The notes under the pieces are model-generated. The model was not told where the DNA came from. It made no database searches and saw nothing but the letters and a program-made list of their open reading frames with translations. This document shows, in pieces, positions 1-64,000 of a stretch of 64,000 bases of DNA. The stretch is from Lachnospiraceae bacterium (GTDB lineage: Bacteria; Bacillota; Clostridia; Lachnospirales; Lachnospiraceae): the NCBI GenBank assembly GCA_017455435.1, contig JAFTAU010000038.1, positions 2,284-66,283 on the forward strand, given 5' to 3'. Each line of letters opens with the position of its first letter. Within the stretch, counting starts at the first letter, position 1. The translations under genes and the position numbers were made by a program.

Positions 1-606
1 TCTCTCGCGGACGGCCTTATGAAACGGGACTTGACCGCGGTTGCCGCGCTGATGGAGGCGCTGGTTATCGTAGGCGTCATGATGAGCTTTGCCGGCTCGT
101 CGCGCCCCGCGTCCGGTTCAGAGCATCATCTTTCCCACTTCTTCGAGATAACCGGCATCCTGGATGATGCGCCTTATTTCCCTCACGGTATCGACGTGGG
201 CTATGCCACCGTCATAACCGCCGGCATTCGCGAAAAGCTTCTTTCCGCACCATTTCCGACGCAGCGCTTCGTTGCCGGGCAGGATGAATACGAAAAGGAA
301 ATCCGCCGCGTTTACACCGCTTCCGCGGACGGCTGCATCGCGCTCCAGAAAAAGGTGGGCAATTATGACAAGGACAGAACCGGCATTTACCTCGAAAAAG
401 AAGAGGAAATCCGCAGCATCCTCGCCGAAATGCCATCCGCGGCCGAAACCGAAAAAATCCTTGCCGCGGCCGGATACGACATAAAAGAGTTTTATGACCT
501 TTACGGGGAGAAAAAGATCTGCGACGCCGTGAAATGGGCAAAGGATCTGAAGGATCGCTATACCGTTTTGTGGGTCAATTACGATTTGTACAAAGGGGAG
601 ATGTAA
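1..606 (+). CDS. 3' part of an iron-dependent dehydrogenase of the glycerol-1-phosphate dehydrogenase (AraM/EgsA) / DHQS-like fold; 5' end lies outside the window
   Basis: Frame 1 is open from base 1, so track ORF 19..606 begins at an internal Met. The stretch GSEHHLSHFFE...PHG..VG resembles the metal/substrate-site region of G1PDH-type enzymes. TAA stop at 604-606. Confidence 0.5.
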   Translation, partial: SLADGLMKRDLTAVAALMEALVIVGVMMSFAGSSRPASGSEHHLSHFFEITGILDDAPYFPHGIDVGYATVITAGIREKLLSAPFPTQRFVAGQDEYEKEIRRVYTASADGCIALQKKVGNYDKDRTGIYLEKEEEIRSILAEMPSAAETEKILAAAGYDIKEFYDLYGEKKICDAVKWAKDLKDRYTVLWVNYDLYKGEM

Positions 607-667
607 TGAAAGAATTTGACGTCAAAAAAATCCGCGTCGCGCCGCTTTTGAAATAGACTCACTCTAA

Positions 668-687
668 AACTTTCTAAAAAGAAAGTT
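668..687. promoter_or_regulatory. Palindrome AACTTTC-N6-GAAAGTT; candidate operator upstream of the gene at 780
   Basis: Perfect 7-bp arms read directly, located ~30 bp upstream of a -35 box. The ACTTTCT core recurs at the divergent promoters near 4.7 kb. Confidence 0.3.
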
Positions 688-714
688 ATATTTTGCCCAA
701 CAGAAAATTTAGTG

Positions 715-742
715 TTGACAAATAGTACGGTTAGGATAAAAT
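715..742 (+). promoter_or_regulatory. Sigma-70-type promoter, TTGACA-16 bp-TAAAAT
   Basis: TTGACA at 715-720 and TAAAAT at 737-742, ~40 bp upstream of the AGGAGG RBS and ATG at 780. Confidence 0.45.
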
Positions 743-779
743 AATTCTTGGTTGTAAAAACATATCAGGAGGTTTTGAA

Positions 780-1751
780 ATGAAAGACTTTATCATTGAT
801 CCCGCAACAGGATTTTCCTTTAACCCTTCGGATTTCGTTCCTTTTAAGGATCGCGAGGTCTGCGAGCGTGTCCGCAAGATCAGCGGCACCGATCTCGAAA
901 AGCGCGAGACCTGGTGGCATCCGGAATTCAACGTAAAGGTTATGATGAATCCTCATCCCGTACTTATCGCCACGCTTTTCTCGCGCCTCAAGGCCGCGTC
1001 TGAGGCCGGCAGAAAATTCACCATGATCCTTGGCAACCCGGAGCCCGATACCTATATTCCGCTGGCTCAGCTTATCAACTATTTCAAAGTTGACTGTTCA
1101 AAGGTCCACATCTTCGCGGAGGATGAATGGGCTGACGACCAGGGCAATATCGCTCCCCTCACCTACGAGGCCGGCTTCGTTCACTCCATGATCAAGTATC
1201 TCGTATATCAGATCGACCCGAAGCTCCGTATGCCCATGGAAAACGTTCACTTCCCTACCAACGAAAACATCAATGATTATTCAAAAATCATCAATGACAT
1301 TTCCGAAGGCGGCGCGGACATTATCTCCACGTCACCCGGCTGGACAGGTCATGTAGCTTTCGTGGATCCCATTCCGGAATTTATCGGCAGCGGAGACATT
1401 GAGGAATGGCTTAACAAGCCCGCTCAGATAGTCAAACTTCATCCCATGACCATCCTTCAGAACTCGCTCAACGGCACATTCGGACAGTCCGGCGACATCG
1501 CCAACGTTCCTCCGAAAGCCGCCACTATCGGCCCCATCGACGTAATGCGCGCCAAAGAGCGTATTGAGGTTCACGCGCTCAATACCTGCGGTACTTTCTC
1601 GTCATGGCAAAGAATGACGTCCCGTCTTGTTACTCACGGCCCCGTCACCCCGCTGGTTCCCAGCTCTATGCTCCAGACCAAGCCCACACAGGTTTATATC
1701 AGCGAAGAATTGGCAGCTCCTTTCGAGTGCTGGGAAAAGGTCGGATATTAA
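780..1751 (+). CDS. Glucosamine-6-phosphate deaminase / 6-phosphogluconolactonase superfamily protein (NagB-like, long form, 323 aa)
   Basis: AGGAGG RBS. Pattern F.MILG.P....Y..L......V..SKVH.F..DEW...G ... GAD....S.G..GHVAF.DP parallels the NagB signature (F..DEY ... G.G.DGH.AFNEP). Confidence 0.65.
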   Translation: MKDFIIDPATGFSFNPSDFVPFKDREVCERVRKISGTDLEKRETWWHPEFNVKVMMNPHPVLIATLFSRLKAASEAGRKFTMILGNPEPDTYIPLAQLINYFKVDCSKVHIFAEDEWADDQGNIAPLTYEAGFVHSMIKYLVYQIDPKLRMPMENVHFPTNENINDYSKIINDISEGGADIISTSPGWTGHVAFVDPIPEFIGSGDIEEWLNKPAQIVKLHPMTILQNSLNGTFGQSGDIANVPPKAATIGPIDVMRAKERIEVHALNTCGTFSSWQRMTSRLVTHGPVTPLVPSSMLQTKPTQVYISEELAAPFECWEKVGY

Positions 1752-1767
1752 TTATTTGCTCCTCAAA

Positions 1768-1795
1768 GGACCGGTTTACCGCCGGTTCTTTTTTT
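1768..1795 (+). terminator. Rho-independent terminator between convergent genes
   Basis: Stem GGACCGG/CCGGTTC with a 7-nt loop, followed by a run of 7 T (1789-1795). Confidence 0.6.
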
Positions 1796-1823
1796 GTGTT
1801 AGAAAAAGGGAGTTTTATAGAAT

Positions 1824-3278
1824 TCAGATGGAGAGCGCGGCGTCGTAGAGACGGGAAAAACGCGCGTATTTTTCGTCATAACTATAGCGGGGCTCGTAAC
1901 GCGCTTTGAAACGGACGCAGAGAGAGGCAGCCTCTTCAAGAGACTTATAGGAACCGCTGCCGACGGCGGCAATCATGGCCGCGCCGAGGCACGCAGCCTC
2001 GCTTTCCTCGGGAACCAGAACCGGAAGTCCTGTGATATCAGCCTGAATCTGACACCATAACTCGCTTTTGGCTCCGCCGCCGGTGGCGATGATGGAATCG
2101 ACCACTGTGCCGGCTTTTTTTATTGCTTCGCAGTTTTTGCGAAGAACAAAGGCCACGCCCTCCATAACGGCGCGCGCCATATCGAATGCGTCGTGCTCCT
2201 GCCTGAGTCCGTGGAATACTCCGCTGGCTCCGGCCTCAAATTCCGGCGCGTTGGTGCCCACGATATAAGGAAGAAAAATGATGTCGGTGCGGGGACGCTC
2301 ATTCAGAACCGCGTTCAGTTTGTCATAGCCGACGCCGGGCATGCAGGTACGTCTGAACCATTCCAGACTGACGCCGCCGCTTTCCGCCACGGGCAACATC
2401 ACACGCGTGTCGGGCAAAAAACCGTAGTGCATTGCGATCTTTCCGCCGTGTCCGGAGTCCCCGCGGGTCATTACCGCCAGAGCCATTACAGTACCGGTGG
2501 AGAGTGTGACGCGTCCGGGAGAAATATTGCCCGTACCTATCATACCGGCGAAATGGTCCAGAGTGCCGGTATTTATCGCGGCGCCCCGGTTTATTCCTGT
2601 CAGCGCGGCGGCTTCCTCGGTCAGGCTTCCGGCCACAGTACACGGCTCGACGAGCTGCGGAAGCTGCGCCGTACTGATTCCTATGGCGTTCAGCATTTTC
2701 TGCCAGTAGCTTTTTTTATAAATGTCAAAATACAGACTGAATGTCGCGATCGACATATCGGCGCAGAGCCTTCCGGTGAGCCTGTATGTGACGTAGTCCT
2801 TTAATAATACAAAATACGCCGTCCGGGGGAAAATATCGGGACGGTTTTTCTTTAACCACAGGATCTTGGTCGCGGGCCAGATGGGAAGCATGGAAAGCTG
2901 ACCGGTAACGCCTCTGACGGTTTCCGGAGAAAAAAGCTCGGAAAGCTGTTCGCACTCGCTGACCGATCTCTCGTCCATCCAGGAGATGGCGTTCATAAGC
3001 GGGCGCATGTCAGCGCCCAGGCATACCAGCGTTTCCGCCTGTCCGGTCAGGGCGATTTGCTTTATGTTGGCGCCGCTCCCCGCTTCACTGACAATATCAC
3101 GCAGCAACCCGGCGAGGCGCTCAAAGACCGCTTCGGCGTCAAATTCTACCGTATCGCCGCCGCGGATATAATCAACGGGCGTCGATTTAAAAGCAACGCG
3201 CCGCATACCTGAGTTGTACGCGGCTGCTTTGATGTTTGTGGAACCAAGATCTATTCCTATGTAAGTCGGTGCGCTCAT
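1824..3278 (-). CDS. FGGY-family carbohydrate kinase (xylulokinase/glycerol-kinase-like)
   Basis: N-terminal YIGIDLGSTNIKA and C-terminal ATGGGAKS..W.QI.AD. The 484-aa length is typical of FGGY kinases. Its start overlaps the DeoR stop (ATGA). Confidence 0.85.
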   Translation of the reverse strand: MSAPTYIGIDLGSTNIKAAAYNSGMRRVAFKSTPVDYIRGGDTVEFDAEAVFERLAGLLRDIVSEAGSGANIKQIALTGQAETLVCLGADMRPLMNAISWMDERSVSECEQLSELFSPETVRGVTGQLSMLPIWPATKILWLKKNRPDIFPRTAYFVLLKDYVTYRLTGRLCADMSIATFSLYFDIYKKSYWQKMLNAIGISTAQLPQLVEPCTVAGSLTEEAAALTGINRGAAINTGTLDHFAGMIGTGNISPGRVTLSTGTVMALAVMTRGDSGHGGKIAMHYGFLPDTRVMLPVAESGGVSLEWFRRTCMPGVGYDKLNAVLNERPRTDIIFLPYIVGTNAPEFEAGASGVFHGLRQEHDAFDMARAVMEGVAFVLRKNCEAIKKAGTVVDSIIATGGGAKSELWCQIQADITGLPVLVPEESEAACLGAAMIAAVGSGSYKSLEEAASLCVRFKARYEPRYSYDEKYARFSRLYDAALSI

Positions 3279-4045
3279 GCCAAAGTCACTTTCATTCCGG
3301 TCTGTCTCAGGGCGTCCGTTTCCGCGCGGTCGGCGCGCTCATCGGTAATGAGGCTGAGCTTGCCGTCGTTTACTTCGCAGACCTTTGAAAAGCCTGCCGT
3401 TCCGACCTTTGAATGGTCGGCGGCAATGATAACCTGTTTTGAAGCCGCTATCATCATGCGGTCAATAATGGCTTCCTCGGCGTGGCAGGTGGTAATGCCT
3501 CCATTCGTGCTGATGCCGTCTATGGACAGGATTGACCAATCGGCTTTGTAGTGGGAGAGCTGCTCCTGCGCATCGCTTCCGTAGGTGAAATTGAAGGTGG
3601 AATTGAGTTCTCCGCCGAGCAGCAGCACGCGGAAGCCGGGAGTATTGTTAAGGATCTTCGCAACGTCAAAAGCGTTCGTGACCACATTCAGAAATTTCTT
3701 TTTCTGAAGAGCTCTGGCTGCCTCTACGCAGGTGGAACCCGAATTGATAAAGATGGTATCGCCGTCTTTTATTATTTCGGACAGAACTTCGGCAATGCGC
3801 CTCTTTTCGGCCTGGTTTTTGATGTGCATATAATCGGACGGATTAGCGGCGACAGAAAGAACCGCGCCTCCGGAAACCCTCGCGAGCTGACCGGCCTCGT
3901 TCATGGAATCGAGGTCTTTTCTGATAGTGACGACAGTCACACCGAGAAGTTCGCTCAGCTCCGCGACGGAAACCTTTCCGTGCTCCTGAAGTATTGTGAG
4001 AATTTTCTCGCGCCTTGAATCAATCTTCGTTTTTCTGCTGCCCAT
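3275..4045 (-). CDS. DeoR-family transcriptional regulator
   Basis: N-terminal HTH (RREKILTILQEHGKVSVAELSELLGVTVVTIRKDL) plus a C-terminal DeoR sugar-phosphate-binding domain. Start chosen at Met 4045 (MGSRK) because the longer track ORF (to 4126) would overlap the upstream SIS gene. Confidence 0.85.
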   Translation of the reverse strand: MGSRKTKIDSRREKILTILQEHGKVSVAELSELLGVTVVTIRKDLDSMNEAGQLARVSGGAVLSVAANPSDYMHIKNQAEKRRIAEVLSEIIKDGDTIFINSGSTCVEAARALQKKKFLNVVTNAFDVAKILNNTPGFRVLLLGGELNSTFNFTYGSDAQEQLSHYKADWSILSIDGISTNGGITTCHAEEAIIDRMMIAASKQVIIAADHSKVGTAGFSKVCEVNDGKLSLITDERADRAETDALRQTGMKVTLA

Positions 4046-4061
4046 GGTATTTATTCCCTTA

Positions 4062-4658
4062 TTATTTATTGAGTCTCTTTCCGACTGCGCCTCCGGGATG
4101 AATAAGAGCGAAATCTTCTTTTTCATATCCCGTCTCCTCCATCAGCGCCGCCTGGAGTGCGTGAAAAACCGCACACGCCGCGGTAGTGCTTGTGGTCCCC
4201 TGAACATTATACTTGTCAGTTTCACGATTTACAAGAAACTTTATCAGAACGTCAGCTCTGCGCGCAAGCTCCGAATCAGTGTTTTCAGTAACAGTGATGA
4301 TTTTGACTCTTTTTTTTTCGCAGATGTCGGCGATGGGTATCAGCTCGCTTGTTCCGCCGCCGCGGGAGAGCAGCAACATCACGTCTCCTTTTTTTAAAAA
4401 TCCCATGCCGCCGTGGACGGCCTCCGCGGGGCTGATAAACTTTGCCGGTCTCTCCGCGCAGCACATCAGATGAGCAAAATGCATACAGGCAATGCCCGAA
4501 TGTCCGCAACCCGACGCGCCTATGCGCTCCGCGTTCTTCAACAGTTCCACCGCCGCCGAAAAACTGTCCCGGTCTATTGCGCCCTTTAGCGCGGAGAGGC
4601 ATTCCGCCTCAGTATCGAATGCCGCCAGGGCCATATTATAAGCATTATCGGATATCAT
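4062..4658 (-). CDS. SIS-domain phosphosugar isomerase (single SIS domain, 6-phospho-3-hexuloisomerase/KpsF-like size)
   Basis: Motif GASGCGHSG ... VMLLLSRGGGTSE ... KIITVTEN is the typical SIS nucleotide-like fold. GGAGGA RBS upstream of the ATG at 4658. Confidence 0.75.
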   Translation of the reverse strand: MISDNAYNMALAAFDTEAECLSALKGAIDRDSFSAAVELLKNAERIGASGCGHSGIACMHFAHLMCCAERPAKFISPAEAVHGGMGFLKKGDVMLLLSRGGGTSELIPIADICEKKRVKIITVTENTDSELARRADVLIKFLVNRETDKYNVQGTTSTTAACAVFHALQAALMEETGYEKEDFALIHPGGAVGKRLNK

Positions 4659-4687
4659 ATTTTTTCCTCCACTTGTAGTATAAATTT

Positions 4688-4790
4688 TTCCAAAAAGAAA
4701 GTCAAGTAATTATTTAGCTTTTTGAAAATGAATGTTTCAGATTGTTTTTAAGAAAAAAACATTGACTTTCTTTCTAAAAAAAACTATCAT
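4688..4790. promoter_or_regulatory. Divergent promoter region with two inverted copies of TTGACTTTCTTT
   Basis: Plus strand: TTGACT (4763-4768)-16 bp-TATCAT (4785-4790). Minus strand: TTGACT-17 bp-TATACT upstream of the SIS gene. The same 12-mer TTGACTTTCTTT occurs once on each strand (4694-4705 reverse, 4763-4774 forward). Confidence 0.45.
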
Positions 4791-4817
4791 AAATGAAAAA
4801 TAACACGGAGTATAAAA

Positions 4818-5516
4818 ATGAATATAAAACCGCCTTTTTTTGAGATAGGACCAAAATCCTATTTGTACGGAGATGATATACTGGAATTGGCTCTTGCGGC
4901 AGACAAAGCCAGCAAAAAATACGGCGTAGACATTATCTTTACGACCCCCGTTGTAGACATCAGGCGCGTGGCGCAGGAAACAGAGCGCCTTCATGTTTTC
5001 GCGCCCCACATGGACCCCATTTACCCCGGACGTGGGCTCGCGGATATTCTGCCCGAGAGTCTCGTGGCTGCCGGAGCGGAGGGCGTAATGCTCAACCACA
5101 CCGAAAAACCTCTTTCATACGAGGTTCTCTCAGAGACTGTCAAACGCGCAAAAGAGGTGGGGCTGACCACTATCGTTTGCGCGGATTCCGCCCGCGAAGC
5201 CGCGAGTATTGCCCGGCTGAAACCCGATATTATAGTGGCGGAGCCGTCGGAACTTATCGGCACCGGCGTCAGCGTAGGGGAAGAATATGTAGCCGCAGCC
5301 ATGGACGCGGTACATAACGTGGATTCGGATATTTTAGTCCTGACAGCCGCGGGTATAGCGGGCGGGCAGGATGTTTTTGACGTAATAGCCGCCGGAGCCG
5401 ACGCAACAGGCTCCTCGTCCGGCGTGGCAAAGGCGGAGGACAGAGCCGCCATGGTAGATGAAATGATTTCCGCTGTCCGCGAAGCATGGGATATGCGGTA
5501 TCCTGAAGGAGGATAA
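4818..5516 (+). CDS. Triosephosphate-isomerase-family protein (short, archaeal-type TIM-like)
   Basis: Motifs MLNHTEKP (compare NHSE) and AEPSELIGTG (compare EPPELIGTG) in a 232-aa protein. Confidence 0.7.
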   Translation: MNIKPPFFEIGPKSYLYGDDILELALAADKASKKYGVDIIFTTPVVDIRRVAQETERLHVFAPHMDPIYPGRGLADILPESLVAAGAEGVMLNHTEKPLSYEVLSETVKRAKEVGLTTIVCADSAREAASIARLKPDIIVAEPSELIGTGVSVGEEYVAAAMDAVHNVDSDILVLTAAGIAGGQDVFDVIAAGADATGSSSGVAKAEDRAAMVDEMISAVREAWDMRYPEGG

Positions 5517-5523
5517 TAAAAAA

Positions 5524-6144
5524 ATGGAATTCAAGGTTTTTCAAAAAGAACTCGAGCTGCAGAGCAGGGGCTGGATCCCCACTTTCCACGACGTCTCAAA
5601 AGAGGTTATGGAGATAGTCGCTGCGTCCGGTGTCAAAAACGGCACAGTCACTATCGCGTCGCACCACACCACCTGCTCGGTCATGATACAGGAGTGCAGC
5701 CACGATCTGGATTCTTTCGATCTGGAATACCTGCAGCACGACCTGCTGGATATCATGAGGGATCTTATTCCGGATTACCGCGAGGAGGGCGACTATCGTC
5801 ATCCCGGCCCCGTTCACGCGCAGTTCGGCAGATATGTGGACGAGCCCGGCAACTATACCAGCATGAACACGGACGGCCACCTTCGCTCGGTATTCTTCGG
5901 ACGCAGTGAGACCATGACCATAAAGGACGGAGTGCTGGACGGCGGCGAATTCGCCCACATCTATTTCGTTGACTGGGATCAGGTCAGGGCCCGTCACCGT
6001 CAGCTCAATATTACCGTTATGGGTACCACGGACGACGTGGGAGACCGCAAGTGGAACGACGGAGAAACCATCAATACGCTCCGCAAATTCACCGAAGAAG
6101 AAAAGGCATACGACAGACGCTACACTCTTCAGCAGGAGAGATAA
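5524..6144 (+). CDS. YjbQ/UPF0047-family protein (secondary thiamine-phosphate synthase fold) with a C-terminal extension
   Basis: The stretch NGTVTIASHHTTCSVMIQE...D...DL is the YjbQ signature region. Strong GAAGGAGG RBS. Confidence 0.7.
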   Translation: MEFKVFQKELELQSRGWIPTFHDVSKEVMEIVAASGVKNGTVTIASHHTTCSVMIQECSHDLDSFDLEYLQHDLLDIMRDLIPDYREEGDYRHPGPVHAQFGRYVDEPGNYTSMNTDGHLRSVFFGRSETMTIKDGVLDGGEFAHIYFVDWDQVRARHRQLNITVMGTTDDVGDRKWNDGETINTLRKFTEEEKAYDRRYTLQQER

Positions 6145-6183
6145 GGACTGCGTCACGAAAGGAAATTTATCGGAGAGAATAAT

Positions 6184-6861
6184 ATGAGACTGATTATAGA
6201 CAATGCCAATGTTTCCGACATCAAGAGGCTTTATGACGTTTATCCCATCGACGGAGTGACCACAAATCCTTCTATACTTGCAAAAACAGGCAGAAAGCCT
6301 TATGATGTACTGAAAGCTATCAGAGAGCTCGTCGGACCTGACGGAGAGCTTCACGCCCAGGCGATATCCCGCAAGGCTGAGGACATCATCCGCGAGGCGG
6401 AGTTCATCCGCGAAAAGCTCGGAAGCGCTACTTATATTAAGATTCCCGCCATTCCGGAGGGTATTAAAGCTATTAAAGAGCTCTCAAAGGTCGGATGCCG
6501 CATTACCGCAACCGCGGTTTATACCCCTCTGCAGGCGCTGGTGGCCGCAAAGGCCGGAGCCGATTATGTGGCTCCGTACGTAAACCGCATTGACAATCTC
6601 GGCGGCAGCGGCGTAGAGACGGTCGGTGAGATTAAAGAGATCTTTGAAAACAACGGAATAAAAACAATGATTCTCGCCGCGAGCTTCAAAAATGCGAATC
6701 AGGTAAAAGAGATCTGTCGAATGGGCATCGACGCCGTCACGCTCCAGCCGGAGCTGATAGACTCGCTTCTCAAAAACGATTCCGTAGAAGCCGCCGTAGA
6801 CAGATTCATTTCGGATTTTGAGGTTCTCTGTGGTTCCGGAGCTACCATGATCCAGAACTGA
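6184..6861 (+). CDS. Fructose-6-phosphate aldolase / short transaldolase (TalC/FSA family)
   Basis: Motifs DGVTTNPSIL, ATYIKIPA and ITATAVY.. in a 225-aa protein, which is the typical FSA/TalC class. Confidence 0.85.
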   Translation: MRLIIDNANVSDIKRLYDVYPIDGVTTNPSILAKTGRKPYDVLKAIRELVGPDGELHAQAISRKAEDIIREAEFIREKLGSATYIKIPAIPEGIKAIKELSKVGCRITATAVYTPLQALVAAKAGADYVAPYVNRIDNLGGSGVETVGEIKEIFENNGIKTMILAASFKNANQVKEICRMGIDAVTLQPELIDSLLKNDSVEAAVDRFISDFEVLCGSGATMIQN

Positions 6862-6958
6862 AGGCCCGCTTCACAGGGAGACAGAGGACGTGGAGACAGG
6901 GGACGAAACAGTGTCTCCTGTCTTCTTTTTAACAAACAAATAACAGGAGTATAAATAT

Positions 6959-8101
6959 ATGAAAGCTATTATCAACGCGACACTCGTCATGAAGGATCAT
7001 CTGATCTGCGACGCGTGTATTTTATTTGAAAACGGTGTTATCGTCGATTTCGGCGAGATGTGCAGCCTCTCAATTCCGGAGGGAGCGGAGATAATCGACG
7101 CGCAGGGGCTCTTTGTCGGTCCGGGTCTTGTGGACATTCATAATCACGCCGGCGGCGGAAAGTGGTTCTTTGAGGATCCGGAGTATGCCGCTCGCGCCAA
7201 TCTGCTTCACGGCACGACCACAGTTCTGGCCTGTCTTTATTTTGATATGAATAGGGACGAGCTGGTAGAGAGCGCCGCGCGCATAAAGGCCGTGATGAAT
7301 ACTCCGGCCGGAGCCAACATCGCCGGCTTTTATATGGAAGCCCCGTACATGAATCCCAAATTCGGTGCGAACCGCGAGCAGAATCCCTGGCGCGGCCCCA
7401 TCCGTGCCGAGGACTACATGCCCGTCATCGAGGCTGTCGGCGACGACGTGAGAGTCTGGGTGCTCGCCCCCGAAAGAGAGAATATCGAACAGTTTGTAAA
7501 GGATGCCAAAAAGCGCAATCCGAACGTCCGCTTTTCCGTGGGACACAGCGAGGCGAGCCCGCAGCAGATTGAGGCGCTCATGCCTTACGGTCTCTGTATC
7601 GGAACCCACCACACCAACGCCACCGGAGACCGCATTTTTTATCCCGAGGTCCGCGGCGTTTGTGTGGATGAAACGGTCAATTACAACCGCGACATCTACG
7701 CGGAGCTTATCTGCGACAGCCGCGGCATCCATGTGGATCCCTATATGCTGCGTCTGGTACGCAAGATTAAGGGCGACGACAGGATTATCCTCATTACCGA
7801 TTCCTGCGTATTTGACGGACCCATCCCGCCCGGATATGACGGCGTGACGGATATCAATTTTGACCATGAGGGCGAAATCGCCGGCTCAAAGCTGTCTCTC
7901 GAGATAGCCTGCCGCAATATGATGAAGCACACCGGAGCGTCTATCGTCGATGTGTTTAAGTTTGCGTCGACGAACCCCAGCAATGTTCTGGGCTTAAAAG
8001 ACAGGGGTCTGATAGAAAAAGGCCGCCGCGCGGATCTTATCATCACGGATCATTGGATGAACGTCAAAAAAGTTTTGTTCAAAGGGGAAGAGGTCTCTTG
8101 A
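6959..8101 (+). CDS. Amidohydrolase, N-acetylglucosamine-6-phosphate deacetylase (NagA)-like
   Basis: GLVDIHNHAGGG metal motif, 380 aa, and C-terminal GLIEKGRRADLII as in NagA-type amidohydrolases. Confidence 0.7.
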   Translation: MKAIINATLVMKDHLICDACILFENGVIVDFGEMCSLSIPEGAEIIDAQGLFVGPGLVDIHNHAGGGKWFFEDPEYAARANLLHGTTTVLACLYFDMNRDELVESAARIKAVMNTPAGANIAGFYMEAPYMNPKFGANREQNPWRGPIRAEDYMPVIEAVGDDVRVWVLAPERENIEQFVKDAKKRNPNVRFSVGHSEASPQQIEALMPYGLCIGTHHTNATGDRIFYPEVRGVCVDETVNYNRDIYAELICDSRGIHVDPYMLRLVRKIKGDDRIILITDSCVFDGPIPPGYDGVTDINFDHEGEIAGSKLSLEIACRNMMKHTGASIVDVFKFASTNPSNVLGLKDRGLIEKGRRADLIITDHWMNVKKVLFKGEEVS

Positions 8102-8709
8102 AAAGATATTGTGCAAAAAAGGTGACGGGCACTCCTGATTGGGAGGATTGTCCGAGTGCTTTTCTCGAGGAAAAATATCGTTTGACGCCGCCCGGGACCG
8201 GCGCCGAAGCTCAGCTCGCCTGGACGGACGACAAGCTGCTGGTTCATCTGAGGGCTTACGTCAGTGAAATCCGCGCGGAGGAAAAGGGTCCTACGGGTTC
8301 GCCCTGCGAGGACAGCTGTCTGGAGTTCTTTTTCTGCCCGGTTCCCGGCGACGGGCGTTATTTTAATATAGAGTTTAATTTTAACGGTTGTGTGTATCTG
8401 GGTTTCGCGAGCGGTCTTTCCAATCTGGTAAGGCTCCTCCCGGAGGGCGGCATCGAGCAGATTTTCCATCCTGAGATCAAAAGGACTCCGGATGGGTGGG
8501 AAATCTTTTACGAGATTCCGTTTGATTTTATCCGCAGGTTTTTGCCGGAGACGAGACCCGCCGCAGGCAATGTAATCAAGGCTAATTTTTACGCCTGCTC
8601 CGATTTGTCCAATCCCCCCTACTACATTTCGTGGAGCCCGGTCCGGTCGGAGAGATTTACCTTCCACAACACCGACAACTTCGGGGAAGTGGTTTTCGAG
8701 ACAGATTAA
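8098..8709 (+). CDS. Carbohydrate-binding family 9-like (CBM9/DOMON-like) protein with no signal peptide
   Basis: Pattern W.DDKLLVHL.A...........DSCLEFF..P......YFNIE.N ... F....FG.VVF. The start is uncertain: TTG at 8098 overlaps the NagA-like stop, and the track ORF starts at 8053 inside the upstream gene. Confidence 0.5.
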   Translation: MKRYCAKKVTGTPDWEDCPSAFLEEKYRLTPPGTGAEAQLAWTDDKLLVHLRAYVSEIRAEEKGPTGSPCEDSCLEFFFCPVPGDGRYFNIEFNFNGCVYLGFASGLSNLVRLLPEGGIEQIFHPEIKRTPDGWEIFYEIPFDFIRRFLPETRPAAGNVIKANFYACSDLSNPPYYISWSPVRSERFTFHNTDNFGEVVFETD

Positions 8710-8714
8710 TTTTA

Positions 8715-9117
8715 GCCCCGCCCGTTTTTGACGCAAACTTGAAAATTTTTTATCGCACGAACATATACGCTTCGAAGCTTGCGCCTGTGCTGTCAGCGAA
8801 GCCCTACGGGCTCCGGCACGCTTGCCTCCGCCCGATGCCTTCGGACAGCGTTACGCCGCAATCTTCTCGCTAATGTCTTAATGCGAAAAAAATTTTAAGT
8901 TGTGCTATGCGGGCGGGGCAGGTTTCCTCGAGGCCGGCCCTCGTGCTACCTCAAGGCGGGATCCGAAGGCCGCCGGCGCTTAACGAATTCGAGCGTAAGC
9001 GATGAATGAGTTTAGCGTCCGCTGCGTGACTGAGATAGCGAGAGCGTCCCGCCGGAGGTTCACGAGGGTCAGGCCGGAACAGACACATCCCTCGTTTGCG
9101 TCAAAAGAGGGCGGGGC
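8715..9117. repeat. ~400-bp GC-rich non-coding element bounded by 24-nt imperfect inverted termini; MITE-like or structured RNA
   Basis: Left end is GCCCCGCCCGTTTTTGACGCAAAC (8715-8738). The reverse complement of the right end (9094-9117) is GCCCCGCCCTCTTTTGACGCAAAC, matching at 22/24. Internal long stems lie at 8789-8849 and at 8934-8961 paired with 9047-9077. Confidence 0.45.
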
Positions 9118-9184
9118 GTGAATAGTGCCAAAAACAGCCAAAAACAGGCGGGGCGTAAATAACAGAGACAGACTTAAAACAATC

Positions 9185-9193
9185 TGGTATAAT
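9185..9193 (+). promoter_or_regulatory. Extended -10 element (TGGTATAAT) of the likely rha operon promoter
   Basis: TGnTATAAT read directly, ~37 bp upstream of the rhaD ATG. GGAAGAGGAG RBS follows. Confidence 0.4.
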
Positions 9194-9229
9194 CCGGATA
9201 AAGAATAAATACAAGGAAGAGGAGACAAC

Positions 9230-10042
9230 ATGAAAGACATCCTTACAGCACCTTACATGGTGGAAATGATCCGTACCGTGACAAACATGTACAATCACGG
9301 CTGGGACGAAAGAAACGGCGGAAATGTTTCCATGCTTCTGGACGAAGCAGACGTCGCGGAATATCTCGACACCGAAACCGCGATACGCGAAATCAAAACA
9401 GGATTTTCCGCTCCGCAGCTCGACGGAAAATACTTCCTCGTCACCGGCACGGGCAAATATTTCAAAAATGTGCAGTATGAGCCAGAGATAAATCTCGGAA
9501 TTGTACGCCTTACCGACGGCGGCGAGACCGCCCGCCTTCTTTGGGGCTTTTCGGACGGCGGAAACTTCACCTCGGAATTTCCCGCGCACATGATGAGTCA
9601 CGCGGCGCGTCTTTCCGTTGACCCGGAAAACCGCATAATCATGCACTGCCATCCCTCAAACCTTCTGGCTATGACATACGTCCACACACTCGACGAAAGA
9701 GAATTCACCCGTACGCTCTGGCGCATGAGCACAGAGTGCATCGTGGTATTCCCGGAAGGCGTAAACGTGCTTCCCTGGATGGTCTGCGGCACGAATGAGA
9801 TAGGAGAGGCTACCGCTGAAAAAATGCTCACCGCCAGGCTTGTGGTCTGGGCGCAGCACGGCATTTACGGCTGCGGACGTACTCTGGACGAGGCCTTCGG
9901 TCTGATAGAGACCGCGGAAAAAGGCGCCGAGATATATATGAAGATAGCGCACCTGCCGATTCTGAATACAATCACCGACGAAGACCTGCATAAGCTCGAG
10001 GAAAGATTCGGCCAGAAAGGACGCGAGGGTTATCTCGATTAA
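9230..10042 (+). CDS. rhaD: Rhamnulose-1-phosphate aldolase
   Basis: N-terminus ...MYNHGWDERNGGNVS... and class II aldolase His motifs (HCHP). 270 aa. Followed by rhaB and rhaA. Confidence 0.85.
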   Translation: MKDILTAPYMVEMIRTVTNMYNHGWDERNGGNVSMLLDEADVAEYLDTETAIREIKTGFSAPQLDGKYFLVTGTGKYFKNVQYEPEINLGIVRLTDGGETARLLWGFSDGGNFTSEFPAHMMSHAARLSVDPENRIIMHCHPSNLLAMTYVHTLDEREFTRTLWRMSTECIVVFPEGVNVLPWMVCGTNEIGEATAEKMLTARLVVWAQHGIYGCGRTLDEAFGLIETAEKGAEIYMKIAHLPILNTITDEDLHKLEERFGQKGREGYLD

Positions 10043-10059
10043 CGAAAGGCTTTACTGCT

Positions 10060-11340
10060 ATGAATTATTACATTGCTGTTGATATCGGCGCTTCTTCCGG
10101 CAGACATATTGTGGGCTGGAAGGAAAACGGAGAGATCCGCACCGATGAGGTTTACAGATTTCCGAACGGGGTAAAGTCCGAGGACGGACATCTGGTCTGG
10201 GACACTGAGGCGCTGCTTGGGCATATCAAAACCGGCATAGAAGAAGCGCGAAAGAAATACAAAAACATCCGCAGCCTGGCGATAGACACCTGGGGCGTAG
10301 ACTATGTGCTGCTGCGCGGCGATGAGCCGGTGATGCCGGTTTATGCCTACCGCGACGGCAGAACGGCCGAGGCGATAGAAAGAGTTCACGGGATTATACC
10401 CTTTGCGGAGCTTTACCGCCGCACCGGATGCCAGTTTCAGACGTTTACCAGTATTTATCAGCTTTACGCGGACAAAATGGCGGGACGCCTTGAAGGCGTG
10501 ACCGATTTTCTGATGCTGCCGGAGTATTTTTCCTACAGACTTTGCGGCGTAAAGGCAAAAGAGTACACGGACGCTACCACCACCGGTCTGATGGATGCGG
10601 CATCGGGCCGTTTTGACAATGAAATCGTCACGGCGTTGGGTTTTCCGAAAGAGCTTTTCACGGACACCGTGCAGCCGGGAACGCGCATCGGCTCTTACGA
10701 GGGAATCGACGTTATTCTTTGCGCCACCCATGACACGGCTTCCGCCGTGGAGGGCATTCCCATGACGGAAGAAGCTCCCTATATTTCCAGCGGCACATGG
10801 TCCCTGATGGGAGTTAAGACAGCGGCGCCGGTTTTGTCGGAGCAGGCCGCTGCCGCAAACTGGTCGAACGAGGGCGGCGTGGGCTATAACCGCTTCCAGA
10901 AAAACATCATGGGGATGTGGATTATAAACGAGCTTCGCAGAGAGCTTTGCCCGGACGCTCCTTTCGGAACCATAGTGGACGAGGCAAAGGCCAGCAACTG
11001 CCGAGTTATTCTGAGCGTCAATTCTCCGGAGTTTTTCTCACCGGAAAGCATGAAAACGGTGTTCGATAAAAAATCGGGACACCTTCTGCAGACCCCCGGC
11101 GATTATTTCAAATGCGCCTACCGCTCGCTGGCGGACTGCTACTCCACCGCATTGGACGAGCTCGGACAGCTGCTTTCGAGGTCATTTGGCAAAATATATA
11201 TCGTGGGCGGCGGCGCCAAAAACACATTTCTTAACGACCTTACCGCCGAAGCCACCGGAAAACAGGTGATTGCCCTCCCGATAGAAGCAACCGCGCTGGG
11301 CAATCTCAAAGTACAGATGCATTCTGAGGAGAAAAAATAA
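10060..11340 (+). CDS. rhaB: Rhamnulokinase (FGGY family)
   Basis: YIAVDIGASSGRHIVG N-terminus and IVGGGAKN near the C-terminus. Positioned between rhaD and rhaA. Confidence 0.85.
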   Translation: MNYYIAVDIGASSGRHIVGWKENGEIRTDEVYRFPNGVKSEDGHLVWDTEALLGHIKTGIEEARKKYKNIRSLAIDTWGVDYVLLRGDEPVMPVYAYRDGRTAEAIERVHGIIPFAELYRRTGCQFQTFTSIYQLYADKMAGRLEGVTDFLMLPEYFSYRLCGVKAKEYTDATTTGLMDAASGRFDNEIVTALGFPKELFTDTVQPGTRIGSYEGIDVILCATHDTASAVEGIPMTEEAPYISSGTWSLMGVKTAAPVLSEQAAAANWSNEGGVGYNRFQKNIMGMWIINELRRELCPDAPFGTIVDEAKASNCRVILSVNSPEFFSPESMKTVFDKKSGHLLQTPGDYFKCAYRSLADCYSTALDELGQLLSRSFGKIYIVGGGAKNTFLNDLTAEATGKQVIALPIEATALGNLKVQMHSEEKK

Positions 11341-12596
11341 TGAGCTATATCGAAGCGAGAGAAAAATATGCAGCTCTCGGAATAGATACCGATGCCGCCA
11401 TAAAAAAACTGAGCACCGTGCCGGTTAGTCTGCACTGCTGGCAGGGCGATGACGTGAGAGGCTTTGACACCGACCCGAGCAAGCCACTGACCGGAGGCAT
11501 CCAGACCACGGGAAATTATCCGGGCCGCGCAAGGACTCCTCAGGAGCTTATGCAGGATATCGACGAAGTTCTGAAACTCATTCCCGGTCGTCCAAAGCTG
11601 AATCTTCACGCGAATTACGCGATTTTCGAGGAAGGAGACTGGGCTGACCGCGACAAGCTGGAGCCCCGCCACTTTGCAAAATGGGTTGAATTCTGCAAAG
11701 AAAGAGGCCTCGGCTGTGATTTCAACCCCACCTTCTTTTCACACCCCATGTGCGATCCGCTGACGCTCTCGAGCCCTGACGAAAAGACCCGCCGCTTCTG
11801 GATTGAGCACGGCAAAGCGTCTATCCGCATTTCAAAATATCTCGCAGAGGAGCTCGGCGAAACCTGTGTCATGAATATCTGGACAGGGGACGGACTGAAG
11901 GATATTCCGGCGGATCGCCTCGGCCCGCGCGAGAGATACCGCGATTCGATAGACGAGATTCTTTCCGAGCCGTTTGATTTTTCGCAGGTAAAACCCTGCG
12001 TGGAGAGCAAGGTTTTCGGCATCGGTGTAGAAGCCTATACCGTAGGCTCCGCCGAATTTGCGCTTAATTACGCCGCCACGAACAAGGACCGCTGCATTCC
12101 TCTCATGGACAACGGTCACTATCACCCCACCGAGGTCGTTTCCGACAAGATTCCGGCGCTGCTGGCGTTCTTCCCGGAGATTGCGCTCCATATCACGCGC
12201 CCCATCCGCTGGGACAGCGACCACGTGGTTCTTTTCGATGACGAAACCAGGGAAATTGCCAGAGAAATAGTACGTACAGGCGGACTCGACGGAAGAGTGC
12301 ACATCGCCCTTGATTTCTTCGACGCCTCAATAAACCGTATCAGTGCGTGGGTGACCGGCTTCAGAAACCTTCAAAAGGCGCTGCTTTTCGCACTTCTTCA
12401 GCCTAACGCGGAGTTGAAGCGTCTTCAGGACGAAGGCAATTTCACAAAGCTTATGGTCGCTCAGGAAGAGCTCAAGACCATGCCTTTCGGAGAGGTCTGG
12501 AACGAATACTGCCGTTTCTGCGGCAAGCCCGCGGACGGAGAGTGGTTCCCTTGTATTGAGGAATACGAAAAAAAGAATCTTTCCGGGCGGAATTGA
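11340..12596 (+). CDS. rhaA: L-rhamnose isomerase
   Basis: Motif SLHCWQGDDV.GF in a 418-aa protein. Its start overlaps the rhaB stop (TAATG). Confidence 0.9.
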   Translation: MSYIEAREKYAALGIDTDAAIKKLSTVPVSLHCWQGDDVRGFDTDPSKPLTGGIQTTGNYPGRARTPQELMQDIDEVLKLIPGRPKLNLHANYAIFEEGDWADRDKLEPRHFAKWVEFCKERGLGCDFNPTFFSHPMCDPLTLSSPDEKTRRFWIEHGKASIRISKYLAEELGETCVMNIWTGDGLKDIPADRLGPRERYRDSIDEILSEPFDFSQVKPCVESKVFGIGVEAYTVGSAEFALNYAATNKDRCIPLMDNGHYHPTEVVSDKIPALLAFFPEIALHITRPIRWDSDHVVLFDDETREIAREIVRTGGLDGRVHIALDFFDASINRISAWVTGFRNLQKALLFALLQPNAELKRLQDEGNFTKLMVAQEELKTMPFGEVWNEYCRFCGKPADGEWFPCIEEYEKKNLSGRN

Positions 12597-12636
12597 AGGC
12601 AATAATTATTTGAAAGAAATACTTCATTCAGCGTCG

Positions 12637-12669
12637 TAAAACCCCGGGGGTCGCTCCCCGGGTTTTTTA
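12637..12669 (+). terminator. Rho-independent terminator after rhaA
   Basis: AAAACCCCGGGG-loop-CCCCGGGTTTTTT. Confidence 0.75.
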
Positions 12670-12765
12670 TGCACCCGGCAAAGGCGGACTCAAACCCCTT
12701 GATTTTACCTGCCCGAAATAGTAAACTTTATAAAGACTAAAAACGCTTAGGCGAAAGGAGATACC

Positions 12766-13761
12766 ATGAATTTTATTGATGGAGTAAAAGCAAGAGCAAA
12801 AGCAGACAAAAAAACGATCATTCTGCCGGAGTCCATGGACGCGCGCACCTATGAGGCGGCGGTAAAGGTAATGAAGGAGGGCTTCGCGAACCTCATCATG
12901 ATTGCCACCGAAAAGGAACTGAGTGAATACGGAAAAGACTACGATCTGACCGGCATCACCATTGTGGATCCCACCACCGATCCCAGGACACAGGGCTACA
13001 TTGATAAGCTCGTCGAGCTTCGCAGCGCAAAAGGCATGACCGCGGAGCAGGCCACCGATATTCTCATGAATGATTATACATATTACGGCGTAATGATGGT
13101 TAAGATGGGCGACGCGGACGGCCTCGTATCCGGCGCGTGCCATTCCACCGCCAATACGCTTCGCCCCTGCCTTCAGGTTCTGAAGACAAAGCCCGGCACA
13201 AAGCTCGTATCCGCGTTCTTTATTATGGTTGTTCCGGATTGTGAGTACGGCGAGGAAGGTACCTTCGTTTTCGCGGATTGCGGCCTTTGCCAGGACCCGA
13301 ATTCCGATGAGCTGGCGTCGATAGCCGCCGCTTCGGCCGATTCCTTTAAAGCGCTCGTGGGAGCTCAGCCTAAGGTCGCGTTCCTGAGCCATTCCTCAAA
13401 GGGCAGCGCGAAGCACGCGCTGGTAGACAAGGTCACCGCTGCCGTGGCAGCCGCTAAAGAGCAGTTCCCCGACATGGTCTGTGACGGTGAGCTTCAGCTT
13501 GACGCGGCCATAGTTCCGTCGGTCGGCGCTTCAAAGGCTCCGGGCAGCCCTGTCGCCGGACAGGCCAACGTCCTGATTTTCCCGAACCTCGATGCCGGAA
13601 ACATCGGCTACAAGCTCGTTCAGAGACTTGCGAAGGCGGAGGCCTACGGTCCCATGACGCAGGGCATCGCCGCTCCCGTCAATGACCTGAGCCGCGGTTG
13701 CTCGGCGGACGACATAGTGGGCGTCGTCGCCATTACGGCCGTTCAGTGCCAGATGCAGTAA
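12766..13761 (+). CDS. pta: Phosphate acetyltransferase
   Basis: Motifs KTIILPES.D.R...A, GLVSGA.HST..T and P.NDLSRG in a 331-aa Pta-type protein. Confidence 0.9.
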   Translation: MNFIDGVKARAKADKKTIILPESMDARTYEAAVKVMKEGFANLIMIATEKELSEYGKDYDLTGITIVDPTTDPRTQGYIDKLVELRSAKGMTAEQATDILMNDYTYYGVMMVKMGDADGLVSGACHSTANTLRPCLQVLKTKPGTKLVSAFFIMVVPDCEYGEEGTFVFADCGLCQDPNSDELASIAAASADSFKALVGAQPKVAFLSHSSKGSAKHALVDKVTAAVAAAKEQFPDMVCDGELQLDAAIVPSVGASKAPGSPVAGQANVLIFPNLDAGNIGYKLVQRLAKAEAYGPMTQGIAAPVNDLSRGCSADDIVGVVAITAVQCQMQ

Positions 13762-13775
13762 ACCGTAACAAACAA

Positions 13776-13811
13776 AGGGTCTCTTCCGCTGATGGAAGAG
13801 GCTCTTTTTTT
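13776..13811 (+). terminator. Rho-independent terminator after pta
   Basis: Stem CTCTTCC/GGAAGAG (extended imperfectly), followed by TTTTTTT. Confidence 0.65.
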
Positions 13812-13900
13812 AGAAGAAAAAACCGAAAGCGAAAAAACCGTTTTTGTTGTATAATGATAGACAAAGACGCTAGAAAAAGCTAAAAGGAAAGGTATCTACA

Positions 13901-15448
13901 ATGGCGGAAATTTTATACAGAAGCACAAGAAGCGAAAACGAAGAGTTTTCCCCGAGCAGTGCGCTGCTCAAAGGTCTGGCGCCGGACGGAGGGCTTTTTG
14001 TCCCTACGGTTATGCCCACTTTTGCCGACATAGCGGCAAACATGGCGGCAGAGGGGCTGACGGATGGCGCTGGGGAGAGTACGGCAAAAACTCTCGAAAA
14101 CCTGACGAAGCTCGGTTATAAGGACGTGGCATATCAGGTGCTGCGCGTTTTCCTGACCGATTACACCGCGGAAGAAATCAGAGACTGCGTCGAAAAAGCC
14201 TACGACAGCAAATTTGACACACCCGAGATTGCGCCGGTGGTATCCAAAGACGGCAAATATTACCTCGAATTATTCCACGGCGCCACGATTGCGTTTAAAG
14301 ATATGGCGCTTTCCATACTGCCGCACTTGATGACGGCGGCGGCCCGCAAAAACGGCGTCAAGGATGAAATCGTCATTCTGACCGCCACCTCCGGCGACAC
14401 CGGAAAAGCGGCTCTCGCGGGTTTTGCCGATGTGCCCGGGACAAAGATTATAGTCTTTTATCCAAAACACGGCGTCAGCCCGGTACAGGAAAAACAGATG
14501 GTCACGCAGCGCGGCGAAAATGTAAAAGTTGTGGGAATAGAGGGCAATTTTGACGACGCCCAGAACGGCGTCAAGGCTATGTTCTCTGACCGTATGCTGG
14601 AGGCGCTACTGGCGGACAAGGGCTATCGCTTTTCTTCCGCCAATTCCATAAACATCGGCAGGCTTGTTCCTCAGATAGCGTATTATATATGGGCATACCT
14701 GCGCCTCGCCGCGTCCGGAGCTATCTGTATCGGCGATGAGATAAACGTCACCGTTCCCACCGGCAATTTCGGAAATATCCTGGCCGGATACTACGCAAAA
14801 CGGATGGGGCTTCCGATCAGGACGCTCGTTTGCGCGTCCAATGAAAACAAAGTCCTGTACGACTTTTTCGGCAGCGGAACATATAACAAAAACAGAGAAT
14901 TCAAGCTTACCAGCTCTCCGTCTATGGACATTCTCATCAGCTCAAATCTCGAAAGACTGATATTTGAGTCGGTGGGCTCCGGCGCAAAGCGCTGCGACGA
15001 GTTGATGACGGCGCTGAAAGGCGGCGGAAAGTACACGCTCACCCCGGCGGAGATGTCGCGCTTTTCCTGCTTTGCCTCCGGATGGACGGACGAAGAGGGC
15101 ACGGCGCGAGAGATAGAGCGGGTTTACAAAAACTCAGGCTATATCATCGACACCCATACAGCCGTGGCTTCCGCCGTGGCGAAAGAATACGCGGCAGGAG
15201 AGGGCGCAGGCATCCCGATGCTGGTAGTTTCCACCGCTTCGCCGTACAAGTTTACCCGCAGCGTGCTGACATCAATAGATGCGAAATACGCCGATATGGA
15301 GGATTTCGCGCTTGCGGATGAACTGTCCGCGCTCTCGGGGGTTCCGGTTCCGCCGGCTATAGAATCGCTGCGCACGGCTCCGGTGCTGCATGATACAGTC
15401 TGCGGCGTTTCCAATATGCGCGACGCCGTACTGGAATTTTTAAATTAA
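13901..15448 (+). CDS. thrC: Threonine synthase (long form)
   Basis: N-terminal YRSTR, PLP-lysine region LFHG.T.AFKD.A, and TSGDTGKAA. 515 aa. Confidence 0.9.
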   Translation: MAEILYRSTRSENEEFSPSSALLKGLAPDGGLFVPTVMPTFADIAANMAAEGLTDGAGESTAKTLENLTKLGYKDVAYQVLRVFLTDYTAEEIRDCVEKAYDSKFDTPEIAPVVSKDGKYYLELFHGATIAFKDMALSILPHLMTAAARKNGVKDEIVILTATSGDTGKAALAGFADVPGTKIIVFYPKHGVSPVQEKQMVTQRGENVKVVGIEGNFDDAQNGVKAMFSDRMLEALLADKGYRFSSANSINIGRLVPQIAYYIWAYLRLAASGAICIGDEINVTVPTGNFGNILAGYYAKRMGLPIRTLVCASNENKVLYDFFGSGTYNKNREFKLTSSPSMDILISSNLERLIFESVGSGAKRCDELMTALKGGGKYTLTPAEMSRFSCFASGWTDEEGTAREIERVYKNSGYIIDTHTAVASAVAKEYAAGEGAGIPMLVVSTASPYKFTRSVLTSIDAKYADMEDFALADELSALSGVPVPPAIESLRTAPVLHDTVCGVSNMRDAVLEFLN

Positions 15449-15924
15449 TGAAGAGAAAAGTCCTGACAATCCTTTTTATTCTGACGCTCGGTTTTATCTG
15501 GGGACACTCCATGATGCCGACGTCAGCCTCGGCCGCCGAATCGGGAGGCCTTTTGGAACTAATCAGGCCTTTTCTGGAATTTTTTGTGGGAAAGGGCAAC
15601 GCTGACGATCACCTGATCAGAAAGCTCGCCCATCTGGCCGAATACTTCGCGCTCGGAACGGAAACGGCGCTTTTTGTCGTGGCGGAATGGATGAATTACC
15701 GCGCAAGGAGGCAGCATATGCTTCCGGAGAGCATTCTCAAAAAAGCTCTTTTATCCGAGGCGTTTGTTTTTTACGTCGCGTTTCTGGACGAGTCTATACA
15801 GATGATAGTCGGCAGAGGACCTCTGATAGAGGACGTATGGCTGGATCTGGCCGGGGGTCTTATCGGCGTGGGACTCGTTTCACTTCTGACGGCCCTTTCT
15901 CACAGGAAAAAACAGGATGGATAA
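15448..15924 (+). CDS. VanZ-family membrane protein
   Basis: Small 4-TM protein with the motif D...RK.AH...Y..LG typical of VanZ-like proteins. Its ATG overlaps the thrC stop. Confidence 0.6.
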   Translation: MKRKVLTILFILTLGFIWGHSMMPTSASAAESGGLLELIRPFLEFFVGKGNADDHLIRKLAHLAEYFALGTETALFVVAEWMNYRARRQHMLPESILKKALLSEAFVFYVAFLDESIQMIVGRGPLIEDVWLDLAGGLIGVGLVSLLTALSHRKKQDG

Positions 15925-16987
15925 TGTGATAAAAAGACCTCGAAAGAGCAAAACAAAAAAGATTGTCTTTATTATCTTGTTTATAGCCCTGAATGCCGTT
16001 GTTCTCTATTTTACGGCAAAGGCGGATTTTTCAAAAAATCTTCCGGATTATCCCGGGACTCCGTTCGGAATTAAAAATATACTGTTTATGCTGGGCGCAC
16101 TGCTCTGCGTGGGAGCTGTTCTGGGCGCGGAAACAGTCAAATATCTGATGATGATGCGGCACCTGGGAGAAAAAGTCTCGCCGCGGGTCGCCTTTGAGAC
16201 CGCCGCCCTGGGCAAGTATTATGACAATATTACCCCTTCCGGCGCGGGTGGACAGCCGTTTCAGATATGGTACATCCATTCAAAGGGCTATTCCTCGGGC
16301 GCGTCGGCGGCCATGCCGCTGGGCGGTTTTATTACTATGCAGTTTGGCTTTGCTTTTCTGGCGCTGCTGGTTTTTGTTTTCGGCGGCGGCGCGGTGGGCG
16401 CGGTACCTATAAAAATCGCCGCTTATGTCGGCGCGCTGTTTTATCTTATCGTTCCGCTGATGATAGTAATTACGGCCGTTTCGCCGCGGCTGTCCGGAAA
16501 GATCGCTTCATTTATTATAAAGGCCGGCGGAAAGCTTCGTATTTTTAAAAATCCCGAAAGGAAAATCCAAAAGGCCGGAGAGGCTCTGGCAAATTATTCC
16601 GAGAGCCTCAAAAAAATAGCGAAAAGCAGGATGCTGCTCGTAAAGCTTTTTGTTCTGTCCGTGATTTTCCACGTGGCCATGTGTTCGCTGCCGTTTTTTG
16701 TGCTCCATATATTCGGCGCGAATATAGGTTTTTTTGAATCGCTGGCGATGTGCGTTTTTGTCTACGCGTCCATTACCATCGTTCCCACGCCCGGCAATTC
16801 CGGCGCGGCAGAGGGCTCGTTTTACATTCTTTTCAGTCGCCTTGACACCGCCGGCCTGTTCTGGGCTATGCTGGTGTGGCGTTTTCTTTGTTACTATACG
16901 TTCATTCTGATAGGTCTGGGGATTTACGGCTACGGTTCAGCTGAAAAGCTGCTGAAGAAAAAGAAGGGAGCCGAAAATGAAACCTGA
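15917..16987 (+). CDS. Flippase-like / lysyl-PG-synthase TM-region (UPF0104) family membrane protein
   Basis: Polytopic membrane protein of ~8 TM with a basic N-terminus and a PGNSGAAEG motif. Overlaps both neighbouring genes. Confidence 0.5.
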   Translation: MDNVIKRPRKSKTKKIVFIILFIALNAVVLYFTAKADFSKNLPDYPGTPFGIKNILFMLGALLCVGAVLGAETVKYLMMMRHLGEKVSPRVAFETAALGKYYDNITPSGAGGQPFQIWYIHSKGYSSGASAAMPLGGFITMQFGFAFLALLVFVFGGGAVGAVPIKIAAYVGALFYLIVPLMIVITAVSPRLSGKIASFIIKAGGKLRIFKNPERKIQKAGEALANYSESLKKIAKSRMLLVKLFVLSVIFHVAMCSLPFFVLHIFGANIGFFESLAMCVFVYASITIVPTPGNSGAAEGSFYILFSRLDTAGLFWAMLVWRFLCYYTFILIGLGIYGYGSAEKLLKKKKGAENET

Positions 16988-18170
16988 CAAGATACGTTCG
17001 GTACAATTTATTGACGCATTTTTTCCTACGGTAGACGGCGTTATTCAGACGGTACACAATTACGCGAGCATTTTGAACAGGAATTCTTTCTCCTGCGTTG
17101 TAGCGCCCAGAGGAAAGACGCCGTATCGGGGTGCTGATCTGCCGTACAAGGTAATGTGGACCTCGTCCATGAATCTCTCGGTGGCGGAATACCGCCTGCC
17201 GACACCCGGGCTGGACAAAAATCTCAACACTTTTCTGAATATCATACGCCCCGACATTTTTCACGCGCACACACCCTTCAATGAAGGCAAATTTGCCGTA
17301 AGGTACGCGAAAAAGCTGGGCATTCCATGTATAGCCACATTTCATTCCAAGTATTATGACGACGTGATGCACATCATCGGCTCAAAGCCCATCGCAAAGA
17401 TGGTTGTCGCCGATATCGTCAATCTCTACAAGCGCATGGACAGTGTATGGGCCTGCTCTGATGGTACGGCCGAAACGCTGCGCAGCTACGGCTACAATGG
17501 CGACATTTTTATCATGGACAATGGCTCGTCCTTTGAGATTCCGCGTGAGAAATGGCCGCGTTTAAAAGAAAAGGCCGCGCACCTTTATGGCATCAATCCG
17601 GGCAAAAAAAATATCCTGTTCGTAGGACATCTTATCTGGCATAAAAATCTAAAGCTTATTCTGGATGCTTTCAGGGAGCTGACAAGTGACAGTGACGATT
17701 ACAGGCTGATAATAGCCGGAGAGGGCTACGACGGTGAAGCTATAAAAGCTTATGCCGGGGATCTCAGGCTGCCGCCCGGGTCGGTGCGTTTCATCGGAAA
17801 GGTTTCGGACAGGGAGCTGCTGGGCGGTATATATCTGAACGGAGATATTTTCTTTTTCCCGTCTGTCTATGACAATTCGCCCCTGGTGGTCAGAGAAGCC
17901 GCTTCCATGGGGGTGCCTTCGCTGCTGACCGAAGAGTCAAACGCAGCGGAAGCCGTGGTGAAGGATGTTTCCGGCTTTACAGCCGCGGAAAACACTGAGG
18001 CAATGTGCGCCGAGCTGCGACGGATACTGACAGACGACGCCCTCCGCGCGCGCGTTGCGGCACGGGCCGAGATTGACATTCCTCAATCCTGGGAAGAAAT
18101 AGTGGAACGCGTCAGATACAAATACGCGGAAGTGATAGACGAGTACAATTTCCGGCATAAAAAAGGGTAG
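16977..18170 (+). CDS. Glycosyltransferase, GT4 family (GT-B fold)
   Basis: C-terminal pattern F.FPS.Y...PLVV.EA...G.P (E-X7-E-like region). 397 aa. Confidence 0.8.
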   Translation: MKPDKIRSVQFIDAFFPTVDGVIQTVHNYASILNRNSFSCVVAPRGKTPYRGADLPYKVMWTSSMNLSVAEYRLPTPGLDKNLNTFLNIIRPDIFHAHTPFNEGKFAVRYAKKLGIPCIATFHSKYYDDVMHIIGSKPIAKMVVADIVNLYKRMDSVWACSDGTAETLRSYGYNGDIFIMDNGSSFEIPREKWPRLKEKAAHLYGINPGKKNILFVGHLIWHKNLKLILDAFRELTSDSDDYRLIIAGEGYDGEAIKAYAGDLRLPPGSVRFIGKVSDRELLGGIYLNGDIFFFPSVYDNSPLVVREAASMGVPSLLTEESNAAEAVVKDVSGFTAAENTEAMCAELRRILTDDALRARVAARAEIDIPQSWEEIVERVRYKYAEVIDEYNFRHKKG

Positions 18171-18171
18171 C

Positions 18172-18198
18172 GAAAACACAAGGGGACTGTCCCTTTGT
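18172..18198 (+). repeat. Post-stop hairpin GAAAACACAAGGGGACTGTCCCTTTGTG, related to the hairpins at 49161 and 50290
   Basis: Starts 2 nt after the TAG stop of the GT4 gene. Same architecture, and most bases, as GAAACACACGGGGACAGTCCCCGTGTG. Confidence 0.55.
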
Positions 18199-18320
18199 GA
18201 TTGCTCCTTTGTGTTTTGCGACGATTATCGTCAAACTCTCATGCCTGCTTTTTGACTGATTCATAGCTACAGTCAATTAAGGGAAAAAAGCCTTGCGCAT
18301 AGTTGTTGATTTGGCTCATT

Positions 18321-18380
18321 GTTAGTCTGCGCATTATTGTACATATTGTGGTTAGTTTGCGCACTGCTGTATATATCACT
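18321..18380. repeat. Tandem imperfect 30-mer duplication
   Basis: GTTAGTCTGCGCATTATTGTACATATTGTG is followed directly by GTTAGTTTGCGCACTGCTGTATATATCACT. Confidence 0.6.
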
Positions 18381-18445
18381 CGCCCGGCATTATCCCACGC
18401 AACTATTCGTTAAAGTAAGGCGTTTTATAAAAAGCAAATATATTC

Positions 18446-18793
18446 GAGAGTGCTGTGAGGCATGTTGCTTCTCAGCACTCTCTCTTTTCGCCTTTTATTG
18501 GCAATAATAGAGTGCTGAGAGATATGTTGCCCTATAGCACTCTTTAAGCAGTGGAGATGTAAGTGATTTCGAGAGTGCTACAAGGCATGTATCGCTATAC
18601 CACTCCCAACTATTCGTTAAACTCATTTTCAAGAGAGTGCTACAAAGGCACATGCCCCGCAGCACTCTCGTTTTTACGAAAAAGCCGATTTTTTGAGAGT
18701 GCTACAAAGGCACATGCCCTGCAGCACTCCCGATTTCTTGAATATCCCGTTTTTAAGAGAGTGCTAAAGAGATACATGCCCTACAGCACTCTT
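18446..18793. repeat. Array of six 37-nt hairpin repeats at a fixed 62-63-bp period with unique 25-26-nt spacers (CRISPR-like layout, degenerate repeats)
   Basis: Repeat starts are at 18446, 18508, 18571, 18633, 18695 and 18757. The consensus is GAGAGTGCT-N19-AGCACTCTC. Arms are conserved and the centres vary around (G)GCA(C)ATG(T)(T)GCC. Confidence 0.8.
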
Positions 18794-18850
18794 TCAAACA
18801 GGCTTGTAGCTGTTTTTCTAAACCGTTACAAGAAATGATGAGGATATTCG

Positions 18851-18869
18851 AGGTCACAAATTGTGACCT
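18851..18869. promoter_or_regulatory. Perfect 19-bp palindrome AGGTCACAA-A-TTGTGACCT
   Basis: Read directly, ~240 bp upstream of the comB-like gene. No T-run follows, so an operator is more likely than a terminator. Confidence 0.3.
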
Positions 18870-19105
18870 TATAAGAAACTGTTCCCTGAAGACTATTGCT
18901 TCCGATTGACGGAGGAAACATTTTTGAAATGTAAAAACGATATCTCGAAGGATGAAGGCGAAGAGGAATTATTCGGCCAAAAAACGCAACCCAAATCACA
19001 TTATTCGTCTGAAAAACGTGCTGCGGGGTACAATCGGCAATAATAAGCAATGCGACGCTATGAGTCCCGTAGCAAAAAACGAGCGTTGGTGGTATTATAT
19101 ACACC

Positions 19106-19813
19106 ATGAATATCAGAATTAATCAGCAATTGAATGGAATAGAAGACATTACCGGGGCGGCGGTGATAATAGACGTTTTCAGAGCCTTCTCGGTGGAGTG
19201 CCATCTGCTAAGTAACGGCGCCGAAAAGCTTCTTGCAGTGGGCGGAAAGCAGGCGGCGTATGATTACCGCGAACGGCATCCGGGCACGCTTCTGATAGGC
19301 GAGAGAGACGGCGCAATGCTGCCCGGATTTAATTACGGCAATTCCCCTTCGCAGGTCGAAGGCGTCGATTTTACCGGAAAGACCGTCGTTCATACGACCA
19401 GCGCCGGAACGCAGGGCGTATCCGGAGCGAAGAACGCCCGCCTTATTCTGGGGGCTACGCTTTTGAACGCGGCAGCCACCGCGGAATATATCAAAAAGAT
19501 AGGAGAGGAAGATGTCACCCTCGTGTGCATGGGGTTGGGTGCGGTTGAGCCCACGGACGAGGACACGCTCTGCGCCGAATATATCCGCGCCATGCTGATT
19601 TCGGACGAGGCTGCCGACGAATTTAGAAAGACTCTGCCTGAACGCATTGAAGGGTTGAAATACACCAGCGGCGCCAAATTCTTTGACCCCGCGAGGCAGT
19701 CCGTTTTCCCTGAGAAGGACTTTTATCTAAGCACTGAAATCGACCGGTTTGACTTTGCAATTAAGGCCGGGCGCGCCGGCGACGGATTCTTCCTTATGAA
19801 AAAAACTATCTAA
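19106..19813 (+). CDS. comB: 2-phosphosulfolactate phosphatase (ComB) family protein
   Basis: Motifs VIIDVFRAFS, GER.G...PGF.YGNSP and HTTSAGT in a 235-aa protein. Confidence 0.75.
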   Translation: MNIRINQQLNGIEDITGAAVIIDVFRAFSVECHLLSNGAEKLLAVGGKQAAYDYRERHPGTLLIGERDGAMLPGFNYGNSPSQVEGVDFTGKTVVHTTSAGTQGVSGAKNARLILGATLLNAAATAEYIKKIGEEDVTLVCMGLGAVEPTDEDTLCAEYIRAMLISDEAADEFRKTLPERIEGLKYTSGAKFFDPARQSVFPEKDFYLSTEIDRFDFAIKAGRAGDGFFLMKKTI

Positions 19814-19878
19814 CAGTTTTAATTTAACGCATGTAAACATGAGTCATAGTCGGTGAAATCAAGCGTTTAAGCGAGCTT

Positions 19879-19969
19879 CTCCGTATGATTTGTGAAAATT
19901 GAAATCTCTACGGAGTTCTGAACGAAAAAACTCCGTATGATTTGCAGATATTGAAATCTATACGGAGTT
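19879..19969. repeat. Two tandem ~40-nt hairpin repeats (CTCCGTATGATTTG...ATTGAAATCT.TACGGAG)
   Basis: Copy A is at 19879-19917 and copy B at 19929-19969. Each has 7-9-bp arms (AACTCCGTA/TACGGAGTT) and a ~23-nt loop. They lie between convergent genes. Confidence 0.65.
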
Positions 19970-20014
19970 CGCTCCGCTTATTTCCGGTTGTCACAATTGA
20001 ACCTTATTAACACT

Positions 20015-20053
20015 AAAAAAACCGCCGCGAAGCACGGGCCTGCGGCGGTTTTG
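20015..20053 (-). terminator. Rho-independent (bidirectional-looking) terminator of the nhaC-like gene
   Basis: AAAAAA-ACCGCCGC-loop-GCGGCGGT-TTT. On the minus strand the stem is followed by TTTTTTT. Confidence 0.75.
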
Positions 20054-20070
20054 CTATAAGTTTTATTATC

Positions 20071-21651
20071 TTACGCTTCTTTTTTCTTTGCCAGATATTT
20101 CATAACCAGCAGGAAGCCGAACATCAGCACCAGCATAACCGGCATAACAACATAGATATTCGGGAAGAAGCCGGAGACGATAAACGCCACGAAGGAAAAG
20201 CCCGCCACGGTAATCGCGTAAGGAAGCTGCGTGGAAACGTGCTCAACATGGTTGCACTGCGCACCGGCGGAGGACATGATGGTCGTATCCGAAATAGGAG
20301 AGCAGTGGTCGCCGCAGACAGCGCCTGCCAGACAGGCTGAAACGCCAACGTAAAGCAACGGATCGCCCACTTTGAAGATGGAGGTTACTATCGGGATGAG
20401 GATACCGAAGGTTCCCCACGAGGTGCCTGTCGAGAAGGAAATGACTACCGCCACCAGGAAGATGACTGCGGGCAGCATCTTATAGAGCGAATCGGAAGCG
20501 CCGGACATAAACGACTCGACAAATTCGGTAGAGCCGAGCAGACCGGTCATATTCTTGAGCGCTGTAGCCAGCGTCAGGATGAGCATGGCGGGAACCATTG
20601 TCTTGAAGCCCGCGGGGATGCAGGTCATAGCGTCTTTCAGAGAAACGAGTTTTCTGATGGCAAGGTAAATGACAATCAGTATAAGCGTTGCAAGGCCGCC
20701 CAGCGGAAGAGCCACGGTGGCGTCGGTGTCGCCGAACGCCGCGATGAAATCGTGATAATTAGCGCTTTCGGAATCAAAGAAGCCGCCGTTATAAATCAGC
20801 GCGACAACGCAAAGTCCGATGAGCACCAGGATGGGAGCCAGCATATCCAGAACCTTGGCGTGTCCCTTGCTCTTTCCTCTGCGCTCCTGCTCGGTCTTGA
20901 CGGCGTTCATCGTATCGGAAGAAGCGTCGTTCGTCTCGGGATCCTCGTCTTCCACCATAGCGGCATCAGCACCCAGATCGCCCGCGGCGGCCTTCATCTC
21001 AGACTTTCTCATCTTGCCGTAGTCAAAGCCGAGAAGAGAAATCATGATGACGAAGCCGAGCGTCAGGATAGAGTAAAAGTTGAAAGGAATCGCTTTTACG
21101 AAGAGCTCAAAGCCGCTCATTTTTTCGCTGTCGACGTAGCCGGAAACCGCGGCGGCCCAGCTCGAAATGGGAGCTATCATGCAAACGGGAGCGGCGGTGG
21201 CGTCGATGATGTACGCCAGCTTCGCGCGGCTGATTTTCTTTTTGTCGGTGACGGGAGTCATGACCGCGCCGACGGTAAGGCAGTTGAAATAGTCGTCAAT
21301 GAAAATCAGGATGCCGAAGATACAGGTGCAGATAAGAGCGCCGGCCTTGGTTTTGATGTGCCTGTCGGCAAAATCGCCGAATGCCTTGGCGGCGCCGGCC
21401 TTGTTGATCAGGGCCACGATAATGCCGAGAATCGCGAGGAAAACAAAAATGCCGGCATTGCCCGATACAGCTTTAATCAGTCCGTCATTGATAACTGTAT
21501 TAAATGTTCCGGGAATCGAAAAGCCGGTAGCCAGCAGTCCGCCGGCCAGAACGCCGATGAACAGGGAGCTGTAAACCTCTTTCGTAATGAGGGCGAGCGC
21601 TATAGCCAAAACCGCAGGCACGAGCGCCCAGAAAGTTCCGAAGAAATCCAT
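20071..21651 (-). CDS. nhaC: Na+/H+ antiporter NhaC-family transporter
   Basis: N-terminus ..FWALVPAVLAIALALITKEV..SLF.G.. and a polytopic 526-aa protein with a central hydrophilic loop. GGAAGGAG RBS. Confidence 0.8.
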   Translation of the reverse strand: MDFFGTFWALVPAVLAIALALITKEVYSSLFIGVLAGGLLATGFSIPGTFNTVINDGLIKAVSGNAGIFVFLAILGIIVALINKAGAAKAFGDFADRHIKTKAGALICTCIFGILIFIDDYFNCLTVGAVMTPVTDKKKISRAKLAYIIDATAAPVCMIAPISSWAAAVSGYVDSEKMSGFELFVKAIPFNFYSILTLGFVIMISLLGFDYGKMRKSEMKAAAGDLGADAAMVEDEDPETNDASSDTMNAVKTEQERRGKSKGHAKVLDMLAPILVLIGLCVVALIYNGGFFDSESANYHDFIAAFGDTDATVALPLGGLATLILIVIYLAIRKLVSLKDAMTCIPAGFKTMVPAMLILTLATALKNMTGLLGSTEFVESFMSGASDSLYKMLPAVIFLVAVVISFSTGTSWGTFGILIPIVTSIFKVGDPLLYVGVSACLAGAVCGDHCSPISDTTIMSSAGAQCNHVEHVSTQLPYAITVAGFSFVAFIVSGFFPNIYVVMPVMLVLMFGFLLVMKYLAKKKEA

Positions 21652-21761
21652 TTGTTGATACTCCTTCCTTTACGAATAATGAACGATTATACCACATAAT
21701 TTACCTTTGTAAAGCGGTAAAGTGTGCGGATTTCATATTTTGGCAGTTTTCTTGCGGTTAT

Positions 21762-22334
21762 TTACTGATAATTTGCAGAGATTCTGTCGCATCTGTCCAT
21801 CATGTCTTCGATGGCGCCATGAAAGGTAGTGAACATGAGATGTATATACTGGGCATTTTTTTCGCTCATGCCCGAATTGACATAATCGAGTGTCAGACCC
21901 GCGAGCAGGCATCGCAGAACGGAGATTATCATTTCGGAATCCGCGTCATTGAGCTTTCGGCGGGCAAATTCCGGTGTGAGGTATTCACGTATAATCTTGT
22001 CGGTGTATTTCCACAGATAATCTTCAAATATGGAGCGGCTGACGGAATTGTAGATGTGAAAAATGGAGCGCCTGTTCTTTGATGCGTAATCGAGTACAGA
22101 AAAAATGCCGTTTTCGAGAGAATCTGCGGAAGCGTCTTCGGGAAACATAAGTGAAAGCTGCTCCGAAATGATTTCATCTATGAGCGAGGGCAGGTCTTCA
22201 TAATGATAATAAAAAGTATTACGGTTTATTCCACAGCTGTCCGCTATTTTCTTAACGCTGATTTCGGAGAGAGGCATCCGGTCGAGCATTTCAAGAAACG
22301 AAGCCTTTATAGCTTTTTTTGTAAGATCCGACAT
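21762..22334 (-). CDS. TetR/AcrR-family transcriptional regulator
   Basis: HTH region ISVKKIADSCGINRNTFYYHY. Start set at Met 22334 (MSDLTKK) rather than the upstream track start at 22394. Confidence 0.8.
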   Translation of the reverse strand: MSDLTKKAIKASFLEMLDRMPLSEISVKKIADSCGINRNTFYYHYEDLPSLIDEIISEQLSLMFPEDASADSLENGIFSVLDYASKNRRSIFHIYNSVSRSIFEDYLWKYTDKIIREYLTPEFARRKLNDADSEMIISVLRCLLAGLTLDYVNSGMSEKNAQYIHLMFTTFHGAIEDMMDRCDRISANYQ

Positions 22335-22360
22335 TGATTTCTCCTGCAATTTGTCAAATC

Positions 22361-22374
22361 CAGACAAGTGTCTG
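22361..22374. promoter_or_regulatory. Palindrome CAGACA-AG-TGTCTG between the divergent TetR and MMPL genes; candidate TetR operator
   Basis: Perfect 6-bp arms, extendable to ATC(C)AGACA/TGTCTGAT, inside the 131-bp divergent intergenic region. Confidence 0.4.
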
Positions 22375-22465
22375 ATTTTTAGGCATCTGCCCAAAATTGT
22401 TTATTTATTATATGCCGCCATCAGCTAAAATACAATAGTATTTCAGAGAAGGAGCGCGTGGCTTT

Positions 22466-24550
22466 ATGAGACTCGGAAAGATTGTGGTAAAAGCAAGAAT
22501 CGCGATAATCGCGATTACCCTGATTCTCTGCGCACTTTCGGTACTGGGCATGATAAATACCCGTATCAATTTTGACATGCTGACCTATCTGCCAGAGGAT
22601 TTTGAAACCGTCAAAGGGCAGGAAATACTGCTGGAAGAATTCGGAAAAGGCGGCTTTTCCATGGTTATGATAGAGGGCATGGACCAAAAGGACGTCGTAG
22701 AGCTGAAAAAAGAGTTCGAAAAGGTGGATCATGTCGAATCGGTGATTTGGTACGACACCTTTGCGGATATCAATATTCCCATGGAGATTCTGCCGGACGA
22801 GCTTTACGAGAAATTCAATTCCGGAAGCTCCACGGTTATGGCGGTTTTCTTTGATACAAGCACCTCCGCCGACGAAACCATAGAGGCCATCCGCAGCATA
22901 CGCCTGATCGGCGGCGAAAAGGTCTTTGTCTCGGGACTTTCCGCAATGATTACGGATCTGAAGGAACTGTGTGAAAAAGAAGAGATTATCTATGTTGGAA
23001 TAGCCGTAGGCTGCGCCCTGATTGTGATGATGCTGTTTCTGGACAGCTTTCTGGTTCCCTTCGTCTTCCTTGCCAGCATCGGCGCCATGATACTGATCAA
23101 TATGGGCACCAACTTTTTCCTGGGCGAAACCTCGTATATTACAAAGGCTCTGGCCGCAGTGCTGCAGCTTGCCGTTACGATGGATTACAGTATTTTCCTG
23201 TGGCACAGCTACAATGAATACAGGCACAACGGAAATGATGCCCGCTCTGCGATGCCGCTTGCCGTCAGGGACACGCTCGCCGCGGTGGTGGGTTCGTCTA
23301 TCACGACAATCGCCGGCTTTATCGCGCTTTGCTTTATGAGCTACACTTTGGGAAGCGACCTGGGCATAGTAATGGCAAAGGGCGTGGCGCTTGGCGTAAT
23401 CGGATCCGTCACCCTGCTTCCCGCCATGATTCTGGTCCTGGACAAGCCTCTTTCCGTCACGCGTCACAAAAGCCTTATTCCGAACTGCGGAAAGCTGTCC
23501 GGCGGAATAATAAAGATATTCCCCGTTTTTATCATAGCCTTCGCGCTGCTTATCATCCCTGCCTACTACGGATATGACAAGACAAACGACAATACATATT
23601 ATACGATAGCGGACAGCCTGCCGGAGGATATGGAATTTCGCGTAGCAAACAAAAAGCTGCAGGACGAGTACGATATGCAAAACGTCCAGATGATTCTGGT
23701 GCGCTCGGATATCCCGTCCGCAACCGTCCGCGAGATGAATAAAAAACTGGAGCAGATCGACGGCGTCAAGGCGGTGCTGGGAATGGAAAGCGTTCTGGGG
23801 GAGAGGATTCCCGAGGAGATTCTGCCCTCGGGCATAAAATCCACATTGGAGTCCGAAAACTGGAAGCTGCTGCTGATTACTTCCGAATATAAGATTGCGA
23901 CCGACGAAATCGCGCATCAGATTGATGAAATAAACAGCACGCTGAAAAGCTATGACGAACAGGGGCTTCTGATAGGCGAAGCGGCCTGCACTCAGGATTT
24001 GATAAATGTGACAAAAATCGATTTTCAGGTAGTTACGTGGGTCAGCATCGCATTTGTCTTCCTTATTGTATTCTTTGTAGAAAAAAGCCTCTCGCTGCCG
24101 TTTATCCTGATAGTGCTGATTGAGGTCGGAATCTTTATCAATCTCGGCATCCCTTATTATACGGGCGACAGACTTCCCTTTATTACGCCGATATGCATCT
24201 CAACCATTCAACTCGGCGCGACGGTGGACTATGCCATACTTCTGACCACAAAATACAAGGCTGAGCGCACCGGCGCTTTTTCCGGTGTCTCAAAGCCAAA
24301 GAAGGAGGCCGTAAAGACCGCGCTTCAAAGCTCAATCCCGTCCATCATTGTTTCGGGTGCGGGGCTGTTTGCCGCAACCTTCGGGGTTTATGTATATACG
24401 AGCATAGATATGATAGGTTCTATGTGCGCTCTGCTCGCACGTGGCGCCGTGATATCGATGATTCTGGTAATTTTTGTTCTTCCGTCTTTGCTGGTTTTGT
24501 GCGACGGATTGATAAAAAAGACCACTTTCGGAATGAAAAACTGCATCTGA
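22466..24550 (+). CDS. MMPL/RND-superfamily membrane transporter
   Basis: 694 aa with two blocks of ~6 TM, each preceded by an extracytoplasmic domain. Typical MMPL organisation, adjacent to a YhgE/Pip protein. Confidence 0.8.
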   Translation: MRLGKIVVKARIAIIAITLILCALSVLGMINTRINFDMLTYLPEDFETVKGQEILLEEFGKGGFSMVMIEGMDQKDVVELKKEFEKVDHVESVIWYDTFADINIPMEILPDELYEKFNSGSSTVMAVFFDTSTSADETIEAIRSIRLIGGEKVFVSGLSAMITDLKELCEKEEIIYVGIAVGCALIVMMLFLDSFLVPFVFLASIGAMILINMGTNFFLGETSYITKALAAVLQLAVTMDYSIFLWHSYNEYRHNGNDARSAMPLAVRDTLAAVVGSSITTIAGFIALCFMSYTLGSDLGIVMAKGVALGVIGSVTLLPAMILVLDKPLSVTRHKSLIPNCGKLSGGIIKIFPVFIIAFALLIIPAYYGYDKTNDNTYYTIADSLPEDMEFRVANKKLQDEYDMQNVQMILVRSDIPSATVREMNKKLEQIDGVKAVLGMESVLGERIPEEILPSGIKSTLESENWKLLLITSEYKIATDEIAHQIDEINSTLKSYDEQGLLIGEAACTQDLINVTKIDFQVVTWVSIAFVFLIVFFVEKSLSLPFILIVLIEVGIFINLGIPYYTGDRLPFITPICISTIQLGATVDYAILLTTKYKAERTGAFSGVSKPKKEAVKTALQSSIPSIIVSGAGLFAATFGVYVYTSIDMIGSMCALLARGAVISMILVIFVLPSLLVLCDGLIKKTTFGMKNCI

Positions 24551-24562
24551 CAGGAGGATGTT

Positions 24563-26464
24563 ATGAATAAAAAATTGTTATCAATATTGAGTATTCTGCT
24601 TACGCTGACATTGGTTTTTGCCGAATTCAAAGCACCCGTGAAGGTTTTCGGCGAGGAGGAAAAAAACGAAATCGAAAGTGCAGTTTCTGCGATTGCGGAC
24701 TCCATCGGCGTGAGCAGCACTTCCGCTCAGCTGATAAACGATAACGTGATGTACGTTATCACAGACGCCGCCGGAACACCCGAAAAAGCCATTTTTTCCG
24801 ATGCAAACGGAATGACGGAGCAGGAACTGGCGAGCTTCAAGCAGCCTGTGGACGTTACTGTTACATACACTCTTAACGGAAAAGAAGTGAGCGCAGATGA
24901 AATAGCCGGCGCGTCCGGAAAGGTCGGCATCAGGTTTGATTACAGAAACAATGAGATCAAGACTGTGGAGATAGACGGAAAAGAGGAGGAGATGTTTATC
25001 CCTTACGTCGTGGTTTCCGGTGTGATCCTGAGCAATGAAAACTTTTCGGACATTGAAATAGTTCACGGCAGGCTTGCCGGAGACGGAAGCAGATTCGTGG
25101 CCGGCGGAATCGCCGTGCCCGGGCTGAAGCAGAATATCGACCCGGACGGAAAAATAAAGGATCTGGAAAAAATACCGGATTATATAGAAATCACTGCGAA
25201 TACGACAAATTTCGACCTTCCGATGACTATCTCAGCTGTTTTTGCGCTGAATCTTGACGAACTGGAGCTGGGAAGTTTTGACGGAGTGACAGAGCTGACG
25301 GACGGAATCGGCCGCCTGAAAGATGCGATGATACAGCTTGTGGACGGCGCCGGACAGCTTTCTGACGGCAGCGAAAAGCTTTCGGACGGTGCGGCGCAGC
25401 TTGCAGGCGGAATAAAAGAGCTGAGCGGCGGCCTGGGCAAGCTTTCAGACAACAGCGGCGCGCTCAGAGACGGAGCCGCGCAGGTATTTAATTCACTGCT
25501 TTCCACGGTGAAGGGAGAACTGGAAAAAGGCGGCCTGCAGGTCGGAAACCTGACCATAGGCAATTATTCAAAGACCTTGAATAAGATAATTGATTCCCTG
25601 GATTCTACCAATGTTTATAATCAGGCGCTGGCGCAGGTGACCGTGGCGGTAGAAGCGAACCGCCCGCAGATAAAGGCAGCAGTCACGGCAGCGGTAAAAG
25701 ATCAGGTTACGACGGCGGTAAAGGCCGCGATAGAGCAGGGCGTGAGAGCGCAGGCCACCGATACGGTAAGGGCTGCTGCGGAACCCGGCGTCAGGGAAGC
25801 GGTCATTACCGGAGCAGGTTTCAATTCTGTGGCGGAGTATGAAGCAGCTGTGACGGGAGGATTTGTGAGCGCCGAGGTGGCCGCGCAGATAGAGGCGGCT
25901 GTGGCTTCAAATCTTGATACGGTAGTCGAACAGCAGCTGCAGACGCTTATCACGCAGCAGACGGATGCACAGCTCGACGGCCAGGTAGAAGCGCAGATGA
26001 ACAGCGACGAGATAAAAGCTGTGATTGATGCAAATACTCAGACTCAGGTCGAAATGCTTATCTCGCAGAATATGGCGTCCGAGGAGGTACAGGGAAAGCT
26101 TTCCACAGCTGCGGCCGGAGCAAAAGCGGTTATAGCCGCAAAAGCACAGCTTGACGCTTACAACTCGTTCTATCTGGGGCTTAAAACGTATACAAACGGT
26201 GTCGACGCGGCCGCATCCGGAAGCAAAAAGCTCCTGGACGGCGCCGGCAGCTTAAAGAAAGGCGCATCGGACCTGGCGGGCGGTATGTCGGAGCTTGCCG
26301 ACGGCATCAAAAAACTGGACGATGAGGGCATAAGCAAACTCACCGAAAAGTTCGACGAAAACACGGTTTCTGCGATAAAGCGCTTTGCAAAGGTTCTTGA
26401 AATTGCGGGCGATGCCACGGACGTGAAATATATCATCAGAACTGCGTCTGTTGAGGGCAAATAA
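24563..26464 (+). CDS. YhgE/Pip-domain secreted or anchored protein with tandem L.DG...L heptad-like repeats
   Basis: Signal peptide present. Repeats LTDGIGRLKDAMIQLVDGAGQLSDGSEKLSDGAAQLAGGIKELSGGLGKLSDNSGALRDGA recur near the C-terminus (LLDGAGSLKKGASDLAGGMSELADGIKKL). Confidence 0.75.
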   Translation: MNKKLLSILSILLTLTLVFAEFKAPVKVFGEEEKNEIESAVSAIADSIGVSSTSAQLINDNVMYVITDAAGTPEKAIFSDANGMTEQELASFKQPVDVTVTYTLNGKEVSADEIAGASGKVGIRFDYRNNEIKTVEIDGKEEEMFIPYVVVSGVILSNENFSDIEIVHGRLAGDGSRFVAGGIAVPGLKQNIDPDGKIKDLEKIPDYIEITANTTNFDLPMTISAVFALNLDELELGSFDGVTELTDGIGRLKDAMIQLVDGAGQLSDGSEKLSDGAAQLAGGIKELSGGLGKLSDNSGALRDGAAQVFNSLLSTVKGELEKGGLQVGNLTIGNYSKTLNKIIDSLDSTNVYNQALAQVTVAVEANRPQIKAAVTAAVKDQVTTAVKAAIEQGVRAQATDTVRAAAEPGVREAVITGAGFNSVAEYEAAVTGGFVSAEVAAQIEAAVASNLDTVVEQQLQTLITQQTDAQLDGQVEAQMNSDEIKAVIDANTQTQVEMLISQNMASEEVQGKLSTAAAGAKAVIAAKAQLDAYNSFYLGLKTYTNGVDAAASGSKKLLDGAGSLKKGASDLAGGMSELADGIKKLDDEGISKLTEKFDENTVSAIKRFAKVLEIAGDATDVKYIIRTASVEGK

Positions 26465-26802
26465 CGAACGCCCGGAGCGGCGCATATATTATTAAGATTT
26501 TTTACCAAATTATTTTACAAATAAAAGACAAATCCCTCAAAAATATAGTATAATAAATTGAACTGAGAACTTTCGTAATATAAAATTTCCTTCAGACAAA
26601 CGCCCTGGGGTGTTCGAAAAGCTGTATTATTTTTGAACCTACACTTTGACATAAGGGATTTCAGTATTGCTTTGGATATGTCAGGCCTCGATGCAGTGGA
26701 AGACAGAGTCCGAAGCCGCGATTACCCACCTGGCAGCAGCTAGGCGTCAGAAAAGCAGTCCGGCACTTTGGGGTTTAATTTTTTTCAGGGAGGAAAAATC
26801 CA

Positions 26803-28017
26803 ATGAACAAAATTCAAATGACCACGCCCCTTGTAGAGATGGACGGAGATGAGATGACCAGGATTCTCTGGCAGTACATCAAAGACGAGCTTCTTCTTCC
26901 GTTCATCGACCTTAAGACAGAGTATTACGACCTCGGTCTCAAATATCGCGACGAGACCGACGACAAGGTTACCTTTGACGCGGCTGAAGCCTGCAACAGG
27001 CTCGGCGTCGGAGTAAAGTGCGCTACCATCACTCCCAATGACGCCCGCGTAAAAGAGTACAATCTCAAAGCCATGTACAAGAGCCCTAACGGCACTATCC
27101 GTTCCATCATGGACGGCACCGTTTTCCGTGCTCCTATTATGCTCAAGAGCATTCCGCCTTATGTTCCCACATGGGAAAAACCTATCACCATCGCCCGTCA
27201 CGCTTACGGCGACGTTTACAAAAACACCGAGATGAAGATTGACGGCCCCGGCCTTGCGGAGCTCGTATTCACCGCTGAGGACGGCACCGTTACCCGTCAG
27301 ACCATTCATGAATTCAAGGGCCCGGGCGTCATCCAGGGTATGCACAACCTTGACAAGTCCATCACCAGCTTTGCCCGCAGCTGCTTCAATTTCGCACTCG
27401 ACACTAAGCAGGATGTATGGTTCGCGTCCAAGGACACCATTTCCAAGAAATACGACGGCCGCTTCCGCGATGTATTCCAGGAAGTCTACGACAAAGAATA
27501 CAAAGAAAAATTCGAGGCCGCCGGCATTACCTATTTCTACACCCTCATTGATGACATCGTAGCCCGCGTTATCCGTTCAAAAGGCGGATTCATCTGGGCC
27601 TGCAAGAATTACGACGGCGACGTTATGAGCGATATGCTTGCCACCGCTTACGGCTCACTGGCCATGATGACCTCAGTTCTCGTTTCTCCTTCGGGCAAGT
27701 ACGAGTACGAAGCCGCTCACGGCACCGTGCAGCGCCACTATTACAAGCATCTCAAAGGCGAAGAGACCTCCACGAACTCCGTAGCTACCATCTTCGCATG
27801 GAGCGGCGCCCTCCGCAAACGCGGCGAGCTCGACGGCATCGAGGAGCTTCAGGTATTCGCTGACAAGCTCGAAAAGGCCACCCTCGACACCATCGAGGCC
27901 GGCAACATGACCGGCGACCTTGCCCTCATTACCACCATGGACAAGTCCAAAGTCAAAAAGCTCAACTCCCTTGACTTCATCAAGGCTATCCGCGCCACCC
28001 TCGAGGGAATGCTGTAA
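26803..28017 (+). CDS. icd: NADP-dependent isocitrate dehydrogenase (eukaryote-like, ~400-aa subfamily)
   Basis: N-terminus [19 protein letters not shown]....YDLG...RD.T.D.VT. 404 aa. Confidence 0.9.
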
Positions 28018-28034
28018 TTATTCAAAAATCTTCG

Positions 28035-28063
28035 GAGGACCGGTTTTCCGGTCCTCTTTTTTT
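28035..28063 (+). terminator. Rho-independent terminator after icd
   Basis: GAGGACCGG-TTTT-CCGGTCCTC followed by TTTTTTT. Confidence 0.85.
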
Positions 28064-28137
28064 GAGCGTGGCTCGGTAATTCCGCCACAATAGAGTCAAA
28101 ACGTGCTATACTGTATGGGATTTTCCGGGGGATAAAT

Positions 28138-29535
28138 ATGAACGAGCTTTGGACCACGGGTCATATAGTTGAATTAAATGAAATGCTGAAAGGGCGGGAG
28201 ACGAGAACCGCGCTCCAGAGACAGATTCTGGAATTTTGTCCCGCGTCGTCCCTGATCTGCTTTACGCTGAATATCGCAGGACCGGTAAAGGTCAGCGCCC
28301 TGATTTCTGAGGCGTTTTACGCGGGCTGCGCCGCGATAGAAGAAGCTCTTAAAATGGCCGGCCTGCCCGCAGAGAGCAGGGAAGAGGAGTACCCCTACGG
28401 ATACGAGGCTTATTACGTGATTTCCGAGGAGGAGCAGTCCGCAGAGGATATAAAACGGCTCATGTGCATCATCGAAGAAGAACATGAACTCGGCAGGCTT
28501 TTTGATATAGATGTGATCAGAAGCGATGGCTCAAAGGTCTCGCGCACAGAGCTTGGCATGGAGGAGCGCCGCTGCCTGATCTGCGAAAAAGCCGCCGCCA
28601 TCTGCGCCCGGGCCCGGGCTCACACAGTCGGTGAGCTGCAGAGCCGGACCGCGGAGATGATAACTGATTATCTGCGTGAAAACCTTTCACCGGAAACTGT
28701 CTCGCGGATGTCCTATATTTCGATGATGAACGAGGTGGCAGTAACGCCGAAGCCCGGCCTGGTGGATCTGGCAAACAACGGCTCCCACCGCGATATGACG
28801 CCGGATTTATTCGAAAAGAGCGCCGCCGCGATTAAGGACTATTTCGGAAAGTGCTTTGAATGCGGCAGGAGGCTTGCCGACACCGCTCCGGAGGAAATCA
28901 TCACTCACATCAGGCCGCTGGGAGTCGAGGCGGAAAAGAAAATGTATGAAGCCACAGGCGGAGTAAACACTCACAAAGGCGCGATTTTTTCACTCGGAAT
29001 AATATGCGCCGCGTGGGGCTGCGCGGGGGGCTTCGACGTTAAAAAGATAATGGAGACATCAGGACGAATAGCGTCTCCCATTGCGGATGAAAAAGGTCTT
29101 CGCGGTATCGCCGGGGGAGCCAGAACACAGGCCGCCTCCGGGTTTGAAAGCGTTGAAAAACTATCTCTTCCCGCGTATAAGCTGGCGACGCTCCTCGGCT
29201 TTGATGTAAACACGGCGGCGGTATACGCGCTGATAAAACTGATCGCCGGCATCACCGACACAAATATGATTGCCAGAGGCGGTCATGAAAGCGCCGCGGA
29301 GATGAAAGCGTCGGCGGATGACGTCGCAAAACACTTTGAAACAGGAATGAAAGAAATGCGGCGTCCGGGTGGCGGAGATATGGATTACATAATCACGCGG
29401 ACGGGGGAAGATTTTATGAAGGACGTTTCGGCGCTCGATGAGGCGTTTATTGCAAAAAATGTTTCCCCGGGCGGCAGCGCGGATCTTCTTATGATTACAC
29501 TGTTTTTTATAATGATAGAGGGGCTCGGAAAATGA
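28138..29535 (+). CDS. citG: Fusion protein: CitX (holo-ACP synthase / phosphoribosyl-dephospho-CoA transferase) + CitG (triphosphoribosyl-dephospho-CoA synthase)
   Basis: The N-terminal ~180 aa carry the CitX-type LFDIDV...G..VSR motif. The C-terminal ~280 aa carry the CitG-type PKPGLVD...NGSHRDM, plus GG.NTHKG and MIARGG. Confidence 0.75.
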   Translation: MNELWTTGHIVELNEMLKGRETRTALQRQILEFCPASSLICFTLNIAGPVKVSALISEAFYAGCAAIEEALKMAGLPAESREEEYPYGYEAYYVISEEEQSAEDIKRLMCIIEEEHELGRLFDIDVIRSDGSKVSRTELGMEERRCLICEKAAAICARARAHTVGELQSRTAEMITDYLRENLSPETVSRMSYISMMNEVAVTPKPGLVDLANNGSHRDMTPDLFEKSAAAIKDYFGKCFECGRRLADTAPEEIITHIRPLGVEAEKKMYEATGGVNTHKGAIFSLGIICAAWGCAGGFDVKKIMETSGRIASPIADEKGLRGIAGGARTQAASGFESVEKLSLPAYKLATLLGFDVNTAAVYALIKLIAGITDTNMIARGGHESAAEMKASADDVAKHFETGMKEMRRPGGGDMDYIITRTGEDFMKDVSALDEAFIAKNVSPGGSADLLMITLFFIMIEGLGK

Positions 29536-30242
29536 CAATGGTAGTTAATAATTACAGAGAAATTGAAAAGAGGGTGGCAGCGGCGTGCGAAAGAGCGGGA
29601 AGAAACCGTTCCGAAGTAACGATAGTGGCGGTCAGCAAGACAAAGCCTGACGAAATGGTGGAAGAGCTGGCAGCCGCCGGCGTACGGGATTTCGGCGAAA
29701 ACAAGCCGCAGGAGCTCATGAGAAAGCATGACGGAATCCTCACGGATGAAGGTGAGCCGCTCCGCTGGCATATGATAGGCAATCTCCAGACCAACAAGGT
29801 TAAGATGGTAGTAGGCAAAGCGTGCCTGATTCATTCCGTGCCGAGCCTGCACACGGCCGAGGCGGTTTCAAAGGAAGCCGTCAAAAAAGGGGTCGTAGTT
29901 CCGGTCCTGATAGAGATAAACATCGCGGAAGAGGAAACAAAGCACGGCGCCGACGCCGCGGAGACAGAAAACCTCGTCAGAACGATTGCCGCCCTGCCGA
30001 ATCTGTCGGTAAAGGGACTTATGGCCATCGCTCCGCCCGTTGAAGATCCGGAGGAAAACAGAGGTTATTTTAAGAGCCTCAGGCGGATGCGTGACAGACT
30101 GCGTGCCGAGAACATCGGAAACGCCCCCATGACGGAGTTGTCTATGGGAATGACAGGCGACTTTGAGGTAGCTGTAGAAGAAGGCGCGACGATAGTACGC
30201 GTTGGCACGGCGATTTTCGGCGCGAGAGATTACAGTGTCTGA
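29532..30242 (+). CDS. yggS: YggS-family pyridoxal-phosphate homeostasis protein
   Basis: Motifs VAVSKTKP, FGENKPQE, WHMIG.LQ.NK and SMGM..D in a 236-aa protein. Its start overlaps the citXG stop. Confidence 0.9.
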   Translation: MTMVVNNYREIEKRVAAACERAGRNRSEVTIVAVSKTKPDEMVEELAAAGVRDFGENKPQELMRKHDGILTDEGEPLRWHMIGNLQTNKVKMVVGKACLIHSVPSLHTAEAVSKEAVKKGVVVPVLIEINIAEEETKHGADAAETENLVRTIAALPNLSVKGLMAIAPPVEDPEENRGYFKSLRRMRDRLRAENIGNAPMTELSMGMTGDFEVAVEEGATIVRVGTAIFGARDYSV

Positions 30243-30382
30243 ATCCGTGGAGAAGGTTAAAAAAATAACGAAATTCATTAAGAAAAATCACAAAAAATCA
30301 CTTGCACTTATTTTAATTAAATGATATTTTATGGAATGAGCGAGCTATATGTTTTTTAATCTGAAAACAAAAGAGGACGCCT

Positions 30383-30823
30383 ATGGACAAAGTAGATAAA
30401 ATGCTGGTAAAACTCCTCCAGGAAAATGCCCGGTATTCACTCAAACAGCTTTCGGAACAGGTTTATCTTTCCTCGCCTGCAGTTGCTTCGCGTATCAGCA
30501 AGCTCGAGGAGAGCGGTATCATCACCGGATATCACGCCTCGGTTAGCTCAGAAAAGCTCGGTTATCACATCAGCGCTTATATCAGCGTTTCGATGGTTCC
30601 AAAGAAAAAACAGGAGTTTCTTCCTATTATTCAAAATCGCCCGAACATCCTCGAATGCAGCATTGTTTCGGGTGACTACACACTAATCATTAAAGCGATT
30701 TTCGCTTCCACCGCAGAGCTCGATAATTTCATCGCAGAGGCTCAGCGCTACGGTCACACCCAGACACAGATTATCCTGTCAGAGCCGGTACCGTATCACA
30801 GCGTTTCCTCGTCGATTGAATAA
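30383..30823 (+). CDS. Lrp/AsnC-family transcriptional regulator
   Basis: N-terminus D..D..L...LQ.NAR.S...L...V.LS.PAV..R...LE..G.I.GY. 146 aa. Confidence 0.85.
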   Translation: MDKVDKMLVKLLQENARYSLKQLSEQVYLSSPAVASRISKLEESGIITGYHASVSSEKLGYHISAYISVSMVPKKKQEFLPIIQNRPNILECSIVSGDYTLIIKAIFASTAELDNFIAEAQRYGHTQTQIILSEPVPYHSVSSSIE

Positions 30824-30852
30824 AATCGTTCTCTAAAGCGGATTATATCAAG

Positions 30853-30878
30853 GCAGGGACATGCGCCCTGCTTTTATT
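30853..30878 (+). terminator. Rho-independent terminator after the Lrp gene
   Basis: GCAGGG-loop-CCCTGC followed by TTTTATT. Confidence 0.55.
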
Positions 30879-30946
30879 AAGCCGAATATTCAAAGCTTTG
30901 ATAATAAAAACCGCATTAATCTGATACTTTGCGCGAGAGAAAAAAG

Positions 30947-31882
30947 ATGGCTTTTTCAACTGTTTTTACACAGATTCTGATATTGTTTATGATAATGGCC
31001 GCGGGCTTTGCCGCCGGAAAGGCAAAAGTCTTTTCGGAAAAGGCCTCAAAGGATCTTTCCGCGCTGCTGATACGGGTGGCAACGCCGGCGCTCGTGATAG
31101 TCTCAATGCTCAGAGAATATGATTCCCGGCTGATGATTGACGCGCTTCTGACGCTCGCCGTCACGTTTTCGGCATTCGGCGTGGCTATTATTCTCAATCT
31201 GCTGCTTTCAAAGGTTTTAAAAGTAAAAAACAGCCGCAGAGGCATCTGGGTTCTCACCACGACATTTACCAATTCCGGCTTTATGGGGTTCCCGGTCGCG
31301 CTCGCTCTGTTCGGCCGCGAAGGTCTGTTTCTGGCGGCATTTGCAAATCTGGCGCAGAACCTTTTGATGTTTTCCGTGGGAGTCAGGCTGGTTGTCAGGG
31401 ACAACCCTGATAAGGATCATCAGGCGGAACCGTTCCTAAAGACCATGCTTTCTCCGGTTAATATTTCGCTGGTTATCGGACTTGTGCTGTTTTTCCTGCA
31501 GATTCCCGTGCCGGAGCCGGCGACAGATGCACTTGAAAAAATCGCCGGCATAGTTACGCCCGTGTCCATGATAGTGGTGGGACTTAATATTTCAAAATAC
31601 AGGCCGCTTGATGTATTAAAAGACAGAGATGCGATTCTGGCGGCTGTGCTGCACGCCCTGCTCATCCCCTTTATACTTCTTCTTACACTTAAACTGATTC
31701 CGTTCAGAGAAGGCAGTATCGTGCCCGCAGTCAGCGTGCTTATTTTGTCGATGCCTGTTTCATCGATTTCGCAGGCGCTGGCTGAACAGTACGGAAGCGA
31801 TTCCACATTTACCAGTCACGCGATTTTTATCGGAAATCTGATTTGTCTGGGGGTCTGCCCTCTGATAATGACTCTGATATGA
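30947..31882 (+). CDS. AEC (auxin-efflux-carrier) family permease
   Basis: ~10-TM protein of 311 aa with the typical AEC N-terminus (F..V..QI..LF.....GF...K). ATG at 30947 is preferred over the TTG at 30929. Confidence 0.7.
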   Translation: MAFSTVFTQILILFMIMAAGFAAGKAKVFSEKASKDLSALLIRVATPALVIVSMLREYDSRLMIDALLTLAVTFSAFGVAIILNLLLSKVLKVKNSRRGIWVLTTTFTNSGFMGFPVALALFGREGLFLAAFANLAQNLLMFSVGVRLVVRDNPDKDHQAEPFLKTMLSPVNISLVIGLVLFFLQIPVPEPATDALEKIAGIVTPVSMIVVGLNISKYRPLDVLKDRDAILAAVLHALLIPFILLLTLKLIPFREGSIVPAVSVLILSMPVSSISQALAEQYGSDSTFTSHAIFIGNLICLGVCPLIMTLI

Positions 31883-31885
31883 TGT

Positions 31886-32590
31886 TTATCTTGACCTGCC
31901 GGCGAGTTTTCGCGTGTGGTACATCGCCGTGTAGGCTTCTTCGGTGAGGTAATTCAGGTATTCTTCATCCTCTATGGAAAACTCGCGGTTTATCAGTTTT
32001 TTGATGAGGAAACGGCGCTGCTCGCCCGGGGCGGCGCTGTTTTCATCCGCGAAAATCATTTTGTCAAGGTCGGCAGAGGAATAAGTGCCGAGAAACCAGC
32101 CTATAACCTTGAGAGTAAAGGCGTTTTCCGCCGCGAGGCCTTTTTTCGCGCTGTATGACTTGAAAAAAATCCGAAGTCCGAAAACGATAAAGAAAAATCC
32201 GAGAATCAGTTCGATAACAGTCAGAAAAACATGAGAATCATTTGAACCGGCAAAGCCGAGCACTCGTGAAAGACCGATGAAAAAGGCGACGCCCCCGCAC
32301 AGCACAAAGAAAAAGGAAGAGTCGTTGATCTCGCCGAGTTTTTTGAGGGCGGCGGAAAAAGAAGGAGAAGAGGGTTTTTCGTTTTCGCAGCCGCAGCGTC
32401 GTTTTTCTATCAGTTTTTTTGCTTTTTCTTCGTCGACCGCGTCTACCGTGACGACAAACAGCTCCCCTTCGTCGTCGCTGCAGATCAGCGCATCGACGCC
32501 GGAACAGGTGAGGTATTCACTGATTCTTTCCGCGTAGAGCCGCGGGCCTTTAGTTACGACCGCCCGCCCCAGTTCATCTGAATATGACAT
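31886..32590 (-). CDS. Hypothetical membrane protein: soluble N-domain, three TM segments, acidic C-domain
   Basis: ORF with coding-like composition that fills the gap between convergent and divergent neighbours. No family recognised. Confidence 0.5.
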   Translation of the reverse strand: MSYSDELGRAVVTKGPRLYAERISEYLTCSGVDALICSDDEGELFVVTVDAVDEEKAKKLIEKRRCGCENEKPSSPSFSAALKKLGEINDSSFFFVLCGGVAFFIGLSRVLGFAGSNDSHVFLTVIELILGFFFIVFGLRIFFKSYSAKKGLAAENAFTLKVIGWFLGTYSSADLDKMIFADENSAAPGEQRRFLIKKLINREFSIEDEEYLNYLTEEAYTAMYHTRKLAGRSR

Positions 32591-32658
32591 TTTTGCCGCC
32601 TTTCAGCCTAATGATAGCACGGCGAAAAAAGATTTTTTCTAAAAAATTTATAAAAAGA

Positions 32659-32687
32659 TTGACCGGCTCGTGGGATCGGTGTATAAT
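32659..32687 (+). promoter_or_regulatory. Sigma-70 promoter, TTGACC-17 bp-TATAAT
   Basis: TTGACC at 32659-32664 and TATAAT at 32682-32687, upstream of the GntR gene. Confidence 0.6.
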
Positions 32688-32690
32688 AAC

Positions 32691-32711
32691 TGTACTAATA
32701 CAGATAGTACA
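32691..32711. promoter_or_regulatory. Inverted repeat TGTACTA-N7-TAGTACA; candidate GntR/YtrA operator overlapping the transcription start
   Basis: Perfect 7-bp arms beginning 4 bp after the -10 box. GT..AC-type half-sites are typical for GntR-family operators. Confidence 0.5.
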
Positions 32712-32733
32712 GCTAAATTGAGGTATATTTAAA

Positions 32734-33132
32734 ATGATTAGTCTTGATTTCAGAAACCCGTCGCCGATTTATATTCAGATCAGAGACGGATTCAAAAAAC
32801 TGATACTCTCGGGGACACTCGCCGAAAACGAGCCTCTCCCGTCAGTCAGGCGCCTTGCGTCGGAGATGGCGATAAACCCCAATACCATTCAGCGCGCGTA
32901 CAGCGAGCTGGAGGCGGAGGGCTATACCTATTCCATCCCGGGCAAGGGCAGTTTTGTCGCCGAGCCCGGCGGCAAAAGGAACGCGCGCAGGACAGAGCTT
33001 ATTTCACGTCTGAAGGATACTGTGACAGAGCTTGCGCAGCTCGGAACCGCTCCGGATGAATTAAAAAAACTGATAGACGACTACGCCTTCGGCGGCGCGT
33101 CAAACACGGCAGGAGGTAAAGCTGATGATTGA
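32734..33132 (+). CDS. GntR-family (YtrA-subfamily) transcriptional regulator
   Basis: Pattern PIY.QI......I..G.L....LPSVR.LA....INPNT...AY..LE..G. Short 132-aa YtrA type. Confidence 0.85.
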   Translation: MISLDFRNPSPIYIQIRDGFKKLILSGTLAENEPLPSVRRLASEMAINPNTIQRAYSELEAEGYTYSIPGKGSFVAEPGGKRNARRTELISRLKDTVTELAQLGTAPDELKKLIDDYAFGGASNTAGGKADD

Positions 33133-34021
33133 AGTAAGAGGTTTGGTTAAAAGCTTTGGGGAAACAAAGGCTCTCGACGGGGCGGATATGAACGTCCGCA
33201 ATTCCAGCGTTTATGGGCTCGTGGGTCCCAACGGCTGCGGAAAGACCACCATGATAAAACATCTTTTGGGCGTGCTCAGGCAGGATGCCGGCACGGTATC
33301 CTACGACGGGAGCGACATCTGGGAGAACGCCTCGATAAAGCAGCAGATCGCGTCGATTCCGGACAACTGGTTCTTTTTCCATTCGGCCACTGTATCGGAT
33401 ATGAAAAAGTATTATCAGGGCTTCTACGGGAATTTTTCAGAGGAACGTTTCAAAAAGCTTTCCGCGCTTTTTGATATAAATCCCTCCCGCAGAATCAGCT
33501 CGCTTTCAAAGGGAATGAAAAAGCAGGTCGCGTTTTGGATTACGCTTTCCACCATGCCGGGCTATCTGATTCTCGACGAGCCGGTGGACGGCCTTGACCC
33601 CGTTATGCGCCGTCAGATTTGGCGCCTGCTGATGGACGACGTTTATCAAAGGGGCACGACGGTGCTCGTCTCGTCGCACAATCTCCGCGAGCTCGAGGAC
33701 GTCTGCGATTTTGTCGGCATTATGAATAATGGCAAAATCGAAATAGAGCGCTCGCTGACGAAGCTCCAGGAAAACATGGTAAAAATCCAGATTGTTTTTC
33801 CGGAAGAGGTAAAAGAACTGCCGCAGGGCATTCCCGCGCTGCACAGCTCCCGCATGGGCAGGGTCTATACCCTGATTATGAAGATGAACGAGCAGGAAGC
33901 CAAGGACGCTTTGTCACAGTACGAGCCGCTTATGTTCGAGGCGCTTCCCCTGACGCTGGAGGAAATATTCATTTATGAAATGGGAGGAAAAGACCATGAC
34001 ATCAAGGACGCCGTACTTTAA
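33125..34021 (+). CDS. ABC transporter ATP-binding protein
   Basis: Walker A GPNGCGKTT, signature LSKGMKKQ and Walker B LILDEP. Confidence 0.9.
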   Translation: MIEVRGLVKSFGETKALDGADMNVRNSSVYGLVGPNGCGKTTMIKHLLGVLRQDAGTVSYDGSDIWENASIKQQIASIPDNWFFFHSATVSDMKKYYQGFYGNFSEERFKKLSALFDINPSRRISSLSKGMKKQVAFWITLSTMPGYLILDEPVDGLDPVMRRQIWRLLMDDVYQRGTTVLVSSHNLRELEDVCDFVGIMNNGKIEIERSLTKLQENMVKIQIVFPEEVKELPQGIPALHSSRMGRVYTLIMKMNEQEAKDALSQYEPLMFEALPLTLEEIFIYEMGGKDHDIKDAVL

Positions 34022-35747
34022 TAAAACTCTCTTTAAAAAGAATATACTAGGCTTCTGGCCTCTCTGGGGCGTAGCCGGGCTGTTGGGCGTCGTTGTGTCG
34101 CTCGGAATCCTGAATATTAACCTCTATGACGAGACTCGCTTCTTCAACAGCGTTTTTGAGCTTTCGCCCATAATCAACGTTGTTCTGGCTATGATTTACG
34201 CCATGCTGTGCGCGCTGCTGGTCTGGAAATACCTGTTCAGCGAAAAGAGCGACGTGTTCTTTCACTCGCTGCCCGTAAAGCGTGAAGGCCTCTTTTTGAC
34301 CAACTATCTGTCAGGCTTTGTCATCATGCTCATTCCTTACGTCTGCGTCGGAGCCACTGTGGTGATATCAAGTCTGGTTCACCATGCCTTTGACGCCGGC
34401 GTTGTTCTCCGCACTGTTCTTATTGTGCTGGGTGAAAACCTTTTCTTCTTCTCCCTCGCGTCGTTCGTGGTTTTTCTGGTGGGACATTTGGCGTCGTTTA
34501 TCGCGGTATATCTGGCCGCGAATTTTCTGGCGGTGCTTTTTGAACTGGTCATTACCGGTCTGGCGCGCGGATTTTGGGTGGGATACGATACGGTTTATAA
34601 CGCGTATGCCAGATTCCTCTCGCCCTGCGTTCACATGATTGCCGAGTTGGAGGAAAGCGGAAACTGGGTTGTTGCGGCCTACGCGGCGGTGGGCGTCGCG
34701 TTGTCGGTGGCCGCGATGCTTTTGTACCGCGGGCGCAACAGCGAGTCCGCCGGAGAGATTGTGGCTATCAGGGTGCTGCGCCCCATTTTCAAATATGCCT
34801 TCGCGATTGTCATAGGCATGCTGGGCGGAAATATTCTGTATAGCCTGCTGTACCTCTTTGACTCCGACAGCGCGTACAGGTTTTTGCCTATGCTGATTTG
34901 CGAACTTCTGATGGGCGCGATAGGATACTTCGCGGCGCAAATGCTTCTGGAAAAAACGGTCCGCGTATTCAAAAAGAAGAATATGACGGGGTTCATTCTC
35001 GTTTCCGCTGTCCTGATACTGATCTGCGGCTCATTCAAGATGGATTTCTTCGGCGTTGAAAACAGAACCGCGAAAGCGGAGGATATAAAATGCATCGAAA
35101 TGATGGCGGTGGGCGCCAGATGTGAGGCCGGCCAGGACGATTCGGACAGGCTGCGGAAGATTCTGGATTTTCATGAGGTGATTCTCGAAAACAAAGAAGA
35201 TATCCGTTTCGCGGACGACACCTCTCTCTGGACTTTGAGCGATTATCGTGGCAACACGGTCAGATTCGTTTATACTCTGAAGAACGGCGAGGTATTTGAG
35301 CGCCAGTATATTTTCAGGCCAGGGAACGAGGCGATATATAATGCTTATGAAAACATCATGAAAGATACCGAGGTGAAGAGAGGATTCTTCTCCACGGAAG
35401 GCGTTAAGATAACAAATATCGAACTGTTTCAGATGGCCGGCGAGGGCGCGGAGAGCACGTATGAACAGACCAGTGTTCATCACGTCGATTATAACAGGAT
35501 TCTGAACGCCCTTTATAAAGAGGCTGACAAGATTGAGTTTTTCAGCGGCGACGATTATGCGCTCATAATGAACATCTCTTCCGAAAAAGCCAAAAACTCG
35601 GATTATTATGACTATTATTATCTTTCGATAGTAATAACTCCCGACATGAAGAATGTTGTGGAGGAACTGATTCGCACCGGTCTTCTTGCAAACGAAAACG
35701 GCACTTTAAAACTGATTGACGAAGAATACGGACACTCGCAGAAATGA
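33996..35747 (+). CDS. ABC-2-type membrane permease component with a large C-terminal extracytoplasmic domain
   Basis: Start chosen at the ATG at 33996, which has a GGGAGGAA RBS. Multiple TM segments are followed by a ~220-aa soluble tail. Translationally coupled to the ATPase gene. Confidence 0.6.
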   Translation: MTSRTPYFNKTLFKKNILGFWPLWGVAGLLGVVVSLGILNINLYDETRFFNSVFELSPIINVVLAMIYAMLCALLVWKYLFSEKSDVFFHSLPVKREGLFLTNYLSGFVIMLIPYVCVGATVVISSLVHHAFDAGVVLRTVLIVLGENLFFFSLASFVVFLVGHLASFIAVYLAANFLAVLFELVITGLARGFWVGYDTVYNAYARFLSPCVHMIAELEESGNWVVAAYAAVGVALSVAAMLLYRGRNSESAGEIVAIRVLRPIFKYAFAIVIGMLGGNILYSLLYLFDSDSAYRFLPMLICELLMGAIGYFAAQMLLEKTVRVFKKKNMTGFILVSAVLILICGSFKMDFFGVENRTAKAEDIKCIEMMAVGARCEAGQDDSDRLRKILDFHEVILENKEDIRFADDTSLWTLSDYRGNTVRFVYTLKNGEVFERQYIFRPGNEAIYNAYENIMKDTEVKRGFFSTEGVKITNIELFQMAGEGAESTYEQTSVHHVDYNRILNALYKEADKIEFFSGDDYALIMNISSEKAKNSDYYDYYYLSIVITPDMKNVVEELIRTGLLANENGTLKLIDEEYGHSQK

Positions 35748-36226
35748 TGAAAATAGATATAGTATGTGTCGGAAAGATTAAAGAAGCTTTTTATCGTGAT
35801 GCGATCTGCGAATATGCCAAAAGGTTATCCGCCTACTGCGATTTCAGAATAATTGAGGTGGCGGACGAGCCTGCTCCGGAGGGCGCCCCGGCAGCCGAAG
35901 TGGAGAGAATAAAGGATCGCGAGGGCGAAAGGATATTGTCAAAGCTGCCCGCCGGCGCGTTTGTCGTCACTCTTGAAATCGACGGAAAATCATTTTCATC
36001 GGAGGGTTTTGCCGAAAAACTGGGCAGTCTGATGACGGGCGGGATGTCCCATGTCCAGTTTGTCATCGGAGGTTCACTGGGCCTTTCTCCAAAGGTGTCC
36101 TGCCGCGCCGGATTTAAGCTGAGTTTTTCCGCGATGACCTTTCCGCATCAGCTTATGCGTGTAATCCTTTCAGAGCAGATATACAGGGCGTTTCGCATCA
36201 TGCGGGGCGAGCCGTATCACAAATAA
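35744..36226 (+). CDS. rlmH: 23S rRNA (pseudouridine1915-N3)-methyltransferase
   Basis: 160-aa SPOUT protein with motifs I..VGK.K, ..LE..GK..SSE.FA, F.IGG..G and S.S..T..HQ..R..L.EQ.YRA. Confidence 0.9.
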   Translation: MMKIDIVCVGKIKEAFYRDAICEYAKRLSAYCDFRIIEVADEPAPEGAPAAEVERIKDREGERILSKLPAGAFVVTLEIDGKSFSSEGFAEKLGSLMTGGMSHVQFVIGGSLGLSPKVSCRAGFKLSFSAMTFPHQLMRVILSEQIYRAFRIMRGEPYHK

Positions 36227-36231
36227 TCCTT

Positions 36232-36265
36232 AAGGCGCGGTCCGGATCGGCCGCGCCTTATTTTG
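36232..36265 (+). terminator. Rho-independent terminator after rlmH
   Basis: AAGGCGCGG-loop-CCGCGCCTT followed by ATTTTG. Confidence 0.65.
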
Positions 36266-36381
36266 TAACATATTCGTAACAACATCTTGCTTTTTGCGAA
36301 ACATTCCTATAAAATAATCGAAACAGATAGAATTCTCTTGTTGACGGTTTTGGAGCGAAAAAACTGCGATGGGAGAATAAA

Positions 36382-36951
36382 ATGAAAAACAAAAAATTCA
36401 CAAAAATCGCGGCGGGGCTCTGCTTTGTTATATCAGGAGTCCTGTTTGCTCTTGCAAAGTCCGGTTTTGTAAAAAGCGAAGATGCGGTCGTCGTGACTAC
36501 GGCAGGCACAGAAGATGTGCCCGTGGATGGGAGCGCCGCGTCAGAGGAGCAGACGGTTTTCGTGCATGTCTGCGGCGCGGTAAAAAATCCCGGGATCTAC
36601 GGGCTTTCGGCCGGCAGCAGAATAGGAGACGCGATAGACGCCGCGGGAGGCTTTACCGCCGATGCCGACACTGACAGCCTGAACCTCGCCCAGCCCGTTT
36701 CGGATTCGCAGCAGGTTCGCGCCCCGACGCTGGGCGAAGCCTCAGAGCAGGCCGACGGAAAAATCAATATCAATACCGCGTCGCAGCAGCAGCTTGTGAC
36801 GCTGCCCGGCATCGGAGAATCAAAAGCCCGTGCCATTACGGATTTCCGCACGGAGCACGGCAGATTTGAAAAACCCGAGGACATCAAAAAAGTGCCGGGC
36901 ATAGGAGACTCCGTTTTTGAAAGAATCAAAAACGATATAAAGGTGGACTGA
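36382..36951 (+). CDS. comEA: ComEA-family helix-hairpin-helix DNA-binding competence protein
   Basis: N-terminal TM segment, SLBB-like segment VHV.GAV..PG.Y, and C-terminal INTAS...L..LPGIG..KA..I...R...G.F....D...V.GIG. Confidence 0.85.
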   Translation: MKNKKFTKIAAGLCFVISGVLFALAKSGFVKSEDAVVVTTAGTEDVPVDGSAASEEQTVFVHVCGAVKNPGIYGLSAGSRIGDAIDAAGGFTADADTDSLNLAQPVSDSQQVRAPTLGEASEQADGKININTASQQQLVTLPGIGESKARAITDFRTEHGRFEKPEDIKKVPGIGDSVFERIKNDIKVD

Positions 36952-36954
36952 TAA

Positions 36955-37641
36955 ATGTCAAAAATTCTGGTAGTTGACGATGAAAAACTGATTGTTAAGG
37001 GGATCAGATTCAGCCTCGAGCAGGAAGGCATGGAAGTGGAATGCGCCTACGACGGAGAAGAAGCCATAGAAAAAATCTCCTCCGGAAAATATGACCTGAT
37101 TCTTCTCGACCTTATGCTTCCCAAAAAAGACGGTCTGGAGGTTTGCCGCGAGGTTCGTGAGACCTCTGACGTCCCCATCATCATGCTCACTGCCAAAAAC
37201 GACGACATGGACAAGATCCTCGGCCTCGAATACGGCGCCGATGACTATATCACAAAGCCTTTTAATATTCTCGAGGTAAAGGCCAGAATAAAAGCCATTA
37301 TCAGGCGCAACACCATAAGAGCGAGACACTCGGACGGCGGAAACCGCATTTCGGTAAAAGAGCTCACCATAGACCGTGACAGCCTCAGGGCGTTTATTTC
37401 CGATGAAGAAGTAAATCTCACCGCAAAGGAATTTGACCTGCTGGAGCTCTTTATCACGAATCCCGGAAAGGTCTACAGCCGCGAACAGCTCCTCGCTCTG
37501 ATCTGGGGCAAGGACTACCCCGGAGATGTCCGCACGGTTGATGTCCACGTCCGCAGACTCAGAGAAAAAATAGAAGAAAATCCCGCTGCCCCCAGATATG
37601 TTTTTACAAAATGGGGCCTCGGGTATTTTTACAAAGACTGA
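36955..37641 (+). CDS. OmpR-family response regulator (WalR/YycF-like)
   Basis: Receiver domain (ILVVDDE, DLILLDLMLP) plus a winged-helix domain (LT.KEF.LL, R.VDVH...LR.K.E). Confidence 0.9.
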   Translation: MSKILVVDDEKLIVKGIRFSLEQEGMEVECAYDGEEAIEKISSGKYDLILLDLMLPKKDGLEVCREVRETSDVPIIMLTAKNDDMDKILGLEYGADDYITKPFNILEVKARIKAIIRRNTIRARHSDGGNRISVKELTIDRDSLRAFISDEEVNLTAKEFDLLELFITNPGKVYSREQLLALIWGKDYPGDVRTVDVHVRRLREKIEENPAAPRYVFTKWGLGYFYKD

Positions 37642-37677
37642 TTGCGCCGCGTGCGCGTTTGATACAGGAATGCAGTA

Positions 37678-39201
37678 ATGAATGAAAGCCGCAAAAAACG
37701 TCCCCCGAGACTGAGGGTGATTGTTTTTGTATTTATAGTTTTAATAGCGACAATCCCCATGATAAGCGTCAGCCTGGTGCTTATCAATTCTGCTTTTGAC
37801 CGCGAAATCGAGAGCGGAAAGAGCGAGCTTTCCGGACAGGTTCTCATTCTTGCAAACCAGCTTCAGGCGGATGATTACGTTTCCCATTACATTACTTCTG
37901 ACAAAAATGTCGCGATAGAGCAGATTGCCGACATCTGGGGCGGCAGGATACAGATTACAAACGCCGGCTGCAAGGTTCTGGTCGATACCTACGGCCTCGA
38001 TATTTCCCGCTACAATATTTCCGAATATGTTCTGACCGCGCTTTCCGGGCAGAGCGTCAATTATCTCGATGAACAGAGCATGACGCTTGTGCTTTCCCAG
38101 CCCATTTATAATTCAGAAGAAAAAGAGCTCGTCGTGCCGCTCGAAGAGCTTGCGGACGGACAGGAGCCGGAGTACCGTTCAAAGATTGACGGAGTTATTC
38201 TCGTTACCGTGGATATGAGCCGTCGCACGACCACGCTTACCGGCATCAGCAGCCAGATGTATTTGCTGTGGATTGCGGCAGCGTGTCTCATTATTCTCAT
38301 TGTATTTCTGGTTATGGTCAGGCTTTTCAGGCCGTTTGGAAGAATCGTCTCCGAAATCGACGCGGCTGTTGAGGGCACGTCCAAAAGAATCAGCGTCAGG
38401 AGCTATCTCGAGTTTTCGAGAATCAGCGATGCCGTCGGTCGCCTGATAACCCGCATCAATTCGCTCGATGAGTCCAGGCAGGAATTTGTCTCAAATGTCT
38501 CGCACGAGCTAAAGACGCCCATCACGTCAATGCGCGTTCTGGCCGATACAATTAATACCATGGAAGATGTTCCGCCGGAAACGTACCGCGAGTTCATGCG
38601 CGATATCTCCGGAGAGCTTGACAGAGAGGGCCGGATAATTGACGATCTGCTCTCTATTTCGAGACTTGAGGCCGGGCGCGTGGATTTGTCTGTTTCGCAG
38701 GTCAATCTCAACGAATGGATTGAGAGCGTACTTCGCCGCGTCAGTCCCATCGCAAAGGCGTCGGGGATAGATCTGCTTTTTGAATCATTCCGCCCCGTCA
38801 GCGCCGAAATCGATGAAATAAAGCTCACGCTCGCGCTCACCAACATCGTCGAAAATGCAATTAAATACAATAAAGAAGGCGGCTGGATAAAGGTTTCGCT
38901 CAATTCCGACCACCATTATTTCTTTATAAAAATCGAGGACTCGGGCATCGGCATTCCCAAAGAGGCCATGCCGCACCTGTTCGAGCGCTTTTACCGCGTA
39001 GACAAGGATCGCTCCAGAGAGAGCGGCGGCACGGGACTGGGCTTGTCCATTGCAAAACAGATTGTCAATCTGCATCACGGAGCCATCCGCGCCTACAGCG
39101 AGCTCGGCGAGGGCACTACCTTTGTTATCAGAATTCCTCTCGAATATCACGAAAAAGAACTGTCTTTACAGCAGGAGGCGTCAGATGAAGAAGATAGTTA
39201 A
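37678..39201 (+). CDS. Sensor histidine kinase
   Basis: TM-flanked sensor domain, H-box FVSNVSHELKTP, N-box NAIKYN, and G-boxes DSGIGI and GGTGLGLSI. Confidence 0.9.
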   Translation: MNESRKKRPPRLRVIVFVFIVLIATIPMISVSLVLINSAFDREIESGKSELSGQVLILANQLQADDYVSHYITSDKNVAIEQIADIWGGRIQITNAGCKVLVDTYGLDISRYNISEYVLTALSGQSVNYLDEQSMTLVLSQPIYNSEEKELVVPLEELADGQEPEYRSKIDGVILVTVDMSRRTTTLTGISSQMYLLWIAAACLIILIVFLVMVRLFRPFGRIVSEIDAAVEGTSKRISVRSYLEFSRISDAVGRLITRINSLDESRQEFVSNVSHELKTPITSMRVLADTINTMEDVPPETYREFMRDISGELDREGRIIDDLLSISRLEAGRVDLSVSQVNLNEWIESVLRRVSPIAKASGIDLLFESFRPVSAEIDEIKLTLALTNIVENAIKYNKEGGWIKVSLNSDHHYFFIKIEDSGIGIPKEAMPHLFERFYRVDKDRSRESGGTGLGLSIAKQIVNLHHGAIRAYSELGEGTTFVIRIPLEYHEKELSLQQEASDEEDS

Positions 39202-40102
39202 CTTAATTCTTGTTTGTTTGATGCTGTCTGTTTTTTCCGCCTGCGACGGCGCAAAGGAAGCTCCCGCTGATGAGGGCTTCAGGCTGTTTTACATCAATTC
39301 GCAGGCGACGATTCTGACCGAATACAGCTACAAAGCCCGCGAAACTGAAACACTCGCTGTCGTAAAGGAATTGTTTGACAGCATGGCTAAGGTCTCCATC
39401 GAGGGCTGTTCGTCCGTTGTTCCTGCCGGTGTCAAATACATGGGCGCCGAGCTTAACGGGGATATTCTCAATCTTTTTATCAGCGGTGACCTTAATTCCG
39501 CTCCGGTCAGACAAAAAATGCTGTTCTGCGCTGCCATGACCAATTCATTTGCGCAGCTTGACGATATCGAGGGACTTCAGATCTACTGCGACGGCGATCC
39601 TGTAACAGACGGAACCGGCGCCGGGATCGGCATACTGAAAACCATGCGTTTTATCAGCGATGTTATCGACGGTCCCGACGATTACAAAGAAAGTGATCTT
39701 ACCGTTTACTTCGCGAATGAAGCAAAAGACAGGCTTGTAAAGACTGTGGTCACCGCCGCGTACAGACGTACTACGCCGATGGAGCGCGTAGTCGTGGAAC
39801 AGATTATAAAGGGACCGGCGGACAAGACGCTCTCCGCCACTGTTCCTTCCACACTGACCCTGCTCGGGGTGAACGTCCGCGACGGAATCTGCTATGTCAA
39901 TTTTGACGACAAATTCCTGACAGAGGCGCTCACGACCAATGATTATATTCCGGTCTATTCAATAGTAAATTCGTTACTGGAGCTGAAGGGCATAGAATCT
40001 GTCCAGATCAGCATCAACGGTTCGAGCGATATCACCATGCCGCTCGGCGAGATTTCTTTTTCGCGTCCGCTGACGTATAACGACGTTTACATCGATCAGT
40101 AA
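39185..40102 (+). CDS. GerMN-domain lipoprotein
   Basis: Lipobox LSVFSAC after the start at ATG 39185, which overlaps the kinase 3' end. Two GerMN-like repeats (LFYIN..., LTVYFAN...GP....L.A.VP....LL.V...DG.CYVNF). Confidence 0.7.
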   Translation: MKKIVNLILVCLMLSVFSACDGAKEAPADEGFRLFYINSQATILTEYSYKARETETLAVVKELFDSMAKVSIEGCSSVVPAGVKYMGAELNGDILNLFISGDLNSAPVRQKMLFCAAMTNSFAQLDDIEGLQIYCDGDPVTDGTGAGIGILKTMRFISDVIDGPDDYKESDLTVYFANEAKDRLVKTVVTAAYRRTTPMERVVVEQIIKGPADKTLSATVPSTLTLLGVNVRDGICYVNFDDKFLTEALTTNDYIPVYSIVNSLLELKGIESVQISINGSSDITMPLGEISFSRPLTYNDVYIDQ

Positions 40103-40160
40103 TCTGACTCTTTTCTGACGAAAGTCAGTCTGAAAATCTTTTATTCTTTGCGAGGTATAA

Positions 40161-42410
40161 ATGTTTCGCAGACCATTTTTGCTGATTTTTTCGGCACTGT
40201 TTGCCGTGTGCTTTGCCGCGCGTTTTTTTGGCGTTTCGCTCCTGCGCAAGACGCCGCTCACCGCTGCTTTTTCGGGAGAAAAAACGGCCGCGTCTGCCGT
40301 GGGCGTGATAGATAGAATTACTGTTACGGCGGAGTACGAGAGGCTGCAGCTCACAGATTGCGAGGTGAGTCTCTGCGGCGGGGAGTTTTTGGGAACGAAC
40401 GGACTGCTTGTTTACGGGGACGGCTTTTTGGATCTGCCCGAAGGCGCGAGGGTCAGAATCACCGGTGATATCAGTGCTTTTGATACGCCTGATAATCCCG
40501 GGGAGTTTGACAGACAGAGCTATTACAGGACGCGGGGACTTGACTTTGTCTTTTATTCCGACAGCGTGGAAATCATAGAGGAAGATACGCGCTCGTTCCC
40601 TGACAGAGTGCTGGGGTCGCTCAGGCAGAGACTTTCGGAATCCGTAGACCGCGTCAGTGCAGACGAAACAGAGGCCGGCCTTTTCAAGGCATTTTTTCTG
40701 GGTGACAAATCCGGAATCGATGAGGAGCAGTACGACCTCATCAGAATTGGGGGCGCTGCGCATATGCTTGCAATCAGCGGGCTCCATCTGTCATTGATTG
40801 GAAAGCTGCTGCTGGATTTGTTCAAAAAGCTGCGTCTGCCGCCCACGCCTTCGTTCATAACTGCGGATCTGATTTTGCTGCTTTACGTGATAATGCTGGA
40901 CGGCAGCGCCTCTGCCTGGCGTGCGTATATTATGTTTTCGGCCGCGGTTTTCGCGCCTCTGCTCGGCAGGTCATACGATTTTTTGTCAGCGCTGGGACTG
41001 GCCGGGACCTTGCTGCTGCTTTCCGCGCCGTCCTATGTTTCGGACCCGGCATTTCTGCTTTCTTTTTCAGCGGCAGCCGGAATCGGAATCATTTATCCGG
41101 TTCTTCGAGGGGCGCTCGGCGGTCTGATGAAAAAGCTGCCGCGCTTTCTTGAAAGAGCTTTTTCAGCGCTCGTTTTCAGCGTTTCGATACAACTCATGAC
41201 GCTGCCGGTAACTGCGTATTTTTACTACTCTGTTCCGCTTTACGGAATGCTCGTTAATATTGTTATGCTGCCATTTTTGTCGCTTGCGCTGGTCTCGGTC
41301 ATGGCCGGGGCGGCGGCCGGCATTTTCAGTGCTTCCATCGGAGGCTTTTTTATAGGCTTTGCGCATTATTATTTTGCGGTGCTGCTGAAGATTTGCGAGT
41401 GGGTGGGAGATTTGCCGTTCGCCGTGATTACGACAGGGAAACCGGCAGAGTGGCAGATTGCTTTGTATTATGCGCTGCTTTCGGCTTTTCTGTTTTTGCT
41501 GAGACGGTGGGCGAAAGGCGTGGAAAAAGGGCAGAAGAGAAGGCTGCGAAAAGCGGCTCCCGCACTGCTCGCGCTTTCCCTGGCCGTGGCCTCTCTTTTT
41601 CATATCGGCGGGGGCCCGTCAATTACCGCGCTGTATGTTGGACAGGGAGACTGCTCTGTCATTACCACGGAAGAAAACCACGCCGTGCTCATTGACTGCG
41701 GCAGCTCGAGCAAAAAAGACGTTTCGGGGAGCGTTATTCTGCCTTTTTTGAAATCCTCGGGAATAAGTATAATCGACATGATTTTTCTCAGTCACGCTGA
41801 CGGCGACCATATCAGCGGGCTTTCTAAGCTTTTAAGTGACAACGCCATAAAGGTGGGTATGGTCTGCGTTTCATACTCCGCCGAAACGCGGCAGGAGTGG
41901 AGCGAGGTGGCTGAGCTTGCAGGGAAGGCCGGGGTTCCGCTCGTAAATCTAAAAACCGGCGATACCGCGATGGCGGGAGGGATGACATTTGAAGTGTTAT
42001 CACCGTCAGAGCAGCTTTCCGCCGACGCTGACAAAAACGAGAGGTCCATGGTTGTCAGAATGGAATACGGCGATTTTTCCGCGCTTTTTACCGGCGATAT
42101 CGGAGAACTCGCCGAGGACATTCTCTCGGATGAGAATGACAAAACCGACTGCGATTATCTAAAGTGTCCCCACCACGGCAGCAAATACAGCAGCAGTAAA
42201 GATTTTCTGCAAAGCGTAACTCCTGCTCTGACCGTCATATCCGCCGGGCGCAACAACAGCTACGGGCATCCGGCGCCGGAAACTATAGAGCGCCTTATCT
42301 CGTCCGGAAGTGAGGTTTTTCGCACGGACACCTCCGGCGCCGTCACCACCCGTATATCCTCCGCCGGCGAAGGCGTGAAAACCGTTTATTTTTCGGACGC
42401 TTTTCGTTGA
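40161..42410 (+). CDS. comEC: DNA internalisation competence protein ComEC/Rec2 (with C-terminal metallo-beta-lactamase domain)
   Basis: Competence-domain motif HMLAISGLH, a polytopic core, and a C-terminal MBL motif FLSHADGDH ... CPHHGS. 749 aa. Confidence 0.9.
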   Translation: MFRRPFLLIFSALFAVCFAARFFGVSLLRKTPLTAAFSGEKTAASAVGVIDRITVTAEYERLQLTDCEVSLCGGEFLGTNGLLVYGDGFLDLPEGARVRITGDISAFDTPDNPGEFDRQSYYRTRGLDFVFYSDSVEIIEEDTRSFPDRVLGSLRQRLSESVDRVSADETEAGLFKAFFLGDKSGIDEEQYDLIRIGGAAHMLAISGLHLSLIGKLLLDLFKKLRLPPTPSFITADLILLLYVIMLDGSASAWRAYIMFSAAVFAPLLGRSYDFLSALGLAGTLLLLSAPSYVSDPAFLLSFSAAAGIGIIYPVLRGALGGLMKKLPRFLERAFSALVFSVSIQLMTLPVTAYFYYSVPLYGMLVNIVMLPFLSLALVSVMAGAAAGIFSASIGGFFIGFAHYYFAVLLKICEWVGDLPFAVITTGKPAEWQIALYYALLSAFLFLLRRWAKGVEKGQKRRLRKAAPALLALSLAVASLFHIGGGPSITALYVGQGDCSVITTEENHAVLIDCGSSSKKDVSGSVILPFLKSSGISIIDMIFLSHADGDHISGLSKLLSDNAIKVGMVCVSYSAETRQEWSEVAELAGKAGVPLVNLKTGDTAMAGGMTFEVLSPSEQLSADADKNERSMVVRMEYGDFSALFTGDIGELAEDILSDENDKTDCDYLKCPHHGSKYSSSKDFLQSVTPALTVISAGRNNSYGHPAPETIERLISSGSEVFRTDTSGAVTTRISSAGEGVKTVYFSDAFR

Positions 42411-42490
42411 CAAGCGCCGTAATCCGTTGTATATTCTAATTTACTATTTTTTATTTGGCAAAAATGTGCCACGAAAGAGGAGGTTTATCA

Positions 42491-43696
42491 ATGAAGAACT
42501 TCAAAAGAATGTTAGCTCTGCTTATGGTAGCAGCGCTTTCTGTCGCTTCATTTTCTGCCTGCGGTGACGAAGAGCAGACTACTGCGGCAGCTGACAGCGG
42601 CGAAACCACTGAGGCTGCACAGGAGGGCGGCACCTTTGTTATCGGCGGAATCGGCCCGATCACCGGACCTGCCGCAGTTTACGGCATTGCTGTTCAGCGC
42701 GGCGCCCAGATTGCTATCGACGAGATCAACGCGGCCGGCGGAGTAAACGGCATGACTCTGGCGCTGGATTTCCAGGACGACGAGCATGACGCCGAAAAAT
42801 CAGTCAACGCCTACAACACCATCAAGGACAACGGAGCGAAGGTTCTTCTCGGAACCGTTACCTCCACACCTTGCGAAGCTGTTGTAGAAAAGACTTTTGA
42901 AGACGGCATGTTCCAGATCACCCCTTCGGGATCTTCTGTAAACGCTATCTGCCACGAGAACGCTTTCCGTATCTGCTTCTCGGATCCCAGTCAGGGAACC
43001 GCCGCTGCCCAGTACATCAAGGGAACCCTCGGCCTCACCAAGGCAGCTGTTATCTATGACAATTCCGACGTTTATTCATCGGGCATCTATGAGAAATTCG
43101 CCACCGAAGCACAGGCTCAGGGAATCGAAATCGTTTCCGCTCAGGCATTCTCCGGCGCGGACAACAAGGACTTCAATACTCAGCTCATCGCCATCAACGA
43201 CGCCCAGCCTGAGATTGTTTTCCTTCCTATTTACTATCAGGCAGCAGCTCTAATCCTGCAGCAGTCTCAGAAAGCCGGATATAGCTTCACATTCTTCGGA
43301 TGCGACGGTCTTGACGGCGTTATCGGACAGCTCGAAGGCGACGCCGCTCTTGCTGAAGGAGTTATGCTTCTTACTCCTTTCGTTGCCGACGACCCCGCCG
43401 AGAACGTACAGAGCTTTGTTCAGGCTTATCAGGCCGCTTACGGCGAAGTCCCGAACCAGTTCGCGGCAGACGCTTACGACGGCATTTATGTCATCAAGGC
43501 TGCTCTTGAGCAGGCTCAGATCACCGATCCCACCATGTCTGTTTCCGATATCGGAACCGCTCTTATCGAAGCCATCAAGACCATCACGGTCGAAGGTATC
43601 ACCGGCACTATGAAGTGGACCGAGGACGGCGAGTGTGACAAGACCCCTAAGGGCATGGTCATCAAGGACGGCGTTTACACAGCTATCACTCAGTAA
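42491..43696 (+). CDS. Branched-chain amino acid ABC transporter substrate-binding lipoprotein (LivJ/K-like)
   Basis: Lipobox SFSAC after the ATG at 42491 (AAGAGGAGG RBS). Type-I periplasmic-binding-protein pattern IGGIGP.TG.AA.YG......GA..A..EINA.GG. Confidence 0.85.
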   Translation: MKNFKRMLALLMVAALSVASFSACGDEEQTTAAADSGETTEAAQEGGTFVIGGIGPITGPAAVYGIAVQRGAQIAIDEINAAGGVNGMTLALDFQDDEHDAEKSVNAYNTIKDNGAKVLLGTVTSTPCEAVVEKTFEDGMFQITPSGSSVNAICHENAFRICFSDPSQGTAAAQYIKGTLGLTKAAVIYDNSDVYSSGIYEKFATEAQAQGIEIVSAQAFSGADNKDFNTQLIAINDAQPEIVFLPIYYQAAALILQQSQKAGYSFTFFGCDGLDGVIGQLEGDAALAEGVMLLTPFVADDPAENVQSFVQAYQAAYGEVPNQFAADAYDGIYVIKAALEQAQITDPTMSVSDIGTALIEAIKTITVEGITGTMKWTEDGECDKTPKGMVIKDGVYTAITQ

Positions 43697-43706
43697 TATA
43701 TATTAC

Positions 43707-43735
43707 GCGGCTCCGGCCCCGGCGGCCGGAGCCGC
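43707..43735 (+). promoter_or_regulatory. Perfect 12-bp GC-rich hairpin after the liv binding-protein gene (intra-operon attenuator or RNA-stabilising stem)
   Basis: GCGGCTCCGGCC-CCGGC-GGCCGGAGCCGC with no T-run. A second AT-rich stem with a T-run follows at ~43757-43790. Confidence 0.55.
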
Positions 43736-43820
43736 CTTATAAAAAACACGGGTCAAATAATAGGAGAGCTTCTTCTATTATTTTTCCCGTTTAAAAAGGA
43801 AGTTTTTACGGGAGGCGGAT

Positions 43821-44693
43821 ATGTTTATATCCTATTTATTCAGCGGCATAAGTCTGGGAGCCATATATGCGCTTATCGCGCTGGGCTACACCATGGTTTA
43901 CGGCATCGCGAAGATGCTTAATTTTGCCCATGGCGACGTCATTATGGTAGGCGGATATATTGCTTTCACACTCAGCGTCACGCTGGGACAGAGCGCGTGG
44001 ATCGCGATAATAGGCAGTATCGTTTTCTGTACGCTCCTCGGCATAACCATCGAAAAAATCGCGTACAAACCACTCAGGAACGCCTCAAAGCTGGCGGTTC
44101 TTATCACCGCCATCGGAGTCAGCTATTTCCTCCAGAATCTCGCGCTTCTGATTTTTGGCTCAAATTCAAGAAACTTCAAATCTCTGGTCTCTGTTCCCGT
44201 TATCTCCATCGGCCAGGTCACCATCCCCGGCGAAACTGTAGTGACCATAGCCGTTTCGGTACTTATAGTTGTAGGACTTCTTTTATTCATCAACAAATCC
44301 AAATCCGGCGCCGCGATGCTGGCCGTATCGGAAGATCGCGCGGCCGCGGAGCTTATGGGCATTAATGTAAACAGGACTATCAGCCTGACATTCGCTATCG
44401 GCTCCGGTCTGGCGGCGGTGGCAGGTATATTGATGTGCTCGCAGTACCCCAGTATCGGTCCGTACACCGGTCAGATGCCCGGCATAAAAGCATTTATCGC
44501 TGCCGTTTTCGGCGGCATCGGCAGTATCCCCGGCGCCATGATCGGCGGCGTAGTAATAGGCATAATCGAAAACCTCAGCAAAGCATACATTTCTTCACAG
44601 CTTTCTGACGCGATTACATTTGTCATTCTGATTCTCACTCTTGTCATAAGGCCCACCGGACTCTTTGGCAAGAAGATCAACGAAAAGGTTTAA
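43821..44693 (+). CDS. livH: Branched-chain amino acid ABC permease (LivH type)
   Basis: 290-aa polytopic protein with motifs GL..G..YAL.A.G..M.YG and N.AHGD. Operon context. Confidence 0.85.
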   Translation: MFISYLFSGISLGAIYALIALGYTMVYGIAKMLNFAHGDVIMVGGYIAFTLSVTLGQSAWIAIIGSIVFCTLLGITIEKIAYKPLRNASKLAVLITAIGVSYFLQNLALLIFGSNSRNFKSLVSVPVISIGQVTIPGETVVTIAVSVLIVVGLLLFINKSKSGAAMLAVSEDRAAAELMGINVNRTISLTFAIGSGLAAVAGILMCSQYPSIGPYTGQMPGIKAFIAAVFGGIGSIPGAMIGGVVIGIIENLSKAYISSQLSDAITFVILILTLVIRPTGLFGKKINEKV

Positions 44694-44705
44694 GGAGGCC
44701 CCGTT

Positions 44706-45824
44706 ATGGATAAAAACAAAAAATCGGTTTCGGGCTCCATGCTAAAGTCCTTTGGTTTCAAATCCCCCGCCGGCAATAAGCTCATCACCCTGCTCATTCC
44801 GCTGGCATTCTTCGTAATCTGTCATCTGCTGGTTGATTTCGGCGTACTCGGCAGCCTGTTCGAAGGCCTGCTGGTACCGCTGTGCTACTACATCATTATG
44901 GCCGTTTCGCTCAATCTCACAGTCGGCATACTGGGAGAGCTTTCGCTGGGACACGCCGGCTTTATGTGCGTGGGAGCCTATGTGGGCGGCATCTTCTCGT
45001 TTATCACGCAGGAGACCATCACCTCGCCGTGGATCCGCTTCCCGCTCGCCATTCTGATAGGCGGCATAGCGGCGGCGCTGTTCGGCCTGCTTATCGGCAT
45101 CCCGATTCTGCGTCTGCGCGGCGACTATCTGGCCATAGTTACGCTGGCATTCGGTGAGATAATCAAAAATATCATGCAGAACATTTATCTTGCGAAGGAC
45201 GTTAACGGGCTGCACTTCTCCTTTGCAAAGCCCATAGACCTTGCGGACGTCGACGTTGCCTCAAAGATTGACATTCTTAAAGGCCCCATGGCGCTGAAAG
45301 GCGTTCCAAAGGATGCGAATCTCATCATAGCCGTTATTCTGGTTCTGATTACACTTATAGTAATACTGAACCTCATTGATTCCCGCGCCGGCAGAGCGAT
45401 AATGTCTATCAGAGACAACCGCATCGCCGCCGAGTCCACAGGCATCAACATCACAAAATACAAGCTCATCGTCTTCGGCATCTCCGCGTTCTTCGCGGGC
45501 GTGGCGGGCGTTCTTTCGTCCCACTACAACATGGTCACCGAGGCGAAGAAATTTGATTACAACACGTCGATACTGATTCTCGTATTTGCCGTTCTGGGCG
45601 GACTCGGAAAGATGCGCGGCACCATTATCGCCACTATTCTGCTGTACGCCCTGCCTGAGCTGCTGCGCGGCCTGCAGTCATACCGCATGCTGGTTTACGC
45701 CATCGTGCTTATCGTGATGATGATACTTAATAACAACGCCCGCTTCAACGAATGGAAAAAGAGAGTCAAGGCTTTCTTCACAAAGAAAAAACCCGCTGTG
45801 GACGCAGGAAAGGAGGAAGAGTGA
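44706..45824 (+). CDS. livM: Branched-chain amino acid ABC permease (LivM type)
   Basis: 372-aa polytopic protein with motifs G.LSLGHAGFM..GAY and LRL.GDYLAIVTL.F.EI. Confidence 0.85.
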   Translation: MDKNKKSVSGSMLKSFGFKSPAGNKLITLLIPLAFFVICHLLVDFGVLGSLFEGLLVPLCYYIIMAVSLNLTVGILGELSLGHAGFMCVGAYVGGIFSFITQETITSPWIRFPLAILIGGIAAALFGLLIGIPILRLRGDYLAIVTLAFGEIIKNIMQNIYLAKDVNGLHFSFAKPIDLADVDVASKIDILKGPMALKGVPKDANLIIAVILVLITLIVILNLIDSRAGRAIMSIRDNRIAAESTGINITKYKLIVFGISAFFAGVAGVLSSHYNMVTEAKKFDYNTSILILVFAVLGGLGKMRGTIIATILLYALPELLRGLQSYRMLVYAIVLIVMMILNNNARFNEWKKRVKAFFTKKKPAVDAGKEEE

Positions 45825-46582
45825 TGTCGTTTGTAGAGATAAACAATATCAGCATTTCCTTCGGAGGACTCCGCGCGGTTGACGATTTTTATCTGCGCCA
45901 GGAAAAAGGCGAGCTCTACGGCCTGATCGGCCCGAACGGAGCCGGAAAGACCACGGTCTTTAACCTGCTCACCGGCGTTTACAAGCCCGATCGCGGCACT
46001 TTTTTCCTTGACGGTGAAAACATGACCGGCAAAAGCACGATAAAGCTCAACCAGTCCGGCATCGCCAGAACCTTCCAGAACATCAGGCTGTTTGGCAATT
46101 TGAGCGTACTTGACAACGTCAAAATCGGCCTTCACAACAACTACAGATACTCCGCTTTTGACGGCATTGCCCGCCTGCCGAAATACTTCAAAACAGAAAA
46201 AGCAATGAACGAAAAGGCAGAGGAAATACTGGAGCTCTTTGAGCTTTACGGGGACAAAGACATTCTTTCGTCCAATCTCCCCTACGGAAAACAGCGCAGG
46301 CTGGAGATAGCCAGAGCGCTTGCCACGGATCCCAAATACCTGCTTCTGGATGAGCCCGCCGCCGGCATGAACCCCAACGAAACCGCGGAGCTTATGGATA
46401 TGATCCGCTTTGTTCGGGATCATTTCGGCATGACGATTCTGCTCATCGAGCACGATATGAAGCTGGTGGCCGGCATCTGCGAAAAGGTTTCCGTTCTCAA
46501 TTTCGGACAGCTTCTTGCGCAGGGCAAGACCTCCGAGGTACTGAAGGATCCAGAGGTCATAAAGGCCTATCTGGGACAATAA
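45824..46582 (+). CDS. livG: Branched-chain amino acid ABC ATPase (LivG type)
   Basis: Start at ATG 45824 overlaps the livM stop. Walker A GPNGAGKTT, signature LPYGKQRRLEIARAL, Walker B LLLDEPAAG. Confidence 0.9.
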   Translation: MSFVEINNISISFGGLRAVDDFYLRQEKGELYGLIGPNGAGKTTVFNLLTGVYKPDRGTFFLDGENMTGKSTIKLNQSGIARTFQNIRLFGNLSVLDNVKIGLHNNYRYSAFDGIARLPKYFKTEKAMNEKAEEILELFELYGDKDILSSNLPYGKQRRLEIARALATDPKYLLLDEPAAGMNPNETAELMDMIRFVRDHFGMTILLIEHDMKLVAGICEKVSVLNFGQLLAQGKTSEVLKDPEVIKAYLGQ

Positions 46583-46592
46583 GGGGGGCGAT

Positions 46593-47306
46593 ATGGCATT
46601 ACTTGAAATCAAAGATATGGAAGTGTCCTATGGCTTTATCCGTGCAATAAAGGGCATTTCATTCTCAGTAGAAAAGGGCGAAATCATAGCGCTCATCGGC
46701 GCGAACGGCGCCGGCAAGACCACCACGCTGCACGCACTTTCCGGCATCATCCCCATCGCCGGCGGAAGCATTTCCTTTGACGGCAAAGACCTCGCAAAGG
46801 TTCCCGCTCACGAAAGAGTGGCAATGGGCATCGCCCAGGTTCCGGAGGGCAGAAGAGTATTCCAGCAGCTTACGGTTTACAAAAATCTCATGCTGGGCGC
46901 CTATGCCCGCAAAAACCAGGATGAGATAGCCGCTGACCTGGAAAACGTATTCGAGAGGTTCCCCAGACTAAAGGAGCGCAGAAACCAGATTGCCGGCACT
47001 CTTTCCGGCGGCGAACAGCAGATGCTGGCCATGGGCAGGGCTCTTATGTCAAAACCCGCCATTATGCTGCTCGACGAGCCCTCGATGGGATTATCACCTA
47101 TTCTCGTCTCGGAAATATTTGATATAATAAAAAAGATAAATGAGAGCGGCACCACCGTTCTGCTCGTTGAACAAAACGCCAAAAAAGCTCTTTCGATTGC
47201 GGACAGGGCATACGTTCTGGAAACCGGAAGCATTATTCTGTCCGGAAAGGCAAACGCGCTCATGAATGATGATTCTGTGCGCAAAGCTTACCTCGGTGAA
47301 TCATAA
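46593..47306 (+). CDS. livF: Branched-chain amino acid ABC ATPase (LivF type)
   Basis: Walker A GANGAGKTT, signature LSGGEQQMLA, Walker B LLDEPS. Confidence 0.9.
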   Translation: MALLEIKDMEVSYGFIRAIKGISFSVEKGEIIALIGANGAGKTTTLHALSGIIPIAGGSISFDGKDLAKVPAHERVAMGIAQVPEGRRVFQQLTVYKNLMLGAYARKNQDEIAADLENVFERFPRLKERRNQIAGTLSGGEQQMLAMGRALMSKPAIMLLDEPSMGLSPILVSEIFDIIKKINESGTTVLLVEQNAKKALSIADRAYVLETGSIILSGKANALMNDDSVRKAYLGES

Positions 47307-47319
47307 GGGAGGTGATTAT

Positions 47320-47934
47320 ATGGCAAATCTTGTAATTACGATAGCGAGAGGCTACGGAAGCAACGGAAAGCTCATCGGTAAAACGCTGGCAAAGGAACTC
47401 GGCATAGGTTTTTACGACAGGAACCTGCTCAGAGAAGCGAGCGAAGTCAGCGGAATATCAGAAGGGTTTTTCGGCATGAATGATGAAAAGGTGAAGTTCA
47501 GTCTCTTCAAGAAAAAGCCGGAAGTCAAGGACAATCCCCGCACTCCGGAAGATGACAAATATGTTTCGGACGACAACATCTTTAATCTTCAGGCGGCGCA
47601 TATCCGCACCATCGCCGAAAGAGAGTCATGCGTAATAGTCGGAAGATGCGCCGACACGGTTCTGAAAAATCACGACAACATTATCAGAATCTATATTTAC
47701 GCGTCTCCCAAGTACTGCATAAAGACCATAATGGATATGTACGGTGTGTCCCCGGGTGAAGCTGAAAAACTTATCAGAGAAACAGACAAAGAGCGCAGCG
47801 CGTACTACGAGCACTACACCGGAAAAAAATGGAACGATTTCTCCAATTATGATCTTTGCCTGAGCGCTTCCACACTGGGCGTGGAAAAATGTGTCAGTCT
47901 TATAAAGGACTATATCGAACTGAAAAACAGTTGA
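47320..47934 (+). CDS. Cytidylate-kinase-like family protein
   Basis: Start at ATG 47320. The stretch [26 protein letters not shown] is characteristic of the Cmk-like (non-Cmk) family. Confidence 0.7.
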
Positions 47935-47942
47935 GGTACTCA

Positions 47943-49079
47943 ATGGAAAAAGAACAATTTTTAGAGGCTCTCGAAAAGCTCATCGAAATCGGAAAGTCCA
48001 AAAACGGCGTTATCGACATTGACGAGGTAAACGATCTTTTTAAGGATGAGGATTTCACCGAGGATCAGATGGAGATTGTCTATTCTCACCTGCGCGATGC
48101 CGATATAGAGCTTGTACAGGAAATGAACGACGACCCGACGGCCGATGACGTTTTTGTCGATGACAATCTTGACGATTCTGACGACAGTCTCGACGATGCG
48201 GATGTTGCCGAAGAGGAGATAGACCTTTCGTCAATAGACCTTCTCGAAGGTGTCGGTACTGAGGATCCTGTCCGCATGTATCTAAAGGAAATCGGCGTTT
48301 ACCCGCTGCTGTCTCCGGAGGAAGAGCTGGAGCTCGCAAAGCGCAAGGCCGAAGGCGACGAAGAGGCAAAGGAGCGTCTGGTAAAGGCAAACCTGCGTCT
48401 GGTTGTCAGCATTGCAAAGCGCTACACCGGCAGAGGCATGAACTTCCTGGATCTTATTCAGGAAGGAAATCTCGGCCTCATGAAGGGCGTCGAAAAATTC
48501 GACTACACAAAGGGCTACAAGCTCAGTACCTACGCGACCTGGTGGATCAGACAGTCCGTGACCAGAGCGCTTGCGGATCAGGCCAGAACAATCCGCGTGC
48601 CCGTACACATGGTCGAGACCATCAACAAGATGTCAAAGACCCAGCGCCGTCTGACGCTGGAGCTGGGCTACGAGCCCTCCGTTGCTGAACTTGCAAAGGC
48701 CATGGACATCACAGAGGAAAAGGTCATGGAGATCATGCAGATCGCCAGAGAACCGGCCTCGCTTGAGACGCCCATCGGCGAAGAGGACGATTCAAACCTC
48801 GGCGATTTTGTCCCGGACAACAACACCGAAACTCCCGAGGGCAATATCGAAAAGGTTATGCTGCGCGAGCATATTACCGCCCTGCTCAGCGACCTGAAGG
48901 AAAGAGAAAGACAGGTTCTGATTCTCAGATACGGGCTGGAGGACGGACACCCCCGCACCCTCGAGGAAGTGGGAAGAGAGTTCAACGTCACCCGCGAGAG
49001 AATCAGACAGATCGAAGCCAAGGCCATTCGCAAACTCAAGGTACCGGTCAGAAGCAAAAAAATCAAAGATTTTCTTTAA
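47943..49079 (+). CDS. rpoD: Primary RNA polymerase sigma factor (SigA/RpoD)
   Basis: Start at ATG 47943. Acidic region 1, region 2 ([28 protein letters not shown]) and region 4 ([19 protein letters not shown]). Confidence 0.95.
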
Positions 49080-49095
49080 TCAATAGCATGTGATT

Positions 49096-49139
49096 AAAAA
49101 CCGGCGCGGCCCGTTAGATGAGTTCGCGCCGGTTTTTTG
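49096..49139 (+). terminator. Rho-independent terminator after rpoD
   Basis: AAAAACCGGCGCG-loop-CGCGCCGGTTTTTT. Confidence 0.8.
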
Positions 49140-49160
49140 CGTCTGTTGAGCTGTACATTT

Positions 49161-49190
49161 TGAAACACACGGGGACAGTTCCCGTGTGTT
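49161..49190 (+). repeat. Left 30-bp direct repeat / hairpin flanking the rhuM cassette
   Basis: TGAAACACACGGGGACAGTTCCCGTGTGTT, which is 29/30 identical to 50290-50319. It forms a ~12-bp stem, here followed by TTTAAAAA. Confidence 0.85.
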
Positions 49191-49302
49191 TTAAAAATTG
49201 GATTGACATAGCAGCGGGAAAATGCAATATTATTTGCAAATGTTATAGGAGATTTGATATAACACAAGTGGATAGCCTCGGTGGCACAGGAGGTTTTTTG
49301 AT

Positions 49303-50292
49303 ATGGATAATTATGGAGAAATTGTTATTTACCAGACTGAGGATGGTTTTTCAAAAATTGAAGTCAATTTAAAAAATGAAACAGTATGGCTGTCGATTGA
49401 TCAGATGGCTGAACTGTTTCAGCGGGATAGAAGTGTTATTGGAAAGCATGTACGTAATATATTTAAAGAGGGTGAACTGAAAAAAGATTCAGTATGGGCA
49501 AAAATTGCCTACACTGCCGCCGATGGAAAAATATATGACGTAGATTTTTATAATTTGGATGTTATTATTTCCGTGGGCTATAGGGTTAAATCCTTTCGTG
49601 GCACACAATTTCGAATTTGGGCAAATTCGGTACTTAGGGAATACATAATCAAGGGATTTACAATTGACGACGAGCGCCTGAAGGGAAATGCCGGAGGAAA
49701 TTATTGGAAGGAACTTCTTGATCGAATCCGTGATATCCGTTCATCGGACAAGGTGCTTTATCGTCAGGTGTTAGATTTATATGCAACAAGCGTGGATTAT
49801 AATCCGAAGAGCGAAGAATCCATTCAGTTTTTTAAAATTGTACAAAACAAGCTCCATTATGCTGCCCATGGACATACTGCGGCAGAAGTGATTTATGAAC
49901 GTGCTGATGCGGAAAAGCCATTTATGGGATTGACATCTTTTTCTGGCGAGCTGCCTGCTCTTAAAGATATCGGAGTTGCAAAAAACTACTTGAAAGAAGA
50001 TGAACTAAAGGTTTTAAACAATCTTGTTTCCGGCTATTTTGATTTAGCTGAAATATCTGCCATAGAGCATAAACCGATGTATATGAGTGACTACGTGACA
50101 CAGCTGGACTCAATTCTTACTTCGGGAAACAGAAAACTTCTTACCGATGCAGGAAGTATAAGCCATGATCAAGCCATGAAGAAGGCAAAGGATGAATACA
50201 GAAAATATCAGGAGATAACGCTGTCTCCTGTTGAAGAAGAGTATCTAAAGAGTATTAAAGAAGTGGAAAAAGAGGCCAAAAAGAAAAACTGA
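49303..50292 (+). CDS. rhuM: RhuM-family protein (virulence/defence-island-associated, function unknown)
   Basis: N-terminus IVIYQTEDG..K.EV.L..ETVWL...QMAELFQ.DR.VI.KH..NIFKEGEL, then YNLDVIISVGYRVKS.RGTQFRIWA. Visibly AT-rich compared with its neighbours. Confidence 0.85.
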   Translation: MDNYGEIVIYQTEDGFSKIEVNLKNETVWLSIDQMAELFQRDRSVIGKHVRNIFKEGELKKDSVWAKIAYTAADGKIYDVDFYNLDVIISVGYRVKSFRGTQFRIWANSVLREYIIKGFTIDDERLKGNAGGNYWKELLDRIRDIRSSDKVLYRQVLDLYATSVDYNPKSEESIQFFKIVQNKLHYAAHGHTAAEVIYERADAEKPFMGLTSFSGELPALKDIGVAKNYLKEDELKVLNNLVSGYFDLAEISAIEHKPMYMSDYVTQLDSILTSGNRKLLTDAGSISHDQAMKKAKDEYRKYQEITLSPVEEEYLKSIKEVEKEAKKKN

Positions 50293-50319
50293 AACACACG
50301 GGGACAGTCCCCGTGTGTT
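50290..50319 (+). repeat. Right 30-bp direct repeat / hairpin flanking the rhuM cassette
   Basis: TGAAACACACGGGGACAGTCCCCGTGTGTT. Its first three bases are the rhuM TGA stop. Confidence 0.85.
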
Positions 50320-50330
50320 ACACACGACAT

Positions 50331-50372
50331 AAAACAAGGCTGTGAGATTCAAAACTCACAGCCTTGATTTTA
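50331..50372. terminator. Bidirectional terminator hairpin between rhuM (+) and the disrupted ggt (-)
   Basis: Perfect 12-bp stem CAAGGCTGTGAG-ATTCAAAA-CTCACAGCCTTG, flanked by AAAA and ATTTTA. Confidence 0.7.
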
Positions 50373-50394
50373 AATCACGTGTTCTTCGTAAGGC

Positions 50395-52239
50395 TTAATA
50401 CGCCAGGGCTTTGCCGCTTCTTCTCGGGTCGGCGCCGCCCCTGACGGTGCCGTCGCCGTTGAGCGCTATGGCCTGGACGCCGCCGAAATAATTGTCATAG
50501 GCGGCCTTGTCAACGAGGGTATATCCCATATCTTCGAGAGCTTTCATGGCGCTTTCGCTCAGGGGATAAACCGAATCTTCGGTAGTCCTCTCGTAGTGCA
50601 GCTCTGTTTCGCTGTCCGCCCACACCCTGGTGGTATTGATGGCTTCCTGTACGTCCATATCAAAATCTATCATGCGCTCTATCACCTGGGCCACCACGGA
50701 GAATATTCTGGTGCCGCCCGGCGTTCCTACGGTGAGGAACGGCTCATTGTCGGGAGTCAGAACCACGGTGGGAGTGATGCAGGAAAGAGGACGGGCACCG
50801 GGCTTTGCGCAGTTTACGGACTCCGGATCCAGACTGAAATCGTACATTTCGTTATTGAGAATGAATCCGTATCCGGGGACGGCTATCTTGCTGCCGTAAA
50901 AATCGCCGATGGTCTGCGTGCAGGTGACCATATTTCCGTCCTTGTCAATGATTGAATATGAAGTGGTGGAGCCATGTTCAAAGGCTGCCGGGTCCGCCGC
51001 GGTGTACTTTCCGTTTCCGGCGTCAATGCCGTCAAATCTCTGCTTGGCGTATTCCTTGGAAGTCAGCCCGTCAAGGACGCTTTGCTCCACATTCTCGTAC
51101 ATATACTCGGCTCTGTCGGCGAAAGCGATCTTTGTAGCTTCCGCGATGGCGTGAATATATTCGGGGCTGTTTATCTCCATGGTCGCAAGGTCATAGTTTT
51201 CCAGAATATTGAGGATCTCAATGAGGTGCGTGCCGCCCGAGGATGAGGGCGGAAGAGAATAAACCTTGTAATCGCGGTAAGTGGAAGAGAGAGGCGTGCG
51301 GTGTTCGACTTTATATGAGGAAAAGTCTTCCTTTGTGATGTGCCCGCCGTAGCCGTTTACCGATCCCACTATCGCGTCCGCGATCTCGCCGCTGTAAAAG
51401 ACCTCCGGCCCCTGCTCGGCGATAAGTCTGTAAGTTTTTGCCAGGTCAGGATTTGTGATGACCTCGCCCGTTTCGTATGCCCATCCGTCGTTCAGATAAT
51501 ATTCTGAAAGCTCCTTCATCGCGGATATCTGGGTGTATTCCTCGTTGGAGGCTTCTTCCATCATGGGCATGCACAGATAGCCTTCCTCAGCGTACTTTAT
51601 TCCGTCCGCCATCAGCATTGCTCTGGTGAAATTGCCAGAGCCGTAACTGTTCAGAGCCTCTTCGAGCCCCGCGATCTCTCCGGGCACGGCCACGGCCAGC
51701 CCGCCGAGACGGTTCAGTCTGGAATAAGCTCCCGTCAGGGTAGCGCCCTCTTCCGTGGTATAGTACATGATGTTTCCGTCAGCGTCGAGCCACTGCCTCG
51801 CGTCGGTGGCGGCGGGCGCCGTTTCACGGAAGTCCAGCATAATTACCTCTCCCGTATCGGCCTTGTAGATGGTCATATAGCCGCCTCCGCCGATGCCTGA
51901 GGTGTAGGGCTCCACAACGCCGAGAGTGTACGAAACCGCGACAGCCGCGTCCACCGCGTTTCCGCCGGATTACAAAACCTCGAGGCCGGCCTTTGAAGCG
52001 TACCAGCTCGAAGATGCCACGGCCGCCTCCTTTCCGGTGGCGTCTCTGTCGGTCAGGATGACCTTCCCGTCCGAGTCATAGGGAACCCAGACGGCGTTTT
52101 CGTCTTCGGTTTCCTTTTCGCCCGTGCTTTCCGCCTCGGAAGTCGGGGCGTTTGTCGTCTCGTCGGAGTTTCCTCCGCAGCCGATGGCGGAGAACACCAT
52201 AGCCAGCGCCAAAAGCAAAGAAACAAATCTGATTTTCAT
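50395..52239 (-). pseudogene. ggt: Gamma-glutamyltransferase paralogue (lipoprotein) interrupted by one in-frame TAA
   Basis: Track ORFs 51970..52284 and 50395..51954 are in the same frame. Read-through translation gives ...ASKAGLEVL*SGGNAVDAAVAVSYTLGVVEP..., with the stop (51970-51972) aligned to the Gln of LDILQAGGNAIDAAVA in the intact paralogue. Lipobox SAIGC follows the ATG at 52239. Confidence 0.75.
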
Positions 52240-52516
52240 AATCATCATTCCTTTCAGTTTAATAATTCCTCTCTGTAAGAACAATTATTCCCTTCCATTA
52301 TATTTCACCGAAAATGAAAAAACAAATACAATCATTGTCAAAAAAATGCCAATCGCCACAACGAAAAAATCCGAAGTTTTTGTATGACAACACTTCAGTT
52401 TTTTAATGATTTAGCATAATGATATTCATTTTAAAATGTTGCAAACAAAAGGAATTGTATTGTATAATAATTAAACAATTCTATGTTCGTTTTTATGTGA
52501 AAATACAGGAGATAAA

Positions 52517-54412
52517 ATGAAAATAATAACCAGAATTCTCAGCTTGTTTCTCGTTCTTTCCATGCTTCTTTCCGCCGCTGCCTGCGGAGGCGGTGACGAA
52601 GGCGCCACCACGTCCGCTCAGTCGCAGGAATCCGAAAGCGCGGGTGAATCCACAGAGGTCGCTCCCGCCGTGGAAGGCGACGAATTCGGAAACGCCGCTG
52701 TCGGAAAAAACGGCGCGGTCTCCAGCTACAACGAGATTTCCTCTCAGATAGGTCTTGATATTCTTCAGGCGGGCGGAAACGCCATCGACGCGGCGGTCGC
52801 CACTGCTCTCGCGGTAGGCGTCGTAGAGCCTCACCACAGCGGCATCGGCGGTTCGGGCCTCATGACCATTTATCTCGCTGAAGAAGACAGATACACCACT
52901 ATCGAGTATCTCGAAAACATTCCCGGAAACGTAGAGTCGGACTACTACCTCAAAAACCGCAACATCGAGACTCCCAGAGCCGCCGGCGTGCCCGGACAGG
53001 TGGCGGGTCTCGCTATGGCCCTCGAAAAATACGGCACCATGAGCTGGCACGACATTCTCCAGCCCATCATAAAGCTCTGCCGTGAAGGCTTCCCGATTGA
53101 CGAGGTCGCTGCCGGCGCTATGGCGGACGGCTATGAGAAGTTCAGCAAAGAAGGAAAAGAATACCTCTTTGAGCTCTTTACCGACGACGGCTTCCCCTAT
53201 GCCGAGGGCGATATCTTCAAGAACGAAGACCTCGGGAACACATTTGAGACTCTTGCGGAAAAAGGCTGGCAGGATTTCTACACCGGCTCCATCGCCGAGA
53301 AAATCTCAGCGGATTTCAAGGCCAACGATGCAGCAATGTCCATGGAGGATCTGGCCAATTATTACGCCGCCGAGAGAGAACCCATCGTTACCAATTACTA
53401 CGGCTACGACGTGGTCACGGTTGCCAATCCCTCCGTCGGAGGAACGCTCCTCATCGGCGCGCTCAATATCATGGAGCAGCTCGGAATAAAAGACATCGAG
53501 CAGGGCACTGCCGACTACTGGAAGGTATTCAACGAATCCGTCCGTCTCGCCACGAACCCCGCATATACCTATTCGGGCGACCCGGCGTTTTACAACATGC
53601 CTTCCGAGACTCTCTGCTCAAAAGAATACGCCGCGGACAGAGCAAAGCTCTACAATCCCAAGGCCGCTCTTGACCCGCTTCCCGACGCGGACCTCGAGTA
53701 TTCCAAAAATGAAGTTCCTTCACTCACGGGAAAAGCCATCGCCGTCACTCCCACAAAGAACCCCCTTGTGTCCAATATTCCCGTCGTGGGCGAAACAGTC
53801 AGCGGCACTTCACAGCCCGACACCATAGACCAGGGCGGAAACACCACCCATATCGCAGTCATTGACGCGCAGGGCAATATCGTTTCCACCACAAACACAG
53901 TAGGCCTTTCATGGGGCTGCTACCACGCCACACCCGGCCTCGGCTTTATTTACAACACTCACCTCAACAACGTTTCGTGGACCACTGAATCCAGCCCGGA
54001 TTACTTTGCCGACGCAGGAAAGAGAGTACGTTCCACCATGTCGCCCACCATCGTTGTAAAGGACGGACAGCCCATCATGGCGGTCGGTTCTCCCGGCTCC
54101 ACGGTTATCCCGCCCGTTATCGCGAATATCATAAACAATGTTCTGCTTTATGATATGAACATTCAGCAGGCCATCAACGCTCCCAGAGCGCTCGTCATCG
54201 ACAGACCTTACGTTGATATGTCGGGAGAGCAGGGACGAATGGACAAAAAGACCGTCAGACTGCTCGAGGTATTCGGATATGTATTCAAAAATACCATTTC
54301 CGATTATGACGCCGTCTGCGGAGGAGTAGCCGCCATCACAATCGACAAGGAATCCGGTACGATAACGGCCGGAGGAGACCCCCGTCGCGATTACAAGGCC
54401 CTTGCCTATTAA
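52517..54412 (+). CDS. ggt: Gamma-glutamyltransferase-family protein (lipoprotein, intact)
   Basis: Lipobox SAAAC. Motif GGNAIDAAVA....GVVEPH.SGIGG, and an autoprocessing-site region GGNTTHIAVID..GN.VS.T.T. Confidence 0.9.
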   Translation: MKIITRILSLFLVLSMLLSAAACGGGDEGATTSAQSQESESAGESTEVAPAVEGDEFGNAAVGKNGAVSSYNEISSQIGLDILQAGGNAIDAAVATALAVGVVEPHHSGIGGSGLMTIYLAEEDRYTTIEYLENIPGNVESDYYLKNRNIETPRAAGVPGQVAGLAMALEKYGTMSWHDILQPIIKLCREGFPIDEVAAGAMADGYEKFSKEGKEYLFELFTDDGFPYAEGDIFKNEDLGNTFETLAEKGWQDFYTGSIAEKISADFKANDAAMSMEDLANYYAAEREPIVTNYYGYDVVTVANPSVGGTLLIGALNIMEQLGIKDIEQGTADYWKVFNESVRLATNPAYTYSGDPAFYNMPSETLCSKEYAADRAKLYNPKAALDPLPDADLEYSKNEVPSLTGKAIAVTPTKNPLVSNIPVVGETVSGTSQPDTIDQGGNTTHIAVIDAQGNIVSTTNTVGLSWGCYHATPGLGFIYNTHLNNVSWTTESSPDYFADAGKRVRSTMSPTIVVKDGQPIMAVGSPGSTVIPPVIANIINNVLLYDMNIQQAINAPRALVIDRPYVDMSGEQGRMDKKTVRLLEVFGYVFKNTISDYDAVCGGVAAITIDKESGTITAGGDPRRDYKALAY

Positions 54413-54460
54413 TTTAAAAAAATTTTTTTGATAATATTATTATCATCAGGAGGAAAGATT

Positions 54461-55093
54461 ATGAAAAAGCTTTTAGCAGTTCTTCTTGCTGCGATTATGG
54501 TTCTCGGAATGGCCGCTTGCGGCGATACGGCTGAAACCACCACCGCGGCTCCCGACACCCAGGCCACAGATGACACCACTAAGGCTGCGGACGACACCAC
54601 TGCCGAAGCCGCTCAGTACACGACAAAGATCGTTGCTCCGGCTGTCATCACCACTATCGGACAGGCTGACATCGACGTTGGAAAACAGGTTCTCAAAAAA
54701 GCCGGCGTTGAATTCACCGAAGACGACAAACTTGCTGCCGACGCGGTCGGCAACTACGGCACCATCTTTATGGTTATCGGAGCTTCCAAAAAAGGCCTTG
54801 GCGCTGCCGGCATCAGTGTTGAAGATGAAGTAGCCCGTGCAAACGCCGTTATCGACGCTGCAAAGGCTGCCGGAAAGCAGATTATCGCCATGCATCTCGG
54901 AGGTGAAGACCGTCGCGGCGGACAGTCCGATCAGATTATCGACGCGGTTATTGTAAAGGCTGACTTTGTCGTAGTAGCCGGCACCGGAAACGCCGACGGT
55001 CATTTCACTCAGACCCTGTCCGGCATCGGAATCCCGATCACCGTTGTTGACAACACCAAAGCGGCTGTTGACGTTATAGCTGCGCTTCTGTAA
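54461..55093 (+). CDS. Uncharacterised lipoprotein with a Thr/Ala/Asp-rich linker and an alpha/beta domain; candidate solute-binding partner of the downstream permease
   Basis: AGGAGGAAAG RBS and ATG at 54461, lipobox GMAAC, low-complexity linker ETTTAAPDTQATDDTTKAADDTTAEAA. No family recognised. Confidence 0.6.
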   Translation: MKKLLAVLLAAIMVLGMAACGDTAETTTAAPDTQATDDTTKAADDTTAEAAQYTTKIVAPAVITTIGQADIDVGKQVLKKAGVEFTEDDKLAADAVGNYGTIFMVIGASKKGLGAAGISVEDEVARANAVIDAAKAAGKQIIAMHLGGEDRRGGQSDQIIDAVIVKADFVVVAGTGNADGHFTQTLSGIGIPITVVDNTKAAVDVIAALL

Positions 55094-55107
55094 TTACCAC
55101 CGTACTG

Positions 55108-55148
55108 ACGGCTCCGGTGTTTAGCTATACCGGAGCCGTAGTTTGTTT
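55108..55148 (+). promoter_or_regulatory. Perfect 11-bp hairpin plus T-rich tail between the lipoprotein and permease genes (partial terminator or attenuator)
   Basis: ACGGCTCCGGT-10 nt-ACCGGAGCCGT followed by AGTTTGTTT. Same placement as the hairpin after the liv binding-protein gene. Confidence 0.55.
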
Positions 55149-55169
55149 AAAGAACAAGGAGGAACTGTT

Positions 55170-56570
55170 TTGGATCAGGAACTGATTATCTTATTGGTAA
55201 TGATAGGGACTTTCCTGCTCAGCAATTTTTTGCTCCATTTCCCCGTCAGTCTCGGTATGGCTCTTTCCGCCGTACTCGGCGCCGTTGTTTACGGCATTTG
55301 CGGCGGAGACATTTCTGAGCTCGGAAGACATCTGTTTGAAGGAACGTTTACATATTTGGACACCGTTCTGATCATCGCGATGGCAATGATCTTCATGACG
55401 TTTATCCAGGAGTCGGGCACAATGGGCGCTCTGAACAACGCCATAGTAACGCGTTTCTACAAAAAGCCCGTCATTATGCTTATCCTCTTGATGATTATCG
55501 TCATGTTCCCCGGTATGATTACCGGTTCGTCAACGGCGGGCGTTCTTGCCGCGGGTTCAATCGTCGCGCCTATTCTTATTCTGATAGGTGTTCCTAAGGA
55601 TAAGACCGGCGCGGTTATCGCGGTGGGAGCCATCCTCGGTATGGCGGCACCGCCCGTCAACATCCCCGCGCTGCTTATAGCGGGCGGCGTCGATATGCCT
55701 TTCTCGGGCTTTGACGTACCGCTGCTTCTCATCACGCTCATTCTCGGTATATTCACAGTGCTTTTTATCTGTATGAAGTATTGCCGGAATATCAATATCG
55801 AAGAATTAAAGCCCCATCTTGATTCTGAGACAGGAAAGAAATACGGCTTCAAAGTTTACATTCCCGTTATCGTTCTGGCGCTCATTCTGATCATCAGAAT
55901 GGTTCCCAGCATTCTTTCCATTTTTGGCGCGACCGGAGGCTTTGTAGACTGGTTCACGCAGTTCGCCAGCAAGATAGCGGCCATAGCGATGCCGCTCACC
56001 TTCCTTATCTGCGCGCTGCTTGCCATCATCCCCGGCTTCGGCAAAAAGTTCAACATTATCAAATCCTGCAAGAACGCGATCAACACCACTATTCCGGTTC
56101 TCGGAAAGCTGATGGGCGTTGGAATGTTCATTCAGATTCTTACTTTGACCGGAGCCAGAGGCTGGATCGTTCAGGCTTGCTTAAAGCTTGCCTCGCTCGG
56201 CGGAGCGCAGGAGACGTTTGCCATCGGCACCGTACTTCTGCTTCTCGCCATAGCCATTGTCTGCCCGGCGTTCGGCGCGGTTTCTTCTTACGGATCGGCG
56301 ACGGTTCTCGGCGTTCCTTTCCTTATCGTTCTGATGGACGTAAAGTTCCCGGCCTCGTCTGAGATAATAATGGCGTGCGCGCTTTCCACCATCGTCTGCT
56401 GCGGAGACCTTATGCCACCCACCGCCCTGTCCGGAAACTACGCGGCGGAGCTGGTAGGTGAAAAATACTCAAAGGTTCTGAAACACGTTGTGGTTCCCGT
56501 GGTCGTAAGCATAGTATTCTGCCTTGCCGTCCTGCTGCTGGCGGAACCGCTCAAATTCCTGGCGCGTTAA
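55170..56570 (+). CDS. Ion-transporter-superfamily permease resembling the TRAP large subunit DctM
   Basis: Probable TTG start at 55170, 8 nt after AAGGAGG. Polytopic ~466-aa protein. The segment GMITGSSTAGVLAAGSIVAPIL...G.....GAVIAVGAILGMAAPP parallels the DctM pattern (GS..A......G.I..P.M...G......G.I...G.LG...PPS). Confidence 0.55.
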   Translation: MDQELIILLVMIGTFLLSNFLLHFPVSLGMALSAVLGAVVYGICGGDISELGRHLFEGTFTYLDTVLIIAMAMIFMTFIQESGTMGALNNAIVTRFYKKPVIMLILLMIIVMFPGMITGSSTAGVLAAGSIVAPILILIGVPKDKTGAVIAVGAILGMAAPPVNIPALLIAGGVDMPFSGFDVPLLLITLILGIFTVLFICMKYCRNINIEELKPHLDSETGKKYGFKVYIPVIVLALILIIRMVPSILSIFGATGGFVDWFTQFASKIAAIAMPLTFLICALLAIIPGFGKKFNIIKSCKNAINTTIPVLGKLMGVGMFIQILTLTGARGWIVQACLKLASLGGAQETFAIGTVLLLLAIAIVCPAFGAVSSYGSATVLGVPFLIVLMDVKFPASSEIIMACALSTIVCCGDLMPPTALSGNYAAELVGEKYSKVLKHVVVPVVVSIVFCLAVLLLAEPLKFLAR

Positions 56571-56582
56571 GGAGGTAATGAC

Positions 56583-56747
56583 ATGATATTCGGAATCAGT
56601 ATTCTTACATGGATTTATCTTTTAATCATTGTTTTTTTACTTGTATTCATTATCTGGAATATGATTACGGAAAAAGACGTTCTGCGTCAGATCGACGCGG
56701 CCCTTGTCATCATTCCGCTGTTGCTTCGGCTGTTCCTGGTGAAGTAA
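56583..56747 (+). CDS. Unlisted 54-aa two-TM membrane peptide
   Basis: TAAGGAGG RBS 6 nt upstream of the ATG at 56583. Translation is MIFGISILTWIYLLIIVFLLVFIIWNMITEKDVLRQIDAALVIIPLLLRLFLVK, with TAA at 56745-56747. It is tightly packed between the permease and the next gene and is too short for the 60-aa ORF track. Confidence 0.6.
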   Translation: MIFGISILTWIYLLIIVFLLVFIIWNMITEKDVLRQIDAALVIIPLLLRLFLVK

Positions 56748-56760
56748 GGAGGAAAAGGAC

Positions 56761-58179
56761 ATGACATTGGAAGTTAAGACAAAAACCCCCGTTAATTATA
56801 TTACAGCAGCAGTTCTTCTGATACTGTGCTGCGTTATGTTTTTCGTCCTGAAGGGTCAGTTTGAAACCATGAGCGAGCCGGAGCTTGTCTACTACGGAAA
56901 AAACTCCAGCGTAAAGGCTATTCATTGGCTTTCGGAGTGGAATCCCCGCCTGAAGGAAACCCGCGGAGGCGCCGGAGATACGCTCGTTTATGAGCTTCGC
57001 GGCGAAGAAGAGGGCGATACCATAATCATTTTCGGCGGAGTTCACGCTAACGAGCCCTCCGGCTCCGTAGCCGCCATATACATGGTTGAGAATCTTCATC
57101 CAAAGGCCGGCACCGTCTATATCCTCACGCATACCAACGCCGCGGGATATACCTGCACGGACCCCCAGGAAGCTTCTCCCATGTTCTATACCGTTGATAC
57201 CGGAGCCGGCGAAAGACAGTTCCGCTTTGGCTCGCGCGTATCAAACCCCATCTATCAGTGGCCGGATCCCGATATCTATGTTCACACCTCCGGACAAAAG
57301 CTGGCCGGCTCAGAGACCAGAAATCTGAACCGCTGCTACCCCGGCATAGAAGACGGCACCATCACGGAGCAGGTAGCCTACGCCCTTACTGAAATGGTAA
57401 AGGATCTGGACGCGGCCGTCACCATCGACCTGCACGAGGCCTCTCCCGAATACAAGACTATCAACACCACGGTTTTCCATTCGAGAGCCAATTCCATCAC
57501 CTCGGCCCGCGACTGGTACATCCCCGAAGACCTCGAGGACGCGGCTCACATGGGAGCGGAAGTCTCGCCTGAGAATTTCCGCGGCCTGTCGCACATCGAG
57601 CTCGGAACATGGACCGACACGCTGGCCATGCTGATGGAGACGTCCAATCCCTCTCAGGGACGCGAACACGGAAAGACCGGAACTGACCTTGTTGTAAACG
57701 GAATAGACAAGTTCTATCTGCGCAACAACCAGTCCGTGGGAATTCAGGACAAGAGATACGGCATCGAGGTCGATACCGGAGAGTTTGTCGATGAAGACAC
57801 CTTCGTAGCCGCGAATGATTCCTCGGCGGAAGAGATGACAGCTCTCGGCGCGCGTCCTCTTTCCATGCGCGTCGCCAGACACGTAATAGCGACGCTGGCT
57901 TATGCTCAGAGCTATACCGATTCTATCGGAACCGCACTTGAAGACGCTGCCGCGGCAGCCACCGAAGAAGACAGGCTCGCGATTTACGAAGAGGTCGGAA
58001 TCGGAAAATCCTCTCTTGACGGCAGTATTATCGCCGAAAGAAGAACCGGTATAATCGACCTGGGAGAACTGCCTTCGTACAGTGATCTCTGCGCCAATCT
58101 TTACAAATACCTCGCGCCTTCGGACGAGGTCGAGACCAGCGCGGACGTATTCGCGGGTACTTCTTCACTGATTAAATAA
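56761..58179 (+). CDS. Succinylglutamate desuccinylase/aspartoacylase (AstE/AspA, M14-like zinc hydrolase) family protein, N-terminally membrane-anchored
   Basis: TM anchor, then zinc-site motif IIIFGGVHANEPSG (H-x-x-E). 472 aa. TAAGGAGG RBS. Confidence 0.65.
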   Translation: MTLEVKTKTPVNYITAAVLLILCCVMFFVLKGQFETMSEPELVYYGKNSSVKAIHWLSEWNPRLKETRGGAGDTLVYELRGEEEGDTIIIFGGVHANEPSGSVAAIYMVENLHPKAGTVYILTHTNAAGYTCTDPQEASPMFYTVDTGAGERQFRFGSRVSNPIYQWPDPDIYVHTSGQKLAGSETRNLNRCYPGIEDGTITEQVAYALTEMVKDLDAAVTIDLHEASPEYKTINTTVFHSRANSITSARDWYIPEDLEDAAHMGAEVSPENFRGLSHIELGTWTDTLAMLMETSNPSQGREHGKTGTDLVVNGIDKFYLRNNQSVGIQDKRYGIEVDTGEFVDEDTFVAANDSSAEEMTALGARPLSMRVARHVIATLAYAQSYTDSIGTALEDAAAAATEEDRLAIYEEVGIGKSSLDGSIIAERRTGIIDLGELPSYSDLCANLYKYLAPSDEVETSADVFAGTSSLIK

Positions 58180-58191
58180 GGTGAATTATCT

Positions 58192-59121
58192 ATGAAACGT
58201 TTTACATTAATCATCATGACCGCCGCGCTCCTTTTTGCGGGGTGCGGCTCTTCGGGGGAGAGCACAGCGGGCGGGCAGTCCGCCGCGGAGCCTACGGATT
58301 TTTCGTACGCGCCTGTTACGGTTACCACGGGAACTACGGAATCCGCCGCCACCGATGAGGTCAGTCTCGAGGATCTGGCTATCGACCCGCCGTACTCCTT
58401 TAATCCCGACGAAATGCTGCCCTCGGACTTCGGCGATTATTTCAAGACGCAGTATAACAGCGTTACGAGCACATATAAGCTCCTCGCCGGCGACAGGTAC
58501 GAAAGTGAAGTCACAATGATTAAGAGCCCGGTCGACGGTCCATCGGTTTATGTGATTGCCGGAATACACGGAGACGAGGAAGCCGCGTGGCAGGCCGGAA
58601 AGCTTCTCAAAAAGATTTCCATAAAAGCCGGAACTCTCTATATCATTGCTCCCGCCAACAAATACGGCGCGGTATCACTTTCGCGCCTGATAGATTCAAA
58701 AGACCCTAACAGAGTCTGGCCGGGCGATAAAAACGGTAACGGAGCGGAAAAGGTTGCGGCCTCCATCTTCGCGGACGTAAAAGAAAAATCCCCGGATTTT
58801 GTTTTCGACCTGCATGAGGCGAGGATTATATCCGACGACAGAGACTTCCTCGGAAGTTCGCTGATCTACACGACGCTCGACGTATTCCCTGACGATTTGT
58901 TTATGGACATCATCGACGACGCTCAAAACGGTATTATCTGCAACCACAAACTAAACTCCTACTCGCCGGGACCTGCGGGCAGCGTAAATCGCACGATCAC
59001 CGAAAAGCTGGGAATCCCCACCTTTACCGTGGAAACCTTCAGAGGATATCAGATGGAGGACCGTATTCACGACCAGCTCGATATAGTAAACTGGGTACTG
59101 AAATTTTATGGCCTGGAATAA
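58192..59121 (+). CDS. AstE/AspA (M14-like zinc hydrolase) family lipoprotein
   Basis: Lipobox LFAGC. Motif VYVIAGIHGDEEAAW (H-x-x-E) and a downstream DLHE motif. 309 aa. Confidence 0.65.
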   Translation: MKRFTLIIMTAALLFAGCGSSGESTAGGQSAAEPTDFSYAPVTVTTGTTESAATDEVSLEDLAIDPPYSFNPDEMLPSDFGDYFKTQYNSVTSTYKLLAGDRYESEVTMIKSPVDGPSVYVIAGIHGDEEAAWQAGKLLKKISIKAGTLYIIAPANKYGAVSLSRLIDSKDPNRVWPGDKNGNGAEKVAASIFADVKEKSPDFVFDLHEARIISDDRDFLGSSLIYTTLDVFPDDLFMDIIDDAQNGIICNHKLNSYSPGPAGSVNRTITEKLGIPTFTVETFRGYQMEDRIHDQLDIVNWVLKFYGLE

Positions 59122-59124
59122 ACA

Positions 59125-60261
59125 GTGAAATATTTCATCATTATCAGCCTGATAATCATCATCGCGTGCCTGGCTGCCGAGGCAAAACTCGCGGCCGGGC
59201 ATCGCCGCGCTATAAAGCATGTTATTCACGTAAACGGAACCCGGGGCAAATCCGCGGTTTCGCGTCTGATTGCCGCTGGCTGCGCCGCCGGCGGTCTCAG
59301 AACATACTGCAAAACCACCGGCACCTTGCCGATGACTATTGACACAAACGGAAACGAAACCGAAATAAAACGTATCGGCAGAGCCAATATTTCCGAACAG
59401 ATAAAGATACTGAAAAAAGCGGCCGCGGACGGAGCCGAGGTTCTCGTGATAGAGTGTATGGCCGTAGACCCGGAATTGCAGCGCGTCTGCGAGAGAAAAA
59501 TCCTCCGCTCGGATATCGGCGTTATCACAAACGTACGAATAGACCACGTCGCGGAGATGGGAGAAACAATTCCCGAGGTATGCGAGGCTCTCTGCGAAAC
59601 TATTCCCGAAAACGGCATAGTTTTCACCGCGGACGAAAGGAGCTTTGACGCCATCAGAGAAAACGCCGGACCGCGGGGTAGCGAGGCGGTTCTCGTAAAT
59701 GAAACGCCGGAGGATACCCGGGAGTTCCTTTTCCCCGAAAATATCGCTCTGGCGCTGCGCGTCTGCGAATATCTCGGAATAGAGCGCCGGACTGCACTCG
59801 AAGGAATGAAAAAAGTCATTGCCGACCCCTATGAGGCAAAGAGGTATACGCTCCCGGGCGGGGCGGTTTTTGTCAACGCCATGTCGGCAAACGACCCGGA
59901 ATCCACGGGCATACTTCTTTCAAAATTCATAAACAAAAAATCTCCGGACGGGCGGCTGATTATCATTCAGAACAACAGGGCTGACAGAGCCTACCGCATA
60001 AAGCTGATGGCCGGGTTTGCAGCCGGAGCGGGAGCGGATGAGATATGGCAGCTCGGCTCCTATAGCGGGGCCGCCCGCAGGATTTTTGAAAAATCCGGTA
60101 TAAAAACAGAAAAGTTCAGACGCGCCGCGGAGCTGCCCCTCGCAAGGGTACGGTCGGGAGACCTGGTATTCGCCATCGGTAATATTGCCGATGAGGGAAT
60201 AAAGCTCATGAATCTGGTAGAGGGAAAGGAGGAAAGCCGAAAATGTACGGAGAAGTCATAA
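59125..60261 (+). CDS. pgsB: Poly-gamma-glutamate synthase, Mur-ligase-like subunit PgsB/CapB
   Basis: GTG start. N-terminal TM segment, then IHVNGTRGKSAV.RLI and ...NI.EQ.K......GA...V.ECMAV.PE.Q, closely paralleling Bacillus CapB (VNINGIRGKSTVTRL...NIGEQ...ECMAVNPDYQ). Confidence 0.85.
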   Translation: MKYFIIISLIIIIACLAAEAKLAAGHRRAIKHVIHVNGTRGKSAVSRLIAAGCAAGGLRTYCKTTGTLPMTIDTNGNETEIKRIGRANISEQIKILKKAAADGAEVLVIECMAVDPELQRVCERKILRSDIGVITNVRIDHVAEMGETIPEVCEALCETIPENGIVFTADERSFDAIRENAGPRGSEAVLVNETPEDTREFLFPENIALALRVCEYLGIERRTALEGMKKVIADPYEAKRYTLPGGAVFVNAMSANDPESTGILLSKFINKKSPDGRLIIIQNNRADRAYRIKLMAGFAAGAGADEIWQLGSYSGAARRIFEKSGIKTEKFRRAAELPLARVRSGDLVFAIGNIADEGIKLMNLVEGKEESRKCTEKS

Positions 60262-60671
60262 TAACAGGTATCATTGTCAGTATCGTTTTTTCGTATTTCA
60301 CGTCGCTTTCTCCTGCCGGGCTCATTGTACCCGGGTATATTGCGCTGAATATAGGCTCCCCGATCAAGATACTTTTGACCTTTGCCGTGGCTTTTATCAC
60401 GTTGGGCATATACAAGATTATTTCACGCTTTACCATTCTGTACGGGCAGAGACGTTTTGCCCTGTTGGTAATCATTTCAATCTGCGTAAGCTGGCTTGTG
60501 ACGCTGCTTCCATTGCCTGTCGCCAATGTCAGCGTGATTGGATACCTGATTCCCGGGATTATCGCAAAGGACTGCGAGAGGCAGGGAATACTCAAAACCG
60601 TCCTGTCGCTGGCGGCAGCGGCCGGAATTACTGTTCTGATTTGCCTGCTGCTGGGAGCCAAATTACTCTGA
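60243..60671 (+). CDS. pgsC: Poly-gamma-glutamate synthesis membrane protein PgsC/CapC
   Basis: 142-aa, 4-TM protein with motifs G.IVPGYIAL and GY.IPG.IA, as in CapC. AAGGAGG RBS. Overlaps the pgsB 3' end. Confidence 0.85.
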   Translation: MYGEVIITGIIVSIVFSYFTSLSPAGLIVPGYIALNIGSPIKILLTFAVAFITLGIYKIISRFTILYGQRRFALLVIISICVSWLVTLLPLPVANVSVIGYLIPGIIAKDCERQGILKTVLSLAAAAGITVLICLLLGAKLL

Positions 60672-61741
60672 TGGTAATCAAAAAACGGGAAAAAAGAATC
60701 CGGGTAATGCTGCTTTTGATGCTGCTCGTTACGGCGTCGGGGCTTTTGCTCGCTTATTTTACCTCGTCCGTGACTGAAAAGCCGCTGTATAATACGGCGG
60801 TAAACGCCGCCCGAAAAATGAGCGCCTGCATGGAAGAAATCGCGGCCGAAAAAGCGCGGCGCGGGATAGAAATTCCGCCGGAGGATATTTTTTCTACCGG
60901 TCTGATAGGAGAAGATTATAACGACATCACCACCACGAGCGGAGACCTCGCGGCAAAGCGCACGAGCGCGAATCCCGATATGGCGTCCATGATGGTCTTT
61001 ATGCTGGATGAAGCCGGCATAAAGGCCGGAGACACTGTCGGCTGCAATTTCTCCGGGTCGTTCCCGGCACTTAATATTGCCACTGTCTGCGCCTGCGATG
61101 CGATGGGAGTCAGGGTCGTTTATATCTGCGCCTGCGGCGCTTCTACATGGGGAGCAAACAATCCCGGTCTTTCATTTCCGGAAATGGCGGACGTTTTGTA
61201 CAAAAAAAACCTGATATCCGCTCCGCCGGTTCTGGTAACCCCGGGCGGAGGCAAGGACACCGGCAGCGGCCTTGATCCGGAGCTGTTTTCGGAGGTCTGG
61301 GAGAGGGCGGAGGCTCTCGGCTATCCCACGCTCACGGAAGAGGATTTTGAAAAAAACGTGCTTGCCAGAAAGGCGGTGCTGGACGCGTATGATATTGACT
61401 GTTTTGTCGCGGTGGGAGGGCACCTGGCGTCTCTCGGACGCGGAGATGTGGTCTATCTGCTGGGTCAGGGCATAATTCGAGAGGAAGTAGGTTTTACAAA
61501 TGAAAAAAGCGGACTGGTCGAAAGGTACTTAAATGGAGGCACTCCCACCATCCTTCTTCTCAATATCAAAAAGCTTGCGGCGGACTACGGACTGCCCTTT
61601 GATCCGGTAAAACAGGCAGAGGTCGGAACAGCCGGATTGTACTATGAAAAGACGTATAACAAGGCGGTTCTGATAACAGCCCCGGCGGCCTTTTTGTGCC
61701 TGCTTATTTTATTTAAAAAACCGCATAAAAAGAGCGAATAA
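60671..61741 (+). CDS. Third poly-gamma-glutamate system component, not PgsA-like; bitopic protein with a large extracytoplasmic domain
   Basis: ATG at 60671 overlaps the pgsC stop (translational coupling). TM segments at the N- and C-termini. Assigned by position only. It may correspond to the TIGRFAM 'poly-gamma-glutamate system protein' class found where PgsA is absent. Confidence 0.45.
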   Translation: MVIKKREKRIRVMLLLMLLVTASGLLLAYFTSSVTEKPLYNTAVNAARKMSACMEEIAAEKARRGIEIPPEDIFSTGLIGEDYNDITTTSGDLAAKRTSANPDMASMMVFMLDEAGIKAGDTVGCNFSGSFPALNIATVCACDAMGVRVVYICACGASTWGANNPGLSFPEMADVLYKKNLISAPPVLVTPGGGKDTGSGLDPELFSEVWERAEALGYPTLTEEDFEKNVLARKAVLDAYDIDCFVAVGGHLASLGRGDVVYLLGQGIIREEVGFTNEKSGLVERYLNGGTPTILLLNIKKLAADYGLPFDPVKQAEVGTAGLYYEKTYNKAVLITAPAAFLCLLILFKKPHKKSE

Positions 61742-61860
61742 AATAACATAAAACGTCATAGAAATGTTGAAAAATAAGCAAATAAAATATAGAAACAAAG
61801 TGCCCTTTTTGCTATAATAATGCTGGATTGGGATATTGTCTAATAATAGGAGAATAAACT

Positions 61861-64000
61861 ATGGCAGAACAAGAAAAGAATAAGAAAAAGAAAGGCTGGT
61901 TATTCCTGCTTCTCGGAATTATTCTGGCGGCAGGCGTTGCCACTGTCCTTGCTTTGACTCTGGGAAAAAACAATCCCGGTCCCGGCGGCCCGGGTGATGA
62001 CCTTCAGAGGTCAGCAGAGGAAATTGCTCTTGCCGAAAAGCTCGCGGCCGAGGGCAGCGACACCATCTCTATAGATCACGACATAGAGATAGTCGGTACG
62101 CTCGTCGTTTTCGGGGACAAGACCCTTACCGGAAACGGACGTATTATCTCAAAAGGCTCCGGAGAGTACGTCATCACTCTCGGCGAGGGGGCTGTGCTAA
62201 ACCTCGACGGCCCTTCTGTAGAGAGCGAAGAAGGCGGTGCCACGAACGGCATCTACGTTTCGGAGACCGCGTCATTTAATCTGCTTTCAGGCAGTGTCAG
62301 AAATCTGGTCGGACACGGCGTCCGCAATCTCGGCGCTGCCCGTATTCTGGGCGGAACGATTTCAGAAGTCGGTACAAACTGGCTCATGGTCGATTCCGGT
62401 TCTACAGTAGAGATGAAGGCCGGCACATTCTCTGATGCCGGAGAGGCCGGAGTTCTGATTGGCTCCAGCGCCACGTTCACATACGGCGGAGAAGCTGTTA
62501 TGGACGGCTCCGTAGACAACCTGGTCTACAACCTCGGAACCTTTACCGCCGATGGCGGAAAGTTCCTCGGAAATCTTGATTATGCACTTTACAACAACGG
62601 CATCATGGACATCAAAAACGTCGTCTTCGAAGAGTCCGAGATTCTCGGTCCGATTCACAACGGAGAGGACGGAGTCATGACCGTTTCGTCCGTCACCATG
62701 AAGGACAGCGAGACGGACTTTATTTTCAACGAAGGAGACCTGACCCTCACCGACGTAACATTCGGCAACTGCAACAACCAGGCCATTGAGTGCGCCTACG
62801 GCAATATCAGGATGCAAAACATCACTGCCGGAAAGATAGGCGGGAACTTCCTTCTCAGCCGCAAATCAAAGGCTGTCATCGAGAATCTTACCATAGAGAC
62901 CGTTGGCTCGGATATCGTTTACAACCGCGCCAGCGACCTTCAGTTAAAGACTCTCAGATGCGGCGATGTGGGCGGCAGCGCCTTCTTTAACGATTTCCTT
63001 ACTTCCAAATCCACTGCCGGAGCCGGTGACGTCACTATTGAGGACTTTGAAATAGGTCACGTCATGGTAAACGGCATCCGCTCAAATGGCGGAAAAGTTC
63101 TCTTAAAGGACGGCGTCTTTGATATCTGCGACGGACACGGCGCTTACGCCAAGGACGGCGAGTTTACATGCGACAGCGTCACCTTCAAGGGCTCGGCGGT
63201 AGGCAGAGCCGTCGTTCTGGTAGGCTACAACACCAACACCGAAACAGTGGCCGTCTTCCGCAACACCACCATTACCGGCGGCGCGAGAGGACTCCAAAAT
63301 CACGCTATAGTCACGTGGGAGTCCGGAACCATCTACGGCAACAAATCCTCCGGAAAAATCAATATCGGAGCCGGCGTCAAAAACTCCGGACAGTTCACCA
63401 TGCTGGGCGGAACCATCCGCGACAACCGCGCAAAATCCAGCGGCGGCGGCATTTACAATGAAGGAACTCTCATTGTAAAGGGCGGCACTATCAAAAACAA
63501 TTCATCCGAACAGTCCGGCGGCGGTATCAGAAACTCCGTCAAGGGTACGGTCAAAGTCTCCGGCGGATTGATTTACAACAACACCGCGAAGAGCTACGGC
63601 GGCGGCATTGCCAGCGCCGGAAGGCTCACCTTCTCCGGCGGCACGGTTTCTTACAATTCGTGCGCCAAGAGCGGCGGCGGTATCGCTATCACGGGCGACA
63701 CCACCGGAAAACAGAAGGGCGCGGGCGTCGGATATCTCACCGGCGGTACCGTAAAGAACAACAAATCCACCGCTTCGGGCGGCGGCGTATATCTCGGCTC
63801 ATCCGCTCAGTACGGCTCGCTGGAAGGCGTCAAGATTAAGAATAACAAGACCTCCGACAATACGTCCGGCGGCGGCGTCTCGTCCCTCAGCAAGCTCTAT
63901 ATCTACAAGGGTACCGTAATCACCGGCAACAAGTCCGGCACCTACGGCGGCGGTGTCTATAACAGCATCACCAAAGACGGCACAAAGCACGGCACTATGT
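61861..64000 (+). CDS. 5' part (>713 aa) of a large membrane-anchored right-handed beta-helix surface protein with Pmp-like GGG(I/V) repeats; continues beyond the window
   Basis: Not in the ORF track because no stop lies inside the window. I translated it by hand: ATG at 61861 after AGGAG, then MAEQEKNKKKKGWLFLLLGIILAAGVATVLAL (signal anchor), open to base 64000. At least seven S/Y-GGG-I/V motifs at ~25-aa spacing lie between ~63430 and 63960. Confidence 0.7.
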   Translation, partial: MAEQEKNKKKKGWLFLLLGIILAAGVATVLALTLGKNNPGPGGPGDDLQRSAEEIALAEKLAAEGSDTISIDHDIEIVGTLVVFGDKTLTGNGRIISKGSGEYVITLGEGAVLNLDGPSVESEEGGATNGIYVSETASFNLLSGSVRNLVGHGVRNLGAARILGGTISEVGTNWLMVDSGSTVEMKAGTFSDAGEAGVLIGSSATFTYGGEAVMDGSVDNLVYNLGTFTADGGKFLGNLDYALYNNGIMDIKNVVFEESEILGPIHNGEDGVMTVSSVTMKDSETDFIFNEGDLTLTDVTFGNCNNQAIECAYGNIRMQNITAGKIGGNFLLSRKSKAVIENLTIETVGSDIVYNRASDLQLKTLRCGDVGGSAFFNDFLTSKSTAGAGDVTIEDFEIGHVMVNGIRSNGGKVLLKDGVFDICDGHGAYAKDGEFTCDSVTFKGSAVGRAVVLVGYNTNTETVAVFRNTTITGGARGLQNHAIVTWESGTIYGNKSSGKINIGAGVKNSGQFTMLGGTIRDNRAKSSGGGIYNEGTLIVKGGTIKNNSSEQSGGGIRNSVKGTVKVSGGLIYNNTAKSYGGGIASAGRLTFSGGTVSYNSCAKSGGGIAITGDTTGKQKGAGVGYLTGGTVKNNKSTASGGGVYLGSSAQYGSLEGVKIKNNKTSDNTSGGGVSSLSKLYIYKGTVITGNKSGTYGGGVYNSITKDGTKHGTM

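Follow-up and report, generated by a model that had tools for sequence, protein, structure and literature searches.

A 355-bp segment beside rhaDBA occurs in both orientations between inverted repeats in an uncultured Lachnospiraceae

Introduction

What kind of element occupies the non-coding gap between a sugar cluster and the rhaD-rhaB-rhaA genes in an uncultured Lachnospiraceae? The gap lies in a 64-kb stretch (the window, meaning the whole stretch of DNA that was analysed), in which a first-pass annotation had described inverted termini around two long hairpins and had proposed either a non-autonomous transposon (MITE) or a large structured RNA. We report here that this anatomy stands and that the class does not, the termini being DNA inversion sites instead.

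Results

Two inverted repeats bound a non-coding segment

The locus is organised as follows, in window coordinates.

8098-8709, plus strand: CBM9_2-domain gene, the last gene of the upstream sugar cluster, with its stop codon 5 nt before IRL
8715-8738, no strand: left inverted repeat (IRL), GCCCCGCCCGTTTTTGACGCAAAC, which keeps the CBM9_2-side flank in both orientations
8726-8738, partner 9094-9106: 13-bp core TTTTGACGCAAAC, identical in both repeats, with exact copies only there
8739-9093, no strand: invertible segment (cargo), 355 bp, found as a 353/355 reverse complement in contigs L115-L119
9094-9117, no strand: right inverted repeat (IRR), GTTTGCGTCAAAAGAGGGCGGGGC
9230-10042, plus strand: rhaD, class II aldolase, the first gene of rhaD-rhaB-rhaA

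The inverted termini proposed at 8715-8738 and 9094-9117 were borne out. IRL and IRR are 24 nt long, 22/24 (92%) complementary and spaced by 355 nt; a degenerate pattern of the terminus finds only these two sites within 64 kb, and none of 100 dinucleotide-preserving shuffles contained such a pair. The termini of the element are functional. Their common core is part of a 15-nt quasi-palindrome, GTTTTTGACGCAAAC, that is self-complementary at 10 of 15 positions. The non-coding character of the element also held up, since its only ORFs are 45-86 aa long and have no Pfam match at E <= 1. Its description as GC-rich is right in direction and modest in size, with 57% G+C against 51% for the window. 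Nothing in the GC skew of the window points to a replication origin or terminus at the element.

The segment is found in both orientations

Among further assemblies of this species, 18 contigs whose flanks are collinear with the window carry the stretch from 8739 to 9093 (355 bp) as its exact reverse complement. The analysis was carried out on assembled contigs, which came from SPAdes, MEGAHIT and Logan assemblies and from one NCBI MAG (metagenome-assembled genome). They belong to one uncultured Lachnospiraceae species, probably of the ruminant gut, as the sample labels suggest. The flipped (F) orientation is spanned at both junctions by five contigs (L115-L119) and at one junction each by 13 partial contigs (L120-124, L134, L138-141 and L143-145). 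The orientation seen in the window (W) is found in the window itself and in eight contigs, among which L004 covers both junctions, L005 and L006 the left one, and L001-L003 and L137 the right one. The segment is inverted in place, with exact boundaries at the repeats.

Contigs built from short reads do end within the element (those of Logan at 8783, 8836 and 9032/9034), and one SPAdes contig begins at 8945, as might be expected if the apparent inversion were an artefact of assembly or binning. However, each orientation is supported at both of its junctions by spanning contigs, drawn from many samples and three assemblers, and haplotype-specific SNPs and repeat variants track each orientation. 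In addition, the longest exact stretch common to the two repeats is 13 nt, shorter than any k or read length, and because this is far below every k, an assembler cannot flip the segment. We therefore give an artefact next to no probability.

At least four haplotypes of the species can be distinguished, H1 to H4, with orientations W, F, F and W, respectively. Orientation is uniform within a haplotype: 17/17 H2-type contigs are F, and 7/7 typed H1 records (the window and six contigs) are W. When mixed orientations were sought among the assembled contigs of single samples, no sample contained both. Since orientation is fixed per haplotype and no sample has both forms, within-clone switching could be slow or extinct. 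Over the 1,270 nt that follow the start codon of rhaD, informative sites split 2:1:0, the grouping congruent with orientation being the one with none, and the F-type H2 is nearest to the W-type H4, with 13 differences compared to 23-37. Because orientation is thus incongruent with haplotype relatedness, the inversion probably happened more than once, on a near-star tree that has three informative sites and that recombination between strains could confound. The locus also has one rearranged form.

8944-8945, no strand: breakpoint of a third arrangement (B), with a tmcAL-like gene in place of all sequence left of 8945

A protein search for the tmcAL locus of arrangement B returned only fragments, with identities of <= 70%.

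The element has no detectable relatives

A MITE inserted between the sugar cluster and rhaD would account for the 24-bp terminal inverted repeats, the length of about 400 bp, the non-coding sequence and the capacity to fold back into hairpins. However, the element is present as a single copy in 64 kb and has no target-site duplication, its flanks being TTTTA to the left of IRL and GTGAA to the right of IRR. A 90-kb contig assembled by MEGAHIT at k=141 passes uninterrupted through the element, which is therefore not a high-identity repeat in that genome. In 596 Gb (185,579 species genomes), the pattern GCCCCGCCCNNTTTTGACGC gave 25 single matches, with about 17 expected by chance by our estimate; these sit in unrelated phyla, and none extends past the pattern. 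No family members were found among related loci or mobile elements either: in 80 metagenome rhaD loci (<= 82% amino-acid identity), neither blastn nor nhmmer detected similarity to the element, plasmid and phage BLAST searches gave no match to it, and three scans of viral contigs found nothing related to it. In those 80 loci, rhaD usually lies within about 130 bp of the preceding gene. An empty site was looked for as well, and no haplotype of the species lacks the element at this locus. Finally, inversion in place at the same site is unlike transposition. A MITE is hence highly improbable, and this part of the first-pass annotation falls.

Flipped haplotypes carry deletions at the same dinucleotide

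In both F haplotypes, the repeat core TTTTGACGC has lost 1 nt at the same GA, on IRR in H2 and on IRL in H3. The IRR variant, GTTTGCG-GAAAAGAGGGCGGGGC, is present in all H2 contigs that reach IRR, and every repeat recovered from the W haplotypes, which did not include the IRL of H4, is intact. Since the two F haplotypes are scarred on opposite repeats at the same dinucleotide, site-specific cleavage is indicated, and the core looks like a cleavage site. The GT mismatch of IRL remains on the flank side in either orientation, and because the GT/TC mismatch stays with the flanks, the crossover must lie inside the 13-bp core. In the C. difficile flagellar switch, small changes in repeat length lead to populations that are >99% ON or OFF (PMC12282940).

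These findings argue that the element is probably an inverton, in which the 355-bp segment (8739-9093) is flipped in place when a recombinase exchanges strands between its 24-bp inverted repeats. This site-specific enzyme, whose gene would lie elsewhere in the genome, would pair the two repeats and cut within TTTTGACGCAAAC, most likely at or beside the GA. A Pfam survey of the 64-kb window, with its roughly 55 ORFs, found no recombinase, integrase or transposase. The following short motifs lie in or beside the segment.

8909-8919, plus strand: central GCGGGCGGGGC motif, halfway along the segment (whose centre is 8916), complementary at 10/10 positions to IRL 8715-8724
9102-9124 and 9139-9161 (region 9102-9161), plus strand: CAAAAnnGGGCGGGGCGTrAATA, the repeat's outer half, copied in tandem
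9127-9146 (region 9102-9161), plus strand: two tandem copies of GCCAAAAACA
9165-9193, plus strand: rhaDBA promoter-like site of sigma-70 type, GAGACA-17-TGgTATAAT, with an extended -10, outside the invertible segment

The GGCGGGGC motif is found at 8912, 9110 and 9147, and as its complement at 8715, which makes four of its seven occurrences in the window; its recurrence near 8912, 9110 and 9148 had been noted in the first reading and is correct, as is the tandem duplicate of GCCAAAAACA at 9127-9146. The outer-half motif has three copies here and none elsewhere at <= 1 mismatch, and the six matches observed were reached in 0/100 shuffles. H3 has three tandem outer-half units although its spacer is only 75% identical. 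If the element is an inverton, candidate accessory binding sites are the CAAAAnnGGGCGGGGC copies in tandem on the rha side and the one at the segment's centre.

The same motifs can be read in another way, in which illegitimate or short-homology recombination inverted the segment on one or two occasions, as a rare and unprogrammed event, and the cargo is conserved for an unrelated reason. The repeats could then be, for example, operators of a rhaDBA regulator, or what is left of a promoter-proximal region that was duplicated in inverted form. In line with this, tandem copies of the repeat's outer half sit immediately before the -35 element, like an array of activator sites, and IRL with its left flank aligns, inverted, with the third copy and the promoter spacer, which suggests an old inverted duplication. 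Orientation fixed per haplotype over many samples, a window devoid of a recombinase, and a scarred junction in both flipped haplotypes, such as an imprecise one-off event might leave, fit as well. However, an identity of 13 bp is very short for homologous recombination, the core is conserved between the repeats beyond the putative operator half, orientation is incongruent with relatedness, and scars on opposite repeats at one dinucleotide point to site-specific cleavage. We consider rare inversion possible but unlikely.

The cargo folds into two long arms

The inverton reading leaves the question of what the flipped segment is. From 8710 to 9125, the predicted fold has -191.1 kcal/mol, compared to -149.7 ± 6.0 for shuffled sequences (z = -6.94), and the opposite strand has -180.2 kcal/mol (z = -5.62). 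The predicted architecture is a closing stem and two hairpins of about 175-190 nt around the central GC motif.

8733-8905, no strand: arm 1, a long imperfect hairpin that is A/T-rich at the base and G+C-rich at the tip
8909-9099, no strand: arm 2, a long imperfect hairpin with core helices 8932-8962/9046-9075

Both internal pairings proposed earlier reappear in the minimum-free-energy fold, the first as 8788-8794/8844-8850 and 8797-8801/8839-8843, and the second as 8932-8935/9072-9075, 8936-8945/9061-9070, 8948-8952/9055-9059 and 8955-8962/9046-9053. The arms prefer opposite strands: arm 1 is more stable as the minus strand (-73.4 vs. -60.2 kcal/mol), and arm 2 as the plus strand (-95.4 vs. 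-72.0 kcal/mol), on which it has 8 G-U pairs compared to 2 on the minus strand and a tip closed by the GNRA-type loop GUAA (8995-8998). Compared directly and inverted, arms 1 and 2 show no relationship. Seen from either side, a C-rich arm is followed by a G-rich arm with the motif midway, and this skew pattern is symmetric under inversion.

The cargo differs little between strains of either orientation

Between H1 and H2, the cargo differs at 2/355 positions, compared to 11.5% of the four-fold sites of the flanking genes (P about 1e-16) and to an overall flank divergence of 4.5% (P about 1e-5). Between H1 and H3, there is 1 difference in the 158 nt sampled, compared to 14% divergence at four-fold sites of rhaD and only 75% identity in the adjacent spacer. 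Relative to four-fold (synonymous) sites, the cargo thus has a ~20-fold deficit of substitutions. The raw mismatch count is not unique, 2/47 flank windows being equally low or nearly so, and for this reason the argument for constraint rests on the four-fold sites and the H3 comparison. By these measures, the cargo is under constraint in strains fixed in either orientation, and nothing else in the locus is as conserved. Over all haplotypes, it has three substitutions (at 8760, 8799 and 8978), of which none is compensatory and two disrupt a predicted pair.

Such a structured and conserved cargo might be the gene for a large structured non-coding RNA, or one per arm, in which case the termini would be its closing stem and the inversion incidental. 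The strong fold (z = -6.9), the substitution deficit, the GNRA-type loop and an arm 2 that is 23 kcal/mol stabler on the plus strand, with arm 1 preferring the minus, all agree with an RNA gene, and conservation in lineages fixed either way is what would be expected of a self-contained unit. The element also shares size class, multi-stem fold, intergenic location and strong conservation with the large structured RNAs of Firmicutes. However, no Rfam family matched at gathering score (ROOL, GOLLD, OLE and raiA included), nor even at E <= 10, where the best scores were 18 and 11 bits, both for eukaryotic families. A search of 445 kb of related loci with an arm-2 covariance model yielded just the element's own copies (the window and L145) plus a chance-level match with E = 0.79. 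Moreover, the three substitutions lack compensatory change, there is no promoter or terminator to delimit a transcript, overall folding is nearly equal on both strands, and the DNA itself inverts, so that an RNA gene leaves the precise inversion at the termini unexplained. We consider it quite improbable.

Other structured elements were considered as well. A retron msr-msd was rejected, there being no reverse transcriptase in the 64-kb window and the neighbours being the CBM9_2-domain gene and rhaD. Integron attC sites, an IS110 bridge RNA and Tn3-type ends were rejected for want of the partner gene or motif.

The predicted rhaDBA promoter is downstream of the element

No sigma-70 promoter (>= 9/12 match) is found in the cargo or the junctions in either orientation, the best candidates scoring 8/12. 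The cargo does not qualify as an ordinary invertible promoter. Likewise, nothing canonical emerged from a relaxed scan for intrinsic terminators or from a C/G-skew scan, each run in both orientations on the cargo and junctions, and neither orientation forms a hairpin followed by a U-tract. The only good promoter is the predicted rhaDBA promoter, whose TGGTATAAT is kept in all haplotypes; it lies downstream of the element, which is thus outside that promoter's leader.

How might an inverton with such a cargo act? The orientation of the segment could pick which strand of the structured cargo is transcribed, either by read-through from the upstream operon or from a weak hybrid promoter made of a repeat-borne TTGACG and a TATCGC at the end of arm 1. 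The cargo might then gate or modify transcription entering rhaDBA, leading to cell-to-cell or strain-to-strain heterogeneity in rhamnose catabolism. Because the only good promoter is downstream of the element, this regulatory output on rhaDBA is a weakly supported guess, and the effect of flipping is hard to assign because the element is near-symmetric seen from either side. In its full form, this proposal holds that the cargo is a conserved structured RNA whose arms 2 and 1 are tuned to opposite strands, that inversion selects the strand expressed, and that the product gates rhaDBA, a combination that we regard as unlikely. As a variant, the hairpins may extrude as cruciforms and draw the repeats together, in which case the cargo would serve recombination itself.

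Discussion

The invertons known so far are mostly invertible promoters in front of surface, capsule, fimbrial or restriction genes, and they come mainly from Bacteroidota and from pathogens. The probable inverton described here is found in an uncultured Lachnospiraceae, next to a core sugar-catabolic operon, and has a promoter-less conserved cargo. With invertible promoters such as E. coli fimS, those controlled by Mpi in Bacteroides, and the invertons found by PhaseFinder or DeepInverton, it shares an intergenic location, inverted repeats and both orientations, and its 24-nt repeat with two mismatches falls within the PhaseFinder repeat criteria (quoted in PMC10994844). It differs from them in having no detectable promoter, a cargo dominated by structure, and conservation far above that of the flanking genes.

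A promoter-less switch is known from the flagellar genes of C. difficile, which acts after transcription initiation via Rho and is flipped by RecV (PMC7446863). Like this flgB switch, the element is a short non-coding segment with imperfect inverted repeats that is flipped in place; the flgB switch has no functional promoter inside, and the element has no recognisable one. Changes in repeat length lock C. difficile strains, to which the 1-nt deletions of H2 and H3 are comparable, and no recombinase gene is found near the element. In C. difficile, several switches depend on RecV, whose gene lies at another genomic position. In contrast, the flgB switch is 154 bp long, A/T-rich (23% G+C in the leader) and located in the 5' leader downstream of its promoter, whereas the element is 355 bp long, has 57% G+C and two hairpins of about 175-190 nt, and lies upstream of the only recognisable rhaDBA promoter, beside a catabolic operon and not a surface or motility locus. 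The orientation of another C. difficile switch, cwpV, is reportedly read out by RNA structure rather than by a promoter (Emerson et al. 2009); that switch is said to sit between promoter and gene and to form a canonical terminator in one orientation. The element differs in forming no hairpin with a U-tract in either.

If the cargo acts as RNA or DNA structure, the element would add to the promoter-less switches flgB and cwpV, and it would tie phase variation to the use of carbon sources in a gut commensal. As an invertible riboregulator, should it prove to be one, it would have an orientation-neutral architecture that works in both states, unlike invertible promoters and the A/T-rich leader switches of C. 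difficile, and would be set apart also by selection about 20-fold stronger than at synonymous sites. More generally, inverted termini plus hairpins in one genome can mean an inverton and not a MITE or an RNA gene, between which strain-level assemblies decide quickly. Clostridia-like Firmicutes have a median of 3 invertons per genome (PMC11892184), and >75% of catalogued invertons are under 300 nt (PMC11602134), the 355 bp of the element being within the known range.

An invertible segment lies between a sugar cluster and rhaDBA

The element sits between a CBM9_2-domain gene and rhaD-rhaB-rhaA, and the cluster that ends in the former also encodes triosephosphate isomerase, YjbQ, transaldolase and an amidohydrolase. 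On re-checking, the coordinates and sequences that the first-pass annotation gave for the element were correct: its termini form a 24-nt inverted repeat with two mismatches and 355 nt between, copies of GGCGGGGC and the GCCAAAAACA tandem duplication were found where it had placed them, and both of the internal pairings it proposed fall within the predicted fold. The degenerate terminus pattern occurs in the 64 kb solely at the two termini (0 of 100 shuffles).

Features of the locus
8098-8709, plus strand: CBM9_2-domain gene, final gene of the plus-strand cluster
8715-8738: left inverted repeat (IRL), in the closing stem of the fold
8733-8905: arm 1, hairpin
8739-9093: invertible segment (cargo), with motif GCGGGCGGGGC at its midpoint
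8909-9099: arm 2, hairpin
9094-9117: right inverted repeat (IRR), in the closing stem
9165-9193: sigma-70-type site GAGACA-17-TGgTATAAT, outside the element and the sole such site

For comparison we took contigs whose RhaD and CBM9_2 proteins are identical or almost identical to those of the window. Contigs with RhaD variant P0002, which include the NCBI MAG contig JAFYCV010000005.1 (named "Lachnospiraceae bacterium"), have the same order of CBM9_2, gap and rhaD as the window and collinear flanks (95.3-95.6% identity), while the sequence between their termini is the reverse complement of 8739-9093 (353/355 identical). A 13-bp core, TTTTGACGCAAAC, is identical in IRL and IRR, and the GT/TC mismatch between the repeats remains with the flanks in both orientations, which places the exchange inside this core. 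We assigned an orientation to the window and to 26 contigs, whose sources were SPAdes, MEGAHIT and Logan assemblies plus one NCBI MAG.

Orientation of the segment (W, as in the window; F, flipped)
W, both junctions: window, L004
W, left junction: L005, L006
W, right junction: L001-L003, L137
F, both junctions: L115-L119
F, right junction: L120-L124, L134
F, left junction: L138-L141, L143-L145

A flip made by an assembler is impossible because the repeats share only 13 exact bases. These findings show a precise inversion between the repeats, and with such repeats and both orientations present in nature the element is, by structure, an inverton.

Inversion is probably recurrent

The contigs represent four haplotypes of one uncultured species, each uniform in orientation, and no sample among the typed contigs had both orientations.

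Haplotypes
H1 (e.g. window): W; both repeats intact
H2 (e.g. L116): F; IRR = GTTTGCG-GAAAAG
H3 (L145, left, and L134, right; sample SRR28201451): F; IRL = GCCCCGCCCTCTTTAC-CGCAAAC, IRR intact
H4 (e.g. L137): W; IRR intact, IRL not recovered

A tree of 1,270 nt from the rhaD start codon is near-star (16, 5, 18 and 13 singletons), with two informative sites grouping H2 with H4, one grouping H3 with H4 and none congruent with orientation; the closest haplotype to the flipped H2 is H4, in window orientation. In each of the two flipped haplotypes one nucleotide is missing at the same GA of TTTTGACGC, but from opposite repeats; this GA is central to the quasi-palindrome GTTTTTGACGCAAAC. On a basis as thin as three informative sites, and with recombination between strains evident from mosaic divergence, this suggests at least two independent inversion events at a defined cleavage position, which in turn suggests an enzyme. 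Inversion is probably recurrent. By analogy with the C. difficile flagellar switch, where small length changes in the repeats lock the state (PMC12282940), the deletion scars may lock the flipped state.

The flanks next to IRL also vary. In H2 (L115-L119; e.g. L116:1953-1986) the CBM9_2 stop codon is separated from IRL by 34 nt (GCCCGGCTCTTTTTGGTGCGGGTTATGTAAGAAC), in the window by TTTTA, and H3 has a different flank with a perfect TATAAT immediately before IRL.

The cargo appears to be strongly constrained

The share of four-fold sites that differ between H1 and H2 is 16.5% for the amidohydrolase gene, 9.6% for CBM9_2, 6.2% for rhaD and 9.1% for rhaB. The cargo differs at 2 of 355 positions (0.56%; P ~1e-16 against the four-fold rate of 11.5% pooled from the amidohydrolase gene, CBM9_2 and rhaD, and P ~1e-5 against the overall flank divergence of 4.5%). 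Raw mismatches are less decisive, with 2 of 47 flank windows of 355 bp equally or nearly as low. In H3, one difference was seen in the 158 nt of cargo sampled, with 14% of rhaD four-fold sites differing, CBM9_2 93% identical and the spacer from IRR to rhaD just 75% identical. Homologous exchange between strains was rejected as the source of the low divergence, since it would not yield a tract that is exactly the segment and inverted relative to its flanks. From these comparisons, strong constraint therefore appears to act on the cargo whichever orientation a lineage has fixed.

Both strands of 8710-9125 are predicted to fold stably (plus, -191.1 kcal/mol, z = -6.94; minus, -180.2 kcal/mol, z = -5.62) into three parts, the closing stem and two arms unrelated in sequence. 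The arms prefer opposite strands: arm 2 is stabler as the plus strand, by 23 kcal/mol (8 G-U pairs, versus 2 on the minus), and arm 1 as the minus strand, by 13 kcal/mol. From either end the order is repeat, C-rich arm, centre, G-rich arm, repeat, so flipping keeps the gross architecture. Short ORFs inside the element have no Pfam match.

No sigma-70 promoter of at least 9/12 and no intrinsic terminator was found in the cargo or across its junctions in either orientation; the top promoter candidates, read by eye, are weak (8/12), a repeat-borne TTGACG-17-TATCGC and TTGAAA-17-CATATA at the arm-1 end. The outer half of the repeat (CAAAAnnGGGCGGGGC) has three copies at the locus and none elsewhere in the window (at most one mismatch), two of them in tandem immediately 5' of the rhaDBA promoter's -35 element, and H3 retains three tandem units despite an otherwise diverged spacer. 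These copies could be recombinase accessory sites or regulator operators. IRL and its left flank (8702-8730) also match, inverted and with gaps, the third copy of the motif plus the rhaDBA promoter spacer (9139-9186), a hint that an inverted duplication of promoter-proximal sequence gave rise to the repeats.

The element is confined to one species

The first-pass annotation had offered a MITE or a large structured RNA. The element matched no Rfam structured RNA family, and the signs of a MITE are absent, with one copy in the window and no target-site duplication. No relative was found in plasmid and phage collections, in viral contigs or at 80 metagenome rhaD loci. A 185,579-species genome collection gave 25 single matches to the terminus pattern (about 17 expected by chance, by our estimate), none of which extends. 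One chance match, in a Selenomonadales MAG (L018:2830-3000), falls in a palindrome that is long and G+C-rich, GGGGCGGGGCGTTTG...CAAACGCCCCGCCCTTTTTTGACGC; apart from the motif it has nothing in common with the element. RhaD homologues are at least 98% identical and then, after a gap, 83%, and therefore the species is isolated and the element confined to it.

The 64-kb window has no recombinase, integrase or transposase gene. An enzyme acting in trans would be required, and a recombinase encoded elsewhere would cut the core at or near its GA. Tentatively, transcription from the upstream operon or from a weak hybrid promoter may run along one strand of the structured cargo or the other depending on orientation, and may in this way modulate transcription entering rhaDBA. 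The nearest worked example is the C. difficile flagellar switch, which is promoter-less and acts through Rho (PMC7446863); unlike it, the present element lies upstream of a recognisable promoter, is G+C-rich and hairpin-built, and neighbours a catabolic operon. Invertons are common in Clostridia-like Firmicutes (median 3 per genome; PMC11892184), and those catalogued are mostly below 300 nt (PMC11602134). The cargo is the unusual part here and could be a new variant.

An apparently truncated arrangement and other variation

In a third arrangement, B, seen in L002 (1-198) and L003 (1-337), a minus-strand tmcAL-like gene (PF05636), its start codon 43 bp from the 8944/8945 junction, is joined directly to window position 8945. 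L001 (125 kb) begins at precisely 8945, and L005, which derives from the same sample, stops at 8999. B matches H1 at 100% identity on the right side of the junction, and IRL, arm 1 and the 5' strand of arm 2 are missing from it; it therefore has the look of a recently truncated H1-lineage switch. In the predicted fold 8932-8944 pairs with 9062-9075 in arm 2, which means that the arm was complete first and B came later.

Logan contigs (k=31) from 15 samples stop inside the segment at 8783, 8836 and 9032/9034 in either orientation. No k-mer of at least 16 nt from the element is repeated within the window to explain these stops; our guess is Illumina bias at strong hairpins.

H3 is missing ~7.3 kb of the sugar cluster (L145:2763-3001 versus window 608-7966), including genes for a 323-aa protein, an FGGY kinase, a DeoR regulator, an SIS protein, triosephosphate isomerase, YjbQ, transaldolase and most of the amidohydrolase; between the Fe-ADH gene and CBM9_2, nothing is left but relics of 6255-6347 and 7967-8101. 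About 2.2 kb to the left of where the window starts, assemblies by MEGAHIT (k=141), SPAdes and Logan (k=31), independent of one another, all break off (L007:1-141, L008:1 and the start of the contig holding L005), with offsets roughly following k, which suggests another strain-variable junction or repeat there, by an esterase gene.

Elsewhere in the window, four ORFs of 234-633 aa are without a Pfam match at E <= 1e-5 (24563-26464, 33975-35747, 31886-32590 on the minus strand, and 60641-61741). A RhuM-family gene (49303-50292) adjoins two divergent gamma-glutamyltranspeptidase paralogues (50395-51954, minus; 52517-54412, plus), and a 6S (SsrS) RNA gene lies at 26599-26778 on the plus strand (full-length match, 61.6 bits against a gathering score of 46.4).

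Follow-up and report, generated by a model that had tools for sequence, protein, structure and literature searches.

A 400-bp module of six phased palindromic units in Lachnospiraceae resembles a CRISPR array and looks conserved in the manner of protein-binding sites

In integron attC arrays, Acinetobacter pdif modules and Neisseria dRS3/NIME elements, accessory genes, often toxin-antitoxin genes, are bracketed by imperfect palindromes with a polar centre; each boundary has a single site, and the recombinase is known (IntI, XerCD or a phage integrase). REPs and BIMEs are known to be bound by proteins and to act as hot spots of recombination (PMC2817692, PMC3333891), and REPs usually occur as more than 100 dispersed copies per genome (PMC2817692). 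The F-plasmid centromere sopC consists of 12 units of 43 bp, each with a 16-bp SopB site (PMC3177203), and CIRCE is an inverted repeat with the consensus TTAGCACTC-N9-GAGTGCTAA (PMC545781). Repeat-spacer layouts detectable by CRISPR finders are also shared by 'false-CRISPR' elements (tandem-repeat, STAR-like and 'unknown'), a catch-all class defined by exclusion, without a mechanism, for which the published criteria are a lack of spacer diversity and the absence of cas genes (Zhang and Ye 2017, PMC5294841).

The locus described here lies in a 64-kb stretch of Lachnospiraceae DNA (the window, meaning the whole stretch analysed) and is like a CRISPR array in its 37-nt palindromic repeat, constant spacer length and strict periodicity. 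An earlier note on this DNA called the layout CRISPR-like and offered as explanations a decayed orphan array, tandem small-RNA or terminator modules, or phased protein-binding hairpins. Phased protein binding fits best among these options, however with double-stranded, sequence-specific sites in place of the hairpins. The reading put forward here, tentatively and with a little less than an even chance of being right, is that the array is a phased series of double-stranded protein-recognition sites that also provides portable recombination homology. The unit starts (18446, 18508, 18571, 18633, 18695 and 18757, with periods of 62, 63, 62, 62 and 62) and the unit sequences quoted in the earlier note agree with the window, as does the gene-free, AT-richer region in which they sit, which spans 18171-19105 (935 bp; GC 0.42 versus 0.51 for the window). 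The neighbours of the array are a glycosyltransferase gene and a 2-phosphosulfolactate-phosphatase-family gene (ComB), and the terminator-like hairpin of the upstream operon itself is found at 18178-18198. The locus is made up of the following parts:

18400 to 18799, no strand: whole repeat module (leader, six units, five spacers and 6-nt tail), a discrete 400-bp block with sharp ends
18200 to 18399, no strand: left flank, specific to the haplotype of the window strain and without counterpart in other strains
18400 to 18445, plus strand: leader, 46 nt, AT-rich (CAACTATTCGTTAAAGTAAGGCGTTTTATAAAAAGCAAATATATTC), preceding unit 1 in every array copy
18446 to 18482, minus strand: unit 1, minus core polarity (TGT central on the plus strand), a nearly perfect 17-3-17 palindrome
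18483 to 18507, no strand: spacer 1, 25 nt, with T-tracts, kept in L098 copies A and B
18508 to 18544, minus strand: unit 2, minus polarity (the weakest call), core ACATATC
18545 to 18570, no strand: spacer 2, 26 nt
18571 to 18607, minus strand: unit 3, minus polarity, with a single uncompensated arm change (ACCACTC)
18608 to 18632, no strand: spacer 3, 25 nt, the polarity switch point and the start of several short-read contigs
18633 to 18669, plus strand: unit 4, plus polarity, core ACATGCC
18670 to 18694, no strand: spacer 4, 25 nt, with tracts T5, A5 and T6
18695 to 18731, plus strand: unit 5, plus polarity, the same as unit 4 at 35/37 positions
18732 to 18756, no strand: spacer 5, 25 nt, related to spacer 3
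18757 to 18793, plus strand: unit 6, plus polarity
18794 to 18799, plus strand: tail TCAAAC, the right module end, where array-copy identity stops

The identity boundaries at 18400 and 18799 were obtained by BLAST and alignment of the two module copies of strain L098 (A and B) and that of L109 against the window. The same ends, to within 1-2 nt, meet three different left flanks and two different right flanks. On the right, the junction is TCAAAC/AGGCTTG towards ComB and TCAAAC/GGTATGG towards the gene cassette described below; on the left, L098 has an ADP-ribosylglycohydrolase gene at the position of the window's left flank, which itself contains two 26-nt direct repeats (18321-18346 and 18351-18376). 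By inspection, the module ends show no convincing terminal inverted repeats or target-site duplications, and a loose yRCRCA alone is common to the three left flanks. The leader is also present in L098 A and B, and as a variant in L109; it opens with the same 14 nt as spacer 3, and the 9 nt upstream of it (18390-18399, TTATCCCACG) look like a decayed unit 3′ arm. Small palindrome families of other kinds are found at gene boundaries of the same genome.

Within the 64 kb, the arm motif AGAGTGCT-N19-AGCACTC with up to two mismatches occurs at the six array sites only, against a chance expectation of 0.04, and a covariance-model search of the window with filters off returned no extra copy, the next best score being 13 bits. 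TRF reports a 62-bp period across the right half of the array. The ORFs that cross the array, already dismissed as artefacts in the earlier note, have no protein family match and would have their reading frame broken by the 62-bp indels seen between strains. The description of the spacers as unique and unrelated requires more qualification: within one array most pairs show random-level similarity, but spacers 3 and 5 are related (17/25 positions, the 99th percentile of random), and uniqueness holds within a single array only, as identical sequences recur across strains and array copies. The spacers are AT-rich (GC 0.30, with A/T tracts) and the units are not (GC 0.52).

The spacer series is shared, order included, by the window, L098 A and B, L100 and L112, and in part by L003 and L109, giving at least four other strains or samples in a comparison based on one species and about five haplotypes. 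Strain differences consist only of SNPs and the gain or loss of whole 62-bp units, among which unit-5-type units vary in number, and the changes in unit number end within shared arm sequence, as expected of ordinary unequal recombination. A decayed orphan CRISPR array would account for the regular layout of palindromic repeats and constant-length spacers and for the AT-rich, leader-like sequence on one side. However, homologous genomes share the spacers as nearly identical, conserved sequence with no turnover, an outcome named in the earlier note as one that would undermine the uniqueness of the locus, and the entire array is duplicated together with its spacers in some strains. The units are not single-orientation direct repeats but flip polarity mid-array, units 1-3 being inverted relative to units 4-6, and their centres are 62% identical rather than near-identical. 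Pfam searches of the 64 kb, covering every ORF of 180 aa or longer as well as the gap ORFs, found no Cas family, in line with the earlier note, which had seen no cas genes there, and none appears in the gene tables of L001 and L098. The whole module had no blastn match among 50,697 phage and 72,556 plasmid records, and there are no protospacer-type matches of the kind found with CRISPR arrays. The relic is refuted by the conserved spacers, the mixed unit polarity, the copying of the array as a whole, spacers included, and the absence of cas genes, and is left with a vanishingly small probability. The array does lack both spacer diversity and cas genes, as 'false-CRISPR' elements do (PMC5294841); unlike STAR repeats, which are short GC-rich direct repeats, its units are 37-bp polar palindromes.

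The conservation of the units is concentrated in particular positions. The 7-nt arm cores, GAGTGCT and AGCACTC, are 97.6% identical among units and the centres 62%, with variable columns numbering 2 of 14 in the cores and 14 of 19 in the centres (Fisher p = 0.0013). Between strains the gap is modest and based on small counts, at 2.8% change in the arms versus 4.4-4.8% in centres and spacers. Positions A18 to T21 (the central ACAT) and C24 are invariant in 15/15 distinct units. The centres are polar, with an invariant ACA(T), usually as ACATGCC, that lies on the minus strand in the first three units and on the plus strand in the last three; this order (- - - + + +) is the same in all strains and survives a leave-one-out test, being weakest for unit 2. 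Centre polarity had been overlooked in the earlier note. The compensatory arm changes envisaged there were found in no pair, and covariation lies below that of shuffled controls; the few arm substitutions disrupt pairing, and the inner helix is 69% paired. The conserved property is sequence, not structure. The spacers have diverged to random level, yet measure 25-26 nt in every strain and keep the period at 62 or 63 bp, and this fixed length sets a period of about six helical turns. Constant length in spacers so diverged argues for selection on spacing, although the spacing could instead be inherited from the process that built the array, and recent shared ancestry or gene conversion among the units, instead of selection, could account for part of the arm conservation.

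Together, these features make the module look like a lineage-specific, non-coding element conserved in the manner of protein-binding sites. Each 37-bp unit would provide a polar ACA(T)GCC element and a pair of half-sites, GAGTGCT and AGCACTC, in inverted orientation with their centres 26 bp apart, and would be recognised as double-stranded DNA by a putative sequence-specific protein. Recurrence every 62-63 bp, or about six helical turns, would align the bound proteins on one face of the helix, in two opposed groups of three. What we infer here is the binding of a protein, the identity of that protein and the role of the complex. The 26-bp separation of the half-sites, which is long for a simple dimer, counts against binding sites of this kind, as does the fact that no candidate for the binding protein emerged, with no adjacent gene co-occurring with the array.

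A function at the RNA level, in which the array would serve as a set of tandem terminators, insulate operons from each other, stabilise an mRNA as its 3′ structure or give rise to small RNA as a multi-hairpin precursor, would fit the good folding of the units as RNA (to -25.7 kcal/mol, with z-scores to -6.5), the U-rich stretches after units 1, 4 and 5 on the plus strand, and the position of the L098 module, which begins 13 nt past a stop codon. The better-folding strand, however, changes mid-array, folding on the plus strand is weak for units 2, 3 and 6, promoter prediction gave nothing within the array, and the upstream operon already has its own terminator-like hairpin. A search of Rfam over 17500-19500 gave nothing near a gathering score even with E up to 10, the sole Rfam match in the window being a 6S RNA at 26599-26778. 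With the arm changes uncompensated and breaking the pairing, the earlier suggestion of tandem small-RNA or terminator modules is unsupported, and a role as RNA is considered quite improbable.

Among known protein-binding repeats, the arm cores GAGTGCT and AGCACTC are identical to the half-site cores of CIRCE (PMC545781), so that an array derived from CIRCE, binding or titrating the heat-shock repressor HrcA, comes into consideration. The full 9-mer GAGTGCTAA is present in unit 6, several units match it at 8/9 positions, and half-sites of adjacent units stand in CIRCE orientation with 20 bp extra, or about two helical turns. Although every unit has the half-site cores, the N9 spacing is never present, being N19 (everted) within a unit and N29 between units, and no site within three mismatches of the consensus was found in the window. 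The array has six tandem copies where CIRCE has one and does not lie upstream of chaperone genes; neither hrcA nor any chaperone gene, groESL and dnaK included, was found in the 64 kb. Also counted against it is that, by our own estimate, the chance of matching some known palindromic operator, of which there are many, over 7 nt is a few percent. A CIRCE origin is considered very unlikely. The F-plasmid sopC array is similar in its tandem units of fixed length, each with an inverted-repeat binding motif, and in its whole-turn phasing, but its units are near-identical, all direct and located beside sopAB, whereas those of the array have diverged linkers and split polarity. A plasmid-type centromere (sopC, parC or parS) would share the tandem units with an inverted repeat, but no ParA-, ParB- or SopAB-like genes were found in the window or the L098 insert. 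A replication terminus or fork trap, considered for its opposed polar sites (Ter), was ruled out, as GC skew stays at about +0.05 to the left and right of the array with no sign change.

The module is present once or twice at the locus, depending on the strain. In L098, and independently in a single Logan contig of L109, two direct copies, spacers included, flank a toxin-antitoxin-like cassette of HTH and DUF6036 genes; the window strain has a single copy without the cassette. The HTH genes of the cassette are therefore missing from a strain that retains the array, which counts against the cassette's HTH proteins as the binders. The two L098 copies differ by 1.2%, compared with 4.0% for the array between strains, a pattern consistent with exchange between copies. 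Two other associations were ruled out: the array does not belong to the HTH cassette family, as close homologues in other lineages (L104-L108; 78-84% identity, on long contigs) have the HTH and DUF6036 pair without arrays, and a 189-aa ORF at 36382, considered as a second cassette copy in the window, is ComEA-like and unrelated. In the next-closest relative (L007 and L008; ComB 68% identity), neither synteny nor the motif was found. Under the protein-recognition reading, the module would act as portable homology because it is a 400-bp block of internally repetitive DNA: unequal recombination would add or remove whole 62-bp units, and recombination between two module copies would insert or delete the accessory cassette between them. 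Such cassette gain and loss is, like protein binding, a proposed step, and homologous recombination alone does not explain the sharp ends of the module.

Alternatively, the units could be att-, res- or pdif-like sites for site-specific recombination, with crossover in the polar ACA/TGT centre carried out by a recombinase whose gene lies elsewhere, in which case direct module copies would permit a cassette to be excised or integrated as a circle. The sharp ends, where the flanks meet at the same nucleotide, the coincidence of both module ends with the 3′ border of a unit or of a remnant of one, and the palindromic units with an asymmetric centre all favour this, as do the direct repeats around a toxin-antitoxin-like cassette, an arrangement reminiscent of integron and pdif modules. 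On the other side, the cassette, the 64-kb window and the L098 flanks yielded no integrase, resolvase, invertase or transposase, there are six sites per module rather than one per cassette, inversion between oppositely oriented units is seen in no strain, and the endpoints of unit-number changes in shared arm sequence fit ordinary unequal recombination. Recombination sites in this sense are considered unlikely. A related and slightly less probable proposal is that a cassette-exchange system acting in trans in Lachnospiraceae uses the module for landing and excision, with the module's polar ACA/TGT-centred palindromes serving as crossover or synapsis sites for a recombinase elsewhere and small recombinase-less cassettes (here HTH and DUF6036) moving between module copies. 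This would be akin in function to integron attC and pdif systems, but with boundaries that are multi-site, phased and two-armed: five or six sites mark each boundary here, and the arms are unlike attC or dif. An integron attC or CALIN array in particular finds no counterpart, as the arms by inspection do not have the RYYYAAC/GTTRRRY form and no integrase was found in the window or L098.

The REPs in BIMEs of Enterobacteria and Pseudomonas are also like the array, being imperfect intergenic palindromes of about 35-40 nt that form regularly spaced clusters, are of mixed orientation and are lineage-specific (PMC2817692, PMC3333891). By size and placement (imperfect palindromes of about 20-40 nt, extragenic), the units, at 37 nt with 9-bp outer arms in a 935-bp gene-free region, fall within the REP range. 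A REP/BIME-type selfish element, its units acting as single-stranded hairpins for a Y1 (RAYT / IS200-like) transposase encoded elsewhere that would assemble and disperse the clusters, and any cellular role being secondary, would further agree with the occurrence of the module in more than one context and with the further small palindrome families at gene boundaries of this genome. It is at odds with the single locus within the 64 kb and flanks (about 70 kb examined), with an orientation of 3+3 in every strain instead of alternation, and with the absence of a Y1 transposase or RAYT gene from the window; recognition as a hairpin would also allow compensatory changes, and none were observed.

Single units, moreover, turned up in none of the collections searched. 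The oriented unit pattern gave 0 matches in JGI metagenomes, and with the 16-nt arm pattern isolated sites numbered 6 in IMG/VR and 78 in 185,579 GTDB representative genomes, all with unrelated centres and without neighbouring units, where a rough estimate of the chance expectation is about 140 sites. An arms-only tandem pattern gave five matches, all unrelated. Dispersed single units were accordingly rejected, with no isolated true unit in IMG/VR, the GTDB representatives or JGI metagenomes; the REP-like unit occurring singly that the earlier note had allowed for was not seen. Unlike REPs and BIMEs, the array is confined to a single locus in the DNA examined, with the module there once or twice, and the repeated entity is the entire 400-bp block. 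A REP/BIME element is accordingly regarded as an improbable account of the array.

Six-turn phasing, conserved half-sites, opposed polar triplets and the duplicated copy around a cassette suggest an unrecognised nucleoprotein or recombination element in Lachnospiraceae, a major gut and rumen family. To our knowledge, classical integrons have not been found in Firmicutes, and if a binding protein or recombinase were identified, the module would represent a new type of genome-plasticity site in that group; otherwise it would be one more lineage-specific structured repeat. In either case the array is a well-documented CRISPR look-alike that would pass layout-based detectors, and conservation of spacers between strains can serve as a filter. 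Logan and MEGAHIT contigs and an NCBI MAG contig all terminate within the module, and as such modules systematically break short-read assemblies, they are under-sampled in MAG catalogues.

Six 37-nt units begin at positions 18446, 18508, 18571, 18633, 18695 and 18757 of the window, with periods of 62, 63, 62, 62 and 62 bp, and the starts, sequences and periods reported in an earlier note were exact on re-check. The gene-free, AT-richer region described there was likewise confirmed (18171-19105, 935 bp, GC 0.42 versus 0.51 for the window). Allowing up to two mismatches, the arm motif AGAGTGCT-N19-AGCACTC matches only the six array sites in the 64 kb, with 0.04 matches expected from dinucleotide shuffles, and Tandem Repeats Finder calls the 62-bp period across the right half of the array. 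The ORFs crossing the array, called artefacts in that note, have no protein-family match and would be thrown out of frame by the 62-bp indels that distinguish the strains. A replication terminus at this site was rejected, as the sign of the GC skew is unchanged across the array. The neighbouring genes, and the sole Rfam match in the window, which has no tRNA genes, are as follows:

16977-18170, GT4-type glycosyltransferase gene, upstream neighbour of the gene-free interval
19106-19813, ComB, 2-phosphosulfolactate-phosphatase-family gene, downstream neighbour of the gene-free interval
26599-26778, plus strand, 6S RNA gene (Rfam RF00013, 61.6 bits)

Each unit forms a 17-3-17 quasi-palindrome with a polar centre. 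Reverse-complementing units 1-3 brings all six into the alignment GAGAGTGCT-N8-ACATGCC-N4-AGCACTCTC; on the plus strand the central triplet reads TGT in the first three units and ACA in the last three. A leave-one-out position-weight test upholds this polarity, scoring the assigned orientation at 7.6 to 19.1 bits and the opposite one at -1.1 to -4.4 bits; the weakest is unit 2, whose flanks appear mosaic. Across 15 distinct units from five haplotypes, columns G3-T6, T9, A18-T21, C24 and A29-C35 are invariant, and between-unit identity is 97.6% in the 7-nt cores (GAGTGCT/AGCACTC) versus 62% in the centres. Spacers measure 25 or 26 nt throughout, giving a period of 62 or 63 bp in every strain, and are AT-rich with A/T tracts (GC 0.30 versus 0.52 in the units). 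Their mutual unrelatedness holds for most pairs, which are equivalent to random 25-mers of the same composition, but not for spacers 3 and 5, identical at 17/25 positions.

Single units are predicted to fold stably as RNA (z-scores down to -6.5), and the stronger-folding strand changes at mid-array, as the polarity predicts. However, the proposal of small-RNA or terminator modules finds no backing in the 15-unit alignment, which contains 0 compensatory pair changes and covariation below shuffled controls. The four arm substitutions all disrupt pairing (A·C, G·G), only 69% of inner-helix cells are paired, and the array has neither an Rfam match nor a predicted internal promoter. The uncompensated arm changes and lack of covariation indicate that the arms are kept as sequence and not as helix, which is the pattern expected of a double-stranded recognition site, not of an RNA or DNA hairpin. 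An RNA role, without covariation to support it, is very unlikely.

The window matches ENA scaffold XIEF21-1_SAMN15829944 scaffold_555 exactly, and the proteins that cluster with ComB come from MAGs labelled 'Lachnospiraceae bacterium'. In sister-strain contigs L003-L006, whose ComB is 98% identical, spacer 3 is followed by one unit, spacer 5 and the last unit, so that spacers are conserved while one entire 62-bp unit is absent; units 2-6 with the same spacers are also present in contigs L100 and L112, the latter from an NCBI MAG. In strain L098 the entire array is found in two directly oriented copies, separated by 2.2 kb with two HTH genes, the first of them XRE-type, and a truncated partner ORF:

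L098 copy A, five units, after an ADP-ribosylglycohydrolase gene
L098 copy B, six units, before ComB

On L109, a single Logan contig from a different sample, plus-polarity units of copy A lead into the same junction (TCAAAC joined to GGTATGGCGCC), followed by the HTH gene, an intact 241-aa DUF6036 partner, and the leader and unit 1 of copy B. As this contig independently runs from copy A into copy B, the two-copy structure does not stem from faulty scaffolding.

Identity between copies begins at window position 18400 (CAACTATTCG...) and ends at 18799 (...TCAAAC), and these constant module ends are joined to three different left and two different right flanks. The left end coincides with a unit-arm/spacer junction: the leader opens with 14 nt equal to the start of spacer 3, and a decayed arm-like CCCACGC comes before them. 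On the right, the module ends 6 nt past unit 6. The module behaves as recombinogenic, portable homology, as is shown directly by the gain or loss of entire units between strains and by the one or two module copies that bracket an accessory cassette. Sharp ends at unit edges and polar palindromes would also suit site-specific rather than homologous recombination, but no recombinase was found in the 64 kb and this route is considered unlikely.

The window and L098 copy B differ by 4.0% over the array (18446-18793 versus L098 9341-9688), against 1.0% over the 312 bp of non-coding flank to its right and 1.7-2.0% over the genes on either side; the array thus diverges 2-4 times faster than its surroundings. 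Copies A and B of L098 differ by 1.2%, which suggests recent duplication or exchange between copies. Fast divergence together with this small intra-genome difference is consistent with palindrome-associated mutagenesis acting with gene conversion. To the left of the module, a 200-bp segment (18200-18399) is specific to the window haplotype, with the ADP-ribosylglycohydrolase gene in its place in L098, and contains 26-nt direct repeats 30 bp apart (GTTAGTCTGCGCATTATTGTACATAT and GTTAGTTTGCGCACTGCTGTATATAT, 18321-18346 and 18351-18376).

The CRISPR-like layout noted earlier does not reflect a CRISPR array, which is excluded by spacer conservation across strains, duplication of the array with its spacers, mixed polarity, degenerate centres, and the lack of cas genes and of mobile-element matches; the array fits the published definition of a 'false-CRISPR' (PMC5294841). 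Pfam searches of all long and gap ORFs identified ordinary metabolic, transport and regulatory genes, along with a RhuM-family gene, competence genes and sigma-70, and no Cas, integrase, resolvase, transposase (including Y1/RAYT), ParA/ParB or HrcA in the 64 kb. REP/BIME elements have many features in common with the array (PMC2817692, PMC3333891), but a selfish origin of this type is improbable given that copy number and orientation pattern do not fit and that the DNA examined has no RAYT gene.

Of the alternatives in the earlier note, phased protein-binding hairpins come closest to the evidence, in that the phasing and conserved half-sites stand while the hairpin form gives way to sites read as double-stranded. 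The best-supported reading is an array of phased double-stranded protein-recognition sites, with binding inferred from sequence. The invariant half-sites and the polar, invariant centre would act as recognition elements, and linkers free in sequence but fixed in length would hold a period of about six helical turns, with the two unit triplets oriented in opposite directions. The array belongs to a known kind, structured intergenic palindromic repeats, and is unusual in that its phasing keeps strictly to six turns, its polarity is split, and the whole module is duplicated around a toxin-antitoxin-like cassette.

The arm cores are those of CIRCE half-sites (TTAGCACTC-N9-GAGTGCTAA; PMC545781), and unit 6 has a complete GAGTGCTAA. 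However, the N9 geometry of CIRCE is absent throughout the array; half-sites are everted at N19 within a unit, and between units adopt the CIRCE orientation but with a gap of N29. No canonical CIRCE or chaperone operon was identified nearby, and a relationship to CIRCE, a testable lead rather than membership, is highly improbable.

The 16-nt arm pattern occurs at 6 isolated sites in IMG/VR and 78 in 185,579 GTDB representative genomes, against about 140 expected by chance (our own estimate). All of these sites lack the central core and neighbouring units, and the unit covariance model gives them no more than 29 bits, with no difference between strands. The oriented unit pattern has no match in JGI metagenomes, the arms-only tandem pattern retrieves unrelated sequences only, blastn of the module against phage and plasmid records gives no match, and the next-closest ComB lineage (68% identity) is non-syntenic and lacks the motif, which leaves this species as the only known source of the element. 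Short-read contigs from Logan, MEGAHIT and an NCBI MAG (JAFYCV010000061.1) repeatedly terminate within the array, often at spacer 3 (end of L002; starts of L003-L006, L100, L103, L109 and L112), implying that such modules are systematically lost or split in MAG collections, which may be the reason for the lack of a copy in GTDB representatives.

The cassette HTH protein comes from a family found widely in Clostridia and usually partnered by a 243-aa DUF6036 protein, and no arrays were found near its relatives on long contigs. Pairs of XRE-type HTH (189 aa) and DUF6036 (241-243 aa) genes occur in varied Clostridia contexts (L098 7409-8370; L109 421-1705; L104, L106-L108) and resemble a mobile toxin-antitoxin-like module. 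The L098 partner is truncated to 127 aa, with a weak, sub-threshold RelA/SpoT-like match. A palindrome upstream of the HTH gene, AAACTTGTTTGTA-N5-TACAAAyAAGTTT (L098 7291-7330; L109 about 300-340), looks like a putative operator of this gene; it also occurs alone in a 63-bp insertion upstream of ComB in L003-L006 (about window 18968), where the HTH gene is absent.

A second, dispersed hairpin family, (G)AAACACACGGGGACAGTCCCCGTGTGT, lies directly past stop codons:

Window 18178-18198, 49167-49187 and 50296-50316, (G)AAACACACGGGGACAGTCCCCGTGTGT hairpins
L098 5980, 7224, 8396 and 9241, (G)AAACACACGGGGACAGTCCCCGTGTGT hairpins

Two of these bracket the RhuM-family gene (49303-50292) and two the third insert gene of L098 (HTH_31, 8508-9092), while L109 lacks the HTH_31 gene and retains one hybrid hairpin. 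The family has no exact match in IMG/VR; in appearance it is a REP-like or terminator-like repeat, and it also seems to mark single-gene indel boundaries. Between the array and ComB lies a perfect 19-bp palindrome, AGGTCACAAATTGTGACCT (18851-18869), that is conserved in every strain, with a single SNP in its flank; it is a plausible candidate operator for the downstream ComB-family gene.

Follow-up and report, generated by a model that had tools for sequence, protein, structure and literature searches.

Judged by its sequence and its surroundings, the rhuM gene that lies between rpoD and ggt in this Lachnospiraceae genome is a horizontally acquired single-gene islet, and the two hairpins that bracket it are of a known, transposase-linked kind (the REP/TIRYT type) and not rhuM's own insertion site. 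With a probability of roughly 70%, we read the islet, with its own putative promoter and ribosome-binding site, and the hairpins, as two orphan copies of a REP-like TIRYT/group-1 RAYT repeat family, as separate things that overlap. Overall, the locus combines an ordinary gene islet with a new case from a repeat class that has received little study. The window analysed is a stretch of 64,000 nucleotides from a metagenome-assembled genome (MAG), and the features at the locus are the following.

47943-49079, + strand: rpoD, primary sigma factor, the core gene left of the islet (Pfam Sigma70 r1.1, r1.2, r2, r3 and r4)
49096-49137, + strand: intrinsic terminator of rpoD (inverted repeat I6; 13-bp GC-rich stem, 100% complementary, then TTTTTTG)
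49161-49190, + strand: left 30-nt repeat, TGAAACACACGGGGACAGTTCCCGTGTGTT; hairpin proper at 49164-49190, AACACACGGGGACAGTTCCCGTGTGTT, its stem lengthened by A and T runs
49203-49231, + strand: promoter-like site of rhuM (TTGACA at 49203-49208, 17-nt spacer, TG-n-AATATT), a consensus match at 10 of 12 positions
49288-49293, + strand: Shine-Dalgarno AGGAGG, 9 nt 5' of the rhuM ATG, as read from the sequence
49303-50292, + strand: rhuM, 329 aa, low in GC and foreign; a predicted toxin or defence-candidate gene
50290-50319, + strand: right 30-nt repeat, TGAAACACACGGGGACAGTCCCCGTGTGTT; hairpin proper at 50293-50319
50335-50366, flagged on both strands: bidirectional terminator-like hairpin common to rhuM and the convergent ggt
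50395-52284, - strand: ggt, gamma-glutamyltranspeptidase, the core gene right of the islet (PF01019, E = 6.6e-141)

We take rhuM to be foreign because its GC and GC3 contents are in the lowest 1%, a different gene occupies its slot in a sister species, and its relatives stand in the defence islands of other genera. The windowed GC content, which a sequence-only reading of this DNA had proposed to compute, is 37.9% in the ~1.1 kb between the repeats versus 49–54% in the flanks, and rhuM itself (GC 38.1%, GC3 34.0%) falls within the lowest 0.8% and 0.3%, respectively, of the 1279 ORFs of at least 200 aa in the genome. In the sister species (86% aa identity in RpoD), the gene order is liv-ABC, a cmk-like gene, rpoD, MatE, ggt and ggt2, without a hairpin. 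Synteny in the sister-species contigs is otherwise identical, with the MatE gene filling the rpoD–ggt slot, and the rpoD-side alignment (78% nt identity) stops at 49075. No orthologue of this MatE gene was found in the window's genome, where the best match is 30% identical. That reading had described an AT-rich, horizontally acquired rhuM cassette, and its account of the gene's origin is borne out by the GC and GC3 values, the MatE gene in the sister slot and the defence-island relatives. In the comparison with relatives that it proposed, the sister species carries MatE and not rhuM, and there is neither an empty site with one hairpin nor any insertion polymorphism at rpoD–ggt in the small sample of four same-species assemblies, as rhuM and both hairpins are kept in 4/4 of these (the window's own, L095, L096 and L105; 96.7–99.9% identical).

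Sequence comparisons predict that RhuM is a protein of the toxin type found in defence islands. It matches the Pfam family Virulence_RhuM (PF13310; E = 9.5e-105, 349.9 bits against a gathering cut-off of 33.7), with residues 63–304 covering profile positions 1–246 of 252, as well as the full length of PDLC04843 (E = 1.8e-169), the profile of PDC-S05, which in PADLOC is itself only a candidate defence system. The protein is 90% identical in amino acids to RhuM proteins of Butyrivibrio, which stand among AbiEii and nSTAND3 genes in defence islands. For the RhuM domain, a toxin role through the modification of proteins has been predicted (Anantharaman et al. 2013, PMC3710099); we found no functional test of RhuM in the literature and no solved structure with a sequence match to it, and its AlphaFold2 model is poor (pLDDT 48). 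When compared to the RhuM family (PF13310, the Salmonella SPI-3 rhuM and PDC-S05), the window's gene is alike in its high-scoring, full-length match and in having relatives in defence islands, whereas it differs in being solitary and adjoining rpoD, outside a type I R-M locus or recognisable island and without a partner gene. In the ORF list, rhuM is the sole gene between the two 30-nt repeats, and the right repeat opens with the TGA stop of rhuM (50290–50292); both the single RhuM-family gene behind a TTGACA promoter-like sequence and the stop codon supplied by the repeat had been recognised from the sequence, and both hold. RhuM homologues are 3–4 residues longer than the protein encoded here, and nucleotide homology stops at 50287. 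Standing alone behind a putative promoter of its own, with a hairpin at its stop codon, rhuM offers a handy construct for testing RhuM function.

The flanking repeats are direct and 29/30 identical. Their 27-nt core has no match in any of 100 shuffles of the window, and each folds as a 12–18-bp hairpin (−21.6 to −23.8 kcal/mol, z about −5), which confirms the hairpin-forming direct repeats originally noticed. Folded as RNA, the left copy reaches −23.8 kcal/mol on the + strand versus −18.2 kcal/mol on the − strand. The covariance model R1 finds the left copy with E = 1.2e-8 and the right copy with E = 1.0e-9. The two are each other's closest relatives and have three extra bases (TGA) in common. 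By our own reading, the differences between the two hairpin arms at this locus (in L096, L105 and the window) are mostly G.T wobbles on the + strand. Their direct orientation is judged by the central base, which is A in the window but T in L105. No more than TTTT follows the left copy, and the terminator-like signal at the right copy falls on the − strand alone.

Across the genome, we find ~15 sites (12 strong and 3 weak) of a family with the pattern AACACAnGGGGACWGTCCCCnTGTGTT, including a third copy in the window:

18175-18201, + strand: family copy AACACAAGGGGACTGTCCCTTTGTGAT, 4 nt past the stop codon of a GT4 glycosyltransferase gene (R1, E = 1.1e-7)

Within the hairpin alignment, pairing holds in 95.5% of cells, with compensatory changes at three pairs, while the flanks of 35 aligned copies show no conservation. 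The family is extragenic, palindromic, repeated and 3' of genes, as in REP sequences. Nine of the 15 copies lie at most 15 nt past a stop codon (three genes were corrected manually), versus 6.5% of random intergenic positions, and the genes that they follow include core ones (Hsp70/DnaK-like, ispD-like, glycosyltransferase and NUDIX). The sites form 4 clusters plus singles; by our own arithmetic on their coordinates, six pairs lie within 1.5 kb of each other versus about 0.18 expected. Most copies lack a T run. Given these ~15 dispersed copies, mostly after the stops of unrelated genes, the earlier interpretation of the hairpin pair as a signature of this cassette is not supported in that form. 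The proposed genome search for other genes bounded by the same hairpin did return one, a low-GC ORF of 137 aa on contig C3, so that the genome holds two gene-bearing, hairpin-bracketed segments (GC 0.38 and 0.37 versus about 0.5 in the flanks); C80 has a palindrome array. Synteny past lysS on C3 is not conserved within the genus, and therefore no empty site can be defined for the bracketed ORF. No protein family recurs beside the hairpins across loci, and therefore the family has no cis-linked gene in general. We found no Rfam family for the hairpin, no exact match in viral contigs and no occurrence of its sequence in a relevant context in the literature. A reading of the hairpins as similar to DNA uptake sequences was dropped, as half-sites are scarce outside full hairpins (15 versus 1 for the control), and parS, matS, CIRCE, LexA-box and CRISPR readings fit in neither sequence nor layout.

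Beyond this species, the family is absent from all 60 relatives and present in 7/399 genomes of the class. Exact matches to the pattern occur in Thermacetogenium, Syntrophaceticus, Syntrophomonas, Alkaliphilus pronyensis and several MAGs of Clostridia/Bacillota, and such exact matches recur in genomes of unrelated Clostridia with GC contents of 27–50%. Clusters and a REPIN-like doublet are seen in G079, G289 and L052, the last with four hairpins in 5.6 kb in consecutive intergenic gaps. By our own reading of the genes, bracketed units elsewhere hold a UDG-like gene (G079) and a PadR-like gene with a membrane gene (Syntrophaceticus), and the bracketed segments of other genomes also include ordinary core genes and show no GC deviation. 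In three genomes (L126, L128 and L042), family hairpins lie 36–110 nt upstream of a gene for a Y1 transposase of 246–255 aa; L126 and L128 also have an inverted copy 2–3 nt past the transposase stop, while L042 has the upstream copy only and L129 shows the arrangement weakly. These proteins match Y1_Tnp (E = 1e-14 to 1e-15) and the full length of NF047646, "REP-associated tyrosine transposase" (75–78 bits; the NCBIfam equivalog cut-off is 80). An NHIHIL motif is visible in the hairpin-flanked transposases, as is a C-terminal extension of ~100 aa that matches no HTH profile. In the window's genome (a MAG 93.6% complete), no TIRYT/RAYT Y1 transposase gene was found, the best tblastn match having E = 0.11; the link to a transposase therefore comes from other, distant genomes, and with no transposase gene left or assembled, the copies here are orphans. 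These observations document REP/TIRYT-type repeats in a Lachnospiraceae genome without the enzyme, while the same 27-nt palindrome flanks Y1 transposase genes in distant Clostridia, and the distribution bears on the spread and decay of the little-studied group 1 RAYT systems.

The TIRtron/TIRYT repeats described in 2013 by Di Nocera, De Gregorio & Rocco (PMC3733652) are among the closest known systems; TIRYT corresponds to RAYT group 1 (Bertels et al. 2017, PMC5581495) and to TnpA-Y1 subclass 2.1 (Quentin et al. 2018, PMC6006769). On one strand of both rhuM-flanking copies, the hairpin core GGGGACAG agrees with GGGGWSAS, the motif given for TIRtron repeats in PMC3733652 and PMC6006769, and other family copies do so with occasional substitutions. 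Both repeat families are self-complementary, of moderate copy number and patchy taxonomy, and arranged as singles, dimers and clusters, and in L126 and L128 inverted hairpin copies flank a Y1 transposase gene of ~250 aa. The 16-mers that flank group-1 RAYTs have about 12 genome-wide occurrences (PMC5581495), close to the ~15 hairpin copies in the window's genome. In the neighbourhood of subclass 2.1 genes, Quentin et al. reported that they saw no REP-like sequences (PMC6006769). The window's genome differs in having the repeats without a transposase gene, in that a foreign gene of the defence type lies between two of the copies, and in that these copies are direct, whereas TIRYT-type transposase genes carry inverted ones; the host is also a Lachnospiraceae MAG, whereas published TIRtron/TIRYT examples are mostly from Proteobacteria and Acidobacteria. 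The classical REP/BIME elements and REPINs with RAYTs of E. coli, Pseudomonas and Stenotrophomonas are likewise short extragenic palindromes past stops, in clusters or doublets, which can stabilise or terminate transcripts and whose mobilisation is attributed to a single-copy HUH-Y1 enzyme acting in trans. Unlike these, the hairpin has tens and not hundreds of copies, is a perfect palindrome save for a one-base centre, and sits in a genome without a cognate enzyme gene. The GTAG or CGTC foot of classical REP is absent, with CGTC confined to a central position in some of the variants that flank transposase genes.

In the reading that we favour, an islet and a repeat family that overlap, rhuM holds the slot between rpoD and ggt that is occupied by the MatE transporter gene in the sister species, while the repeats would be copied as single-stranded DNA hairpins by a transposase acting in trans, with REP-like copies piling up just past stop codons and clustering locally. 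The pair around rhuM is probably the outcome of one copy duplicating or hopping locally, or of recombination or insertion at a copy already there when rhuM replaced an earlier gene. Once in place, the hairpins would most likely serve as 3'-end structures on the + strand transcript (in termination or mRNA stabilisation), and the one abutting the rhuM stop may damp RhuM synthesis. Counting against this reading are the missing transposase gene, the NF047646 scores below the cut-off, the lack of a GTAG foot, the direct orientation of the copies and the low GC of both gene-bearing bracketed segments in the genome.

Those same data could be taken to describe a mobile cassette in which the hairpin–promoter–rhuM–hairpin unit is a non-autonomous TIRtron, with cargo in place of the transposase gene, a TIRYT acting in trans to excise and insert it through a single-stranded intermediate, and the lone hairpins as empty or former sites. 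The geometry does resemble that of the transposase genes, where a hairpin and a promoter are followed by a downstream hairpin at the stop (0 nt away here, 2–3 nt in L126 and L128); other small units are bracketed as well (the C3 ORF, the C80 array, and the units in G079 and Syntrophaceticus); the two rhuM-flanking copies share the extra TGA and are closest to each other; and both gene-bearing units in the genome are low in GC, a coincidence for which a causal link between the hairpins and DNA acquisition fits better than pure chance. We nonetheless consider such a cassette unlikely, as the four same-species assemblies show no polymorphism, the genome lacks a transposase gene, hairpins of this kind are missing beside close rhuM homologues elsewhere, the bracketed segments of other genomes hold core genes without GC deviation, and runs of hairpins in consecutive gaps, as in L052, look like local repeat spread. 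The more general proposal that TIRYT captures and moves whole genes at hairpins, so that hairpin–gene–hairpin units are trans-mobilised cassettes, an HUH analogue of integron cassettes by which rhuM arrived, is in our estimate quite doubtful. If repeats of this kind did help to acquire genes such as rhuM, they would constitute a new route of gene capture, with this locus as a compact test case.

Two further explanations appear highly improbable to us. If the 27-bp palindrome were a double-stranded site for a tyrosine recombinase encoded elsewhere, in the style of integrons or Xer-dependent dif modules, integration of a circular rhuM cassette would leave two direct copies, and the unit here is indeed a promoter and gene between direct repeats, with palindrome arms of 11–13 bp, copies that differ only near the centre, and sites directly past ORFs like attC, the downstream one abutting rhuM. 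The site architecture does not fit, however: the palindrome is perfect save for one central base, which leaves no asymmetric spacer of 6–8 bp, and at 27 nt (versus 57–141 nt for attC) it has no fit to the R''/L''/L'/R' boxes and no extrahelical bases. Compensatory and G.T changes point instead to single-strand pairing, the family is tied to HUH-Y1 transposase genes and not to integrases, and most sites lie past core genes. Among the ORFs of the neighbourhood, no recombinase gene adjoins the rhuM repeats, in agreement with the sequence-only reading, which had seen no integrase, transposase or recombinase beside the cassette. Alternatively, the hairpins could be look-alike intrinsic terminators, a repeat without a history of its own; the GC-rich stem with A-rich and U-rich flanks, the positions past stop codons or between convergent genes, and the terminator-like right copy on the − strand are all in keeping with this. 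The idea of a common terminator found after many genes had been raised before as an objection to an insertion, and it is correct insofar as most copies directly follow the stops of unrelated genes, but not in its further sense, as the hairpin is a conserved, patchily distributed and RAYT-linked repeat. The exact 27-nt pattern occurs in unrelated Clostridia and in none of the 60 close relatives, rpoD and ggt have their own terminators beside the repeats, the T run is missing from most copies, and there is the link of the family to Y1 transposase genes. For annotation, the case counsels caution: where a foreign gene lies between short hairpin repeats, these are by themselves no evidence of a cassette mechanism, and a genome-wide search should come first.

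Look-ups of the exact RhuM and RpoD proteins of the window returned no match, and that of the glycosyltransferase returned the same strain only. A metagenome scan with Ggt yielded distant relatives only, at no more than 46% identity over a partial segment and 37% over the full length. In the window's assembly, ggt is broken by a TAA at 51970–51972, and this nonsense codon is absent from the 99.93%-identical assembly L095.

The locus downstream of rpoD is a horizontally acquired rhuM islet with two flanking members of a REP-like (TIRYT-type) hairpin family. Its features, together with a further family copy in the window, are as follows.

18175-18201: further copy of the hairpin family
49161-49190: left repeat, TGAAACACACGGGGACAGTTCCCGTGTGTT
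between the repeats: promoter-like site TTGACA-17-TGcAATATT, a consensus match
between the repeats: ribosome-binding site AGGAGG
49303-50292: rhuM, full-length RhuM family (PF13310, E = 9.5e-105), the sole ORF between the repeats
50290-50319: right repeat, TGAAACACACGGGGACAGTCCCCGTGTGTT

What the sequence-only reading observed here is borne out in full. The 30-nt direct repeats share 29/30 positions, and their 27-nt core has 0 matches in 100 dinucleotide-preserving shuffles of the window. The promoter-like sequence that had been noticed from its TTGACA extends through a 17-nt spacer to TGcAATATT, the single gene between the repeats does encode a RhuM-family protein, and its TGA stop codon is the first 3 bases of the right repeat. 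The claimed AT-richness is likewise clear, with the 1.1-kb interior at 37.9% GC versus 49-54% in the flanks; among 1279 long ORFs of the genome, rhuM lies in the lowest 0.8% for GC (38.1%) and the lowest 0.3% for GC3 (34.0%). Both repeats are near-perfect palindromes around one central base, with fold energies of -21.6 to -23.8 kcal/mol (z ~ -5). The islet is bordered on the left by a cytidylate-kinase-like gene and then rpoD, which has its own terminator, and on the right by the convergent ggt.

The MAG that contains the window as contig C6 (1.73 Mb, 93.6% complete) was compared with three further assemblies of the same species: L095 (99.93% identical), L096 (97.0%) and L105 (GCA_017539535.1, 96.7%), the last of which is collinear with the window over 11 kb. 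An empty site between rpoD and ggt in relatives had been proposed as proof of insertion, and none was seen: rhuM and both hairpins occupy this position in 4/4 same-species assemblies, a small sample without presence/absence polymorphism, and rhuM is fixed in the sampled strains. The nearest other species (RpoD 86% identical in amino acids, ~78% in nucleotides) has the same order of liv ABC transporter, cmk-like gene, rpoD, ggt and second ggt, but its rpoD-ggt slot lacks a hairpin and is occupied by a MatE gene of 462 aa; the alignment ends at the rpoD stop codon. No orthologue of this MatE was found in our genome, where the best match has 30% identity. RhuM itself has 90% amino acid identity with proteins from Butyrivibrio and further Lachnospiraceae genera, in which its gene neighbors AbiEii, nSTAND3-AAA and similar genes, and none of these homologous loci carries family hairpins. 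Nucleotide similarity to them (78.6%) is limited to the ORF (49300-50287), and the homologues extend 3-4 residues further; the natural C-terminus is thus truncated by the right hairpin, which provides the stop codon. Taken together, the composition, the MatE gene in the sister slot and the relatives in other genera establish rhuM as foreign DNA that replaced, or came after loss of, another gene since the split from the sister species. The earlier proposal of a horizontally acquired cassette at a hairpin site thus holds for the gene but not for the hairpin, which belongs to a genome-wide family.

Sites of this family (consensus AACACAnGGGGACWGTCCCCnTGTGTT), 12 of them strong and 3 weaker, are spread over nine contigs. 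Of these 15 copies, nine (a count that includes three genes corrected by eye) begin ≤15 nt from a stop codon, versus 6.5% of random intergenic positions. Genes ending at copies include a GT4 glycosyltransferase and rhuM, as well as what we read from the translations as NUDIX, Hsp70/DnaK-like, ispD-like and small Cys-rich proteins. With copies dispersed after such unrelated genes, the repeat is not rhuM-specific and cannot serve as the mark of a rhuM cassette. Six pairs of copies lie <1.5 kb apart, where our own arithmetic gives an expectation of ~0.18 if 15 sites were placed at random in 1.73 Mb. Besides the rhuM pair, one on contig C3 brackets a 137-aa low-GC ORF, presumably encoding a membrane protein downstream of lysS, while others bracket an array of 37-bp palindromes (C80) and a 130-bp spacer (C52).

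When 35 copies, drawn from our genome and others, are aligned, 95.5% of cells are paired. Both partners vary at three positions of the stem, with position 7 occurring as A:T, C:G and G:C. At the rhuM locus, the arm differences among three strain variants are mostly G.T wobbles on the + strand, and the + strand fold of the left copy is the more stable by 5.6 kcal/mol. These compensatory changes, wobbles and folding preference point to intrastrand pairing, in RNA or DNA, of the rpoD/rhuM sense strand.

None of 60 relatives, including seven of the same genus, has the family hairpin, which is found in 7/399 sampled genomes of the class, usually in multiple copies. Exact matches to the 27-nt degenerate pattern occur in isolates or MAGs from Thermacetogenium, Syntrophaceticus, Syntrophomonas, Alkaliphilus pronyensis and several Clostridia and Bacillota MAGs, at loci ranging from 27% to 50% GC. 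In these distant genomes, too, copies follow stop codons and form local runs, such as four in 5.6 kb at locus L052 and three in 1.1 kb in genome G079. The latter also has a REPIN-like doublet (L118:460-523, on its contig C24) of two inverted hairpin units around GTTTTAAAAC; in full, it is a 64-nt palindrome of palindromes. Neither an Rfam family nor a paper matching the hairpin sequence was found, and no protein gene recurs beside copies in general.

A search of hairpin-bearing genomes for Y1 (HUH) transposase genes connected the family to such genes. In G374 and G151 (loci L126 and L128), family hairpins precede the start of a 246-255-aa Y1 gene by 36-45 nt, and an inverted variant follows its stop after 2-3 nt. 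UBA8670 (L042) encodes a homologue with 61% identity to the L128 protein and has a canonical copy, AACACAAGGGGACAGTCCCCCTGTGTT, 110 nt upstream of that gene. Hairpins flanking other members of this transposase clade share a GGGAC-N-GTCC core and differ in their outer stems. The proteins match Pfam Y1_Tnp and align end-to-end with NCBIfam NF047646, "REP-associated tyrosine transposase," at 75-78 bits, slightly below the 80-bit cut-off. No Y1/TIRYT gene was detected in our genome (tblastn best E = 0.11); hence, its copies are orphans, or else the transposase gene belongs to the unassembled 6% or to an unbinned replicon. At L126:1425-1460 and L128:1416-1450, the upstream hairpin merges at its 3' end (…TGTGTT) with a -35-like box, TTGACA or TTGCAA, and a -10 element follows ~17 nt further on, such that the hairpin seems to carry part of the Y1 promoter. 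Several orphan copies of our genome likewise end …TGTGTTGC.

The TIRYT-type repeat class is already known, though little studied, and our locus adds one example. "TIRtrons" are RAYT-like genes flanked by inverted repeats, with enzymes termed "TIRYTs"; the repeats share the motif GGGGWSAS, and their families are moderately abundant, partly self-complementary, and found in dimers and clusters (Di Nocera et al. 2013, PMC3733652). Of 26 described TIRYT examples, 20 fall in TnpA-Y1 subclass 2.1, whose members have a C-terminal HTH extension (Quentin et al. 2018, PMC6006769). The class, which has members in Clostridia too, is called group 1 by Bertels et al. 2017, with flanking 16-mers occurring ~12 times genome-wide (PMC5581495). 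The GGGGACAG of our hairpin fits GGGGWSAS, and 15 copies agree with "about 12"; unlike TIRYT systems, our genome lacks the transposase gene.

The locus resembles the transposase genes in geometry, and the two bracketed segments of our genome that bear genes are low in GC, as might be expected of a hairpin-bounded rhuM cassette mobilized in trans. We nevertheless consider such mobilization unlikely, given the lack of polymorphism in the sampled strains, the lack of an enzyme gene, the rhuM relatives elsewhere without hairpins, and the bracketed segments of other genomes, which are ordinary core genes of unremarkable GC. That hairpins of this family mediate gene capture is similarly doubtful. 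Less probable still is an integron-like or Xer-like site-specific insertion, as the site architecture is a misfit and the hairpin is linked to HUH enzymes. The sequence-only reading had named a common terminator, present after many genes irrespective of origin, as the finding that would speak against it; occurrence after many such genes is largely what we observe, but other genomes tie the hairpin to a transposase. It is very improbable that the hairpins are mere terminators, which would leave unexplained the 27-nt pattern matches in unrelated genomes and the absence from close relatives.

For the foreign islet with its two family members, some history can be proposed. At position 7 of the stem, both flanking copies have the C:G variant, and they share extra left bases GA/TGA where other copies have GG; we infer that they are each other's closest relatives, and one was probably derived from the other. 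The repeat may have hopped or duplicated locally, as suggested by kb-spaced runs in other genomes, or the second copy may have arisen in the event replacing the earlier gene, e.g., if a pre-existing copy was the site of recombination or insertion. In E. coli, REPs are barriers to 3' exonucleases and partial terminators, and by analogy, the hairpins would act likewise in situ. Liang, Rudd and Deutscher reportedly found in 2015 that REPs ≤~15 nt from a stop reduce output of the upstream gene via ribosome stalling. Speculatively, the hairpin at the stop codon could damp rhuM as a putative toxin gene. RhuM matches PADLOC candidate PDC-S05, with no partner gene at the locus and no solved structure matching by sequence; its domain is a proposed toxin acting on proteins in multi-layer defence loci (PMC3710099).

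The -10 element of rhuM's promoter-like site is directly followed by a 10-bp perfect palindrome, ATTTGCAAAT (49231-49240), within a longer imperfect palindrome (49227-49246), which may be an operator. The neighboring ggt (50395-52284, - strand) has an in-frame TAA (Lys to stop) at 51970-51972 in the window assembly, whereas in L095 the codon is AAA and ggt is intact (629 aa); either ggt has recently become a pseudogene or the TAA is a consensus/variant artefact. Elsewhere, next to the bracketed 137-aa ORF, C3:34958-35180 is a 110-nt tandem duplication of one hairpin and the last ~70 nt of a - strand gene, which we take to encode the small Cys-rich protein, and suggests hairpin-associated local duplication. 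Evenly spaced 37-bp palindromes (GAGTGCT...AGCACTC) form arrays at ~10 loci, many of which are at contig ends (C80:146-500; window ~18446-18793; C3:35769 to contig end; C7, C20, C48, C77, C84 and others), with three of the arrays within ~700 bp of REP-like hairpins versus ~0.1 expected. At C19:5164-6735, an apparent pair of HipA-like toxin and XRE-type (HipB-like) regulator by our reading adjoins the Hsp70/DnaK-like gene, which has a perfect hairpin copy 6 nt past its stop codon; the intervening region is 34% GC. Finally, one frame of the hairpin is open, reading N-T-R-G-Q-S-P-C-V, and the hairpin is thus a trap for gene callers, with spurious ORFs or extensions appearing in mechanical lists at L052:733-1497, L046:1429-1623 and, in our genome (G000), C76:4302-4832.
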